Source of the DNA: Mesotaenium endlicherianum
Taxonomy: Eukaryota
Direction of reading: 5' to 3'
DNA: 64,000 bases
NCBI GenBank assembly: GCA_009602735.1
Contig: WELA01003159.1
Span: 393,753-457,752 of the forward strand
The number at the start of each line of letters is the position of its first letter. Position 1 is the first letter of the stretch. The notes beneath the pieces are model-generated. The model was not told where the DNA came from and did no database searches. It saw only the letters and a list, made by a program, of their open reading frames with translations. The position numbers and the translations under genes are program-made. Below, piece after piece: positions 1 through 64,000 of the stretch.

Positions 1-449
1 CTCCCCCTCCTCCTCCTCCCCCCTTCTTTGCATTCTGCTGCGGCAGGGCCCACACCCTCCTCTCCTCCCTCTGCTTTCCCTCTTCCCTCTTCTCGTCACG
101 GGCATGGGCATGGCCATGAGAAGGGACATGAGGCCTGCGAGAAGCAGGGGGCTGGAAAAGCCTGAGAGAGAGAGAGAGAGAGTGTTGCACTGCCTGCACT
201 GCCTGCTCGGCCTGCTTGGACAGCTGCCCCGCAGATCGGCACGCATGCGCGGCCCACACCAAAACAGCAGCAGCGGCAGTGGCAGCAGCAGTAGCAGGAA
301 GGTGGACACACACGCGTGCGTTGGGGTACGTGACGAAAAGCACGCCCCCCGGTCCCACCCGCCCCCCCACTTGATGCCAAAGAAAGAAAAAATCACATCT
401 CTGTGATCCACATTTCGAGGGCCCCGTGGGCCTGGCGCGCGCCACCTAC

Positions 450-2029
450 CTTCTGCGCGCCTGCGACAGATGGCACGAGGTAGCGCCGCCCAAGGGGCGT
501 GTCGAAGCGTGTGTAGCGCGCCTCCACCTGCCTGCCATGCATGCATGCGAACACGCACACAGCAACAATGAAGCAAGCCCCCCCCCCCNNNNNNNNNNNN
601 NNNNNNNNNNNNNNNNNNNNNNNNNNNNNNNNNNNNNNNNNNNNNNNNNNNNNNCCCCCCCCCCCCCCCCTCTTTCCCGTCATGCGCGCGCGCCTCCAAG
701 GCAGCCGTAAGCAGTGAGTCCTCACGACTCACGATTACCCGTGCCAGCTGACACAGCCCCTGCCGCCTGCAAGGGGGCGGGGGCAAACATGGCCAAAGCG
801 GCAAGCGATGCGGAGCAGGCCGCCGGTAGCAGCCAGCAGCGGCGCCAGCATAGCACGAGCACCACCAGCAGCAGCAGCAGCAGCAGCAGAGACCGGACGG
901 GTGAAGCTCCAACCACTTTTTGACAACCATGCAGAGAGCGCCACACCCTCCTGCCCTTTTCGATGAGGGGACGACCTTCCAGCGGTCGGCTGGCGGCCGC
1001 AGCAGGTCAGGCGCTGACTGGATGACAGGTGTGAGTTTGTGAATTTTTCGACGGGAGTAATATGTGGTACAAGTCCTGACGCCGAGAATGGCAGGGCCGG
1101 ACATAGTCCAGCTCAGCCTGTCGTCATGCTGGCCGGCTGGTTCACGATGGGAGTGAGATAGTTGAGAGCAGTCAAAAGTTCCCCTCTAACAGATCCCTCC
1201 CCGCAAAGCTGCCGCTCGTTCACGGTCAGGGGGCTAGCTTAAGGGAGGCCCCCCCCCCCCCCCCCCCCNNNNNNNNNNCCCCCCCCCCCCCAATCAACAG
1301 AGCTGGGCTGCATTGCCTGCATGGATGCCACCTGTTGCGTGTCTCTGGGGGGAGCGGACTAGCACAGTTGATCAGAGCAGGCCGCTTGGGGGGGCTGCTG
1401 GATTGGTGGAAGTCTGGGCGTTACCAGGTGCCAGAGAGCCAGTCAGGGTAGTACAGCTGCTTGTCCTCCTTCGCCAGCGCCCAGGCGACACCTGGATTGG
1501 ATATCTGTGCGCCCGCCCTCAGATCCTCAGCTATGCTTGGGGCCTTCCCAAACAGCCCTGCTGCGTCAGCGCTGGCGATATTGCCAGCTGTGAGCTGGAG
1601 GACTAGAGCCGCTGCTGCGTGGGAAGAGAGCTGCCTCTTTGTGATGGAGAGTCGCGCTCCTCTCTCCTGAGTGCGCTGAGAGCCGTCACTCTCTGTGTTT
1701 ATGACGTCTGCCAGATCAGCAGACTCGTCATGGGGTGATGCAGGACGTGAGGAAGGGCCGACGAGAGCTGACAGTGATGAAGCGCTGTTCACTGCGAGTC
1801 TGTTATTTCTCAAAGAGCAGTAAGCATCCGGAGGCTCTTGCTTTCGTCTTAGCTGCCTCTGCACATCAGACCAGGCGGGTAGACATGTTTTCTTCTTGGT
1901 ATGAAGAGAATGATGTTTTTGATTCGGAAGAGTTGCAGCCACATGAATCCACGTTTTGTGGCTACTGGTGGCAATGCCAACCCATTGGCTGACAGCTGGT
2001 GCCAACGAGCACTTTGCTTGGAGCATCAT
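450..2029 (-). CDS. 5' part of a spliced gene for a plastid (probably thylakoid-lumen) DUF6816-like protein; exons 2029-1425 and 531-450, continues off the left end
   Basis: ORF 2029-1421 has a Ser/Arg-rich transit-like N-terminus, then KRQL + hydrophobic stretch + ASA, and ends LYYPDWLSGT-TG|GTAAC (donor). The exon at 531-450 (CAG| ... |GTAGG) continues in phase as WQVEARYTRFDTPLGRRYLVPSVAGAQK, resembling the YPxWxxGxW motif recalled for DUF6816. Confidence 0.7.
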
Positions 2030-3023
2030 ATTGCTTTCAGTGCAAAAATAGGTACCAATGTTTATAAGGCTCGCTATTAAACGCTCCCCTAGTCTGTTTT
2101 CTCCTCACATGCTCGAAGTATCAGGCCGGTCCCTATTCAGTATGACGAAGCAAGATTCTGCTTAAAGTTGCTCTCAATGAGCAGGGAACGGCAATTATTC
2201 GACCATCTTAATGGTAAAGAGCACCGTCTTTTGCAGTCCCAAGGCTTCCACACAAGGTACTCGAGTATGTGTACGTAAAGTATAATGCCAACTAGTTTTC
2301 AGTGCCAAGTAGTGCTTCTTGGAGCTGACTGCATCATTACTGTCAATGTTTCACTTGCTGAACTGTCGTGCCTTTTTTGTACTTGTTCGCACTTGTTCGT
2401 TATTGTACAGCTTCCGAGTTCCCGGACGCCTCGCGTGCTTATCGAGTGTGAACATTCCGGTACGATTTCTGTGTTTCTGTCAGATTTTGTGGCCAGTTGT
2501 GGCTGGCTGCGATTTGTCGAGGGGCTTGCTGCAATGCTTGCTGCAGCTTTTTGTGACTCGATCGGGCTCGACCGTACAGCTGGATAGCGACCGTGGAAGT
2601 TCGCACGCAGTGCCACGCAGCTTAATGGCTGAGCTGGTTATTGCACAGCCACATCAGCCCTGCTTCAGCCAAATTCAACGCATTTCAACCGACGTCAGTA
2701 TATTCCAGCGTAACTTACAGCACATCGAGCTTCCAGAACCACAACACCATGCATGCGAACGATTGCAGTCGATGTTCCTCCGCTTCCCCCATGCACCCCG
2801 TCCTTCACACTCGCTTTCACCAGTTATAAGCCCCGATCGCTTCTCTTGTGGTCTTGTTGCAAGTGTGATGTATTAAGCTTCCGCCCATAGTTTCGTATGC
2901 CCTTTGTTCTCTTGCTGAGTGATAAGGGCAGCCTCTATAAGCACTACAAGCTGCACCTTTAGAGTCGCACTTATCCTGTTTTCTCTGAGGAACGAGCAAG
3001 TGGTGAAATAAGTGCAACTTAAG

Positions 3024-6000
3024 ATGGCAGCTCTAATTGCTGGCCAATCTGCGTGTCAAATAATCCACTCTCTTTCAAATCCTTACACGCCTCCGACTAG
3101 GAGAGCTTATGTAGGTATATATCGCTGAATCTTTATAGACTGCGCTCATTGTAAATTATGTGTCCGTCCTCATCTTGGGTGGAAGTGTTGTCGAGCAACA
3201 GTGCTAACTTATCAATAAGTGCTTGTTAATTTGAGTTACCTCCTATTTGTTGCGGCCATCTCATTATGCTGATGTTAGTATCTTAAAGAAGAAGAAGAAT
3301 ATATATTGTGCTTATGTCCTTCTCAACAGAATGGAAGGAGGACCCTTGGCGGAGGAAGTTCTGGTGGGGGATCCCATTCCCCTGTTAAATGGCTAAGTGC
3401 ATCACGATAGACAAGTTTAATTAGTAAAGTGCTTAAGGATGTAAGCAGGTGTCAATAATGAGATTTCAGTTGACTTGTGATTGGTCCTAGAAGGTGGGGC
3501 AGAAGCTGGGTACATGATATCCGCTTTGCTTTGCTTCTGGCAGCATGTGCCGCCCAGACTACATCCTGGAGTACTGCTTGTAACAGATTAGCTCCTGGCT
3601 CAAGCATTCTGCCAAGTTGCGAGAGAAGGCGTGGGAGAATTTCTTCCTTGAGAGCTGTTCAAGAGGACAGTCAGACTCAGACAGCATCTACTGAGCCTGC
3701 TGCTTCTGAAGAGCCCGCAACTATCAGCCTTACCTTCTTGTCGGTGGGTTTTGGATCCCTGACGATGCTTCTCTTTTCTAATTGGTACCAGGTTTTAGCT
3801 GAACCACTTTGCCGGTGCTGTTATTTAGGACTAGCCAACCTCAAGGCTGTTCCTTTTGAGTATCTAAGACATGCTGCTTGCTGCTGAGCTGGTTCTGGTG
3901 CCCTCGTGTCCCAAGGGGTGCAAGAAATTATTTGTCTGTTTTGAGAAAAAAATCACGCTCCTCAATTATCGTACAGTGGTTGTAAACGCATTCTGGGATC
4001 TCGAGAGGTCTGGAGCTGAGCCTGGGACTGGCCGCCGTGAAATCCTGCAACAGAGATGGAGATTGGACTACACCAACAGCTTTCAAAGCCAGGTTAAAGG
4101 AGCTGGAGCAAGGAAGAGCATGGGAATATTGGTGGTGGTTTGGGGGGCACTCAGGGAGAGAGCGNNNNNNNNNNNNNNNNNNNNNNNNNNNNNNNNNNNN
4201 NNNNNNNNNNNNNNNNNNNNNNNNNNNNNNNNNNNNNNNNNNNNNNNNNNNNNNNNNNNNNNNNNNNNNNNNNNNNNNNNNNNNNNNNNNNNNNNNNNNN
4301 NNNNNNNNNNNNNNNNNNNNNNNNNNNNNNNNNNNNNNNNNNNNNNNNNNNNNNNNNNNNNNNNNNNNNNNNNNNNNNNNNNNNNNNNNNNNNNNNNNNN
4401 NNNNNNNNNNNNNNNNNNNNNNNNNNNNNNNNNNNNNNNNNNNNNNNNNNNNNNNNNNNNNNNNNNNNNNNNNNNNNNNNNNNNNNNNNNNNNNNNNNNN
4501 NNNNNNNNNNNNNNNNNNNNNNNNNNNNNNNNNNNNNNNNNNNNNNNNNNNNNNNNNNNNNNNNNNNNNNNNNNNNNNNNNNNNNNNNNNNNNNNNNNNN
4601 NNNNNNNNNNNNNNNNNNNNNNNNNNNNNNNNNNNNNNNNNNNNNNNNNNNNNNNNNNNNNNNNNNNNNNNNNNNNNNNNNNNNNNNNNNNNNNNNNNNN
4701 NNNNGGGGGGGGGGAGGAAAATTAAGGGAGAGAGGGCTTCAACGAAGATACTTGTGCATAACCGTGCAATAGAAAGGCCTCCTTTGGCTTCGGCGTGATT
4801 GACGGGTCAATGAAAGGCTAGAAAGCAGCTGTTCTTTTGTCCTTGGGAAGCTGGCAGCCTCACTCTCTTAAGCCGAAGGAGGATATGACTCCAAGGCAGC
4901 TGAGACGTGACAGGTTCAAGGGCTATGCTTCACGAAGACAAGTGCATGCCCGTGGGGTTTACTTGTTGTTTAAGAGCGAAGTTGCGGGGCAGCTGGGAGC
5001 AAGGTCTCCATTTACTTCAGGTCATGATTCTTGCAAGCAGACTCTGGCATGCTTCTTGGGTTACTACACAGGGCGGGATCATCAGTGAGCGTTCTTTTTC
5101 TGTAAATGGCTACCTGCGAGGGCTAACGGTATTTGTGGGCACTCGCACAGTTAACTCGCTCTCTCTTGGAGCTTTACAAGGCTGCGATGGCAGCAGCTTG
5201 GCAGGGGAAGAAGGGGGAGTGGATGCGGGGCGAGGTGACTGCCCTCTATGCTTCCTCTGGGGGAGGCAGAGTAGGCAGTTACTGGCATACATACATACAT
5301 CAGCATCAGCATGAGTCTGTGCAACCGAGTGTATCCAAATACTGATGAGGCCACTGGCAGCTGTCGAGTGCAGCCGAGTGCAGATGGGGAGCCCAAGGAG
5401 CACGTGACAATTGGCAGCGGGCTGAAGAACCTGAGAAGGCTCATGCTGGACGAGAAGCTCTCTCTCTACGCGGCTTATGTGAGCCATCGATATTTGCCCC
5501 CTAACTATGCCGAGAAGCCCGTGCATTTGTTACTGCAGCAGGCCCGGCGTTACGATCATCAACGCAGAGGAGGAGCCTAGGGCTTTGGCACTTGTCGATT
5601 GAGCAAGCATACCCAGGTCGGCTTGGGCAGAGGGCGTGCTACGAGCCTGGCATTCTCGGTGAAGGGCAGCTGCATCAAGCAGGGCGGGTGTCTAAGTGAA
5701 TAAGCTTCTTGGACGTTCTGCCATCTGGGCATGTGGCCGTAATGCTCTCGTGTATGTCTAGCCGTTCTCCTCAACGTTTGAAAGCCGACGACAGGAGAGT
5801 GTGAGGCATCTCCTTTCCCTCTGGCAGCGCTGGCTAGTCGGCTCAGGGTACCAGGAGTGTTGGAGTGGGAGTTGGGTGATGTATACCTCGTCTCCACCTC
5901 CTGCCTTCCTTCTGTACCTGTACCGGTGCAGTAGTGTGTGTGGAGCATGTTGCCAGCTCTGCACGGCTGCAATTCACCCCATCTGCAGCCCCAGGGCCTT

Positions 6001-8267
6001 TTTGAGTCGATGAGTTGCTCTGAGTGCAGTCGAGCAGGTGAGTGAGTGCCTGAGTGGCGAGAATGGGAGTGGGGATGTCACAGGGCAAGCTGATGAACTG
6101 CGGAGGCGGCGGCAGCTGCGGCACCTGCATGGTGCAGGTACGTGCATCCCTTTCCAAAGCCGGTGCTCCAACTGAGAATTTCACTGTCTGCGACCCGGTC
6201 CGTCGTGTTCGAGGGTTTCTCTCACTGGCTTGGGAAGGCTGCAGGCCGCGAAGGCGTGAGGCGTCTTGGAGGGTGTAGCATCATCTGGCCCTCAATGAGT
6301 GGGTTATGGTCAAGCTTGAAAGATCATTGCAAGCGCTCCCTTGCGCGCACAGCTTCTCCCTGTGAGTTGCAGTCATGAAGCTAGTCGCGTTACTCGGAGT
6401 TAGGTGTACTGCCTTACAACCGTCGCGCTGGCATGTCTCATGGGTGCGTCGACCTTTTTCTCGTGATGCTGCCGCGGGGTGGAATGCTCGGTCCGGATGC
6501 GCTGAGGTGTCACTCTGGTGCTTTATTGCTAGCAGGCTGCAGCTTGACTGTGGCTTGCAGAGGTTGAGTCCATGACATTCTCGGCCTGAAGCACAACGGT
6601 GCAGGCTGCACACTCGTGTGCAGGAAATGCAGGTGCTGGAGGTGTGATAGGTGGGAGATGTGGGCCCATACATGCATCTTCTCTGTTGTCATGCGCCTAC
6701 GGCCGTCTTGGGGGGGAAGGGGGGGTCGATACAGATTCTTGAAGGAGGGGAGCTGTTGAGCGAGCGGACAGATGCTGAGCTGAAGTATCTTGAGAAGAAG
6801 GTGAGCGGGCTCGCCGCGGCTCCGCTGTTGCCCCCTCCGCAAGCTCGCAGTATTCTGGCGGCCTGTGCTGTCTGTTGCGGTAGAGCTGAACCTGTGTACT
6901 GATTCCCTGGAGCAAGAGCAAGAGAGCAAGATGGGCACGGTGGGCTCCAGTACTCCCTGGAGCAAGAGCAGGGGAGAAGAAGATGTTGTCATAGGGCATC
7001 TGTGGCAAAACGTGAATGTGATGACACTCCCCGTTGCCTCTCGTGCTTGCTTCTGCTGGGGCCTGTGGGCGCACCTGACAGTCTCCCTCTGTAGACCAAG
7101 TATGCGATTTTTAACGCTTCCCGATCCTTCCTCCGTACACGACGTGAAGCTTCGGTTCCTAGGAGCCAGATAGCCACGAAGAGCATGCTTCCCCCCCGAC
7201 GCCCTTCAGCACTTTGATGTAGCTTCTCAGCCGATCGTCTCAGCTACTAGGGTGGAAACTGTGTGCCACGGTACTCTCATGTGAATGAGGACCGGGGGAA
7301 AGAGATGCATGCCCGTCATGAACTGCCTCACAATACGGTACCCTTATGTACTATGGACTACAGCCTAACTTAAAATTGCAATTCTTGACCAGATTTCCGC
7401 CTGGTGGCGCGGGGGGGTGGGAGAGGGGTGGGTCAAGAATTTGTTGAGTATGCTGCGTGCTTAAGCCATCGGATGCGTTCCACTGAAAGTTGGGATTCTA
7501 CGTCTCTCAGGGAAGGGGGGTGCATCTTGGTCAAGAGCACGTCTGCATTGGAGCATTCAAGCCGAGAATCGCTTCTTTGGACTCTGTCTATATGTGCTCG
7601 TGGTGACTGATGGTGCCTGGTGCTTGCTTCCCTTTCGGCTGCGTGAGATGCAGAGACCCGACAACTGGAGACTGGCATGCCAGACGATTGTGGGAGACAA
7701 GACCAACTCTGGCAAGGTGAAAGTCATTAAATGCATGTACACGTGGTTGCTCTTTGAGTCATGGTATGGGGGGGGGGGGCAGCTTCTGGCATAGGAAGAA
7801 CGCATAACTTGGTTGATTTTTTTTTGTTCATCACTGGCCAGCCTCGTTGTGGGGAGTCCATCTGCTTTTTGTTGAGCAGTGTGCGTGCGCGCGTGTGCGG
7901 GTGTGTGCACGATGTGTGCGCGCGCTCAGGCTACTACTTAGTAGTAGCAGTGCTCATGTGTATATGGATATTCATAATTTCTGAAGACCAACATGTGGAT
8001 TCGACGTGTAGTGCCATTTATGTGCGATAAGCATTATGTGGGGGTTCCTGGTTTACGAGAGCGAACAATGCTGAGCCACCTGGTTGAAGAGGATCACCCT
8101 TTTTTGCAATCTGACAAATTATCGGATGGTTCCTGGTCAAAATTTTGAGGGAGCTGTAGGGGAGGATGCCTCTATCTACCAGTTCTGAGACTATACTGAC
8201 ATAAAACGTTTGGATTGTTGGCATTCTGCAGGTTATTGTCCAGAGACTGCCCCAGCAGAAGAAGTAG
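3024..8267 (+). CDS. Chloroplast 2Fe-2S ferredoxin-like protein (PnsB3/NDF4-related family), 7 exons: 3024-3114, 3544-3743, 5374-5478, 6084-6137, 6735-6800, 7654-7716, 8232-8267; about 204 aa
   Basis: All junctions are GT-AG and phase-consistent. The spliced product contains GKLMNCGGGGSCGTCMVQ...RLACQTIVGDKTNSGKVIVQRLPQ (four-Cys 2Fe-2S motif) and a transit-peptide-like N-terminus. Confidence 0.9.
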
Positions 8268-9157
8268 GAAGTTTACATTCCATGTACATCTTTCTTGGAA
8301 AAATATTGACGTTTATGGCATTCCTGCGTTCACATGCAAGTCTAATTTTGGATCACAGACTTGCCATGTAGGGTCATTGAGTGGGTCGAGTCTTGCCCTT
8401 GAAGGATAAAATTGACATATTTTTGCTTGCATGGTGGGTGAATTTGTTGCCAGTCATCAATGTTTACTACATTGGACGTCATCATATAGAAAGCGTTGCA
8501 GTGCATCTGAGTCTTGTGCATAGGTTCTTCATCGTGAGTTGCTTATAAGAATTTTGTAAAATATCCAATCTTGTTGATAATATCAAACTTTCCCGGCTCC
8601 CCTTTACGCACATGAACTCCTGTGGACGTCTAAAAGCTGACATCCCCGTGTAACTTTCTCTTATTTCGAGATACGAACAGAAGATTTGAGGTTTGTTAAG
8701 AAGATTTCCTGGCAAAGAAGCACACTGCGAGAGTTGCAAACCAGTGCTTCCAATTTCCAATCATCGATGATGGCACCGAAGTTGGAAAATGGATTGCGAT
8801 ATGTAGTGGAGGAATCTGAAGTGGCCCAATGCGATTCACGGCAGTTCCCTACACATTGAATTACAGGACGCTCCTGCTGCTGACTGTCTCGTACACGGAT
8901 CAAATCAAGTCAAACGACTCACTTTTCGAACCTGCATGAGCTCACCTGAGCTTCCGCGACTTCAATATACATTGTGTAATATACACAACATGCACTCCAT
9001 TCCTCGATTGCTCTTGAGCACATCACAAATACTTCCGCATTCCCAGGATATAAGAATTCTATAAGCATTGCGATCAAAGAGCAAGCTTCGCGTTAATCGT
9101 CCGGCCAATCTGCCAGTATATTTCTTTTCTCTTTGATCACTTTACTTTCTGGGCTCT

Positions 9158-10799
9158 ATGGCGTTAGCGGCAGGCTTAGCGTATTCTCCTTCACACTGCT
9201 TTCCATGCCTGGAAAGCACAATAAATACAAATCAGTCTCGTGTAAGTGTTCGCACTAGACACTTGTGTGGAAGAACGCGAGCGACTCGTGGAAATGGCTT
9301 CCAGTCCTTTAGCGCAGATGTGTCGCACTTGCATAACGGAGCCTTAGAGTCAGTGAAGTCTTGTTTAAGACCCGTAAGCTCAGCTAGAAGATCGATAGTG
9401 CAAAAAGCGTCGAGGCAAGGGGGGCAAACGAACAGGGATGAAGATGGAGTTATTGAGGATATGGAAGTTTTTCTGAAGGACTTGTCGCTGGAGTATGACA
9501 GTGTGTGGGACACGAAGCCGGCCTGGTACACTTACATATTCTTAGTGCTTTGAAATTCTACAAGTTCTGAACCTCGTGTGCATCGTCCCAGAGATGAGCT
9601 CATCCTTCTAAAATTGATGAAGCAACCAAAAGACTCTAGCTTCTGCTAGAGACGGAGGAGGCATCTTCTCCAACGTAGAAAGTTGCAGAGCTATGATAAC
9701 GTCAGCTTCCCGGGAAAACTCGTTCGTGTACGGCATGAAAGCTCTAAGGGCTTAAGGATAGCATGTGCCAAAAAGCATTGTGGGCAGGTAAAAACGTTTG
9801 TGAAGTGTGCTCATGGGGCTTCACTTTCATATCGCGGCACCCCACCCACCAGTATATATACTTTGTCTTTAATCAGTGACTTGACTTGACTGCAACCCAT
9901 GAATGTCATTGCGGACGGCATAGATATTATCAAGCCACAACCTGTCTAATACGTGACTGGACTGCCTTACAGGCAGTACGCATCCATGGAACACTTTCTC
10001 ATAGTTTGGGACCTGTTTATATAAGCCCCTGGCTGCTAGAGGTGCTTTTGGAGTTTGCCATTTAACCTGGGGGGACGTATTGACAGCAGCAGGATCCTGC
10101 CATAACAGGTCCTAACAGTAGAGGGTTTAAGCCACACTCAGCCAGGGTTTTAGTTCTTTCTGCGGTCCCAAACTGGGTTCGCAGCGGTCTGAAAGGGAGA
10201 TTTGCAGTCTGAACGGGGCCCTGCATAACCCATGCTTGTCTCCATCCCCATACCAGGACTACATGTTAGAAATGTCATTTTCTCTGTCGCTAGCTTTTGT
10301 ACCCCATGCTTCAGAAGTAGGAGTATGCAAGAGCACATGCCCCAGGAGTAGCAGGCAAAGCTAGGCAAAGCTTGTCTCGTCCTTCACTGTGAGCTAAGTA
10401 CACGTGAGCTCTCTCAGAGGCCCTTTGCAAGCAGGAGGAAGCTTTGAGCTATGTTCGCCTCAAATCAAACCTTCACGTCAGGCTAGCGGACCTGTCAAGT
10501 CCTTGAGGTGGAGCTCGCTGGTGCAACTTACGCCCTTCCTTTGTTCTGTCCCAAGAAGGTTTTTTTTTTTTTAGGAAGCAGTGCTGGGGTTTTCCTGCTT
10601 TGGATGGAAGCTTGTGGCTGTGGATTTCAGCGGTGGCTCTCTCTGCCAGGCTTGTAGAGCATCTTAAATGATCCCCCCCCACGCCAATAATACATATTTA
10701 CTCATGTCTTTATTCATTCATTCAGTTCTTCATATACTAATTTCAGTTGTTCTCTATTTATTTACTCATTCGTTCATTTGAGTATCTATTTGTTTATTC

Positions 10800-10846
<47 letters not shown>

Positions 10847-11229
10847 NNNNNNNNNNNNNNNNNNNNNNNNNNNNNNNNNNNNNNNNNNNNNNNNNNNNNN
10901 NNNNNNNNNNNNNNNNNNNNNNNNNNNNNNNNNNNNNNNNNNNNNNNNNNNNNNNNNNNNNNNNNNNNNNNNNNNNNNNNNNNNNNNNNNNNNNNNNNNN
11001 NNNNNNNNNNNNNNNNNNNNNNNNNNNNNNNNNNNNNNNNNNNNNNNNNNNNNNNNNNNNNNNNNNNNNNNNNNNNNNNNNNNNNNNNNNNNNNNNNNNN
11101 NNNNNNNNNNNNNNNNNNNNNNNNNNNNNNNNNNNNNNNNNNNNNNNNNNNNNNNNNNNNNNNNNNNNNNNNNNNNNNNNNNNNNNNNNNNNNNNNNNNN
11201 NNNNNNNNNNNNNNNNNNNNNNNNNNNNN

Positions 11230-11297
<68 letters not shown>

Positions 11298-12552
11298 GCG
11301 CGCGCGCGCGCATGCGTAGTGCACGTGTGCCTGTAAGTACGTGCTTTCACATGCATGCGTTTGCTCACGCTATGTGCTCCCATGTGCGTCTTGACTAAGC
11401 CTGCTTCGCTCGATGGCAGTGAGCTTGGCATATGTGGGCAGGCCACCCTTTCTTGTCTGTCACAACTGTGCGCTGCTGATGCTAGTCTGTGATCGGCTGG
11501 CAAGGGCAACACACAGGCTCCCCACTGATGCATAGCACACCGGCCCTTAATGTTGCCACTTGGCGGCACGGTGTGCGCGCAGGTGCCAGCCGTGGACCAT
11601 TCTGTTGACCGGCGCGTCGGGCGTGGCGGGCTCCTGGCTGGTGCTGCACAGCTTCATCCTCACCGGCCTCGTCTCCCTCACTGTGGGCCTCTGGTGGTTT
11701 GTGTTCCTCCTCGCCTACCCTCAGGTACTCCCCTCGCTCGGTGCCGCCGCACCCGCTGCCACCCGCCTCTCGTGTTACGACGCTTTGCCCGCTGCCGTCG
11801 GATGGTGTAGTCTGCTGAGTCTGCTGGCATCCACTACATCCAACATGTGTGGAGTTCTTTCGCCTCCTACGAGGCTTGGCCCCGTGGGCCGCCGGGCTGA
11901 GCCCAGGGTAGGCTCTCTCTCGCACTGAAGCTACTGAAGGAAGCATGAGGAAGCATGAGGAAGCCATCGGCTTTCTTGCCCCCTCCCGCTCGACAATTAT
12001 CAAATTGGCTGTGGCTGCATGACGAGGCGTCGAGTGAATGCTGGTGGAGGTGCAGGAGTGCAGCCCCACAAGCTGTCCAAGCCATTTCTCTTCCACTCAA
12101 TACGCGCCGTTAAGGAGGAGGCTTCTGATATAACGGCAGGCACTGGATGAATGCGCTTAGTGGTTGCCACTCACTGACTTGTGGTGCACTTCCTGGTGCT
12201 CCCTGATGCACCTAAAACGACCCCAGGCTCGCAGATGTCTGTGGGCAAGATGTAGCTAGGGCGCATGAAGGCGGCTGGTCTGGCTGGCCGGTGCGTGCCG
12301 GAGGTTCTTCGGCCCTGCTGTGTTTCCTGTGAGCGCGCGCGCTGCCTTGCAGAAGGTCCTTTGGGACACCTGAAAGTGTGCAACGAATGCATGCAAGCTG
12401 TTGTATGCAAACAGGCGGGGATTGCTGCTGGTCTGAAATGCGGTGCATCTACGTTGTTGCAGGCTTACAGCAAGATGATTGCGGAGAGGCGGCAAATGGT
12501 CGTGGACGGGAACATAGATACGTACGGATCGGACGTGAGGGGGCCCCAGTGA
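9158..12552 (+). CDS. Plastid membrane protein, DUF6737-like; exons 9158-9525, 11583-11724, 12463-12552; about 199 aa
   Basis: GT-AG phase-consistent splicing gives transit peptide + EYDSVWDTKPAWCQPWTILLTG, two hydrophobic helices, and YPQAYSKMIAERR, a motif conserved in cyanobacteria and plants. Confidence 0.85.
10803..11311. repeat. (CT)n microsatellite spanning an assembly gap, followed by (CA)n(CG)n
   Basis: Direct reading; lies in intron 1 of the DUF6737-like gene. Confidence 0.95.
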
Positions 12553-13096
12553 GGGCCTCTGCTGTTGTGCTCGACGGTTGTTCCTCTCTATGAGCTTCTT
12601 AAGCCCCGACTTACCTCAAGGTCAAGGTGATGGCACAGCTTGCGGCACAACCATACGGGTGCTCTACTCTTGTCAAGCACGTCTCGTAGTGCCAAGTGTC
12701 AGTGTGGAGCTTTAGAAGCACCTCGTCCAAAGGCACGTGCTCTCATGTCGTTGTTCAAGTTTGCCAAACCTCCCCCCCGACTCCAAAGTAAGGACTTGAT
12801 CGCGTTTGTGTTGAAAGGGACTGCTCACGCTTTGCCCAAGTGGTCTTTGACAAGTCCCTTCGTTGGTCCCATTGATTTCTCGAGGATCATGGCATGGCAC
12901 TTCTCAAGTAGTTCGTACATAGGTCAGCAAGAGATTGCAAATTTATTTCTCTTGGAAAGTGATTGTACACAACGTTGGCGACATTTGGAACTTCGCAAAC
13001 CAAAATTTTGACAGTGTGTGACATTTGACGATTTCACACGGGTAGACGTTCCTCCTTGATTGCCTTCATCTTGCACGTCGGCATCCATGCAGCAGT

Positions 13097-16000
13097 ACCT
13101 CTGTTCCAACACACTTCAGCTTGATGTCTATTAAGCCAGGACCTGCCTAGCACGAGATCATAAATGCCTAGCACGAGATCATAAAAGCCAGTGTTGAGTA
13201 CTTCAAATGTAAGCATTTCAGGTAGAACTACAATGCCAGAACCTAATTGGACCTCAATAGGTTTGGTTATAATTCCTCCCGGGATACTCGAAGCATCTCC
13301 AAGGAATATTTTTCTATTCCCTTGGGTGACAGTAGGCAGCCTTAGTCGCTTAACTAAGTCCTTATGGATAAAAGTATGTGACGCCCCTCCGTCAACAAAT
13401 GCCCTCACCTTCCTACCTGCAATCGTGCAATGCAGTAGGATACGGGGGACTGTCTTTTCCTGTCTTTTGCATTGTTCTCCTGACTTAGCAAAGAAATGTT
13501 GGACATGAGGTGGAACAAGATCATCCAGAGTGTGTACTTACTGGAGGTCTATATTGCTGATGGTCTCCTTTATCTGGTTGTCAGGTATGCATAGTGAATC
13601 TAGTTCAGTTTGGCCTATAATACCTACAGCGAGGGCAGCTAGTGACGACTCACTATCTCTAACATCCTCACACTCAGTAGACTGGATTATTGACTGTTGT
13701 TGTCTTTTAAGACATGGTCCTTTCTCTCGACCTTTGGAAGGTGCTTGACTGGACACTGCTCTCTGAAGTGGCCCAATTGCTGGCAATGGAAGCAAACAGA
13801 CTTTGCTGAGGCTGGTCTCGGCTTTGTCCTACCACCACCTCTTCCATAGCCACCTTGAGAGTAACCACCTCTCCCTCTAGATTGTATAGCATTATACTCA
13901 TACTCGTACTCATCACCCTGATCATCCTCAACCTGGTCTCCTTCAATTGAATTGTAGGAACCGTGGGGCTTTTTGACAATCTTAGACACCAAAGCATTAC
14001 TTTGGCGCTTGTGATGGATTTGCTGCTGATCCCAGGCATCAGCGTCCTGGATTAAGTCAACCAGATTCTCATACTTCTTTTCCGCTGAATGACCAGAGAC
14101 TACGGATTTCAAGCCATACTTGAAGTATGCTATCCTATACCGCTCTGGCAAGTTTGGCTGCTTCATCATGTTCTCCTGGAACTTTTGAGCCAACTCAGCA
14201 ACTGAAGTGGTCTGCTTCAGTGTCAAGGAGATCATTGCACAGATAGCTTTCTCCTGCAAATTGATGACATCAAACTTCTCATGCAGTATTTCGACAAACT
14301 CTACCCAAGTAGGGTCATCGAGTTGTTGAGCCTTACGCTCTCCTTTCCAATACAGCCACCAGTCTGCTGCACTACCTTTCAGTAGAGCACCAGTGAGCCT
14401 GACCTTCTCGTAATCCTGCAGCTCTTGGTAGTTCTCCAGCCACTGCTCAACATCAGCGAGAAACTTGATCAGGTAATACTTTTTATTTCCCTCAGGATCA
14501 TATTCTCAGGGAGGTTTTGGCTTAGGCTTATTAGGCCCTCTGCCACCACCACCAGTGGTTTGAGAACCCAGTTGGTCTCTGTCCCGCAGCAAGGACATTA
14601 TGATTCTTTTGTCATCCTGTTGGGACTGATACATACTTGCCATTTGCAATTGCATTTGCACAAACAATGTGTAGTGATTTGAGTTATTATATATTAGTTT
14701 GCATATATTTTAATGTTTTCAAATATATTTGGAGTAGTATTGTGTGGAGTCAAGTGTGAATAGGTACTCTATTAACTTGGTTCATGTCCTTTGAACCTTC
14801 CAAGGCATTTTCGAAGTTAGAGGAAAGACCTAGAAGAACTCCATGTGGCAAAAGTCAAATGTGCCATTTTTAGGTCAAAAAGACATGTGTACATTATTCT
14901 AGAAAGAGGTGGCAAGTTTTGGGATGTGTTGGGTGCCAACACATCAACATACACTTTCCTAGAAATTACTTATGTAGCAAGTATATAAACAAGAGCTAGA
15001 ACATAGAAAGACATTCCAGAATCACTCTTGTACTTGCCAAAATCCAGAAATATATTAACTTTGAAGAAGCCATCTCTCTTTCAAGAAGCTACCACTTGTG
15101 TTCAAAGATCCTTGTCTTGAATAGATAAAGTATTCTGTTTTACTAAGTACTTTATCTATCTGTTTCACTACAAACAATGCTCCCAAATCTTCACTCTGAG
15201 GTGGGAGTCTAGCAAATGCAACAGCAGCAGTGGCATCCACTCGCTGAGTAGTATCCTCAACAGTCCCTCTCGCTCTTGCAGCAGCAATTCCTCCCGTATT
15301 CAGCCGGTCACGAATTTGACCTAGAGGCACATTGAGCTGTACAGCAGGAGGTGAATTCAGAACATTGGCCCTCGCTGCCATGAGTTCTTCGACAGTGCGC
15401 TCGTCCGCTGGCTGTCCTTCCCTCCTTTCTGTATCTTCAGCAGCTTTTGCTATTCGTTCAGCTTCTAATCTGACTCTCTCTTCCTCAGCCTGCTCAACTG
15501 CAACCGCAGCAATAGCAGCTGCCTCTTTTGCAGCCTCTCTAGCTGCAGTATCTGCCACTGCTTCAGAATAGGTACAGGTTCTCGCTACATGACTTTTAGC
15601 CTGGTTTTTGACATTCTCGTTATCCTGGTTCTCCATGTCTCGGGAGTTGCTAATTTGAGACCTTGTCCTTACCATACAAAGAAGATTGTGATAACAGCTC
15701 CGATACCACTGAAATAAATCGTCTTACCAAATAGGCGATTAACAATTAATGAAGATCTTTATATCAGCAAGTAACCTCTATGGTATATCTCTTCATTGAT
15801 TACACAGCAAAAGGACAACACACTAGCAGTGGACAATACTCGTAAGTCAAATGGAAGCAAACTAGAATCAATGATGCAATCAGTAAACTCCGACATAAGC
15901 AAGGTTAGAAGACACTGCATATCAATGGCTTCTCGCCTTGGATTCAGATCTCTCTCAGTAAGCTGTCCAAGAGAGTTGGCCTTGTTTCCGAATGCCGAAC

Positions 16001-16428
16001 TCGAGAGCAATACGTAGCATATGTACATGGAATGAGTTTACTGTTCAACGGCAAGTGCGATGGCACCACCTACCCGGGAATTAACCACGCTGGCGGGACC
16101 TCGGTTAACCAAATCCACCGCCATCTCCCATCATCCCGAATCGCCATCTATCCCAGGGATGTCATCTGGCCATTCACCTAGCATACCACACTTAGAGGCA
16201 TATCTAGGCAGTTCGCTGCTACCGAGCACGGAAGTCAGCTGGCTGTCAAAGAATGTGTCAACAAGCTGACTTAAGTTGACTTCGCCTTGCTGCTCTCGGC
16301 TGAGTCATTAAACGGATATTCTAATAAAGTCCAGCAGACTAAATATTAACTACAGTTCAGTATGCTGAACTTATTTAACTATTTTATTCAAAGGAACATT
16401 ATACCTACCAATATACTGATTCATTACA
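13097..16428 (-). mobile_element. Truncated, degenerate Ty3/Gypsy family-A copy (5' LTR 15710-16428, PBS 15697-15708, disrupted gag, protease fragment)
   Basis: Homologous to 29445-32273. Gag starts MVRTRSQ, has a CFHCQQLGHFREQC knuckle and VDGGASHTF protease motif. A 21-bp tandem duplication lies at about 13144-13185; no RT or downstream domains. Confidence 0.92.
14668..15172. mobile_element. Solo-LTR-like insertion (about 505 bp) inside gag
   Basis: AT-rich insert with TG...CA ends (TGTAGTGA/TCACTACA inverted repeat), flanked by duplicated AACAA(TG). Gag homology resumes exactly on both sides. Confidence 0.8.
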
Positions 16429-17124
16429 CGCATGGACCGAGTACAAAGAAGGCCTATCTAAGGACATGTGGTCAAAGTGCAACGAGAAAACCGCGTGCAT
16501 CAACGACTCCAACTTCTAGGACCAGGTGGACAAGATCATTCGCCTTGTTGAACCCATTGTTCGGCTTCTACGTCTGTGCGACGGAATCCAGCCAGCCATT
16601 GGCTTGGTGTGGGCTAAGCTGTGTGAGTACAAGGAGTATATCAAGAAGCTTCCTGGATTCTCAGCTGCTGAGAAGGTTTTTTTTGACAACCTTGTTGAAG
16701 AGAGGTGGAACTTCTTCCACTCGCCTATGCATTTAGCGGGTTATGTTTTGCATCCGCTGCACTAGGATCTGACAGGAAGCTGAAACAGCTGAAAGTGTAT
16801 GAAGCCAGAGAGGGAAGCTTCGCTGCGTCGGATGCAGATGAGGATCGCAGCACGCTAACTGGCCCGGCATGGCGGCACGAGTATGGGTCCAGCACCCCTC
16901 TGCTTCAGGAGCTTGCCATCAGAATATTGGGTTTGTGCACGTCTGCCAGCTCTTATGAGCGCAACTGGTCGGAGTATGACTTCGTGCACAACAAGAAGCA
17001 AAAACGCCTCACAAGGCTAGAGCGGAGAAGTTGGTTCTGGTGCATTCCAACCTGCGCCTGCTGGAAGGCAAGAAGAAGGCAAGTCAGGCACCGGTGCCCG
17101 GCAGGTTCATACAAGCCTATATAG
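16429..17124 (+). pseudogene. hAT-family transposase C-terminal fragment (dimerisation domain)
   Basis: PIVRLLRLCDG...RWNFFHSPMHLAGYVLHP and PLLQELAIRILGLCTSASSYERNWSEYDFVHNKK, with stops and frameshifts. Confidence 0.88.
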
Positions 17125-18175
17125 ACGCCTAGCAGGGTGCCTTTGAGGATGCTCAGAAAAATGCATTCATCTTCAAGGCCCCCCCTCCCCCTGTCGAGCC
17201 AGACTATTTCTCTGATGAAGATGAGGTGTCAGCTGACAAGCGGAATATGATAAAAAGCCCTTGAGGTGCGATATTTAACATGCAGCATAGGCGTAGGAGC
17301 ACTTGGGTACTCTATCCCCTTGTATATAGTCAACATTTTTTGCTTTTGCCCCATAATTGGAATTAGTAGAGTACCTCCCTTCACGTCCTTTTTACTAAGA
17401 TGTACCATGTGGCCATCAATATTTATTATTACTTTAAATTGTTTTGAGGTTTAAGTGGTTTAGCTTGAGGGTGTTTTGACTTCAGTATGCATGCTCATTG
17501 CAAAACCTCAAACCAAGTATGGTTCTATTGAAGATGATTGCGCCAAAATGCCTTGGAGAAGTACGTCTGAGTATACGAACTAGTCCTCGCACTTGCTTTT
17601 AAGCGACTTATTCTAAGGTATGCGTGGAACCTGGACGTGTACTTGCTAAAATATGAACTAGTCCTGGTTGCTGCAATACACTTTATTCAGGTATGCCCGA
17701 GGATGATGACTACCCCTGCTCCATCGGAGTCCATTCACTCCCACTAGCACGCTCACATGTTTGTGATTGCACACATGCGGATCTTTGCCTTCTCTTTCCT
17801 CAAACCAATTGTTGAAATATAAGACCAGGGCTGCACACCCAAGTGCCTTAGCCCCATTCTTCTCCGCCACGTGCTCTTCCACAAAATGATCGGACCTCGT
17901 TGCACAGGTGAGCTTCTTACTTGCACCATTGCGATGAATGTTCTGCCCTTGCTGCAACTATTCCAATGCCCTCCACTGCATGCCTGACAGTGGGTTCCAA
18001 GGTTCATCTCTTCTAAGTGCTTGTATCGCTCCAATGTAGGAAAACGAACGCTCAGCCACCAGGCATAGGCGATTGCGGGTAGAAGCCACCATACGCTCCC
18101 GTAGGAATTGAGGCAGAGACCTTACTTTAGCCCACTCATCATCTGTCTTTGGGCAATTCAACCAAGTGACTAGGA

Positions 18176-19255
18176 CTAACTTGCCTCTCGACTGTTCTTC
18201 AATCGAGGGAAACATGTGCCCTCCAGATATCGAATCCACCGCTGTAGCCTGTACCACACGACAGACATTTGCGGCAATATGTACTTGGCCTCCACAGTTT
18301 TGCATCTGCCATGCCACCTAGTGCCTGCATCCAGCACTAGGTCCCTTGTCGTAGGGCAGTATTTATGTTTGAACATGTTGCAAACGCGATTTGCCAACCA
18401 GGAAGAGAGACCTACTTGTACAGCATTTCCCAGAGCTTGGAACTGACGGCGTGGATTGATCATTTCAGCAGTCCAACTCCTGGAAAAACCTTGTAGCGCT
18501 TCCACGTCGGGCACGAGTAACACACGTAGGCACAAGCTACGCCCGTCTTCCCTTGCAACCAAGAGAGAGCTGAAATCTGTAGCTGTGGTCGTCGAAGTCA
18601 GGTCATAGGAGTTGAAAAGGGCATTCTCATTGAGGCCAGTGCACCACACACCCTTGTAAGCGCCTCTGCTTTTGAACGTGCAAAATGCACACCCACATGG
18701 CCCAACTCGGGAGCAACGCTCAGATTCTGTGAGCAATACGTCACGTGGATCTCCCATAAAGATGGCCACTAAGACCAATCTCTCCCTCAACTGCGACTTT
18801 TCAAAGGAGATGCATTGGGCACAGCGATATGCCCAGTTGTAGCCCACAGCATGAAGTGCCGCTATGACAATACTGATATACGGACCCCTTCAATGGTCTG
18901 TGTGCTCAAAATGCCTAAGACATTCTGCAGAATTACTATTGGGACTCGTTGAGACTCTAAAAGTCTCCACAGGTGGAAAACTAGTCCAGTTCGTGACATT
19001 AATGAGGGTTTGCTCATGGTATGCGAGCAAGTAGATACATCCTGACAAGGAAAACTAGCTGAAACTAAGTTTGTGTCAGGCGAAAAGTTGTTCAGAGCAA
19101 CGATATCTTCCACCAAGCGGACACTCGGATATTTGGCTGCAAGAAGCTTGCGACAAGCGGGGTCAAAAATTAGCCATAAGAACTAGGTCATGCCTTTGTT
19201 CCACAAATAGTAACTCAAAGCCTCCTATTCCGGTAAACAGACTGCAGATCCTCAT
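18176..19255 (-). pseudogene. Degenerate C5 cytosine DNA methyltransferase, compact prokaryote-like architecture
   Basis: From ATG 19255: motif I SLFTGIGG, IV SFPCQDVS, VI ILQNVLG, VIII QLRERLVLVA, IX EALQGF, X QALGNAVQV, all in canonical order. Frameshift at about 19165, stop at 18862, ENV changed to QNV. Confidence 0.88.
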
Positions 19256-22200
19256 GTCAAAAGTGAAGCAGAGGGTTCACAACACAGATTGCAAGAAATG
19301 AAAAATAATGGAAACATACGTCACAAGCAATGGCTGAAGTAGATAGAATTTGAAAAATTGAGAATATTCCAGGGTCAGATTCTTGCACCATTTGTACTTG
19401 CAAAAAAAGACAAAGCACTGTACCACATACATGATCTGCAAAACCCCTTGGGCCCTCACTATTGTACAAATTATTATTTCTAGAAGTGCACAGGCTGTAA
19501 CTTGTATATCCTGCTTGCTGCCTAAAATTGAACAAGTATCTCACCTAGCGCTATTGACCAATCACGGTCATCATTCAATAAGTGATTCCGGCCAAACTCT
19601 TTCATGTCAGTAGTCTGACATGACATTTATTGACAACTTCTACTGTACAAGTTGCAGTGAAGCTAGCTGCAATGGATACCGCACGCCTCACTTCATGTGC
19701 TCTAAGGTCATATCAAAGGCATCTATCTTTAGTCTTCACAGCATTCTGTCACAACCTTTGCTCTTGTTGCAGAGTCATGCTCACTGAGGATGGCGCCTTA
19801 CGGTAGCACTTTTTCAACACCTGCCATACCCAACAACAATCGTACCATAATCGTCAGCAAGGTACCAACTCCAAATGAATATTCGCAGATGAGGCAAGGC
19901 ACAGCAGAAAGGAAGCACTTGATAACTAATTGCAGGGCAGTCGCAAAATTATCACAGCAGATCACACTGCACACGGCTCTAGTAGGCACCTGCGGCATGT
20001 GAACGGCGTAACTACAGCAGCTGGCATGAAATAAGTGCATGGAAGAGAGCAAGCTAACGATTTGCATGCACACGCGTCCAGCAGCTGAGTAGCTTACCTT
20101 GTGCACCTTCAGGGTATGTTCCACAGCTGAGCAAGTCGCCAGTGATATTTGCAGTACTTATTTGCCATTCTTTGTCAATGCCTGTGATTAAATGGTCGTC
20201 CCAAGCAGCCTCAAATTTCGCTTTCACTACATTGGCGCCCTCAAATAGGTCCTTTTGCACCTTGACTTTGGCCTCGTTGCGATGTCTACCGGGTGCAGTG
20301 ACCTGTTCCAAAACCTCATGTATTATGGCATAGTGTCGACTATATATCTCCCTCAATTCCTGCTTCAGCACCTTTCTTTCCCAAGACGACTTCTCCTCCT
20401 TGGAGCTGCCGGCCTGTTGCGCCAGGTCGAGCCAGAATTGGGCAAATGGTGCCGTTTCATCCTGAATGGGTGGCCACCATGTTGGCGTGGGTGCTCAAGG
20501 ATTGACGTCACCACTCAATTTGTTGAATTCTGGCATACCCAACAGCACTTCAATCACACATGTCAACATTGCACCAACATGATAATAATGTCACAGGTGA
20601 GACATTTCACAACGCACGTATATAATCAAAAACATGCTTGGCTGCTACAAAAACTTCTATGGCACAAAAGGTGACTACTGGAGGGAAAGGCCAGCACCAG
20701 CTCATCATCGACATTTTCATTGTACCTAGATGGAGAAGCAGGCAGAACACGAGCGTAACCGCAAGTTGTGAAAGAATAGTAAGTGCTTTGAAATACCTAG
20801 CACGAGAGTAATTTATCGCTGGAATTGTCGACCCACACACGTAGTAGCCGTTGATTTCTCCATGCGCACAATTTTCTCGTCTGTCCAAGCACTTTCTACT
20901 TTGGCTTGGAGCGAGGTCACAGCCTATTGTGTGTCCTCCACCACCCTCTCTACCAGCCTATGCTTGGGATGGCTTGGATTGTTGTTGAATCTCAATTGGG
21001 CAATGCAGTTTTCCAGGCTCCTCTCAAAGTTAAATCTCAATATCTTCCTCAATGCCTGTTTTTCCAGCTTCACTATCTGGAGTTGAGTATTGTGGGGGTG
21101 CATAGATAGAGCTATGTAAGATTGAGCTGCACGCGTGAGGAAAGAGGCCTTAGCAGGATACCACAAGGGCCTGCTCAACCCTTCTGCATTGAACATCACA
21201 CCACGTATTGCTCCAATACGGGTCGAGCTTGTTGACGTCGCTGAGTTCGACCATGTGCTGCACAAACCGCCCCACATGATAAAAGAGGATGCGTTTGACA
21301 TGGAAACACATTGTGGAATTGAGGCAAAGGTTGTCAAAAGTTTAGTTAACGCACATATCTAGCTATCTAGTTAGATTTTGCATTGAGGTTAATGAGTTCA
21401 CTGTAAAAGTCTTCCTTTGGCATGCTCGCTATATGTTCATTAGATAAATGACTCCTAATAAGTTCTATTAATTCTTCCACTAGCCTCATTGCACCCTTGT
21501 CATTACGGGATAAACAAGGTTGATCAAAAGGCTCAGCCTTACTCCTTATCATGCGGATTTCTTTGCTTAACTTGCAAGTTAGTCTATTTCTAGCCAACGT
21601 GTGGGAAATAAGTTTCTGGTCCACAACGCCAACCATGGCTTCTCGGAGTGTGAGGTTGGTTATCAAATAGCATACTAACATGCACACTGTAATAAACACG
21701 GCTAGCAAGAGATGGATAAAGCTTACCTTTTTGCTCTCGGAATTGGTTCGACATGAGGTACTCACAGCTTTAGTATGCTTCAATGCGCATGGAAATATCT
21801 TGAACAGGACTGCGCTCATTGGCAAGAGTAAGCTTGTAGAATAGTATGTCAATTGTGTTCCGAGGAGCGTCGGCATTGGTGTAGCTGTAGACAGCTTTGG
21901 CCATAATACAAGCAGAACATGCAGGCTTTGAATTGCTTGAAGGAAGGATGATGGCCGACGATGGCAGATGATGGAGGACGTTGCAGTCCACGTTGTCGAA
22001 GCGAATCTGTAAATTGTACTTGATGAAATCAAATGTCTCACCGGCATTGGCTACCGAAGAGGCATTCGGGCACATTCGGGGATTACACACAAACCAGCCG
22101 GTCCACGAAAACACCTTGGCACGTTCAACGATGTTGCACGAGAAAGGTTCACACCAGGTTGACTGAGGTAGACACTTCATTTAGAGCAATTTGAAGCAAT

Positions 22201-23075
22201 TTGAAGGCCCTTTTGAGATAATCACTTCAGCAAAATACTTGTCAATCATTAAGTCTTGCATGCAATTTCATAGTGCTGTGCAGGATGTCGCATGCGTGCC
22301 AATGCGTGGTGTGCCTCGAGCTCCACAAGTGGAGGAGGTCATACGTTGTGCAACTTTTTTTGGTTGCGCCATGCTTACTAACATTTCGATCTTGTAGACC
22401 ATTTTAAACCATATAAATGCGATGTAAATCTGCCCGACTTGTAACTCCTGCAAAAACTTCCAGTGATTCAGAAAGGTCTCAGCCACTCAGCACCCCCCAT
22501 GGGCACAAGAAGGTTATTATTTAGGACTTTCTGCCTTTCATCTTTGCACTTCAACGCTCCTTGTATACAGCACAGTAACATGCACTCCGTATTCTCAAAG
22601 AGGTCCTCTATATTTGAGAAGATCCACTTGCACCTGGAGTTGAAGCACCCTCCTGCTACGTGCACGCACACACAATGGATCATATGAGCTTCAGCATGAA
22701 ACAATAAATCTTTGACAGTTTTAATTTGGACGGAGTCTTTAAGTTGTTTCCCTCACAATCTCCACAGTCTTGCCAGGATGTCTGACCAAGTGAAAGCACG
22801 CGATACAAAATTGGATAAGAGTGGTTGGAGGTGCGTTATCTCATATTTCTCCCCTCTAATGCATCTAAATGCTTCAGTATTTGGTGTGCTTTGATCCTGC
22901 ACCACAATACAGCATACCAGTTGCAGGGGGATTAATACAAATTGAGTGCTGTTTGTGTGGCACTGGGGGTGAGTTCACAGATGGTTAAAGAGCACCCCAA
23001 GTTTGAGAGGTGTACATCTTAGATGAAGAGAGACAAAAGAAAGAGGGCACGCACATCTCCCAGGTAGGCTCATAG

Positions 23076-24171
23076 ATGATGCAAGACATTCTGCTTCAAG
23101 GTGCACGGGTGCTAGATTGGAGAAACCACGAAGAGCAATACAAAAAAAGCAGCGTGAGGGATGTAATGAGAGTTTGCAAGGGACACACTTTGTTTCTCAA
23201 CAGCAGCAAGAAGGTTGCCTCCTACTGCGGGAATAGCAATTGGGAGAAAGCTGTCCAAGGACTAGGCAAGCGAAAGAACGTGACAGATGTTTGGATATAC
23301 TTGAGGTGCGGCACAGATAGTGCCAACTCTTTGGGAAGGCTGGGGAACAGATATTCCTAAATCACGTCCTTCACTTTCATTGTGGAGGAATATGCAATAA
23401 TGATGCAGTGCACCTGGCGGAGTTTGTGAGGAGGAGGAACAACATTCGCCACCTCAGTATCGTTTACGACGAAACATCCATATCTGATACTGAGGATTGC
23501 GCAGAGTATACTGCCTCCATGAGGGAGCTGTCACACCTCAAGAGGATGAAGTTTGGCTCCACAGACACATTACAAGAGCTGGAAGTGGACCTTTCCGGTG
23601 TAGGGTGGGCGAGTGTAGGGCGTGAGCTTTGGATTAGCCCAACCATCATGCGGTTACCACGCCTGCAAGTGTTTGCTCTTGCCTTTTCCGCAGCATGGGC
23701 GTGGACTTCTGCGCCCGAGTGGCTGGCCAGGTGCTCCACACTCGTTGCTTTGGATGTAACTCCAAGCAGGGTCGAGCCATCCGGTGTGTTGGCCATTTGG
23801 CAGTCCATGTCAACAATGAAAGAGCTGATTCTTAAATGCATTAAGGTATGCAGCTTAGGGTCTTACTATTGTCATGTACGCCTTCATAGCACGAGTAATG
23901 GGCAGCACCATGCTTTTATTCTGCAAACGTCTCTATCATGAGATGTCACCTCATTGAATTTGACAATCCACCGCATGGATGTGTGACTCGCAGAATGATT
24001 TGGTCGAGGAGCTGAAGTTGCTGGCAAGGACAACTGATCTCACAATGCTGGAGGTACAATGGCGGCCAGGCTTTCTTGGTTGCGAGGACCCTCCGCCCCC
24101 ACAGCCCCTGGCGCGGACGAAACACTTGCATGTTGACTTGCTGTACAATGCAGACAGCCGTGCTGAGTGCC
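23076..24171 (+). pseudogene. Decayed leucine-rich-repeat (RNI-like) gene fragment cut by an LTR insertion
   Basis: Repeated LxxLxL patterns (IRHLSI, LQELEVDLSG, LPRLQVFAL, CSTLVALDV, MKELILK, LTMLEV), a possible intron at about 23846-23993, and upstream stops. Confidence 0.45.
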
Positions 24172-24893
24172 TGTAAGGTGATGAAACTGTAGTCTGTATT
24201 TTTCTAGCATTTTATATGCATAGAGTGTGATTTTAAATGAACTTTGGCCTTTATTTCAAGTCATTTGGACAAGTATTGAGAAAGTTATGAGTTTTGGGAG
24301 TTTTTAGTGAGTTTTAATGTCACAGATTCAATTCAGTGACAAGGATAGGTCCAGTGACGAAAATTTTTGTTGGAGTCCAGGAAGTAGGACATTGAAACGT
24401 GAGGGTCCCAGAAACTACGTACAATTACGTAGGGTGCCAAAGTGATCGTGGAATTTCTAGAAACTCCGTGAGGAGTTTGTGGATTGTGTAGTAGAATATT
24501 CTAGAGTGTGATTGTGTGCGTGTGAGTGTGCTAGCTTGTCCAACTAGGCAAGGTCACCTACATGGAAGGAGCCATAGTAGAAGGTTGTGGAGGTACTTTG
24601 CTAGAGAAGACACTTAGAGTTGAAGCATAAAAGAGGGAGTCTTGTCTAGTCTAGTCTAGTCTAGTCTAACCTTCTTATCTTATACACGACTTTTCTTAAT
24701 CAAGTGAGTTCTTTTCCACTCCTCTTTCATGTAGCTCTCTTACTCTTGCAAGAGTGGCACACCACCAAGCCACTCCACCTTGTTCTTGCAACTAGGAAAG
24801 GTCCTCGTGCACGCTTCCACTCACGGGTGAGGGTGCGTGAGTGTGTGTGGGCGCACTCCCCGCACCCTTCCCCCTTTCACATGATATCGGAGC
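24172..24893 (+). mobile_element. 5' LTR (24172-24881) and degenerate tRNA-iMet PBS of a separate LTR family, internal region truncated at about 25.1 kb
   Basis: TGTAAGG...CTTTCACA termini followed immediately by TGATATCGGAGC. Abrupt compositional change at 24172; contains (CTAGT)4. Confidence 0.7.
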
Positions 24894-25260
24894 TACCTCG
24901 TTGCTTCATTTGGAGGAGGAGCTTTGGTTGGTGATGCTTGTTGGAGTGTAGAGAGAGTAGAGAGGAGAGTCAAGGATGATTATAAGTTGCCAAGGACAGC
25001 CATGAAGACGTTGATGCAAGCTAGCATCTCACTCTCTTGAAGCAGGGAAGAGATGGGAAGAGGGAGGTGCTCCAAGAAACGTTAACTTGGATGCAACCAG
25101 ATTTGTGGCCAAGCTGTCCCCTATGTCACTATACTGACACTTAGGGTTCACATAACTGTCCCTTTCTCGCTCTTCGCACACTAACTGTCATATATTATCC
25201 CCTCCAACTTAAATGGAGACACGACCTCCTGTCACCTTCTCGTGTCAACTGAAATGACTG

Positions 25261-28200
25261 TTAGGGAGGTGCACCAGCCGCCCGAAGGTGGAATCGTTTC
25301 AACGCCCCTTTGGCATTAGTCAAATGGTCTCTAAATTCCCAAGTGTCCCCAGAGGCATCGTAACCCTTCCATCGAATGAGGTACTTCATAACGTATTTAG
25401 ACGATCGACGGACCGAGCGCGCGTCTAAAATCTCCTCAACCTCATATTCCTCAGGGTCGCCGTCCCGGACAGCGGGGACCGGTCCCGATTGGACAGGTAA
25501 CCGACCTGTGAACAGTGTATACCCTTTGATATATGGTTCCAGGAAGGAGACATTAAGGACCGGGTGACCCTTGTATTCGGCTGACATGTTCAGTTTGTAA
25601 GCATTCTGACCGACACGACGCACCACCGAATATGGACCGACCCAAACAGGGCCAAGCTTTTTCTTGACCACACCAGGGAGGTACAGGTGCTGAGAATGCA
25701 GTTTGGCTAAATCGCCTTTAGAAAATGTCAGCTCCTGACGGTGTTGATTAGCATATTTTTGTTGGTTTTGTTGGGCTTTGTGCAGGTTTTGTTGGACTTT
25801 TGACAGGGTGTCGGCAAACTCCTGAGTTAACTGGAGGGAGATCGGATTGTCAATCCCTTCAGGGTGAGTTAAAGACTCGCCTAGCACATCTAGAGGGGAC
25901 TTAGGGACTCTACCCAGGCTGAGTTCAAAAGGAGTCTTGCCCGTTGACGCGTGCACCGCACTGTTGACCGCAAACTGAATTTGAGGCAACAGGTCATCCT
26001 AATTATCTTATTTTTGGTTAATATATGCTCTCAGCACCTTCTGCAGAACTCGGTTAGTTTTTTCAGTCTGCCCATTAGTCTGAGGGTGGTTAGCTGTGCT
26101 GAGCAGCTGTTTGACTCCCATTAACCCTAAACGCCAGAACTTAGAGGTAAATTTTGAGTCTCTGTCTGAGATGATATTAGAGGGAAGCCCGTGTTGGCAT
26201 ACTACATGGTTGTAGAACTGTCTCGCTGTTTCGAGTGCAGTCACTTTGACAATTGTGGGGATAAAAATGACCATTTTTGTCAGTTTATCCACGACTACCA
26301 GTATCAAATCATGCCCATTGGCAGTTCTTGGTAGTGTGACCACCCAGTCCAGGGATATAGTTTCCCAGCGTCCAGCTGGGATGGGGAGTGGTTGCAAGAG
26401 ACCTCCCGGAGGTGTGTGCCTAGACTTATTCTTTTGACACTGATCACAAGACTTTACATATTTCAAGACCTCCCGGGGCAACCCCTCCCAATGATAATGT
26501 TTTGCCAATTTGCCAACTGTATTGGTCTGCCCCAAATGCCCACCCAATAAACTGTCATGTGCTTGACTCAATAAAAGGGACCTTATTTCCAAGTTATTAG
26601 GAATGACCAGCTTCACCCTGCCTGAAGTGGTTTCAGTCACCCAGACCCCTCCCTTAACCTTATACCCGAGTGCAGTAGCACGACACACACCAGTAGTGGG
26701 GCTGGGCTCAAATGTTGGGTCAGAAAGGTAGGCTTTCCTAAGTTGTTCAAGGAAGGACTTTTTCACCTTTAGTGAAGTGAGTGCACACAGGACTTTGTCT
26801 ACAGCATGCTGACTAAAGTTTCTTTCTTGCAAGGCAGGTCTTCTAGAGAGTGCATCAGCAGGGTTCAACTTCCCTGGTTTGTAGTTGATCTGGACTTGGA
26901 ACTGCTCCATCATCTGGCTCCAGCGGTTCTCCCTCCTCGACAGCTTGGACTTCTTCTAAAGGTGAGTCAGAGCTAGATGATCTGTAATCACCTTAAAAGC
27001 TTTACCATGTAAGTATGCTCTCCACTGTTTGAGCACATGAATGATAGCAAGCAGCTCATTATCATGCACTGAGNATTATCATGCACGGAATAGTTAATTT
27101 CAACAGGGTTGAATTTCATAGACTCGTACAGCACAGGATGTCACTTCTGCCTTACCTTACCATCCTTTGTGGTTTTGTCAATAAGTTGCAACAAAATAGC
27201 ACCCATGGCAAAGTCAGAAGCATCAATAACCACCTGCACAGGTTTGCTGAGGTCATACATGGCTAGGACTGGGGCAGAACAAAGAGCATCTTTAAGGGTT
27301 TGGAAGGCAGCTTGCTGCTCTTCCCCCCACACATACCCTATGTCCTTCTTAGTAAGGTCAGTCAGTTTACTGGCCTTTGTAGAATAATTCTCAATAAATC
27401 TCCTACAGTAGTTAGCCAACCCGAGGAAGGATCTAACTTCAAAGACAAATTGTGGTACTGGCCAATCCCTTATGATCTGGACTTTCTTAGGATCCACACT
27501 AATGCCTTCTTTGCTGACAACGTGGCCTATGAGTTCAATACTTTCCTTGTAGAAATCACACTTGCTCATTTTAGCATACAACTGATTTCTTCTCAGAGTG
27601 TCCAAGACTGTCTTTAAGTGTTCAGCATGCTGAGCTTCATCTTTAGAGAAAATTAGAGTATCATCTAGGAAGACTTGCACAAACTTATCTAGGTAAGATC
27701 TGAAAATGTCATTCATAGCACCCATGAAGGTCGCAGGAGCATTAGTCAGTCCAAATGGCATCACATTAAATTCATAGTGTCCATAACGTGTGCGGAAGGC
27801 AAGCTTGTGTTCATCCCCCTCAGCAATTCTGATTTCATGATAACCACTTTTAAGATCTATCTTACTGAACACTTTAGCACCAGACAGGGTATCAAGCAAA
27901 TCCTCGATTCTGAATAAAGCATACTTGTTCTTTAATGTAATTCTGTTCAGGGCTCTATAGTCCACACACATCCGCATACTACAATCTTTTTTCTGACCAA
28001 AGAGGATGGGTGCGCCGTAAGATGATTTACTGGGGAAAATATAACCATTTTCCTCTAGCTCTGCAATATGTGTTTTCATAGACTCGTGCAACACAGGGTG
28101 CCACTCCTGCCGTACCTTACCATCCTTAGTGGTTTTGTCAGCACGCTGAACAAAATAGCACCCATGGCAAAGTCAGAGGCATCAGTAACCACCTGCACCG

Positions 28201-29947
28201 GTTTGCTGGGGTCATACACGGCTAGCACTGGGGCAGAACAAAGGGCATCTTTAAGGGTCTGGAAGGCAGCCTGCTGCTCTTCCCCCCACACATACCCGAT
28301 GTCTTTCTTAGTAAGGTCAGTCAGTTTACTGGCCTTTGTGGAATAATTCTCAATAAATCTCCTATAGTAGTTAGCCAATCCGAGGAAGGATCTAACTTCA
28401 GACACAGACTGTGGTACTGGCCAGTTCCTTATGGTCTGGACTTTCTTAGGATCCACACTGATGCCGTCTAAACTGACAACGTGGCCTAAGAATTCAATAC
28501 TTTTTTTAAAGAAATCACACTTGCTTATTTTAGCATATAAGTGATTTTTTCTCCAAGTGTCCAGGACTGTCTTTAAGTGTCCAGCGTGGTGAGCTTCATC
28601 TTTAGAGAAAATTAAAATATCATCCAAGAAAACTTGCACAAACTTATCCAAATAAGGCCTGAAAATGTCATTCATAGCACCCATAAAGGTAGCAGGAGCA
28701 TTAGTCAGTCCAAATGGCATCACGTTGAACTCATAGTGTCCATAACGTGTGCGGAAGGCAGTCTTGTGTTCATCCCCCTCAGCAATTCTGATTTGATGAT
28801 AACCACTCTTGAGATCTATCTTACTGAACACCTTAGCGCCAGACAGGGTATCAAGCAAGTCCTCGATTCTGGGTAAAGCATACTTATTCTTTACTGTAAT
28901 TCTGTTCAGGGTTCTGTAATCCACACACATCCGCATACTCCCATCCTTTTTCTTAACAAATAGGATGGGTGCGCCGTAAGGTGATTTACTGGGAGAAATA
29001 TAACCATTTTCCTCAAGCTCTGCAATATGTGTTTTCAACTCCTCGCTCTCCACATAAGACAAGCCATAAGTGCGCTGCCAGGGTGGCTGACTCCCAGGTA
29101 ATAAATCAATCCTATGATCTACTTCCCTCTTAGGGGGTACTCCTGGAGGCATATTACATACATCCGTGTACTGAGCAACAATTTATGCAGCAGTAGGGTG
29201 CTCCAGAGGGCTTACCTTTTTCTCCACCACTTTTTCAGGTTGAGGAGTTACCTCTCTTAGCAGCAGACGGTTCATTCTGTCTTCCTTCTGGTTCCAACTT
29301 TTGACGAACTCCATTGCATTCAGCAACTTGCATCCTTCTGGAAGCCTCTTCTTTTCCTTCATTTGCCATCCACACAGGACAAGAGGAAGAGCACTGGTGG
29401 GTGCCAAGTCAGTCTGCCCATCACTGGCTCCTCTCACTTTAACTGTACCTCTGCTCCAACACACTTCAGCTTGATGTCTATTAAGCCAGGACCTGCCTAG
29501 CACGAGATCATAAAAGCCAGTGTTGAGTACCTCAAATGTAAGCGTTTCAGTTAGAACTGCAATGCCAGAACCTAACTGGACCTCAATAGGCTTGGTTATA
29601 ACTCCTCCCGGGATACTTGAGGCATCTCCAAGGAATATTTTTCTATTCCCTTGGGTGACAGTAGGCAGCCTTAGCCGCTTAACTAAGTCCTTGTGGATAA
29701 AAGTATGTGACGCCCCTCCGTCAACAAATGCCCTCACCTTCCTACCTGCAATCATGCAATGCAGTAGGATAGGGGGGACTGTCTTTTCCTGACTTTCGCA
29801 TTGTTCTCCTGACGTAGCAAAGAAATGTTGGACATCAGGTGGAACAAGAGCATCCAGAGTGTGCACTCTCTGGACGTCTATATTGCTGATGGTCTCCTTT
29901 ATCTGGTTGTCAGGCATGCATAGTGAATCCAGTTCAGCAGGACCCAT
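25261..29947 (-). pseudogene. pol: Disrupted pol (PR-RT-RT-RNaseH-IN-chromodomain)
   Basis: [13 protein letters not shown] and FLDD occur twice; [13 protein letters not shown] integrase zinc finger, ISDRD core and chromodomain present; multiple stops and frameshifts. Confidence 0.95.
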
Positions 29948-29998
29948 AATACCTGCTACGAGGGCAGCTAGTGACGACTCACTATCTCTAGCATCCTC

Positions 29999-30040
29999 AC
30001 AGTCAGTAGACTGGATTACTGACTGTTGCTGTCTTTTAAA
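29999..30040 (-). promoter_or_regulatory. -1 programmed ribosomal frameshift signal (gag-pol)
   Basis: U UUA AAA in gag phase (30040-30034), 7-nt spacer, perfect 10-bp stem ACAGTCAGTA/TACTGACTGT with an 8-nt loop. The -1 frame reads FKRQQQSV...MGPAEL into pol. Confidence 0.8.
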
Positions 30041-31494
30041 GGCTGGTCTTTTCTCTCGACCTTAGGCAGGTGCTTGACCGGACACTGTTCTCTGTAGTGG
30101 CCTTTCTGCTGACAATGGTAGCAAGTAGATTTTGCTGAGGCTGGTCTCGGCTTAGTCCTACCACCACCCCTTCCATAGCCACCTCGAGAGGGACCACCTC
30201 TACCTCTAGACTGAATAGCATTGTACTCATACTCATATTCATCACCCTGATTATCCTCAGCCTGGTCTCCTTCAACTGCATTGTAGGAACCGTGGGGCTT
30301 TTTGACAATCTTAGACACCAAAGCGTTACTCTGGCGCTTGTGATTGAACTGCTGCTGATCCCAGGCGTCAGCATCCTGGATCAAGTCAGCCAGTTTCTCA
30401 TACTTTTTCTCAGCAAAATGACCAGAGACCTCGGATTTCAAGCCATACCTGAAGTATGCTATCCTATACCGTTCTGGCAAATCAGGCTGCTTCATCATGT
30501 TCTCTTGGAACTTTTGAGCAAACTCAGCAACTGAAGTGGTCTGCTTCAGTGTCAGGGAGATCATCGCATAGATAGCTTTCTCCTGCTGGTTGATGACATC
30601 AAACTTCTCATGCAACTTCTCGACAAACTCTACCCACGTAGGGTCACCGAGTTGCCGAGCCTTACGCTCTTCCTTCCAGTAAAGCCACCAGTCTGCGGCA
30701 CTGCCTTTCAGTAGCGCACCGGTGTGCCTGACCTTCTCGTAATCTTGCAGTTCTGGGTAGTTCTCCAGCCACTGCTCAACATCCGCGAGAAACTTGATCA
30801 GGTAATATTTTCTGTTTCCCTCAGGATCATAGTCCTGGGGAGGTTTCGGCTTGGGCTTACTAGGCCCTCGGCCACCACCACTAGTGGTGTGAGACCCCAG
30901 TTGGTCTCTGTCCCGGAGTAGGGACATTATGATTCTTTTGTCCTCCTGCTGGGACTGATACATGGTCGCCATTTGCGACTGCATCTGAACGAACAATGCT
31001 CCCAAGTCTACATTTTGGGGTGGTAGATTAGCAAATGCAGCAGCAGCATTGGCATCTACTCGCTGAGTAGTGTCCTCAACAATCCCTCTTGCTCCTGCAG
31101 CAGCAATTCCTGCCGCATTCAGCCGGTCACGTATTTGACCTAGGGGTACATTGAGTTGTACGGCAGGAGGTGGGTTCAGAACATTGGCCCTTGATGCCAT
31201 AAGTTCTTCAACAGTGCGCTCGTCAGCTGGCTGTCCTTCCCTCCTTTGTATATCTTCAGCGGCCTTTGCTACTTGTTCAGCTTCTAGTCTGGCTATCTCC
31301 TCCTCAGCTTGCTGAGCTGCGACTGAGGCAATAGCAGCTGCCTCATCTGCAGCCTCCCTAGCTGCAGTATCCGCTACTGCTTCCGAATAGGTACGGTTTC
31401 CCGCTACATGGCTTTCCGCCTGGTTTTCGACATTCTCGTTATCCTGGTTCTCCATGTCTCGGGAGTTGCTAGTTTGAGACCTTGTCCTTACCAT
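30016..31494 (-). CDS. gag: Gag polyprotein, 492 aa, intact
   Basis: Retrotransposon capsid-like region (LKGSAADWW...LKQTTSVAEFAQKF), RGG stretch and CCHC knuckle CYHCQQKGHYREQC. Confidence 0.95.
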   Translation of the reverse strand: MVRTRSQTSNSRDMENQDNENVENQAESHVAGNRTYSEAVADTAAREAADEAAAIASVAAQQAEEEIARLEAEQVAKAAEDIQRREGQPADERTVEELMASRANVLNPPPAVQLNVPLGQIRDRLNAAGIAAAGARGIVEDTTQRVDANAAAAFANLPPQNVDLGALFVQMQSQMATMYQSQQEDKRIIMSLLRDRDQLGSHTTSGGGRGPSKPKPKPPQDYDPEGNRKYYLIKFLADVEQWLENYPELQDYEKVRHTGALLKGSAADWWLYWKEERKARQLGDPTWVEFVEKLHEKFDVINQQEKAIYAMISLTLKQTTSVAEFAQKFQENMMKQPDLPERYRIAYFRYGLKSEVSGHFAEKKYEKLADLIQDADAWDQQQFNHKRQSNALVSKIVKKPHGSYNAVEGDQAEDNQGDEYEYEYNAIQSRGRGGPSRGGYGRGGGRTKPRPASAKSTCYHCQQKGHYREQCPVKHLPKVERKDQPLKDSNSQ

Positions 31495-31515
31495 ACAAAG
31501 AAGACTGTGATAACT

Positions 31516-31527
31516 GCTCCGATACCA
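31516..31527 (-). other. Primer-binding site for initiator tRNA-Met
   Basis: TGGTATCGGAGC, 1 nt after the LTR end. Confidence 0.9.
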
Positions 31528-31528
31528 C

Positions 31529-32273
31529 TGAAATGAATCGACTTACCAAATAGGCGATTAACAATTAATAAAGATCTTTATATCAGCAAGTAATCTTTAT
31601 GGTATTTCCGTTAACTAGTTAAACGGCAAAGGACAATACACTAGCAGGGAATAATACTCGTAAGTCAAATGCGAGTAAACTAGCATCAATGATGCAAATC
31701 AGTAAACTCATACATAAGCAAGGTTAGAAGACAGTGCGTATCAATGGCTTCTCGCCTTGGATTCAGATCTCTCTCAGTAAGCTGTACAAGAGAGTTGGCC
31801 TCGTTTCCGAATGCCGAACTCGAGAGCAATGCCTAGCATATGTACATGGAATGAGTTTACTGTTCAACGGTCAGTGCGATGGCACCGCCTACCCGGGAGT
31901 TAACCACGTTGGTAGGACCTCGGTTAACCAAATCCACCGCCATCTCCCATCATCCCGAATAGCCATCCATCATAGGGATGTCATCTGGCCATTCATCTAG
32001 CATATCGCACTTAGATGCATATCAAGGCAGTTCGCTGCTACCGAGTACGGAAGTCAGCTGGCTGTCAAAGAATGTGTCAGCAAGCTGACTTAAGTTGACT
32101 TCAGCCTGCTGCTTTTGGCCGAGTCATTAAACTGATAATTATGTAAAGTCCAGCAGACTGATTATTAACTAAAGTTCAGCAGACTGACTACTAACTAAAG
32201 TTCAGCAGGCTGAACTAAATTAACTATTATATTTAAATGAATATTATATCTACTAATATACTGATTCATTACA
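31529..32273 (-). repeat. Family-A LTR (745 bp) shared by elements 1 and 2
   Basis: TGTAATGAATC...GATTCATTTCA termini, PPT-like AAGTTGGAGGGAT on one side and PBS on the other. Homologous to 15710-16428, 39624-40328 and 60758-61475. Confidence 0.95.
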
Positions 32274-32386
32274 ATCCCTCCAACTTAACTTGTTGTCGCC
32301 TCGACAACATTAAACTGCAAAAGCTTTAAATAAAGAAACTGACCCTGACCAGCCTCCCTTACTGACTATCTTTTCAGCCTGTCACC

Positions 32387-34063
32387 TTAAGGGGTGGTTC
32401 CTGGGGCTTCAGGATCAGGGGACGGAGATCTGGACCTAGATCTGGACAGCCCTCTAGGTCTGTCAGCTGGCCTTCTAAAGAACCCGGTTTGCTCTAAAGT
32501 TGGACCTCGAGGAGAACGAAGGATGGTAGCCTGCTCTTCAACCACTTGGGTGTTGATGCCCACATAGACAGGCATTCCAGTAGGATGCTGAAATACATTG
32601 GCTAGAGGTACATGCCCCTGAGCGGAGGGGGAGGCTGGCATACCTCTGGCCCACCCGCGTGTCCCTCTTCTGGCACCCCTGTCCTCTGGGGATTTCTGTC
32701 TGTGTCTGCTGCCCAGTACAGTCAGATCAGCTTCTTCCCCTGCTTGGGCAGGTGGGCTGGGGGAGCGAGCGCGGGGTCCAGTTGTCGCCATAACGGGGAT
32801 CACATTCCACACACCTGATCGTGGTTCTTTAGGAAGTGCCACTGCCTGTCCCTGGGTATCCTGAGTACCTGCTGCTGATGCTTCTCCTCTGCCTTGTTCT
32901 TCTTCCTCATCCTCCTCATCCTCCTCCTCGGAGAGAGTAGGGGTCTCGTCCACTAAGTCGTCCTGCTCCCTAGTAGACATGGAGTAGTCTACCGACCTCC
33001 CTTTCTTAGGGCGCGCTGGAGGTTGCTTGGCCTTCAGCCTACTGATATCTATCCGGCCTGCATTCTTTGCCCATTTGACAAAGGCATGCTTTCCCTTAGA
33101 GAAGTAGTCTCTTCCCCTCCTCCTATGTTCCTTGGTCTCTGCATTCATATTGCTCAGGCATCCATTCAGCCTGGGGTCCCAAGGGGCAATGTGAGGTGGT
33201 AGGATGAGATAGCCGTCTAGGCCATAGTGGAAGTCATCCGGTTGGGCTCGGTCACACTCCTGCTTCTTATTTGTGACGGTCATCCACCTCCAGTCTGTTG
33301 GCTGCTGGTAGTACTGGGGTCCGTGCTCAGCCTTCCTCAGTTTACACGGGAACCAGTGGGGAGAGAACATCTGCTGTCCTGCTTCCCTGGCCAAGTACTC
33401 CCAGCTCCTTCTCTCAACTTCATTGTAAGCTGGCAGGAGTGTGAGGTAGAATACCGTATCCTTAAAGCTATCGGGCCGCATGCTCACCATCCGGATGAGT
33501 CTCTGATCTCCCACTATTCCCGGTATGGGGACCGGCTTGTCCTCTGAATCATCTGCGAGATACCGGGCCTGCTCTGCTGTATAGCCCACCATCTTAGCAT
33601 AATCTTCGTAAAGGACCACGCCGGTGTGTGTCTCGATGTACCTGTCCAGTGCTGTAGCTCCTTCCTTCTGTAGCAGTGTTGTCTGTTCCAGCCTGTTGAT
33701 CTCCTGGGCTGCCAGCAATGCTTCCTTCAGGTTATCGAAGTTTTGGCCACCCACCACAGTATACCTGTAAGTGGCCAAGCTCTTCTGTCTGTCCGCTTCA
33801 ATCTTTTTTCTTTTCTCCTCTTCTGCCGCTGCCGCTTCTTCTTGCTGTTTCTTCTGTCTCTCCTCCTCAGCCTTCCTGAGGTTTTCCGCTTCCTGATCCT
33901 TCTTCCTCTGTGCCTCTTCTGCCGCCTCTTGTTGTTTGCGGACCCTTTCTTGTTCTCTCCTGGTGAGGGACGTCGCCGCCAGCTCCTTCTGGTATTGCTC
34001 CATTGTCCTCCTGGCTTCTTCTGCCTTGCGCTTTCTGTCCTCCTTTTGTGTGGTGGGCGCCAT
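32387..34063 (-). CDS. Extra retrotransposon ORF3 of unknown function (558 aa from ATG 34063): coiled coil, aromatic-rich central domain, acidic/disordered tail with RS repeat
   Basis: Long intact ORF between pol and the 3' LTR; second intact copy at 61596-63272 with mainly synonymous differences. Confidence 0.85.
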   Translation of the reverse strand: MAPTTQKEDRKRKAEEARRTMEQYQKELAATSLTRREQERVRKQQEAAEEAQRKKDQEAENLRKAEEERQKKQQEEAAAAEEEKRKKIEADRQKSLATYRYTVVGGQNFDNLKEALLAAQEINRLEQTTLLQKEGATALDRYIETHTGVVLYEDYAKMVGYTAEQARYLADDSEDKPVPIPGIVGDQRLIRMVSMRPDSFKDTVFYLTLLPAYNEVERRSWEYLAREAGQQMFSPHWFPCKLRKAEHGPQYYQQPTDWRWMTVTNKKQECDRAQPDDFHYGLDGYLILPPHIAPWDPRLNGCLSNMNAETKEHRRRGRDYFSKGKHAFVKWAKNAGRIDISRLKAKQPPARPKKGRSVDYSMSTREQDDLVDETPTLSEEEDEEDEEEEQGRGEASAAGTQDTQGQAVALPKEPRSGVWNVIPVMATTGPRARSPSPPAQAGEEADLTVLGSRHRQKSPEDRGARRGTRGWARGMPASPSAQGHVPLANVFQHPTGMPVYVGINTQVVEEQATILRSPRGPTLEQTGFFRRPADRPRGLSRSRSRSPSPDPEAPGTTP

Positions 34064-34330
34064 CCTGCACATGTAACCAGGGCACAAGTTAGTAGGATAT
34101 GGACCTTTGTCATAGGGATTGCAGGAAGTATGTTAGTATTTAGTATAGTGGCTTCGCTGCTGTTTACCTTACAGGATGATTGCTAAAAGTTGACGTAGTT
34201 GCGATGCGCTACACATAAACGTATGAGTGTGTTTTTATCGCTCTCGCTCACTAACTGTCATATATTTTCCCCTCCAACTTAAATGGAGACAGGACCGCCT
34301 GTCACCTTCCCGTGTCAACTGAAATGACAG

Positions 34331-37300
34331 TTATGGAGGGACTCCAGCGGCCCGAAGGTGGAACCGTGTCAACGCCCCTTTGGCATTGGTCAAGTGGTCC
34401 TTAAACTCCCAAGTGTCCCCAGAGGCATCGTAACCCTTCCATCGAATGAGGTATTTCATGACATATTTAGACGATCGACGGACCGAGCGAGCGTCTAAAA
34501 TCTCATCGACCTCATATTCCTCAGGGTCGCCGTCCCGGACAGCGGGGACCGGTCCCGGTTGGACAGGGAACCGACCTGTGAACAGTGTATCACCTTTGAT
34601 GTACGGTTCCAGGAAGGAGACATTAAAGACCGGGTGCCCCTTGTATTCAGCTGACATGTTCAGTTTGTAAGCATTCTGACCGACACGACGGACCACCGAA
34701 TATGGACCGACCCAGACAGGGCCAAGCTTTTTCTTGACCACACCAGGGAGGTACAGGTGCTGAGAATGCAGTTTGACTAAATCCCCCTTGGAAAATGTCA
34801 GTTCCCGACGGTGTTGATTAGCGTATTTTTGTTGGTTTTCTTGGGCCGTGTGCAAGTTTCGTTGGACTTCTGACAGGGTGTCAGCAAACTCCTGAGTTAA
34901 CTGGAGGGAGACCGGGTTGTCAATCCCTTCAGGGTGAGTTAAAGATTCCCCTAGCACATCTAGAGGAGACTTAGGGACTCTACCCAGGCTGAGTTCAAAA
35001 GGAGTTTTGCCCGTTGACGCGTGCACCGCACTGTTGACCGCAAACTGAATTTGAGGCAACAGGTCATCCCAATTATCTTGTTTTTGGTTAATATATGCTC
35101 TCAGCACCTCCTGCAGAACTCGGTTAGTTCTTTCAGTCTGCCCATCAGTCTGAGGGTGGTTTGCTGTGCTGAGCAGCTGTTTGACTCCCATTAACCCCAT
35201 TAAAGCTCTCCAGAACTTAGAGGTGAATTTTGAGTCTCTGTCTGAGATGATATTAGAAGGGAGCCCATGTTGGCATACTACATGGTTGTAAAACTGTCTC
35301 GCTGTTTCGAGTGCAGTCACTTTGACAGTTGTGGGGATAAAAATGACCATTTTTGTCAGTTTATCCACGACTACCAGTATTGAATCATGCCCGTTGGCAG
35401 TTCTTGGTAGTGAGACCACCCAGTCCATGGATATAGTTTCCCAGCGTCCCGCTGGGATGGGTAGCGGTTGCAAGAGACCTCCGGGTGGTGTGTGCCGAGA
35501 CTTATTTCTCTGACACTGGTCACAGGACTTGACATATTTCAAGACCTCCCGGGGTAACCCCTCCCAATGATAATGTTTTGCCAGTTTGCCAACAGTTTTG
35601 GCCTGCCCCAAATGTCCACCCAGGAGACTGTCATGAGCTTGACTCAGTAAGAGAGACCTTATTTCCAAATTATTAGGAATGACCAGCTTCAGCCTGCCTG
35701 AAGTGGTTTCAGTCACCCAGACCCCTCCCTTGAGCTTATACCCGAGTGCGGTAGCACGACACATACCAGTAGTGGGGCTGGGCTCAAATGTTGGGTCAGA
35801 AAGGTAGGCTTTCCTAAGTTGTTCAAGGAAGGACTTTTTCACCTTTAGTGAAGTGAGTGCACACAGGACTTTATCTACAGCATGCTGACTAAAGTTCCTT
35901 TCTTGCAAGTCAGGTCTTCTAGAGAGTGCATCAGCAGGATTCAACTTCCCTGGTTTGTAGTCGATCTGGACTTGGAACTGCTCCAGCATCTGGCTCCAGC
36001 GGTTCTCCCTCCTCGACAGCTTGGACTTCTTCTGAAAGTGGGTCAGAGCTAGATGATCTGTAATCACCTTAAAAGCTTTACCATGTAAGTATGCTCTCCA
36101 CTGTTTGAGTACATGAATGATAGCTAGCAGCTCTTTATCATGCACTGAGTAATTAATCTCCGCTGGATTAAATTTCATAGACTCATACAACACAGGATGC
36201 CACTCCTGCCGTACCTTACCATCCTTTGTGGTTTTGTCAGCAGGCTGCAACAAAATAGCACCCATGGCAAAATCAGAGGCATCAGTAACCACCTGCACCG
36301 GTTTGCTGGGGTCATACACGGCTAGCACTGGGGCAGAACAAAGGGCATCTTTAAGGGTCTGGAAGGCAGCCTGCTGCTCTTCCCCCCACACATACCCGAT
36401 GTCTTTCTTAGTAAGGTCAGTCAGTTTACTGGCCTTTGTGGAATAATTCTCAATAAATCTCCTATAGTAGTTAGCCAACCCGAGGAAGGATCTAACTTCA
36501 GAGACAGACTGTGGTACTGGCCAGTCCCTTATGGTCTGGACTTTCTTAGGATCCACACTGATGCCCTCTTTACTGACAACGTGGCCTAAGAATTCAATAC
36601 TTTCCTTAAAGAAATCACACTTGCTCATTTTAGCATACAAGTGATTTTTCCGCAGAGTGTCCAGCACTTTCTTTAAGTGTTCAGTGTGCTGAGCTTCATC
36701 TTTAGAGAAAATTAAAATATCATCCAGGAAAACTTGCACAAACTTATCCAAATAAGGTCTGAAAATGTCATTCATAGCACCCATAAAGGTAGCAGGAGCA
36801 TTAGTCAGTCCAAATGGCATCACGTTGAACTCATAGTGTCCATAACGTGTGCGGAAAGCAGTCTTGTGTTCATCCCCCTCAGCAATTCTGATTTGATGAT
36901 AACCACTCTTGAGATCTATCTTACTGAACACCTTAGCGCCAGACAGGGTATCAAGCAAGTCCTCGATTCTGGGTAAAGCATACTTGTTCTTTACTGTAAT
37001 TCTGTTCAGGGCTCTGTAATCCACACACATCCGCATACTGCCATCCTTTTTCTTAACAAATAGGATAGGTGCGCCGTACGGTGATTTACTGGGAGAAATG
37101 TAACCATTTTCCTCCAGCTCTGCAATCTGTGTTTTCAACTCCTCACTCTCCAAATAAGACAAGCCATACGTGCGTTGCCAGGGTGGCTGGCTACCAGGTA
37201 ATAAATCAATCCTATGATCTACTTCCCGCTTAGGGGGTAGTCCTGGAGGCATATTAAACACATCCGTGTACTGAGCAACAATGTTTGCAGCAGTAGGGTG

Positions 37301-37897
37301 TTCCGGAGGGTGTACCTTTTTCTCAACCACTTCTTCAGGTTGAGGAGGTACCTCTCTTAGCAGCAGACAGAACATTCTGTCTTCCTTCTGGTTCCAGCTT
37401 TTGACGAACTCCATTGCATTCAGCAACTTGCATCCTTCTGGAAGCCTCTTCTTTTCCTTCATTTGCCATCCACACAGGACAAGAGGAAGAGCACTGGTGG
37501 GTGCCAAGTCAGTCTGCCCATCACTGGCTCCTCTCACTTTAACTGTACCTCTGCTCCGACACACTTCAGCTTGATGTCTATTAAGCCAGGACTTGCCTAG
37601 CACGAGATTATAAAAGCCAGTGTTGAGTACCTCAAATGTAGGCGTTTCAGTTAGAACTGCAATGCCATAACCTAACTGGACCTCAATAGGCTTGGTTATA
37701 ACTCCTCCCGGGATACTTGAGGCATCTCCAAGGAATATTTTCCTAATCCCTTGGGTGACAGTAGGCAGCCTTAGCCGCTTAAGTAAGTCCTTATGGATAA
37801 AAGTATGTGACGCCCCTCCGTCAACAAATGCCCTCACCTTCCTACCTGCAATCATGCAATGCAGTAGGATAGGGGGGACTTTTCCTGACTTTCGCAT
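34331..37897 (-). CDS. pol: Pol polyprotein: protease, RT, RNase H, integrase, chromodomain
   Basis: [24 protein letters not shown]35E core (SMDWV, ISDRD, QTER), GPY motif, and YEVDEILD...YLIRWKGY...DTWE. A 4-bp deletion at about 37880 disconnects it from the gag-pol frameshift. Confidence 0.95.
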
Positions 37898-38111
37898 TGT
37901 TCTCCTGACTTAGCAAAGAAATGTTGGACATGAGGTGGAACAAGAGCATCCAGAATGTGCACTCTCTGGATGTCTATATTGCTGATGGTCTCCTTTATCT
38001 GGTTGTCAGGCATGCAGAGTGAATCCAATTCAGCAGGACCCATAATACCTGCTACGAGGGCAGCTAGTGACGACTCACTATCTCTAGCATCCTCACAGTG
38101 AGTAGACTGGA

Positions 38112-39589
38112 TTATTGACTGTTGCTGTCTTTTAAAGGCTGGTCTTTTCTCTCAACCTTTGGGAGGTGCTTGGCTGGACACTGCTCTCTGAAGTGACTCG
38201 TCTGCTGGCAATGGAAGCAAACAGATATTGGTGAGGCTGGTCTCGGCTTAGTCCTACCACCACCTCTTCCATAGCCGCCTCGAAAGAAACCACCTCTACC
38301 TTTAGACTGTATAGCATTATACTCATACTTATATTCATCACCCTGATCATCCTCAGCCTGGTCTCCTCCAATTGCATTGTAGGAACCGTGGGGCTTTTTG
38401 ACAATCTTAGACACCAAAGCATTACTCTAGCGCTTGTGATTGAACTGCTGCTGATCCCAGGCATCAGCATCTTGGATCAAGTAAGCCAGTTTTTCATACT
38501 TCTTCTCAGCCAAATAACCCGAGACTTCGGATCTCAAGCCATACCTGAAGTATGCTATCCTATACCGTTCTGGCAAGTCTGGCTGTTTCATCACGTTCTC
38601 CTGGAACTTTTGAGCAAACTCAGCAACTGCAGTGGTCTGCTTCAGTGTCAAGGAGATCATCGCATAGATAGCTTTCTCTTGCTGGTTGATGACATCAAAC
38701 TTCTCATGCAACTTCTCGACAAACTCTACCCACGTAGGGTCACCGAGTTGCTGAGATTTAAGCTCTTCTTTCCAGTAAAGCCACCAGTCTGCGGCACTGC
38801 CTTTCAGTAGGGCACCGGTGTGCCTGACCTTCTTGTAATCTTGCAGTTCTGGGTAGTTCTCCAGCCACTGCTCAACATCCGCGAGAAACTTGATCAGGTA
38901 ATATTTTCTGTTTCCCTCAGGATCATATTCCTGGGGAGGTTTCGGCTTGGGCTTACTAGGCCCTCGGCCACCACCACTAGTGGTGTGAGACCCCAGTTGG
39001 TCTCTGTCCCGGAGTAGGGACATTATGATTCTTTTGTCCTCCTGTTGGGACTGATACATGGTCGCCATTTGCGACTGGATCTGAACGAACAATGCTCCCA
39101 AGTCTACACTCTGGGGTGGTAGATTAGCAAATGCAGCAGCAGCATTGGCCTCTACTTGCTGAGTAGTGTCCTCAACAGTTCCTCTCGCTCCTGCAGCAGC
39201 AATTCCTGCCGCATTCAGCCGGTCACGTATTTGACCTAGGGGTTCATTGAGTTGTACAACAGGAGGTGGGTTCAGAAAATTGGCCCTTGATGCCATCAGT
39301 TCCTTGACAGTGCGCTCGTCAGCTGGCTGTCTTTCCTCCTTTCTGTATCTTCAGCGGCCTTTGCTACTTGTTCAGCTTCTAGCCTGGCTCTCTCCTCCTC
39401 AGCTTGCTGTGCTGCGACTGCGGCAATAGCAGCTGCCTCATCTGCAGCCTCCCTAGCTGCAGTATCTGCTACTGCTTCAAAATAGGTACGGGGTCCCGCT
39501 ACACAACTTTTTGCCTGGTTTTTGACATTCTCGTTATCCTGGTTCTCCATGTCTCGAGAGTTGCTAGTTTGAGACCTTGTCTCTACCAT
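38112..39589 (-). pseudogene. gag: Disrupted gag of element 2
   Basis: Colinear with gag 30016-31494 but split by a frameshift near 39335 and a TAG at 38427. Confidence 0.92.
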
Positions 39590-39623
39590 ACAAAGAAGAC
39601 TGTGATAAATAATACGATACCAC

Positions 39624-40328
39624 TGAAATGAATCGACTTACCACATATGCGGTTAACATTTAATGAAGATCTATATATCAGCAAATAATATCTATGGTAT
39701 TTTGCGTTAATTGGTTAAACGGCAAAGGACAACTCTAAAGCAGGGAATAATACTCGTAAGTCAAATGCGAGTACACTAGCATCAATAATGCAATCAGTAA
39801 ACTCACACATAAGCAAGGTTAGAAAACAGTGCGTATCAATGGCTTCTCGCCTTGGATTCAGATCTCTCTCAGTAAGCTGTACAAGAGAGTTGGCCTCGTT
39901 TCCGAATGCCGAACTCGAGAGCAATCCTAGCATATGTACATGGAATGAGTTTACTGTTCAACGGCCAGTGCAATGGCACCGCCTACCCGGGAGTTAACCA
40001 CGTTGGTAGGACCTCGGTTAACCAAATCCACCGCCATCTCCCATCATCTCGAATCGCCATCCATCCTAGGGATGTCATCTGGCCATTCATCTAGCATACC
40101 ACACTTAGATGCATATCGAGGCAGCTCGCTGCTACCGAGTACGGAAGTCAGTTGGCTGTCAAAGAATGTGTCAGCAAGCTGACTTAAGTTGACTTCAGCC
40201 TGCTGCTTCCGGCTGAGTCTTTAAACTGATATTTAATATGAAGTCCAGCAGACTGATTATTAACTAGAGTTCAGCAGGCTATTATATTTAAATGAATGTT
40301 ATATCTACCAATATACTGATTCATTACA
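39624..40328 (-). repeat. 5' LTR of element 2 (705 bp, diverged)
   Basis: Same termini and body as the other family-A LTRs, with a deletion in the AT-rich end. Confidence 0.93.
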
Positions 40329-43300
40329 CCAGAGCTTTCGCAGCTCGCTTTCCCAAGATTACTGTCTGTGCGCTAGTGTCCAATCGGATATTGGGAGCGG
40401 CCCAATTGTTGAACGTCAAAACTCTATCCTTGTTCTGCACTCTCACAGTGCTGAAATTAGTAGGCAGCGAAGCGCTGTTCGCGCCTTCCTCAGCTAGGTC
40501 CAGCTGCTGTCCGGCTTCTTCAACCGTGAAAGGATACGTAAGACGCAGATCTGCGAGTGAAAGACAAGGAATGTGCTGAATCCGGTGTTCCACCAGATCC
40601 TTCAGCTTCTCCAGCGAAAAACTAAATGTCTTGCGTGGCTCAGGCTTGGCTTGTCGTAGCTGCGCAATCTCGTTCTCATCGAGAGTGATCCGAAAGGTTT
40701 GAGGAAGCTTCCCAGCATTCCTTGGAACCAGATGGTCATGATCTGCGCGCTCCGCAGCCGTTGCAGCCACGGCCTCCTCAGGCGTCAGCTTCTCGCCTTT
40801 GCAGACGGTCTTTTTGGCCAAACCTGCATCATAATAGACATTAGGCACATTTAGTTTTGAAAATTGAGCTCTGCAATCTCTGCACTCATAGCATCATACT
40901 TCTGGTTACCATTTCGGTTACCTGAATTATCTTTCTCCTTTTTCTTACCCTTATCTGCCTCTTTCGTGGCAGCATTAGCCCATGGTGGCTTCAGATTTGG
41001 GTTCTTCGACCAACACTCATCTTCTGAGTGTCCCTTTGCTTCAATGTGCGCATACCTGCGCCTTGATAGCAGACAATTGCTTAGCATCCGGGTACGGACA
41101 ATCTCTCTTCTGATGTCTCGATTTCCCGCAATTCCAACAACCCTATGCTGTCTCAACAGTGTTGGCGTGCTTATTAAACCTATTGAAAGACCCGCTCTTC
41201 TTCTTAAACTGTGCATTAGAGTAATTATTCCACCTTTCTCTCAAGAGCCATAAGCGTCCTGGAAGCCTCTTTGTACCAGACTTTACCTTCCTCGACATTG
41301 CGTGCTATTTCAGCAGCCTTGTCGATGTTCCAGTCAATTCCGCGTCTCGCAGATTGGTGCGGCCTGACCTCCCGATCTGTGCCTTGACCCAAACACAATA
41401 AGAATTTGTCAGCCACAATCCTAGGCTCATAGATTCCTGCCTTCTTGGCAAGGTCTACCAATCTAGATTTGACCTCCATCACTGTCTCGTTCGTTTGACG
41501 GACAAAATGCACATAACGGTGCACCTTAAGACTGCGATCCTCTGGGAATTTTCCTTCAAGCAACTTAAAGAAACCACGCAGACAGTGCTCAGAGTCTAAC
41601 CGGTCATTCCCAGCCTCCATATCCTTACGACAACTAGCCAATGCTTGCGCATGGCTTGCTTCCGTGGTGGCACCATCACCATGCTGCCCTGTAAAAGGTG
41701 CAGCCCTGCGCGTTACTCGTTCCTGAGCATTAGCAATCTTTTCAGACAATTCTGCACACACTTTACGTAATTCAGCGACAGACCCAGCATCATCATCTCG
41801 AGTAGCCGCTCGTTGCTGACCCTCGGTGAGTTGCCTCATGGCATCTGTTAATTCTTGTGTTAGTGCAGCTAAGTCTACGCTCTCAACAGGTGCAACAGGT
41901 ATTGCTCTTCCTGATGACAAAGCGGACAGGCGGACTTTTGCAGCCTCTTTCTGGATTTTTAAATCCCTCGCCTTCTTTTGCTCGTCAAACGCCCATTCCT
42001 GGGTAAGGTTCTCATCCTTCCGGAATTGGCGATAAAGCAACAAGGCATCTTTGTCCAAGTACTGAACCAAGCTTATAAAAGCGACTGACTGAATGTAAGA
42101 AGAATCTTTTCGAATTCTCTCAAAGAAATCAGCCCAATAGATCTCATCAAACTCTTCGAAAGTGAGACTATTTCCACCGATTCGTCCACTAAAACACTTT
42201 GTAGACAGCTTGAACTTAGGATTTTCATCCTTATCATCACCAGTCATTTCGAATGGTGACCAAGACTCACTGACTTTACCCCACAGGTCGTGCTCTCTGC
42301 CCAAATTGGGTACAAAGGCTTGCACGTTATACGGATTCTCACTGTTCGTGGCAGTATGGCGAGACTCGTCTCCCGACGGTTGCTCACTCCACAGGTTATC
42401 CGTGCGCTCAGATGTCTCACTTCCTTCTGGACTTTGGCTTGAATCAGAACCTTCCGCAGGCTCCACACGGTAGTAAAGTCTTCCACTCCTCAACCGCATG
42501 TACAGTTGAATTTCTCCGGGTCCCCTTCCATGTTGAGCACCGGCAGCCCTCACAGGCCTCAATTCCCAATTTGCTTGGGATTTTCTATTCACCTGAATCA
42601 CAGAACCGAAGTTCTTAGAAGTAGGACGTAAGTCTCTTACTTCCACATAGGCTTTATGCCTTAAGGTTCTTGGGTTCACAGGTGAGCAAATTGTAGTTTG
42701 CAGAAATCACACTCTAAGCAGCTTGACATACAACGTCAGATTCAGAGAAATCGCCCTTCAGGCTTTTGCTTAACTTTCACAAAGTCGCAGCTTACAAAAC
42801 TCTGAAACTACACGTCTATGCTGGCCTGGGTCAAGCTCTTTACTTAACACCGCACCTTAACAGCTCTTCGCTGCCAGGCTAGGCTCACTCAGTTCTTCAC
42901 TGAGAGCTTTATCTGCCAATACTACCCTCTCTCTTCGAGATGCGAATGCGACTTCTGAGAACTTGGAAACTAACACACAACTCACCATTTTAAGGCTGCT
43001 TCACACACACTTGTGGCGTTCGACCGAATCTGTGCTAATCTCCTAGCAGATTCTATTCTGCAGTTCTCCTACTTTCAACAATGAGATTCCCTGTTGGGAA
43101 CTCCTACAACCCTAACTTATCTATGATACACTGAGAAGAATCTTTAGCATCGGCAGAAGCGTGGGGCCTCGGCTCTCCAATGGCCTTGGGAACTCCTCCT
43201 TTTTCTTCGCGCCCTTCTTCTCTGACCTTCTGCTCCTTCTGCTCCTTCTGCTTCTTGGCAAAAGTGCGTGAGAGAGAATGACATGTCTCAGGCAAGATTC

Positions 43301-43877
43301 GTGCCTTTCGCAGGCACCACACAGCGTCGTCTTTCGAGAATGCCGTGCTTAGTCACAAAGCTTAGCTGCATGTCGCTTCTGCCTAGCCATGCTCAACTCA
43401 AACCCGTAGTCACTCAGCATGCATGCACACCTCGTGCCTGTCGCGCATGGCTGCTTAGCTTCTCAGCTGGCAGTCTCGCCTAATTGGCTCATGGCTAAGA
43501 ACTCCTGAGCTGCGTGTACAAGCAAATGCCACTTGCTCAAGATTCCCAACCGGGCGGCCGTAACCCATCTTGACATTGCGGCCATGACCTGGCTTAATCT
43601 GCCAGTCACACAGTACCTGACTTGGTACCTGCCGGGCGGCTCATCACTGATCCCCAGCTTCTAGCCTCGCGGCTGCCTATGCTGTCAAAACCTCCCCCAT
43701 CCTTGGGTGTGGGGCACATTGACATTGACCCCTTGCCAGTGGTCTTGACGCCGACATAATCGCTGACTGCGACGTAATCAGTCAAGTGGTCGGTGAGTCA
43801 ACGTTGACTTTCCGTACTTGGGTGGCCGTAGCTTGCGCTGCGCGTGCGGCACCGTCAAACGGATAGTAGTCGCGACA
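40329..43877 (-). mobile_element. LTR retrotransposon family B, 5' part (putative LTR 42531-43877, PBS-like 42516-42530, gag-like ORFs), interrupted by family A
   Basis: TGTCGCGAC...CAACA followed by TGGAAGGGGACCCGG, then ATG 42499 (MRLRSGR). The non-coding part recurs at 56983 and 59068, starting at the same TG(T/C)CGCGACT. Confidence 0.7.
40851..42499 (-). pseudogene. Gag-like polyprotein of family B (frameshifted)
   Basis: RQTNETVMEVKSRLVDLAKKAG...DKFLLCL capsid-like motif and a degenerate knuckle GHSEDECWSKNP. Confidence 0.65.
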
Positions 43878-46311
43878 TTGCTGACACGTAGATTATTCCA
43901 CATTATTTTTCAACGACTAGAGGCGTTACCGCCCAATTTAGAATCCTTATTAAGCCGTATTGAACGGATGGATTTTGTCCCGAAAAGGATCATTAAGGTC
44001 TAACAAACGCTTAGTAACTTCATTCATTATTTCAGAAATCATTTTTCCTCGACACGTCGTGTCTTTCGCATTTCGTCATCTTTTGAAGTCTCATCGAGAC
44101 CACAACACTTGCCGGCATATCGCCTGCTTTGGCTACCCTGGGCTACCCTTCTCCTGGCTAAAGTCCGTCTATTGCGTCTGATTGCGTCAGTAAGCGGTTG
44201 CCTGGTCGAGCCGCCCGCTAAATCCCGCCCGGACTTCTGAGCTATACTAAGAATTGTATGGGTAGCAAGCTTTGGTGGGACTCACACTATACGCAGATGG
44301 TGGCTGCGGGGGATCCAGTTTGGGGTAATAAGAGGTTAGGACATTGGGTTGACGACTCCCTCTCCTGTGGTTCGAAATAGTGTTTGTTTCGGCAGGGGCA
44401 GGGGTTTTCTTGTTTAGACCCCCAGTGTGAGCAAGAAATTCTCCTACCGGGTCGGCCTCAGCGGGCTCCTGGCCCAGCAATGTCGCGACTCGCACTCATC
44501 ATTGAAGGAATATATGAGCAAACCACTGCAAACTGGTCAACGTGATCGAGGTGAAGTCGACATCCAACTTTATGGAATCAGACTAGAATGAGTCAAATCA
44601 CTCTGCTGACGACATTAAGAATCTTACGTTTTTTTCACGGCATTTCACGGTTCACCACGATATTTTTCGCCGCATCTCGGCGTGCGAAGACTTCCCATAC
44701 GGTTAGAGGGGTATACTTAGTACTATCATCTGGCTATCGTCATGCAAGGACGTCAGGCAGTTAAAAGCCGACGGACCACGGTGTTCATTTATCAGACTCG
44801 AGGTTGCCCGTGCTGACTTGGCCCAGGGGGGAGTCTAGCTACCTCCAGTGTTCGATTACTCGATTGTGTATACAATTTGACGAACTATCGCAAGGCCCAA
44901 AGTATCTGGAAGAAGCTAATGCAGCGATACATAAAACACCGTCAGGGGTTTGGACTCGGTTGTAAGAGATTGGAAGAGATATTGTTGTTCAAGTCAGGGG
45001 GTGTCGTTCAATGTCGAACATTTTGAGGACGCAGAGCACCCGTAATCACCACCGGTGGGCCGTGACCCACCCTACGACCCGTCTCTATCATCACTGGGCA
45101 TGCTGAGTAAGCAGATACAAATCGCCGCAGGTAACACAGGATCAGTAAGAAATACAGCAACCAGGACGAGCCTAAACATACCGAAGAATCGATGTCCACA
45201 AGTAGAAAATCATATGATTGCCTCCCTCTAACTGGGTACGTTCTTGGCACCAATGCTGTCGTAAGGTGCCTAGACTTTAGTATCTACTACCTACCATGTG
45301 CTATTTTTCCTAGAGCCAGCCATCGCGAAGTCTTGAGGGCGCCACATGTAGGGTCAACCTTGGATTGGACCAAATTCGTGGATATTGGAATTTGAAAAAT
45401 CTTTTGGCCGATGTTGATGGTTTCGGAGAATACCCGACAAGTTTGAAAGATTGTTTATAGCACTTCTGTTTTGTGAAAGTAAACATCCCATGATATTTCT
45501 TCATAGACAAGTTTTCAGCTCTAAAGACATAGACATATCTCACGATTATAAGGATCTTATAACAGCTTTGCATGTTCACTCGGGTTTGATATCAACCAAA
45601 ATACCGAATGTCATCAAGAAGGGGTCTGCTCAGGATTGCCAAGAATTGAAAATATATGGCTGATCACTAAATACGAAATATAGTAGCATCATGGCACCCG
45701 ACTGCACTCGACCTCCAACTTCAAAGCATAGACGGAGCAGTTGTCAATTATGTAAACCCCGGTTAGCACCTACAGAACGATCTTAGGAGGGCGGCTATTT
45801 TCCTTCTTAAACTCACTTCCAATCTAAAGAGTCACGATCTCCGGCGTTCACACGGAGAAATATTCTGTCATATGTGGAAACGTCAAAATGAGTTGCTGAA
45901 TCGGGACATTCTTGTAGGTCGAAAGATGAAGATTTCATCGATGAAGTTAGAAAGTACGTCGCTGCTCGTAACGGTTGTAGTCGTCGCTAAATAAGGGGAA
46001 ATAGCGACTAACAACAGAACACGTCAAATTTGTAGTCGGGAACCGGAACAAATGCGACGAGTGAAATCATAGTGTCCACTGTGTACTATACCATGCAGGT
46101 CTTTAAACCCGGTGACCGTGCGGCGTCGACCATCATGGATCCTGGAGGTGGAAGGCGTGTGACCACTAACACCAGAGCCATGTGTTCTGGAACTTACGGT
46201 TGTACGCGTGCAGGTACATCAAGTCGTGTACCCAGGACGGATGATAGTTAAATTGACGGTGTCTAAACACTAGTGCCTGACGTGGGAGTGAAAACGAGGA
46301 GTAGATGTGTC

Positions 46312-47149
46312 GGGCAGATTGAAAAATTACACTTACAAGTTCCCGAAATTACAAAATCTACCTAGTTTGAAAGAAATTGCAGAACTACACCCCGCGCATA
46401 TAAGCCTTGTCCACGTCGGCTCTACGCGAAATACTGACGTGTCTCACGAATTCGCACGAGACTCTTTCTGACACATCCCTGCTCCATTTCGCCACCAAAA
46501 TTTGCCACTCCTCTCTCAAGGGACCTACCAAACTTGCCCGGGACGCCAAAAAAGTGGCCCGCAAATTTTGGTGAAACCTATTATTGGTGCCCTTATTTTC
46601 TGAACCCGGTATGTTCACAAACTATTAACCTCGCATTCCCTGCTATTTCGCGTATGAACGAAGTTACATCAAGCTAATTGTAGCGGCTGCAGAAAAGGGG
46701 ATTGTTACTTATGGCTCATTTCCGTGGAGGTTCCTTGCTGTTCCTTGCGGTTAATTCCTTTGCTCCTTAATTTTAAGCAGTCGTACCAATCTTAAGTCTG
46801 GAGGCGCGGCGAACGGTTTATTTATGGGCCCATCAATCATTCACAGAGGGGAAAGAAGGAAGAAAGGTATGTAGCGAGAGGTTTGTTTATCCAAAATTTG
46901 GCGTCCCGGGCGAGTTTGGCTCGTGAAGGCAGGTCACTTGAAAGAGGAGTATGGCAAATTTTGGTGGCGAAATGGAGCAGGGGTGTGTCAGAAAGGGTCG
47001 CGTGCGAATTTGTGAGACACGTCAGTATATCAAGTAGAGCCGACGTGGACAAGGCTTACATGCGCGAGGTGTAGTTTTGTTATTATTTTGAAACTGGGGG
47101 TAGATTTTGTAATTTCAGGAACTTGTAGGTTTAGTTTTGCAATTTGCCC
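46312..47149. mobile_element. Non-autonomous long-TIR DNA transposon (Mutator-like MITE)
   Basis: About 240-260 bp imperfect TIRs (46312-46550 vs 46899-47149) with GGGCA...TGCCC ends. Flanking 9-mers AGATGTGTC / ATTTGTATC match at 6/9. Confidence 0.8.
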
Positions 47150-48841
47150 ATTTGTATCTCGACTCTCGAGTTGCTTGGCCGCACAGACCGGACATGAAGC
47201 AGCTACTGCTGGCTGCTTTTGGTAGTGGACTTTACACTCGTTGAATGCATACGTCATACGAGTCTTAAGTCTTAAGGAATTGAAAAAGGACAAAACATAG
47301 TTGGCAATGCAGGCATGCCCTTTAGCGTGTATTGCGTGGTCCTCCTCTTCTCGTCGTTCTCCTGAGGACTGGCTGTTCTTCACGCACATTGGCATGCTTC
47401 ACGACGGATATATGCTTCAAGACCGTCGCGGCAACGTTCAGTACTTGACGTTCGATATTGGCCTTATGATAGAGAGGAAAGTCTAACGCAGCGAAATTTG
47501 TATCATGCTGACGGTCTGTCTTCGAAAATTTATTCGGAGTAATTTTTGCAGACAGTCCTTTCTAAATCGCTCTGAGAAAAGTAGTATGAGGTAAACCTCG
47601 AAGCTTGCAACAGATTTTCTGCTAAGTAACCTGTGCTTAGGAATAGGGCACCCTTTCATTGCTCAAATTTGGACATACACTGGCGAGCCAATCACACACG
47701 TAGGCGGCTACTCGGCACTCTCATTAAGCTGGGTAAGCTTTACAATTCATATACGTTGGTGGACATTTACTGGAGCGTTATTCAGGTTAAAAAGGACGTA
47801 TTTAATAGGGCCATGTTGGAGCACGAGGATACTCATTGTGTATCAGCTGCAGCGAGTGCTTTCTCTCCTTCGTGTTTCAAGAGGCAGAGATTTTGGGGGA
47901 AATGTATGCTTCTGCTATATGAAGTTGTGGGGCCAGTCGCTGGAAAACGTCTGATGACATTGTGTCCTTCTCCGACAGTAGCAGCTTGGACAAGATAGGA
48001 TGTGGGCTCGAGCGCCCCTTTGTTTTTTTGCCCCTTTTGCTCTTGGTTTTCTAATTTCCGGGAAGCAACAAAGCCGCTGCTTTGTCTTGTGGTCTACTAC
48101 CTGTCCTCAGAGGCTTGGAGGAAACATTTCACATGATCTGTCGACTGCAATGCCTGGCACACGAGTCCCTTGAGGCTTGGCGGCAGTGTTAGCTGGTGAG
48201 ATTGACGCGGAGTGTGCAGTAACATGTTGATCATGCCTGTCTGGGCTGTTCTTATAGTCTTATAGTCCTACCACCCACATGAAATTCTTCAGAGGTACTT
48301 GCTCTGCTGTGCCTGCTCGTGCAAATGTGAAGACTGGCAGAAAGCGACGATCGTCTCGGATACGTTAGGGCCGGCGTTCTCCTCACTCTGCTGACGCATT
48401 TCCACCATGATGCATGACTCTGTGCGCATGGCCTGCAGATTGCACATTCACCCATTGAAGCCCGAATTTGTCAGCGGCCGTCGTGAAGGTTCGTGCCACC
48501 TGGCTCTGAGAAGGCCCCTTCCCCAGCTAGCAGGCCCGACTCCGACAGAACGACAGACACAGAGAGAGCAAGGGCGAGATTGCGAGGAGCGAATCGACTT
48601 TCCCTCGGCCCGTTGAAAGCAGACACGCAGCCCGGTCGCCCACTTGAGAGTGGGCGCGCACTTGAGCCCAGCTGCCTCGGTGTAGCCCTTGCTGTGTGAC
48701 GGGGCGCTGCGAGAAGTCAGCCAGCCCTGACACATGGAGAGACCGGCTCAGGCGGCTCCTTAGAAGGCCCCACCCCGTGCCAGCCGCCGCACTCAGCAGC
48801 AGCTAGGCTGGTGGCCCAGGTCCTCCTGGGCGCCCACGGCC

Positions 48842-51800
48842 ATGTTCATGCAAGCGCACGGCAGGCGACACCTGGCCGACGCACATCCGCTCCCCCACAT
48901 GAGCAGCAGCACCCCGCTCTTCCACCCCCACCAGGCGCTGCTGCCCTGCTCCAGCTCCTCCAGCACCTCTTTGTGGTCCGCGCCCGACTTTCGCGCCCCC
49001 GGCCCCTCCATGCCGTCGCACGAAGCAACGTACGGCCTGCCGGGCGAGGAAGCGCCGTGGCACGATCTGGGCCGCAATGACACGGGCGGCGGCGGCGCGG
49101 GCCCCGCCCCCACATCAGCAGCCGCAGCAGCAGCTGCGGCGGCAAGCGCGCGCACGCTCCTCTTCCTCTGCGTGTTCCGGCACCGCCAGCACGCGGCGCT
49201 CCTGAAGAGCGTGCAGGTGAGCTCCGAGCGCGGGCGCATCACGTCCGTCTGCCAGCGCTTCACGCTGCTGCCTGGCAGCAGCCGCGCCGCCCCCATGGAG
49301 GACCCCATCACGTCGCTCCTCAGCAAGGACCTCGTGGGCCCCGGCCTCGTGGCCTCGCTCAAGCTGCTGAGCGACAACGACGGGTGGGACCTCCTGCTCG
49401 ACTACGGCAGCCACACCGCGCCCGTCACATCCGTGCCCCCCCTGCTCTCGCCCTCCATGTGAGCACTCCCCCCCCTTCTCGCCAATACCCCCCCCGACAC
49501 TTTGCTGCGTCCCTCAACTCAGTGGTCTGCTGCCGCCAGGTCGTGCCATGCTGTTGTGGCGAGCAGGACTCTTGGTAAATGCGTCCGGTCTTGTTGTATT
49601 ACGTGCTTTTGGCGTGTGATTCTCAGCACCAAGGCTCCATGGTGGACGTTTTGGACCAAAATTTGGCGAGCTGTCGCATGCACATCATGCTCATGCACAT
49701 GCTGTAGAGTGATGATGGTCTGGCCTGCTCACATCGGTGCACCTGCTGCCCTGCTTGCCATCTGTCGCAACTGCAGCAACAAGGTGCTCGCCGTGGGAAT
49801 GCCTCTGCTGGCGCGGGACCTGGAGCTCGTGGAGAGCGTGGCCAGCCTGAACCAGCAGCAGCAGCTGTTGGAGCAGCAGCAGCAGATGGTGGAGAAGTTT
49901 TATCGGGCTCACGCGCTCCAGCCAAGCCTGGTGCACGAGCTCGCGGCCGCCCAAAACGTCCTTGCGCGCCATGCGCCAGGTGGCGATGCGCGCGTCGCCT
50001 CGCGCGACGAGACGATGTTTGAGGCTGCTCCTCCTCCTCCTCCTCCAGCAGCAGGACCCAGTGCCGTGCTGGCGCCGCCGCAGGTACATCGTTGTTGCCC
50101 GCTGTCATATCCTACGAGCGATGCTTCTGATCCGCGCGCTGCTCTCTGATGCAATCGCTGTGGGATGTGCACTCTTTCTCACAGCAATGGATCTGCACGC
50201 CACGCGTGCTTGCGACACGTGTCAGTGCTCGTGCGGCATGGAGCATGACCCTTTGGGGGGGCCGACCATTGTGTGGTGCAGGCAGCAGCCCCAGAGGACT
50301 CGCTCAAGGGCAGATCTGCTCCCATCAACACACCCATGGAGGTACATTGTCAACACCCCCCCCTCCCCCTGCCTCCTCCCCCTCTCCTCCCATCTGTGGC
50401 TCTTGTACCATCGCCTTGCCTCGTGGCAGAGCCTGCATGTGAGAGGCCCCTGCTCTCCAAGGTAGCCTGACGATTGCGGCTGCGATTTTGGCAGCGGGGG
50501 CGGCTTAGGGCCTGCCTGTCCGTGCTCTGCAGCAGCAGCCTGCGCCCCGCCCGGTGGTTCACTAGTGCGTGTCTCTTTTTCCTTTCCCCTGGGTGCCTTT
50601 GATGCAATTGCTCACCGTCCCCAATGTCGTTGATGACGATCCGATGCGTGCGCAGGACAACATGCTGCGCTTCATGGACGAGATGGAGAGGGCCAGGCAA
50701 GTGGCGGCACCACCACCGCCGCCGCTGCGGCAGCAGCAGCAACCGAGGGAGCTCAAGGGGGCCAAGGAAGGGGGGCTTTCGGCGCTCCAGATCGGCCACC
50801 GAAAGTACGGGGAGGCCTCGGGAAACAACTCCGCCTCCGATCGCTTCCCCTTGCCGTGGGCTGCTATCTCCTCGCCCGCTTCTGCCTGTAAGAGCTGCCT
50901 GTCCTCTCCGCCCCATTGTGCGCCATTGCCGCCCTCTACTTTCTTGCCACTGGAGTAACCTTTCATTGCGCAGAGTGCTGCTCTCGCTTGCCCTTTTCTC
51001 GCGCACTCCCGCTCGCTCGCGTGTCTGACGTGTGGCTGGCCTCTTGCGCGCTGCTGCTGCTGCTTCCTGCCACTTGAATCTGATCGGCTGACTCTCGCTC
51101 TGGCGCTCAGACGCTGCGCAGCCCCCCCGGCATCAGTGGGGTGGCCCACTGACGACCCCAATCGCACCGATCCACAGTTCTGATGCCATGAATCTCTTGG
51201 CGTCTGTGTGTGTGGACACCACCTGTCGCCGTGCTGGCATTGGCAGCGCCGCTGTCGGGGAGCCCGAACTCGCTGCTGCAGCTGGGCCGGCCCTTCAACG
51301 CCGTCGCGCTGGGCTCTTGCAGCAGCCCCTGCGCCTCCTCCTCCAACCTCAACCCCACGTTATCCGCGTCAGCCAGGAGCTCCCCCGCCGCCGCCGCTGG
51401 AGCGTCCGCCGCCGCTAGCGCCGCCATTGCTGCAGGAGGGAGCGGCGGCGGCGGGGCGCGCGGCCCACTGCCGCCCTCGCTGTTCTCGCCCGACCACGCG
51501 GCGCGGCAGCAGCACCAGCAGCAACAGCAGCACCTCCACCTGCTGCACTCGACGTCCTCCCTGGCCTCGCAGGATCCGGCGGCGCATTTCGCCAGCCTGG
51601 CAGCCTGGGGCCCCCCCTCGCTGTCGCCGTCGCTGCAGTTCTGCGACTCGCCGCACGGCAGCTCGCTGCGCCTGCGCTACATGCTGGAGTCGTTTGAGAA
51701 GGAGATCTCCCACCCCAGCGGGAAGGACGAGGCGCAGGCGCACGGTGGCAGCAGCGGCTGCCCTGGCGGCGCCGCCCTTGCGGAGGGCCTGAGGCACGAG

Positions 51801-54036
51801 AGAGGCCAGGTGGCAAACCGGCGTGCATCCGGCAGGGCAGACGAGCACCGAGCGCATGTCGAAATGTCCCAGCTGGGCCTCACCACCCAGCTGCATTCGC
51901 TACCCTCGCACAGGGGCAGCCATCTGCTGCACACTGAGAGGTTTTTCGAGCCGCCCTCCGCCCACAATGCGCCTGCCACGAGCCACCAGGGCTCAGCACC
52001 TGTCACCTCCTGGAGCCCTGGTGCAACCGCGACTGACGGGCACTTTGGCGGCGCCGGCAGCCCGGGTCCCCTGCGGCCCCACATGAGCAGCGGCGGCAGC
52101 CTGGGCAGCCTGCACAGCCAGGCCCCGCGGAAGTCCCCCGCGTGTGCGCAGAGCTCCTGCTCCGGCATTGCCCGCGCGGCGAGCCCCCAGTCGCCCGAGA
52201 GCTCGTGGCCCAGCGAGGACACGGAGCTCGCGGACAAGGAGGACGAGGAGGAGGCGCACAACAGCGGCCGCGGCGGCGGTGGAGGCAACGGGGACGAGGA
52301 GGTCGAGAAGCTGACCTTTGGCTCTGGCGCGCCCGAGGACCCCCCCCCTGCGTGGCACCATCTGGAGAGCGGCAGCGCGCGTGAGCAGGCGGGCAGGCGC
52401 GCCCCCGGCCCCGCTGCTCCCGCGGCGGCTACGGCGGCTACGGCGGCTGCCGCGGCCAATGCTGCTGCGGCGCTTGCGGCGATCGCAGGGGGGCACGGGG
52501 CACCGAAGCTGTTGGATGTGGCGATCAAGCAGAGGTTGACAAAGTCCAAGTCATTGCGGGTCGCAAGGAGGAGCTCGTCGTCGCTCCTGACCGAGTCGGA
52601 CGTGAGAAGGGCCGAGAGCGACCCTGGCGCGTCCACCATGGGAAACAGCCAGTGCAGCGGGCTGGAGGAGCAGCAGCTGCAGCTGGCCCAGGCGGCGGCT
52701 CTGGAGCTGCGCAGCTCCCCCTCGGGCAAGGCCGCCACAGAGCGGCTCGCAGAGATGGCCATGGACGAGCTCTCGCAGGTTGGTACACCCCCACATGCCC
52801 TCCCCCCCCCGACCGCCCCGCGCCAAGCCGCTCGACCCCGCCCTGCGCCGGGCCGGCTGAATTGCACTCTTCCTCCTTGTCTCCCCTCGTCCTTGCATTG
52901 TCCTTGTATTGTCCTCCTTGTCATGTTCTTGTTCCCTCTTCTTCTTTCATGCCTGGCAAGCGGAGCGCTTCAGCCTACGTAAAAAGACAGCGCGCTTGAG
53001 CGGGCTCGTTCCTTACATGCATGCCGCGCGCCCGCACCGAAAGGGCGGAGAGAGGCCTGGAGGAGCCGACACGTGTCGTCATGCCATGGCATCTGACGGG
53101 CTTCTCTTCCGGCTGGCTGGCTGGCTGTGCGCGCAATCTGAGCAGTATTTTTTGATGCCCATCACGGCGGCGGCGAAGCGGCTGGGTGTTGGCCTCACGG
53201 TGCTCAAGAAGCGGTGCCGCGAGCTGGAGTTCGAGCGCTGGCCGCACCGCATGTTGATGAGCCTGGACTCCCTCATCGCCAACATCCAGGTGGGTCGATC
53301 AACCGCGCCTGCCAGCATGCGCCGCCCTTCTTTCCCGGCAGGGGCTTGTCCTCCACGACCTCCTTCTTGTTGTACGCAGAGAGGCGGCCGGCGCTCACGG
53401 TCCGGGAGGAGTCTCGTCTGTCTGTTGGTTTGCCCGCATGTCTGCCTGTCAGGCTGTCAGGCCGTCTGAGAGCTCGGTGAGGCTGAACGTCCGACATTTG
53501 ATATATATATATATATATATACGCGAGCTTTACGACACACGAGCCGGCGATTGCAGTCGTGCCTCTTGCGAACTGTGCGCCCTTGACGATAGCGTGAGCC
53601 TGCGTGATTGTGCCATCTGGCGCGCTCTAAGAGGTGCTGAAGAGGTGCTCTGGTTGCGCGCGCGCAGGACCTGGCCAAGGGGCCAGATGGCACGTCCTCG
53701 GAGCCCGTGCTGATTGCGGTGCAGGAGCTGCAGAAGCAGAGGGCCCTCATAATGACAGCCCCGGCACTGGGGCTAGGGTTCCGCACCAAACGCCTGCGCC
53801 AGGCGTGTTTCAAGGCGCAGTACAAGCGCAGGTGCCAGGCCAACGTGCAGGAACACCAGAGCTCCCAGGCGTCGCCATCTGGTGTCTCAAAGAACGACGG
53901 GGATGGAAGGACCGGCCAGCAAGGCGGGGGCGAGGGTGAAGTGCGCGAAGAGGAGAGGGGAGGAGATGAGGCCAGGAGAGAAGAGGCGGAGGCGGAGGTG
54001 GAGGAATGCGGCAGCTTCATGCCTGAGCTCCTGTGA
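48842..54036 (+). CDS. RKD: RWP-RK transcription factor, RKD subfamily. Exons 48842-49458, 49777-50083, 50282-50341, 50656-50804, about 51.2k-52778 (acceptor unresolved), 53146-53289, 53668-54036
   Basis: Spliced [54 protein letters not shown]| plus the RKD-type [16 protein letters not shown]. No PB1 domain; GT-AG junctions. Confidence 0.88.
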
Positions 54037-56807
54037 GGCTGCAGCTACCTGCTACCAGCTGGCGCAGAGCAGCTGCAGCCTGCCAGCTGGCGCCACAGTA
54101 TCGGGTTACTTAGGCCTGTCGGCGTGGTTGCACTGACAGAGGGCCATCTGGCGAGTCGACTTCCGTGAGGTGCACAGGCGGGCGCTGTCGTCACTCTCTC
54201 CTTGGGTCGGTGGAAGAATAAGCATGTTGGTTTTTGAAACATGTGGGCGACGGGGGACGACGGGCCTGCTAGGCGGGGGAACCATCGGGCTACTGCTGCT
54301 GATGCAGGTGCAAAACAATGTCAGAAAGGCGAGGTGGCCCATTTATTTGGCCCACCAGCAGCACGCTCGGGGAGCGGCCATGGGGAGGGCCGCACGGCTG
54401 TTGGCTTTTGATAAGTGGAAATGTATCTGTTTCTCTAATTTATATCAGTTGCATACACTAAATTATGGGGCATGTGTGCCCTTGCCTTTCCACTCTATTT
54501 GTGGGCGATTTTATACATATGCATTTAGTTATATTCTGCATTCTTTCTGCACGAGATAGCCACCTCGCGCATTTTTTCTACTAGCTGTACTATAGATAGT
54601 GTTTATTTTGTATGTAGATGGATACATTATAGAACAGATTACTCATACATAGGAAAGTAGACCATTTACAGCAAGAAGGGGATCAAGGGGATCTTGGCCG
54701 GTATGTGAAGGCGTTCTATGTTATATTGGAGGAGAGGGGGACGCGTGCGGGGGAAGAATGTAGCTCACACGGTAGCATACATATCGCGATGCACATTCGC
54801 TTGCTGGTGTCGTGTGACGCCACGTGCATAAGAGAGGCCGCAGCATGCGGCTGCACACCAAGTGTCAGCTTCAAATGTGGTTTCCTCGTGAAACAGTGCC
54901 CCAAAGATTGGGGGGGGGAAATGAAAGCTATTCGGAGTGTCAACCATTCTCCCATCAGTTGCAGATCTGATTGACGATGAAGCACAACTCCTCTTCCTGG
55001 TCGCGACATCCTATGCTCATCCTGGGTCTTTGCAAGAGAGAACGTGTTGTGGTATTTGTATGAAACTGGTCCACTTTTGGTGGGCAGCACTCTCTCCCTC
55101 TTGACATTTCTGAGCCAACAAAATTGACCCATCATAACCACTCATGACACCCACAAACGAGACTCCAGTGGCTTTCCTAGTCCCCAACTGCGTGAGATTC
55201 CGCGACTTCGTGACTTTCAAGAAAATAGGATTGCACTTGTCATAAAAGCAAGGGCGCAAGCAGGTGGTCAGATGTCTCCATGTCACGGCCAACTCCCGTG
55301 AGCCAACTCATGACCCTATACTGCATGCAGACCATCCTGTTACATATAAGTGAAGATGGTAGTTGCAATGGTATGTAAAATTAAGGTAATGCTTGATGTC
55401 AGGCCAGGAGGAGCACATGGAAGAAACATATGCAAATTCACTTGCCACGAAAGTGATCTTCCATGACGCACGCAATTACATTTCTCATAAATCTACGCAA
55501 TACTGAACCTCCATACCGGCCATGTTCATTACGAAGAGCAGCAATGGTACACAACTTAAACTGCGACCATGTGCAAAGAAATACAAGAAGTAATTATCAG
55601 GTTCAAAATGGTTATCATGCTTAATCATATTCATATACAACGGCCAAACTGAACCAGCACGCTGAATAGACAGGATGTACTTTGCAGGACTAGTGCAGGA
55701 CTAATATGGTACATATGCTATGCATCAGACATGCACCTGGTAAGAGGCTACTACTATTCCTTTTTAAGTAACAATCGACTCGATTTAAAAACTACATCAT
55801 CTGATAGTGTACCAGAAACTGCTAGTAGATGAGTAAGTGCAGTTACATCTGCCTGAGTATTAACTTGCCTAATTATCAGCCATGATTGCGATAAGATACA
55901 GTAGTCCCCAGCTTCATGGGCAATACATCTCTTTACAGCATTGCAAACTAACTCCGTGTATGGTCAACACACCTGGAGTCCATCACATATTTTTCGCAGC
56001 CACTCAGGCGCCTGCTTGAAGCTACCCCTATAGCAAAACGCATTTTGCCTGACAAGTTTTCGAATAGTCTTCGACACCCTCAAGCTATTTGCTACTTTGT
56101 GGAGCTCAACTTCACCAGTCGATATAACTTTATGCCTACCTAATATACCAGTCACCTTGTGCTCAACACATGCCTCACTCTTCTTTGTCAATTGATCAAT
56201 GGCGATGACCTCAACTCTCGCCTGAGACATCCGTGTGGACCAGATATCGACCTTGTAGTCTGTACTTGGCCTGGAGCAGCCTGGAGTCTGGACTCTGGAC
56301 TGGTCTTCTCCCTTGCTCGCACACTTCTCCCACGAACCTAGAAGCCAGCGACTGACAGTGACTCTTTATCACTTCGCATCACACTTTCCGAACTGTTCGC
56401 AGCGGTTCCGACTCCCGAATGGAGTGGTCTGGGGTCTGGACTCTGGAGGTCCCCTCTGGGACGTCTGGACTCTGTACTTGCAGCAGTTGCGACGCAGAAT
56501 TCTCTTAATCGATTCTACAGAATGATTGCAGCACGGTGGGGCACCGCAGTTATGTAGTCTGTGAACTGTGCAGTGTGCAGGGTGAAAGTGTGAAGCGGTG
56601 GAGAACGCGTTTGTCTCGACCCGATCTTCACAGATCTTCACCTCGCAGAGGATAGAATCAACGACGCGGCGAATACACACTTCTGTCCGCTTTCGTGTCC
56701 TTTCGTCACCTTCGGCCAAACTTCCTGCTTCCGTCAGCTAGCGCATTCTGATCGTCTTGCGTTGTGGACTTTTTGCGTGCTTCTTCGTGCTTCGAGTGTC
56801 GGGCTGA

Positions 56808-56893
56808 TTCACGGAAACAGGATGTGTACGTTGTAGTTGTATTGCACTCCTTCACGGAAACAGGACGTGCACGTTGTAGTTGTATTGCACTCC
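56808..56893. repeat. 43-bp tandem direct repeat, two copies
   Basis: TTCACGGAAACAGGA(T/C)GTG(T/C)ACGTTGTAGTTGTATTGCACTCC occurs twice. Confidence 0.9.
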
Positions 56894-56982
56894 TTACTGT
56901 AACCAGGTGCAACCGCTTTTTAGTTTATTAGGCCACGTCGAGTATCCTAATTTCCCAAGTCTCTCAAATTTGGTAGGAAGTA

Positions 56983-58160
56983 TGTCGCGACTCATCCATT
57001 TCACGGCGCAACACGCGTGACGCAAGTCACGGCCGCCCAGGTACGTAAAGCCAACGTTAACTCGTCTACCAAATGACTTGCAGTTGCACACTCAGCATTG
57101 AAAGTCAAAGTCCAAGTCACGCGAAAGAGTGACAGCAACAAGTCAAAACCAACACTGTGATGGGTGGGGTTTGACGGCCAAGTCATCTGGTAATTTGACC
57201 ATGTTAGGACCAGCAAAGCGTCCGCGCCAGCGGATGCCAAGAAAGGCATCGCTTACTGAGCAAGCCACCCTGGCAAGAGCCAAGCCAGGTGAGGCTGTGT
57301 GAACAAGCCACCTCAGCCATGGACCTGTAGTGAGACTGCCACGACTTAAGCAGCCACCTCATGCGACATGGGCTCTAAGGCCACATAGGCGTGCACGCTA
57401 ATCGAAAGGGGCGATTGCAAGAACAACATGCATGGTGAACGCTTTGACTAAGCTTTGGAATTCTCGAGAGTGAATGGCGTGCGTGGTGCCTGGGTACGGC
57501 ACGAGCCTTGCACGAACTTGCCTCGTTCTTGCCTCGCACATTTTGCCAAGAAGCAGAAGGGAGTGGAGGAACGAAAGGAGAAGAGAAGGAAGAGCGCAAA
57601 GGAGAGGGAGTTCCCAAGGCCACCGGAATGCCAGGATGCCCTGTTTCTGTCGACACTTAGGAGATTTTCTCTCATTGTATCATAGAAAACCCAACAAGGG
57701 ATTCCGCTCAAAAGAAGTAGAGAAGTTGCAGAATAGAATCTGATAGGAATTCTAGCGCAATCTGGACCAAACACCACAAACGTGCGAAGAGCACATAAAA
57801 AGGTGAGTACTGTATTAATTTCCAAGTTCTCAGAAGTCCCAATTATTGAATTGCTGATAGCAAGAGCAGGATTAGCAAGCAAAGCCCTCAGTGAAGAGCT
57901 GAGTGAGCCCAGCCAGCAGTGGAAAATTGCTAGGCGCGATTTTGAGCTCAAGTCAAGCCGGCATAGACGCTATAGTTTCAGAGTGTTGTAAGCTGTGACT
58001 TTGTGAAAGTTAAGCGAAAGCCCTGGTGGGCGATTTTCTCTAAAACTTGGTGTTGTGTGTTGATCTGCTTAGACATGATTTTACAAATTAGAATTTGTTC
58101 ATTTGTGTAATCCTCAACTTGGGCAAAAGCCTATTTGGAAGTAAGACGCTTCTGTCCTTG
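56983..58160 (+). mobile_element. Family-B LTR-like copy (diverged, right end uncertain)
   Basis: Reverse-complement homology to 42620-43877, e.g. ACTTTGTGAAAGTTAAGC; starts TGTCGCGACT. Confidence 0.75.
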
Positions 58161-59067
58161 TAAGCGGAACCAAAAAGTAGAAAAAACTTTTTGAAATTTG
58201 CTAAGTCCTGGATAAGGAAGTAGAGGAGGACAAGCTCAGTGTGAAAACACTAAGTGCTAACCCTCTCACTGAATGGTAAAGTGCAGGAAAACCAAAAAAT
58301 GGTCCATCGCAGTTCGCCTGCCACCGACACACGTGCAAAGGGCGATCGACCAGGTTGATTTCCCCACGTGCAGAGATGCACCAACCAGTCGACCATGGAC
58401 AGCCCGCACACAAGGACCATTGACACATCGACCAGGTCGACGACACACGTGCTAGAAAGCCACGCACGTGTCCAGGTCCCGATGCCATTAGGCACGACAC
58501 AAAGCTACGGAAAGTAGACTCTAGTAATAAAAAGTAAGCAGTAAACTTTAGTTGGTCAGATCATAGTTTGTGTTGAGACATCTAAGCTTGTCTTCAATTT
58601 ACGTTTTTGAAGAGACTTGTGGCATCTTAAGGGGGGGTTCAAGAAGAACGTGACTATTCACTTGCAGAGAATAAAAAGATGTCCATATTTTTTATGTTTG
58701 AGGGCGAAACCGATGTAATTCGGCATTAGACGGGCAACTTAAACGTCTTGCACAAAGCTAGGGGTAAGGTGGGGTATGGAGACTAGACTCGCAGGGTACG
58801 TCACTAAAGAATGGCAATGAGTGGCAGATAGGCACTCATTTGTCCGAGCTAGGCCGATGCTTATAATCGTACTCGTATATCAATTTTAATAAAAAATACA
58901 CAAACTACGTACGTACTTTGGATTACAACAAAAATACGTACGACACATGTTGACTTAATCACGATATTGATTTCCTGTCAGATATTGTGCGCCAGAAAGG
59001 TCCATACGAGAGCAGACCCTAAACGTATTTTTTCCATATTTTGTAAATATTATGAGTGAAGCAGGTT

Positions 59068-59700
59068 TGCCGCGACTGTTATCAGTTTGCCGGCGCCGCA
59101 TGCGTGACGCAAGTCACGACCTCCCTGGTACGGAATGTTGACGTTGACTCATCAACCAAATGGCTGACCTTTGTGTAGTCAAAATTGAAAGTCGAAGTCC
59201 AAGTCACACAAAAACGTGACAGTGATAGGTCACAACCGACACTCAGTGATGGGTGGGGTTTGACTGTCAAGTCAACTGAGAAGCTGACTATACTGAGACC
59301 AGCAAACGGTCCACACCAGCAGACGCCATGTCAGGTGTCGCTGGCCGAGCAGCCACCCTGGCAAGTGCCAAGTCAGGATGAGCTGCGTGGATTGGCTACA
59401 TCAAACCTGGATCTGTGAGGTAGCAGCCACGACTTGAGCTGCCACCTCCAAGGGCATGGGCTCGATGGCCACATAGGCGTGTATTTAACTGAAAGGACAA
59501 GCAATCACGTGCGACAGTCACAAAACATGCATGCATGCTAAGGGACGTCAAAAAACTTAAACTATCACGAGGGATAGTTGCAAGCTTGCATGCATACTGA
59601 CGCTGTGACTAAGCGTTGGTATTCTTGAGAGAGAATAGCGTGCTTGATGCTTGGGTAAGGCACGAGCCTTGCACAAATGGACATTATTCTTGCCCTCTGT
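59068..59700 (+). mobile_element. Partial family-B LTR-like copy
   Basis: Direct homology to 56983-57540 (GCGTGACGCAAGTCACG, GATGGGTGGGGTTTGAC, GGCCACATAGGCGTG). Confidence 0.75.
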
Positions 59701-61595
59701 TGTAACAGTGGCCGTCGGCGGACGCTAGGCATCGACACCCCTAATCTACACAAGTGCGGAAATAGCATGGACTTGCTAACCTAAGTGCTGTGGATAAAAA
59801 CTCCCCCTATTAGGGGGAAAAGCCCACAGCTTATGAGATGTAAATGAAAAAGAATACGAGAGGTCTGAACTTGGCACCACTGGGCAACTGAGCAGCTACA
59901 AAGTACTAACTAGAGAGCAAAAAATGAGCTATGAAAACCTCGTAAACAAGCTATGGCGGAGTAGTACCACCTAGAGCGTGAGTGCACGAACCCACTATGT
60001 TGAGCAAACTACTAGTGGAAAGCTATGTTATGGCCGCGAGAAAGAATGGGGTGTTCGCGACTAAATGTGAGGGGTGATGAACACTACGAGCGACCTACAC
60101 ATAGAAGTGAGAAAAACAAGAGTGGATAAGCACACACTACGAGCATTTAGTCACATAGAACAAATATAATCTCACTCATAAGAACGAACATACAAAACTA
60201 ACACCGAAATGGTGTTAGCTCGCGGCCTAGGTAGCACGCTCTCGAATGCTATGCCCAGTGCATACGAAAACTCGCCAAACTCTAAACTCTACGATGAACG
60301 CGTCATCGCGTCATCTCACATAAATCCACAATAAACTAAATTTGGAAAAGAAAAGAATCTAGTGGTCGACACACACACGTACAACTCAATGACTATGGCC
60401 AAAAGGGAACCCGGCACCCCAATGTCCCCTACTCTCCCTAACCCCTAGCAATCTTTGGGCATACCCATGGGGATTGCCAATGGTACAGTGATGATCTAGC
60501 CATGGACCATGGGGGATCCCCCAAGGTACTCGCGCCGACCCTTCAGGCGAGCGAACCTGAGAGTCGACCTCCACACATGTGGGCGGCAACACCATGTGTA
60601 GAGGTAAAGAGAGTGCGCGTGATCTGGGAAGGGCCTCACAGTTGCTCAAAAGCAGAACCTCGTGAGCAGATCCTGGGTCCCAGGGTTCACCACCAGGGCA
60701 CATAGACTAGACCATCCTCACCTACCGCCCTAACCCAACTAACCAATAGAGCCCGCATGAAATGAATCGACTTACCAAATAAGCGATTAACAATTAATAA
60801 AGATCTTTATATCAGCAAGTAATCTTATGGTATTTCCGTTAACTAGTTAAACGGCAAAGGACAATACACTAGCAGGGGATAATACTCGTAAGTCAAATGC
60901 GAGTAAACTAGCATCAATGATGCAAATCAGTAAACTCATATATAAGCAAGGTTAGAAGACAGTGCGTATCAATGGCTTTTCGCCTTGGATTCAGAGTTCT
61001 CTCAGTAAGCTGTACAAGAGAGTTGGCCTCGTTTCCGAATGCCGAACTCGAGAGCAATGCCTAGCATATGTACATGGGATGAGTTTACTGTTCAACGGTC
61101 AGTGCGATGGCACCGCCTACCCGGGAGTTAACCACGTTGGTAGGACCTCGGTTAACCAAATCCACCGCCATCTCCCATCATCCCGAATAGCCATCCATCA
61201 TAGGGATGTCATCTGGCCATTCATCTAGCATACCACACTTAGATGCATATCGAGGCAGTTCGCTGCTACCGAGTACGGAAGTCAGCTGGCTGTCAAAGAA
61301 TGTGTCAGCAAGCTGACTTAAGTTGACTTCAGCCTGCTGCTTCCGGCTGAGTCATTAAACTGATATTAATGTAAAGTCCAGCAGACTGACTATTAACTAA
61401 AGTTCAGCAGGCTGAACTTAATTAACTATTTATATTTAAATGAATATCATATCCACTAATATACTGATCATTACANNNNNNNNNNNNNNNNNNNNNNNNN
61501 NNNNNNNNNNNNNNNNNNNNNNNNNNNNNNNNNNNNNNNNNNNNCTGACCCTGACCAGCCTCCCCTACNACGGACTGTCTTTTCAGCCTGTCACC

Positions 61596-63272
61596 TTAAG
61601 GGGTTGTTCCTGGGGCTTCAGGGTCAGGAGACGGAGATCTGGACCTAGATCTGAACAGCCCTCTAGGTCTGTCAGCTGGCCTTGTAAAAAACCCTGTTTG
61701 CTCTAAAGTTGGCCCTCGAGGAGAACGGAGGATGGTGGCCTGCTCTTCAACTATTTGGGTGTTGATTCCCACATAGACAGGCATTCCAGTAGGATGCTGA
61801 AATACATTGGCTAGAGGTACATGCCCCTGAGCGGAGGGGGAGGCTGGCATACCTCTGGCCCACCCGCGTGTCCCTCTTCTGGCACCCCTGTCCTCTGGGG
61901 ATTTCTGTCTGTGTCTGCTGCCCAGTACCGTCAGATCAGCTTCTTCCCCTGCTTGGGCAGGTGGGCTGGGGGAGCGAGCGCGGGGTCCAGTTGTCGCCAT
62001 AACGGGGATCACATTCCACACACCTGATCGTGGTTCTTTAGGAAGTGCCACTGCCTGTCCCTGGGTATCCTGAGTACCTGCTGCTGATGCTTCTCCTCTG
62101 CCTTGTTCTTCTTCCTCATCCTCCTCATCCTCCTCCTCGGAGAGAGTAGGGGTCTCGTCCACTAAGTCGTCCTGCTCCCTAGTAGACATGGAGTAGTCTA
62201 CCGACCTCCCTTTCTTAGGGCGCGCTGGAGGTTGCTTGGCCTTCAGCCTACTGATATCTATCCGGCCTGCATTCTTTGCCCATTTGACAAAGGCATGCTT
62301 TCCCTTAGAGAAGTACTCTCTTCCCCTCCTCCTATGTTCCTTGGTCTCTGCATTCATATTGCTCAGGCATCCATTCAGCCTGGGGTCCCAAGGGGCAATG
62401 TGAGGTGGTAGGATGAGATAGCCGTCTAGGCCATAGTGGAAGTCATCCGGTTGGGCTCGGTCACACTCCTGCTTCTTATTTGTGACGGTCATCCACCTCC
62501 AGTCTGTTGGCTGCTGGTAGTACTGGGGTCCGTGCTCAGCCTTCCTCAGTTTACACGGGAACCAGTGGGGAGAGAACATCTGCTGTCCTGCTTCCCTGGC
62601 CAAGTACTCCCAGCTCCTTCTCTCAACTTCATTGTAAGCTGGCAGGAGTGTGAGGTAGAATACCGTATCCTTAAAGCTATCGGGCCGCATGCTCACCATC
62701 CGGATGAGTCTCTGATCTCCCACTATTCCCGGTATGGGGACCGGCTTGTCCTCTGAATCATCTGCGAGATACCGGGCCTGCTCTGCTGTATAGCCCACCA
62801 TCTTAGCATAATCTTCGTAAAGGACCACGCCGGTGTGTGTCTCGATGTACCTGTCCAGTGCTGTAGCTCCTTCCTTCTGTAGCAGTGTTGTCTGTTCCAG
62901 CCTGTTGATCTCCTGGGCTGCCAGCAATGCTTCCTTCAGGTTATCGAAGTTTTGGCCACCCACCACAGTATACCTGTAAGTGGCCAAGCTCTTCTGTCTG
63001 TCCGCTTCAATCTTTTTTCTTTTCTCCTCTTCTGCCGCTGCCGCTTCTTCTTGCTGTTTCTTCTGTCTCTCCTCCTCAGCCTTCCTGAGGTTTTCCGCTT
63101 CCTGATCCTTCTTCCTCTGTGCCTCTTCTGCCGCCTCTTGTTGCTTGCGGACCCTTTCTTGTTCTCTCCTGGTGAGGGACGTCGCCGCCAGCTCCTTCTG
63201 GTATTGCTCCATTGTCCTCCTGGCTTCTTCTGCCTTGCGCTTTCTGTCCTCCTTTTGTGTGGTGGGCGCCAT
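61596..63272 (-). CDS. Second intact copy of ORF3
   Basis: Same length as 32387-34063, 4 amino-acid differences. Confidence 0.85.
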   Translation of the reverse strand: MAPTTQKEDRKRKAEEARRTMEQYQKELAATSLTRREQERVRKQQEAAEEAQRKKDQEAENLRKAEEERQKKQQEEAAAAEEEKRKKIEADRQKSLATYRYTVVGGQNFDNLKEALLAAQEINRLEQTTLLQKEGATALDRYIETHTGVVLYEDYAKMVGYTAEQARYLADDSEDKPVPIPGIVGDQRLIRMVSMRPDSFKDTVFYLTLLPAYNEVERRSWEYLAREAGQQMFSPHWFPCKLRKAEHGPQYYQQPTDWRWMTVTNKKQECDRAQPDDFHYGLDGYLILPPHIAPWDPRLNGCLSNMNAETKEHRRRGREYFSKGKHAFVKWAKNAGRIDISRLKAKQPPARPKKGRSVDYSMSTREQDDLVDETPTLSEEEDEEDEEEEQGRGEASAAGTQDTQGQAVALPKEPRSGVWNVIPVMATTGPRARSPSPPAQAGEEADLTVLGSRHRQKSPEDRGARRGTRGWARGMPASPSAQGHVPLANVFQHPTGMPVYVGINTQIVEEQATILRSPRGPTLEQTGFFTRPADRPRGLFRSRSRSPSPDPEAPGTTP

Positions 63273-63539
63273 CCTGCACATGTAACCAGGGCACAAGTTA
63301 GTAGGATATGGACCTTTGTCATAGGGATTGCAGGAAGTATGTTAGTATTTAGTATAGTGGCTTCGCTGCTGTTTACCTTACAGGATGATTGCTAAAAGTT
63401 GACGTAGTTGCGATGCGCTACACATAAACGTATGAGTGTGTTTTTATCGCTCTCGCTCACTAACTGTCATATATTTTCCCCTCCAACTTAAATGGAGACA
63501 GGACCGCCTGTCACCTTCCCGTGTCAACTGAAATGACAG

Positions 63540-64000
63540 TTATGGAGGGACTCCAGCGGCCCGAAGGTGGAACCGTGTCAACGCCCCTTTGGCATTGGTC
63601 AAGTGGTCCTTAAACTCCCAAGTGTCCCCAGAGGCATCGTAACCCTTCCATCGAATGAGGTATTTCATGACATATTTAGACGATCGACGGACCGAGCGAG
63701 CGTCTAAAATCTCATCGACCTCATATTCCTCAGGGTCGCCGTCCCGGACAGCGGGGACCGGTCCCGGTTGGACAGGGAACCGACCTGTGAACAGTGTATC
63801 ACCTTTGATGTACGGTTCCAGGAAGGAGACATTAAAGACCGGGTGCCCCTTGTATTCAGCTGACATGTTCAGTTTGTAAGCATTCTGACCGACACGACGG
63901 ACCACCGAATATGGACCGACCCAGACAGGGCCAAGCTTTTTCTTGACCACACCAGGGAGGTACAGGTGCTGAGAATGCAGTTTGACTAAATCCCCCTTGG
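63540..64000 (-). CDS. pol: Pol C-terminus (GPY motif and chromodomain), partial
   Basis: Same translation as the end of pol 34331-37897. Confidence 0.93.
   Translation of the reverse strand, partial: KGDLVKLHSQHLYLPGVVKKKLGPVWVGPYSVVRRVGQNAYKLNMSAEYKGHPVFNVSFLEPYIKGDTLFTGRFPVQPGPVPAVRDGDPEEYEVDEILDARSVRRSSKYVMKYLIRWKGYDASGDTWEFKDHLTNAKGALTRFHLRAAGVPP

Follow-up and report, generated by a model that had tools for sequence, protein, structure and literature searches.

In the window (the whole 64,000-nt stretch of Mesotaenium endlicherianum DNA analysed in this study) we identified a chromovirus carrying a third gene, designated ORF3, between pol and the 3′ LTR. Its 558-codon reading frame is intact and under purifying selection, and the encoded protein contains no transmembrane stretch and has no detectable homolog. 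ORF3 is almost certainly a real orphan accessory gene on which selection acts. The best explanation of its role, to which we assign a probability of roughly 0.36, is that its mRNA is produced by splicing and its product is a soluble protein of the nucleus, which counters host silencing of the element's own chromatin.

Location of ORF3 and structure of the element

ORF3 (32387..34063; ATG at 34063) is encoded by the minus strand, in the sense orientation relative to pol. A second copy, also of 558 aa, is present at 61596..63272 (minus strand; ATG at 63272), and its product differs from that of copy 1 at 4 aa positions. The initial annotation had placed both ORFs at the env position, between the pol stop and the 3′ LTR, where they were indeed found; it gave no strand, which is minus for both copies, the plus-strand frames containing 9-25 stops. 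Across ORF3, the remaining five frames contain 9-30 stops each. A spacer of 267 nt separates the pol stop from the ORF3 ATG (an upstream in-frame ATG at 34072 would extend the protein to 561 aa), and the gene ends approximately 100 nt ahead of a polypurine tract (PPT) and a TG...CA LTR. As a sense ORF of at least 250 codons between pol and the 3′ LTR, ORF3 occupies the position of the extra ORFs classified as aORF-3S or eORF-3′F.

The pol gene (34331..37909, minus strand) forms a frame of 1188 aa, in which Pfam analysis recognized protease, RT, RNase H, integrase, SH3-like and chromodomain regions; the chromodomain (PF00385; E 1.9e-8) is located at aa 1128-1180, at the integrase C-terminus. 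The PR-RT-RH-INT order of the domains and the presence of TG...CA LTRs, a PBS and a PPT are those of chromoviruses, and the ORF3-bearing element is a Ty3/gypsy chromovirus. Its components (unit 1, minus strand) are arranged in the order LTR (39624..40328), PBS, broken gag, pol, ORF3, LTR (31529..32273). The 5′ LTR (705 nt, TG...CA) is 94% identical to the 3′ LTR (745 nt, TG...CA), which doubles as the 5′ LTR of the next tandem unit. The PBS (39615..39622; a fuller copy starts at 31527) begins with TGGTATCG, which we take to be of tRNA-Met type. The gag gene (38112..39589) is broken by one frameshift and one premature stop. There are two PPTs: the first (34268..34282, minus strand), located right after pol, has 13 nt, TTAAGTTGGAGGG, in common with the 3′ PPT (32275..32288, minus strand), which adjoins the LTR.

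Tandem unit 2 (25163..31527, minus strand) contains a PBS, an intact sister gag (30016-31494), a broken pol, the first PPT and a different 3′ sequence, without ORF3. Its alignment with unit 1 ends at 25163, approximately 100 nt past the pol stop; beyond this point, as judged by eye, comes an unrelated repeat resembling an LTR (~24318-25139). The ends of this repeat are of the TGTCA/TGACA type, no target duplication was matched to it, and it cuts unit 2 off after the first PPT (also by eye). The RT region of unit 2 (27114-29037) carries an internal duplication of ~960 nt. ORF3 is present at two of the three pol 3′ ends within the window; the one without it belongs to the third unit bearing this pol (25261-31494), which appears to be truncated by another repeat.

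Comparison of the window with itself revealed four LTRs, 90-97% alike, among them the 3′ LTR of ORF3 copy 2 (60758..61475, minus strand). The assembly contains N gaps, one of which (61476-61544) adjoins ORF3 copy 2 and separates it from this LTR, so that repeats may have been collapsed. The flanks available, those of tandem and truncated units, do not match as a target-site duplication.

The gag and pol frames overlap by 46 nt in a -1 relation. Within this overlap there is a T TTA AAA heptamer (30034-30040 and 38130-38136, minus strand), followed after ~9 nt by a predicted hairpin, which contains the gag stop; the two probably constitute a -1 ribosomal frameshift signal. The region 41225-42706 (minus strand) contains a gag-like ORF of 424 aa, for which no Pfam match was obtained; it belongs to another element, and unit 1 appears to have inserted downstream of it.

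Position among the chromoviruses

Inspection by eye of the pol tail showed that the chromodomain retains the Y/W/Y aromatic cage, which places it in group I and not in the Tekay-type group II. The latter is defined by the lack of the cage (PMC3350952), and, according to PMC6317226, caged chromodomains are confined, among plant chromoviruses, to those of algae and non-seed plants. In a FastTree phylogeny of the RT-RH region, angiosperm sequences form a clade (support 0.998) to which the element does not belong; the RT of Tekay groups with seed-plant elements. Its neighbours are environmental sequences, and it lies near Closterium hits, with weak support. The tree comprises 81 of 120 hits (39 short or gappy ones were dropped), contains no reference-classified elements and has weak deep support. 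On the sequence evidence, a non-seed host of the green lineage is likely.

The element matches neither Chlamyvir nor Tcn1 on all traits, although it shares the group I chromodomain with both. The presumed Met-type PBS is a feature of 41% of Chlamyvir elements (PMC6317226 Additional file 5), but gag and pol are split by a single stop in 80% of this clade and overlap by 46 nt here. Overlapping gag and pol frames occur in 60% of Tcn1 elements (PMC6317226 Additional file 5), but 83% of Tcn1 are self-priming, with no tRNA PBS. No extra ORFs are listed in either clade.

Some other sequences were recognized in the window. A host gene encoding an RWP-RK domain (PF02042; E 4.6e-18) is located among the retroelements at 52861-53469 (plus strand), within a GC-rich region (48000-54000). 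Fragments of a C-5 cytosine DNA methylase (18176-19182, minus strand; E 1.7e-5) and of a hAT dimerisation domain (16699-17124, plus strand; E 9e-4) are possibly the remains of a decayed methylase-carrying transposon.

Features of the ORF3 protein

The N-terminal region of the predicted protein (aa 7-95) is highly charged, with 82% E/K/R/Q/A and only 7 large hydrophobic residues in 89. It was initially annotated as a coiled coil; no heptad pattern was found, and the region looks instead like a charged single alpha-helix, since it contains 51 i+3/i+4 salt-bridge pairs versus 28 expected, a number reached in 0 of 20000 shuffles. The next region (aa 96-345) forms the aromatic-rich core noted previously, with 29 F/W/Y residues, and is followed by a basic patch (KKGR, aa 353), an acidic tract (14 D/E of 25 residues, aa 371-395), which likewise agrees with the earlier description, and a Pro/Arg-rich tail (aa 396-558) with RG repeats (aa 462-473) and an RS/SP run (aa 540-549). 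The SRSRSRSPSP sequence ascribed to the tail is present in copy 1, but copy 2 reads FRSRSRSPSP.

In agreement with the initial annotation, neither a transmembrane helix (the highest 19-residue Kyte-Doolittle mean is 0.73, by hydropathy) nor a signal peptide was found, the N-terminus being charged on inspection of the sequence. ORF3 contains 0 N-glycosylation sequons. Given the lack of a transmembrane stretch, the protein is not env-like. The motifs RKRK (aa 10), KRKK (aa 84) and KKGR could, by their pattern, act as nuclear signals, and it is reasonably likely that the protein is nuclear.

Homology searches

ORF3 had been described as unassignable to any family, and every homology search that we performed was in line with this. 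In a collection of 5.8 billion proteins of similar length, 0 of 3773 candidates matched the core (aa 85-345), nor did any of 729 candidates among the shorter proteins of the same collection (longer proteins lay outside that search). A phmmer search of 1.84 billion representatives of all lengths gave 0 hits at E 0.001. In Pfam scans of ORF3 all matches stayed below threshold (Obc1_C, E 0.006, and Borrelia_P83, the latter to the charged helix), and PDB sequences gave just two, on the helix (E 0.24 and 0.75). Of the pattern matches in metagenome contigs 0 of 81 held up, as did 0 of 599 in viral contigs; tblastn on 80 chromovirus loci gave 0 hits and nothing was found in Rfam. The best matches in the ESM Atlas scored 0.85 and 0.91 and had 108-124 features in common; they concerned unrelated families and were at chance level. 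The possibility that ORF3 is a degenerate gag was rejected, the similarity to gag being E 1.1 and 2.2 only. Single-sequence AlphaFold2 predictions gave no confident fold (pLDDT 33.6 and 36.1). With homology negative throughout and folds of low confidence, the function of the core is not readable from similarity. We found no description of the element or of the protein in openly accessible papers (REXdb Additional files 1 and 3 were outside this scope). Additional genes in this position form a known category; the ORF3 protein, its lineage and the anatomy of the cassette in which it resides are new.

Extra ORFs in related elements

The initial annotation stated that chromoviruses normally encode only gag and pol. 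This proved too general: sense 3′ extra ORFs (eORF-3′F) occur in 18% of the 782 Tekay elements of REXdb, and eORF-5′F in 33% (PMC6317226 Additional file 5). For the other chromovirus clades of REXdb (Reina, Galadriel, CRM, Chlamyvir and Tcn1), no sense 3′ extra ORFs are listed (PMC6317226 Additional file 5). For fungal Gypsy elements, a figure legend in PMC2864245 also mentions an "additional ORF of unknown function".

We found further examples among 80 chromovirus-like metagenome loci, 31 of which extend at least 1.5 kb beyond the integrase. Eight of these 31 (L030, L049 at 5727-6926, L053, L059, L061, L067, L072 and L078) contain a sense ORF right after pol; since seven of the eight come from one assembly prefix, they represent about one family. 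Like ORF3, these conserved ORFs (315-423 aa; no Pfam hit in the two of eight that were scanned) directly follow a chromodomain-containing pol. They differ from it in sequence (profile score -2.6 bits) and in the location of the helical region, which is at the C-terminus of the metagenome protein.

The plant aORF-3S/eORF-3′F sequences resemble ORF3 in position, orientation, length (>250 codons) and lack of similarity to known proteins, but ORF3 has no transmembrane helix and contains NLS-like, acidic and RS motifs. It has no sequence link to described aORFs, and its host is a chromovirus with a group I chromodomain. The aORF of sunflower Tekay 13-2 is also encoded by a chromovirus, and its product is predicted (PMC11728184) to be nuclear, proline-rich and partly disordered, with long helices; this ORF precedes gag, whereas ORF3 follows pol. 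Moreover, the ORF3 element differs from Tekay in its intact aromatic cage and in its RT, placed outside the angiosperm clade.

Selection acting on ORF3

A dN/dS value near 1, with random disruption of most genomic copies, had been named in advance as evidence against the proposed accessory gene. The comparison of the two copies gave 0.118 (11.5 synonymous and 4.5 nonsynonymous changes), which indicates purifying selection and is similar to the values for the RH-INT part of pol (0.13-0.15). Further gag and pol comparisons within the window gave 0.16-0.30, and the protease 0.95. The copies differ in 15 codons, 4 of which are amino-acid changes. Thirteen of the 15 are located within codons 441-558, which carry most of the selection signal (dN/dS of the tail, 0.114), with 2 changes in codons 1-440 and 0 differences in the 267 nt of the spacer between pol and ORF3. 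This concentration points to a recombinant 3′ haplotype. Because codons 1-440 and the spacer are nearly identical and an N gap adjoins copy 2, the pair by itself says little about conservation, and the case for selection draws on the 3′ haplotype and on public contigs.

Among the matches listed in public sequencing data, the ORF3 stretch was found in 20 of 24 runs (74-89% of sampled words present), and the listed runs that hold it carry 5 organism labels and come from 7 studies. We inspected the best-supported 40 of 226 variant rows from four contig sets, a selection in which rare variants that disable dead copies are too sparsely represented. Twenty-six of the 40 lie inside ORF3, and 22 of these 26 are synonymous, compared with an expected 23-31% (p 3e-11 to 2e-8). 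Within the same best 40 rows, 12 of the 14 variants absent from copy 2 are synonymous (p 2e-5), as are 4 of the 5 that lie in the core; all 4 replacement variants are conservative, and the indels at a depth of at least 1% comprise 2 in the spacer and 0 in ORF3. Contigs from independent runs show 0-2 differences over 875-1475 nt of the ORF3 region, and those of a more diverged set (X4; ~82% identity) span the ORF3 core.

Splice signals and expression

We also inspected the sequence for signals that may permit expression of ORF3. A predicted donor (G/GTAAGT; 39636..39641, minus strand) is located 18 nt before the end of the LTR, upstream of the PBS. It occupies the same position in the LTRs at 31541-31546 and 60770-60775, and the fourth LTR contains GTAAGA; GGTAAGT, found in three of the four LTRs, has just one other copy in the window, both strands counted. 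A predicted acceptor (TGTGCAG/G; 34065..34071, minus strand) lies one base before the ATG at 34063 and is preceded by two TACTAAC branch-point motifs (34132-34138 and 34088-34094, minus strand). Four of the five minus-strand TACTAAC sequences of the window are located in the two ORF3 spacers, and the probability of two in a 267-nt spacer is 7e-4 (Markov resampling, with the motif picked post hoc). An alternative predicted donor (AG/GTAAAC; 34162..34167, minus strand) would give a 103-nt 5′ UTR intron.

According to the model that we favour, transcription would start in the 5′ LTR, and the GTAAGT donor would be joined to the acceptor at 34065. Such splicing would remove the PBS, gag and pol, and the ATG at 34063 would become the start codon, as in env mRNAs; the upstream ATG at 34072 would also be removed, which fits the 558-aa start. 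It is rather probable that the ORF3 mRNA is spliced to this acceptor.

RNA depth over 32616-34135, a segment that includes the first 1.45 kb of ORF3, was zero in three poly(A) runs that came from a single study and bore the same species label (6-12% of each was read), and no splice joint at ORF3 was seen; the last ORF3 bin had a depth of 0.05 in one of the three runs. The LTR and diverged pol copies did have reads in these runs. No RNA runs are among those listed for the ORF3 stretch. The ORF3 copy type thus seems silent in the sampled poly(A) runs. A 159-nt GT..AG joint on the plus strand within pol (36084-36244) was supported by 3 reads of run X23, and chimeric RNA reads enter the end of the LTR from unrelated flanks (31400-31700); this suggests antisense or host-driven transcripts of other copies.

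Origin of the ORF3 cassette

The 13-nt PPT core TTAAGTTGGAGGG and the 11-nt sequence AAGGTGACAGG occur in the window solely after the pol copies and after ORF3. Downstream of the first PPT, the segment 34248..34262 (minus strand) matches in 14 of 15 nt, as aligned by eye, the sequence following this PPT in sister contigs, and is likely, judging from this match, to be a relic of the first 15 nt of another LTR. In one contig from each of three sets (X1, X5 and X6), the first PPT is immediately followed by a sequence that begins with TGTG and differs from the ORF3 spacer (loose end at 34269), and in other contigs the sequence upstream of the 3′ PPT and LTR is another one (loose end at 32313). This arrangement suggests that ORF3 joined the element as a cassette, placed downstream of a 3′ end that already existed, of which the first PPT and the decayed beginning of an LTR would be the remnants; the direction of this change is deduced from the LTR relic and not from a tree. 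We infer that sister subfamilies lack the cassette or have something else in its place. Since sister elements seem to manage without it, the cassette is not essential for the pol lineage. The first PPT could serve as a second plus-strand primer.

Possible functions of ORF3

What the extra ORFs of plant LTR retrotransposons do is described as an open question in PMC7264820. The same source reports (i) splicing to a sense 3′ ORF in barley Bagy2, (ii) a nuclear location of the Grande gene23 protein, (iii) proposed Rev/Tat-like roles of aORFs, and (iv) proposed chaperone and plasmodesmata roles of plant env-like ORFs. PMC11728184 presents the products of Tekay 5′ aORFs as predicted nuclear proteins with long helices and disorder, and in PMC13547354 a helical oligomerisation region of VANC21 is paired with anti-silencing. 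VANC of the VANDAL DNA transposons is, like ORF3, a transposon-borne accessory protein with a helical region, but is MAIN-related and dicot-specific according to the same text; no PMD/MAIN-related domain was found in ORF3 in Pfam scans.

By analogy with Grande gene23, the Tekay 5′ aORFs and VANC21, ORF3 is likely to encode a nuclear helper protein, and self-protection from silencing is the leading one of the proposed mechanisms. The protein would enter the nucleus through its basic motifs, with the charged helix as a spacer and the core as a binding domain, and the acidic and RG/RS-containing tail would draw in host chromatin or RNA factors; these are the least secure steps of the proposal. 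By opposing silencing, ORF3 would keep the element expressed. Against this stand the broken gag of the ORF3-bearing unit 1 and the near absence of ORF3 RNA reads. In addition, neither a homolog nor a confident fold links the core to nucleic-acid binding.

Ranked next, and rather unlikely, is that the same gene and spliced mRNA yield a Rev-like protein, which would bind the genomic RNA in its unspliced form and promote its export or stability. The RG repeats and RS/SP run within the conserved tail are consistent with such a role, for which there is the precedent proposed in PMC7264820 (cited above), and the strong donor-acceptor pair means that the export of unspliced RNA needs solving. However, the RS run comprises few residues and is changed in copy 2, we detected no fold of an RNA-binding type, and an acidic tract is atypical for such factors.

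The AG/GTAAAC donor, 103 nt upstream of the acceptor, would serve a different arrangement, in which a regulatory ORF3 is transcribed from an internal promoter after pol, with a 5′ UTR intron (34167 to 34065), independently of the LTR as in Grande gene23. The AT-rich stretch after the first PPT fits this and the LTR relic could supply promoter sequence, but the LTR donor agrees better with the consensus and is retained in four LTR copies 90-97% alike, and from an internal promoter some reads might be expected, where essentially none were found. We regard this arrangement as decidedly unlikely.

It is quite improbable that ORF3 is a non-membrane counterpart of env, i.e. a cytoplasmic protein acting on the virus-like particle as a scaffold, condensate former or aid to cell-to-cell movement. 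The env position, the env-style splice signals, the suitability of a long rigid helix and a disordered tail for a scaffold, and the chaperone and plasmodesmata roles mentioned above for plant env-like ORFs (PMC7264820) speak for it, but the three basic NLS-like motifs, the lack of gag similarity (E 1.1) and the absence of any Pfam movement or capsid family speak against it.

Very improbable is the capture of a gene from the host or another mobile element, with conservation due to donor history or host benefit. The duplicated PPT and the LTR relic would fit read-through or a template switch, as would the coding region without an intron and the sister elements without ORF3; on the other hand, no searched library contains a host homolog, and the synonymous bias of element-linked variants shows that selection acted inside the element. 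Finally, the near-identity of the copies, the N gap beside copy 2 and the lack of RNA reads and homologs might suggest a non-functional ORF3 (a chance open frame or an artefact of repeat collapse), but this view is already largely refuted, to a nearly negligible probability, by the 558-codon frame among five stop-rich ones, the strong synonymous bias and the nearly identical contigs from independent runs.

Significance

Should ORF3 act against silencing or in RNA export, a chromovirus lineage for which REXdb lists no accessory regulator would have one, and the protein would represent a new family; should it do neither, ORF3 would be one more orphan aORF. ORF3 is intact, young and selected, its predicted splice points are exact and sister elements seemingly lack it, and so its expression, localisation and effect are directly testable. 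In the broadest reading, which we consider rather unlikely, an early-branching chromovirus of the green lineage would have arrived independently at the three-gene organisation of retroviruses; its third gene would encode a nuclear regulator of new fold, with an anti-silencing or Rev-like role, in place of an envelope, and would be carried in an exchangeable cassette flanked by the duplicated PPT modules. If this were true, the subfamilies with and without ORF3 would constitute a natural experiment on retrotransposon counter-defence.
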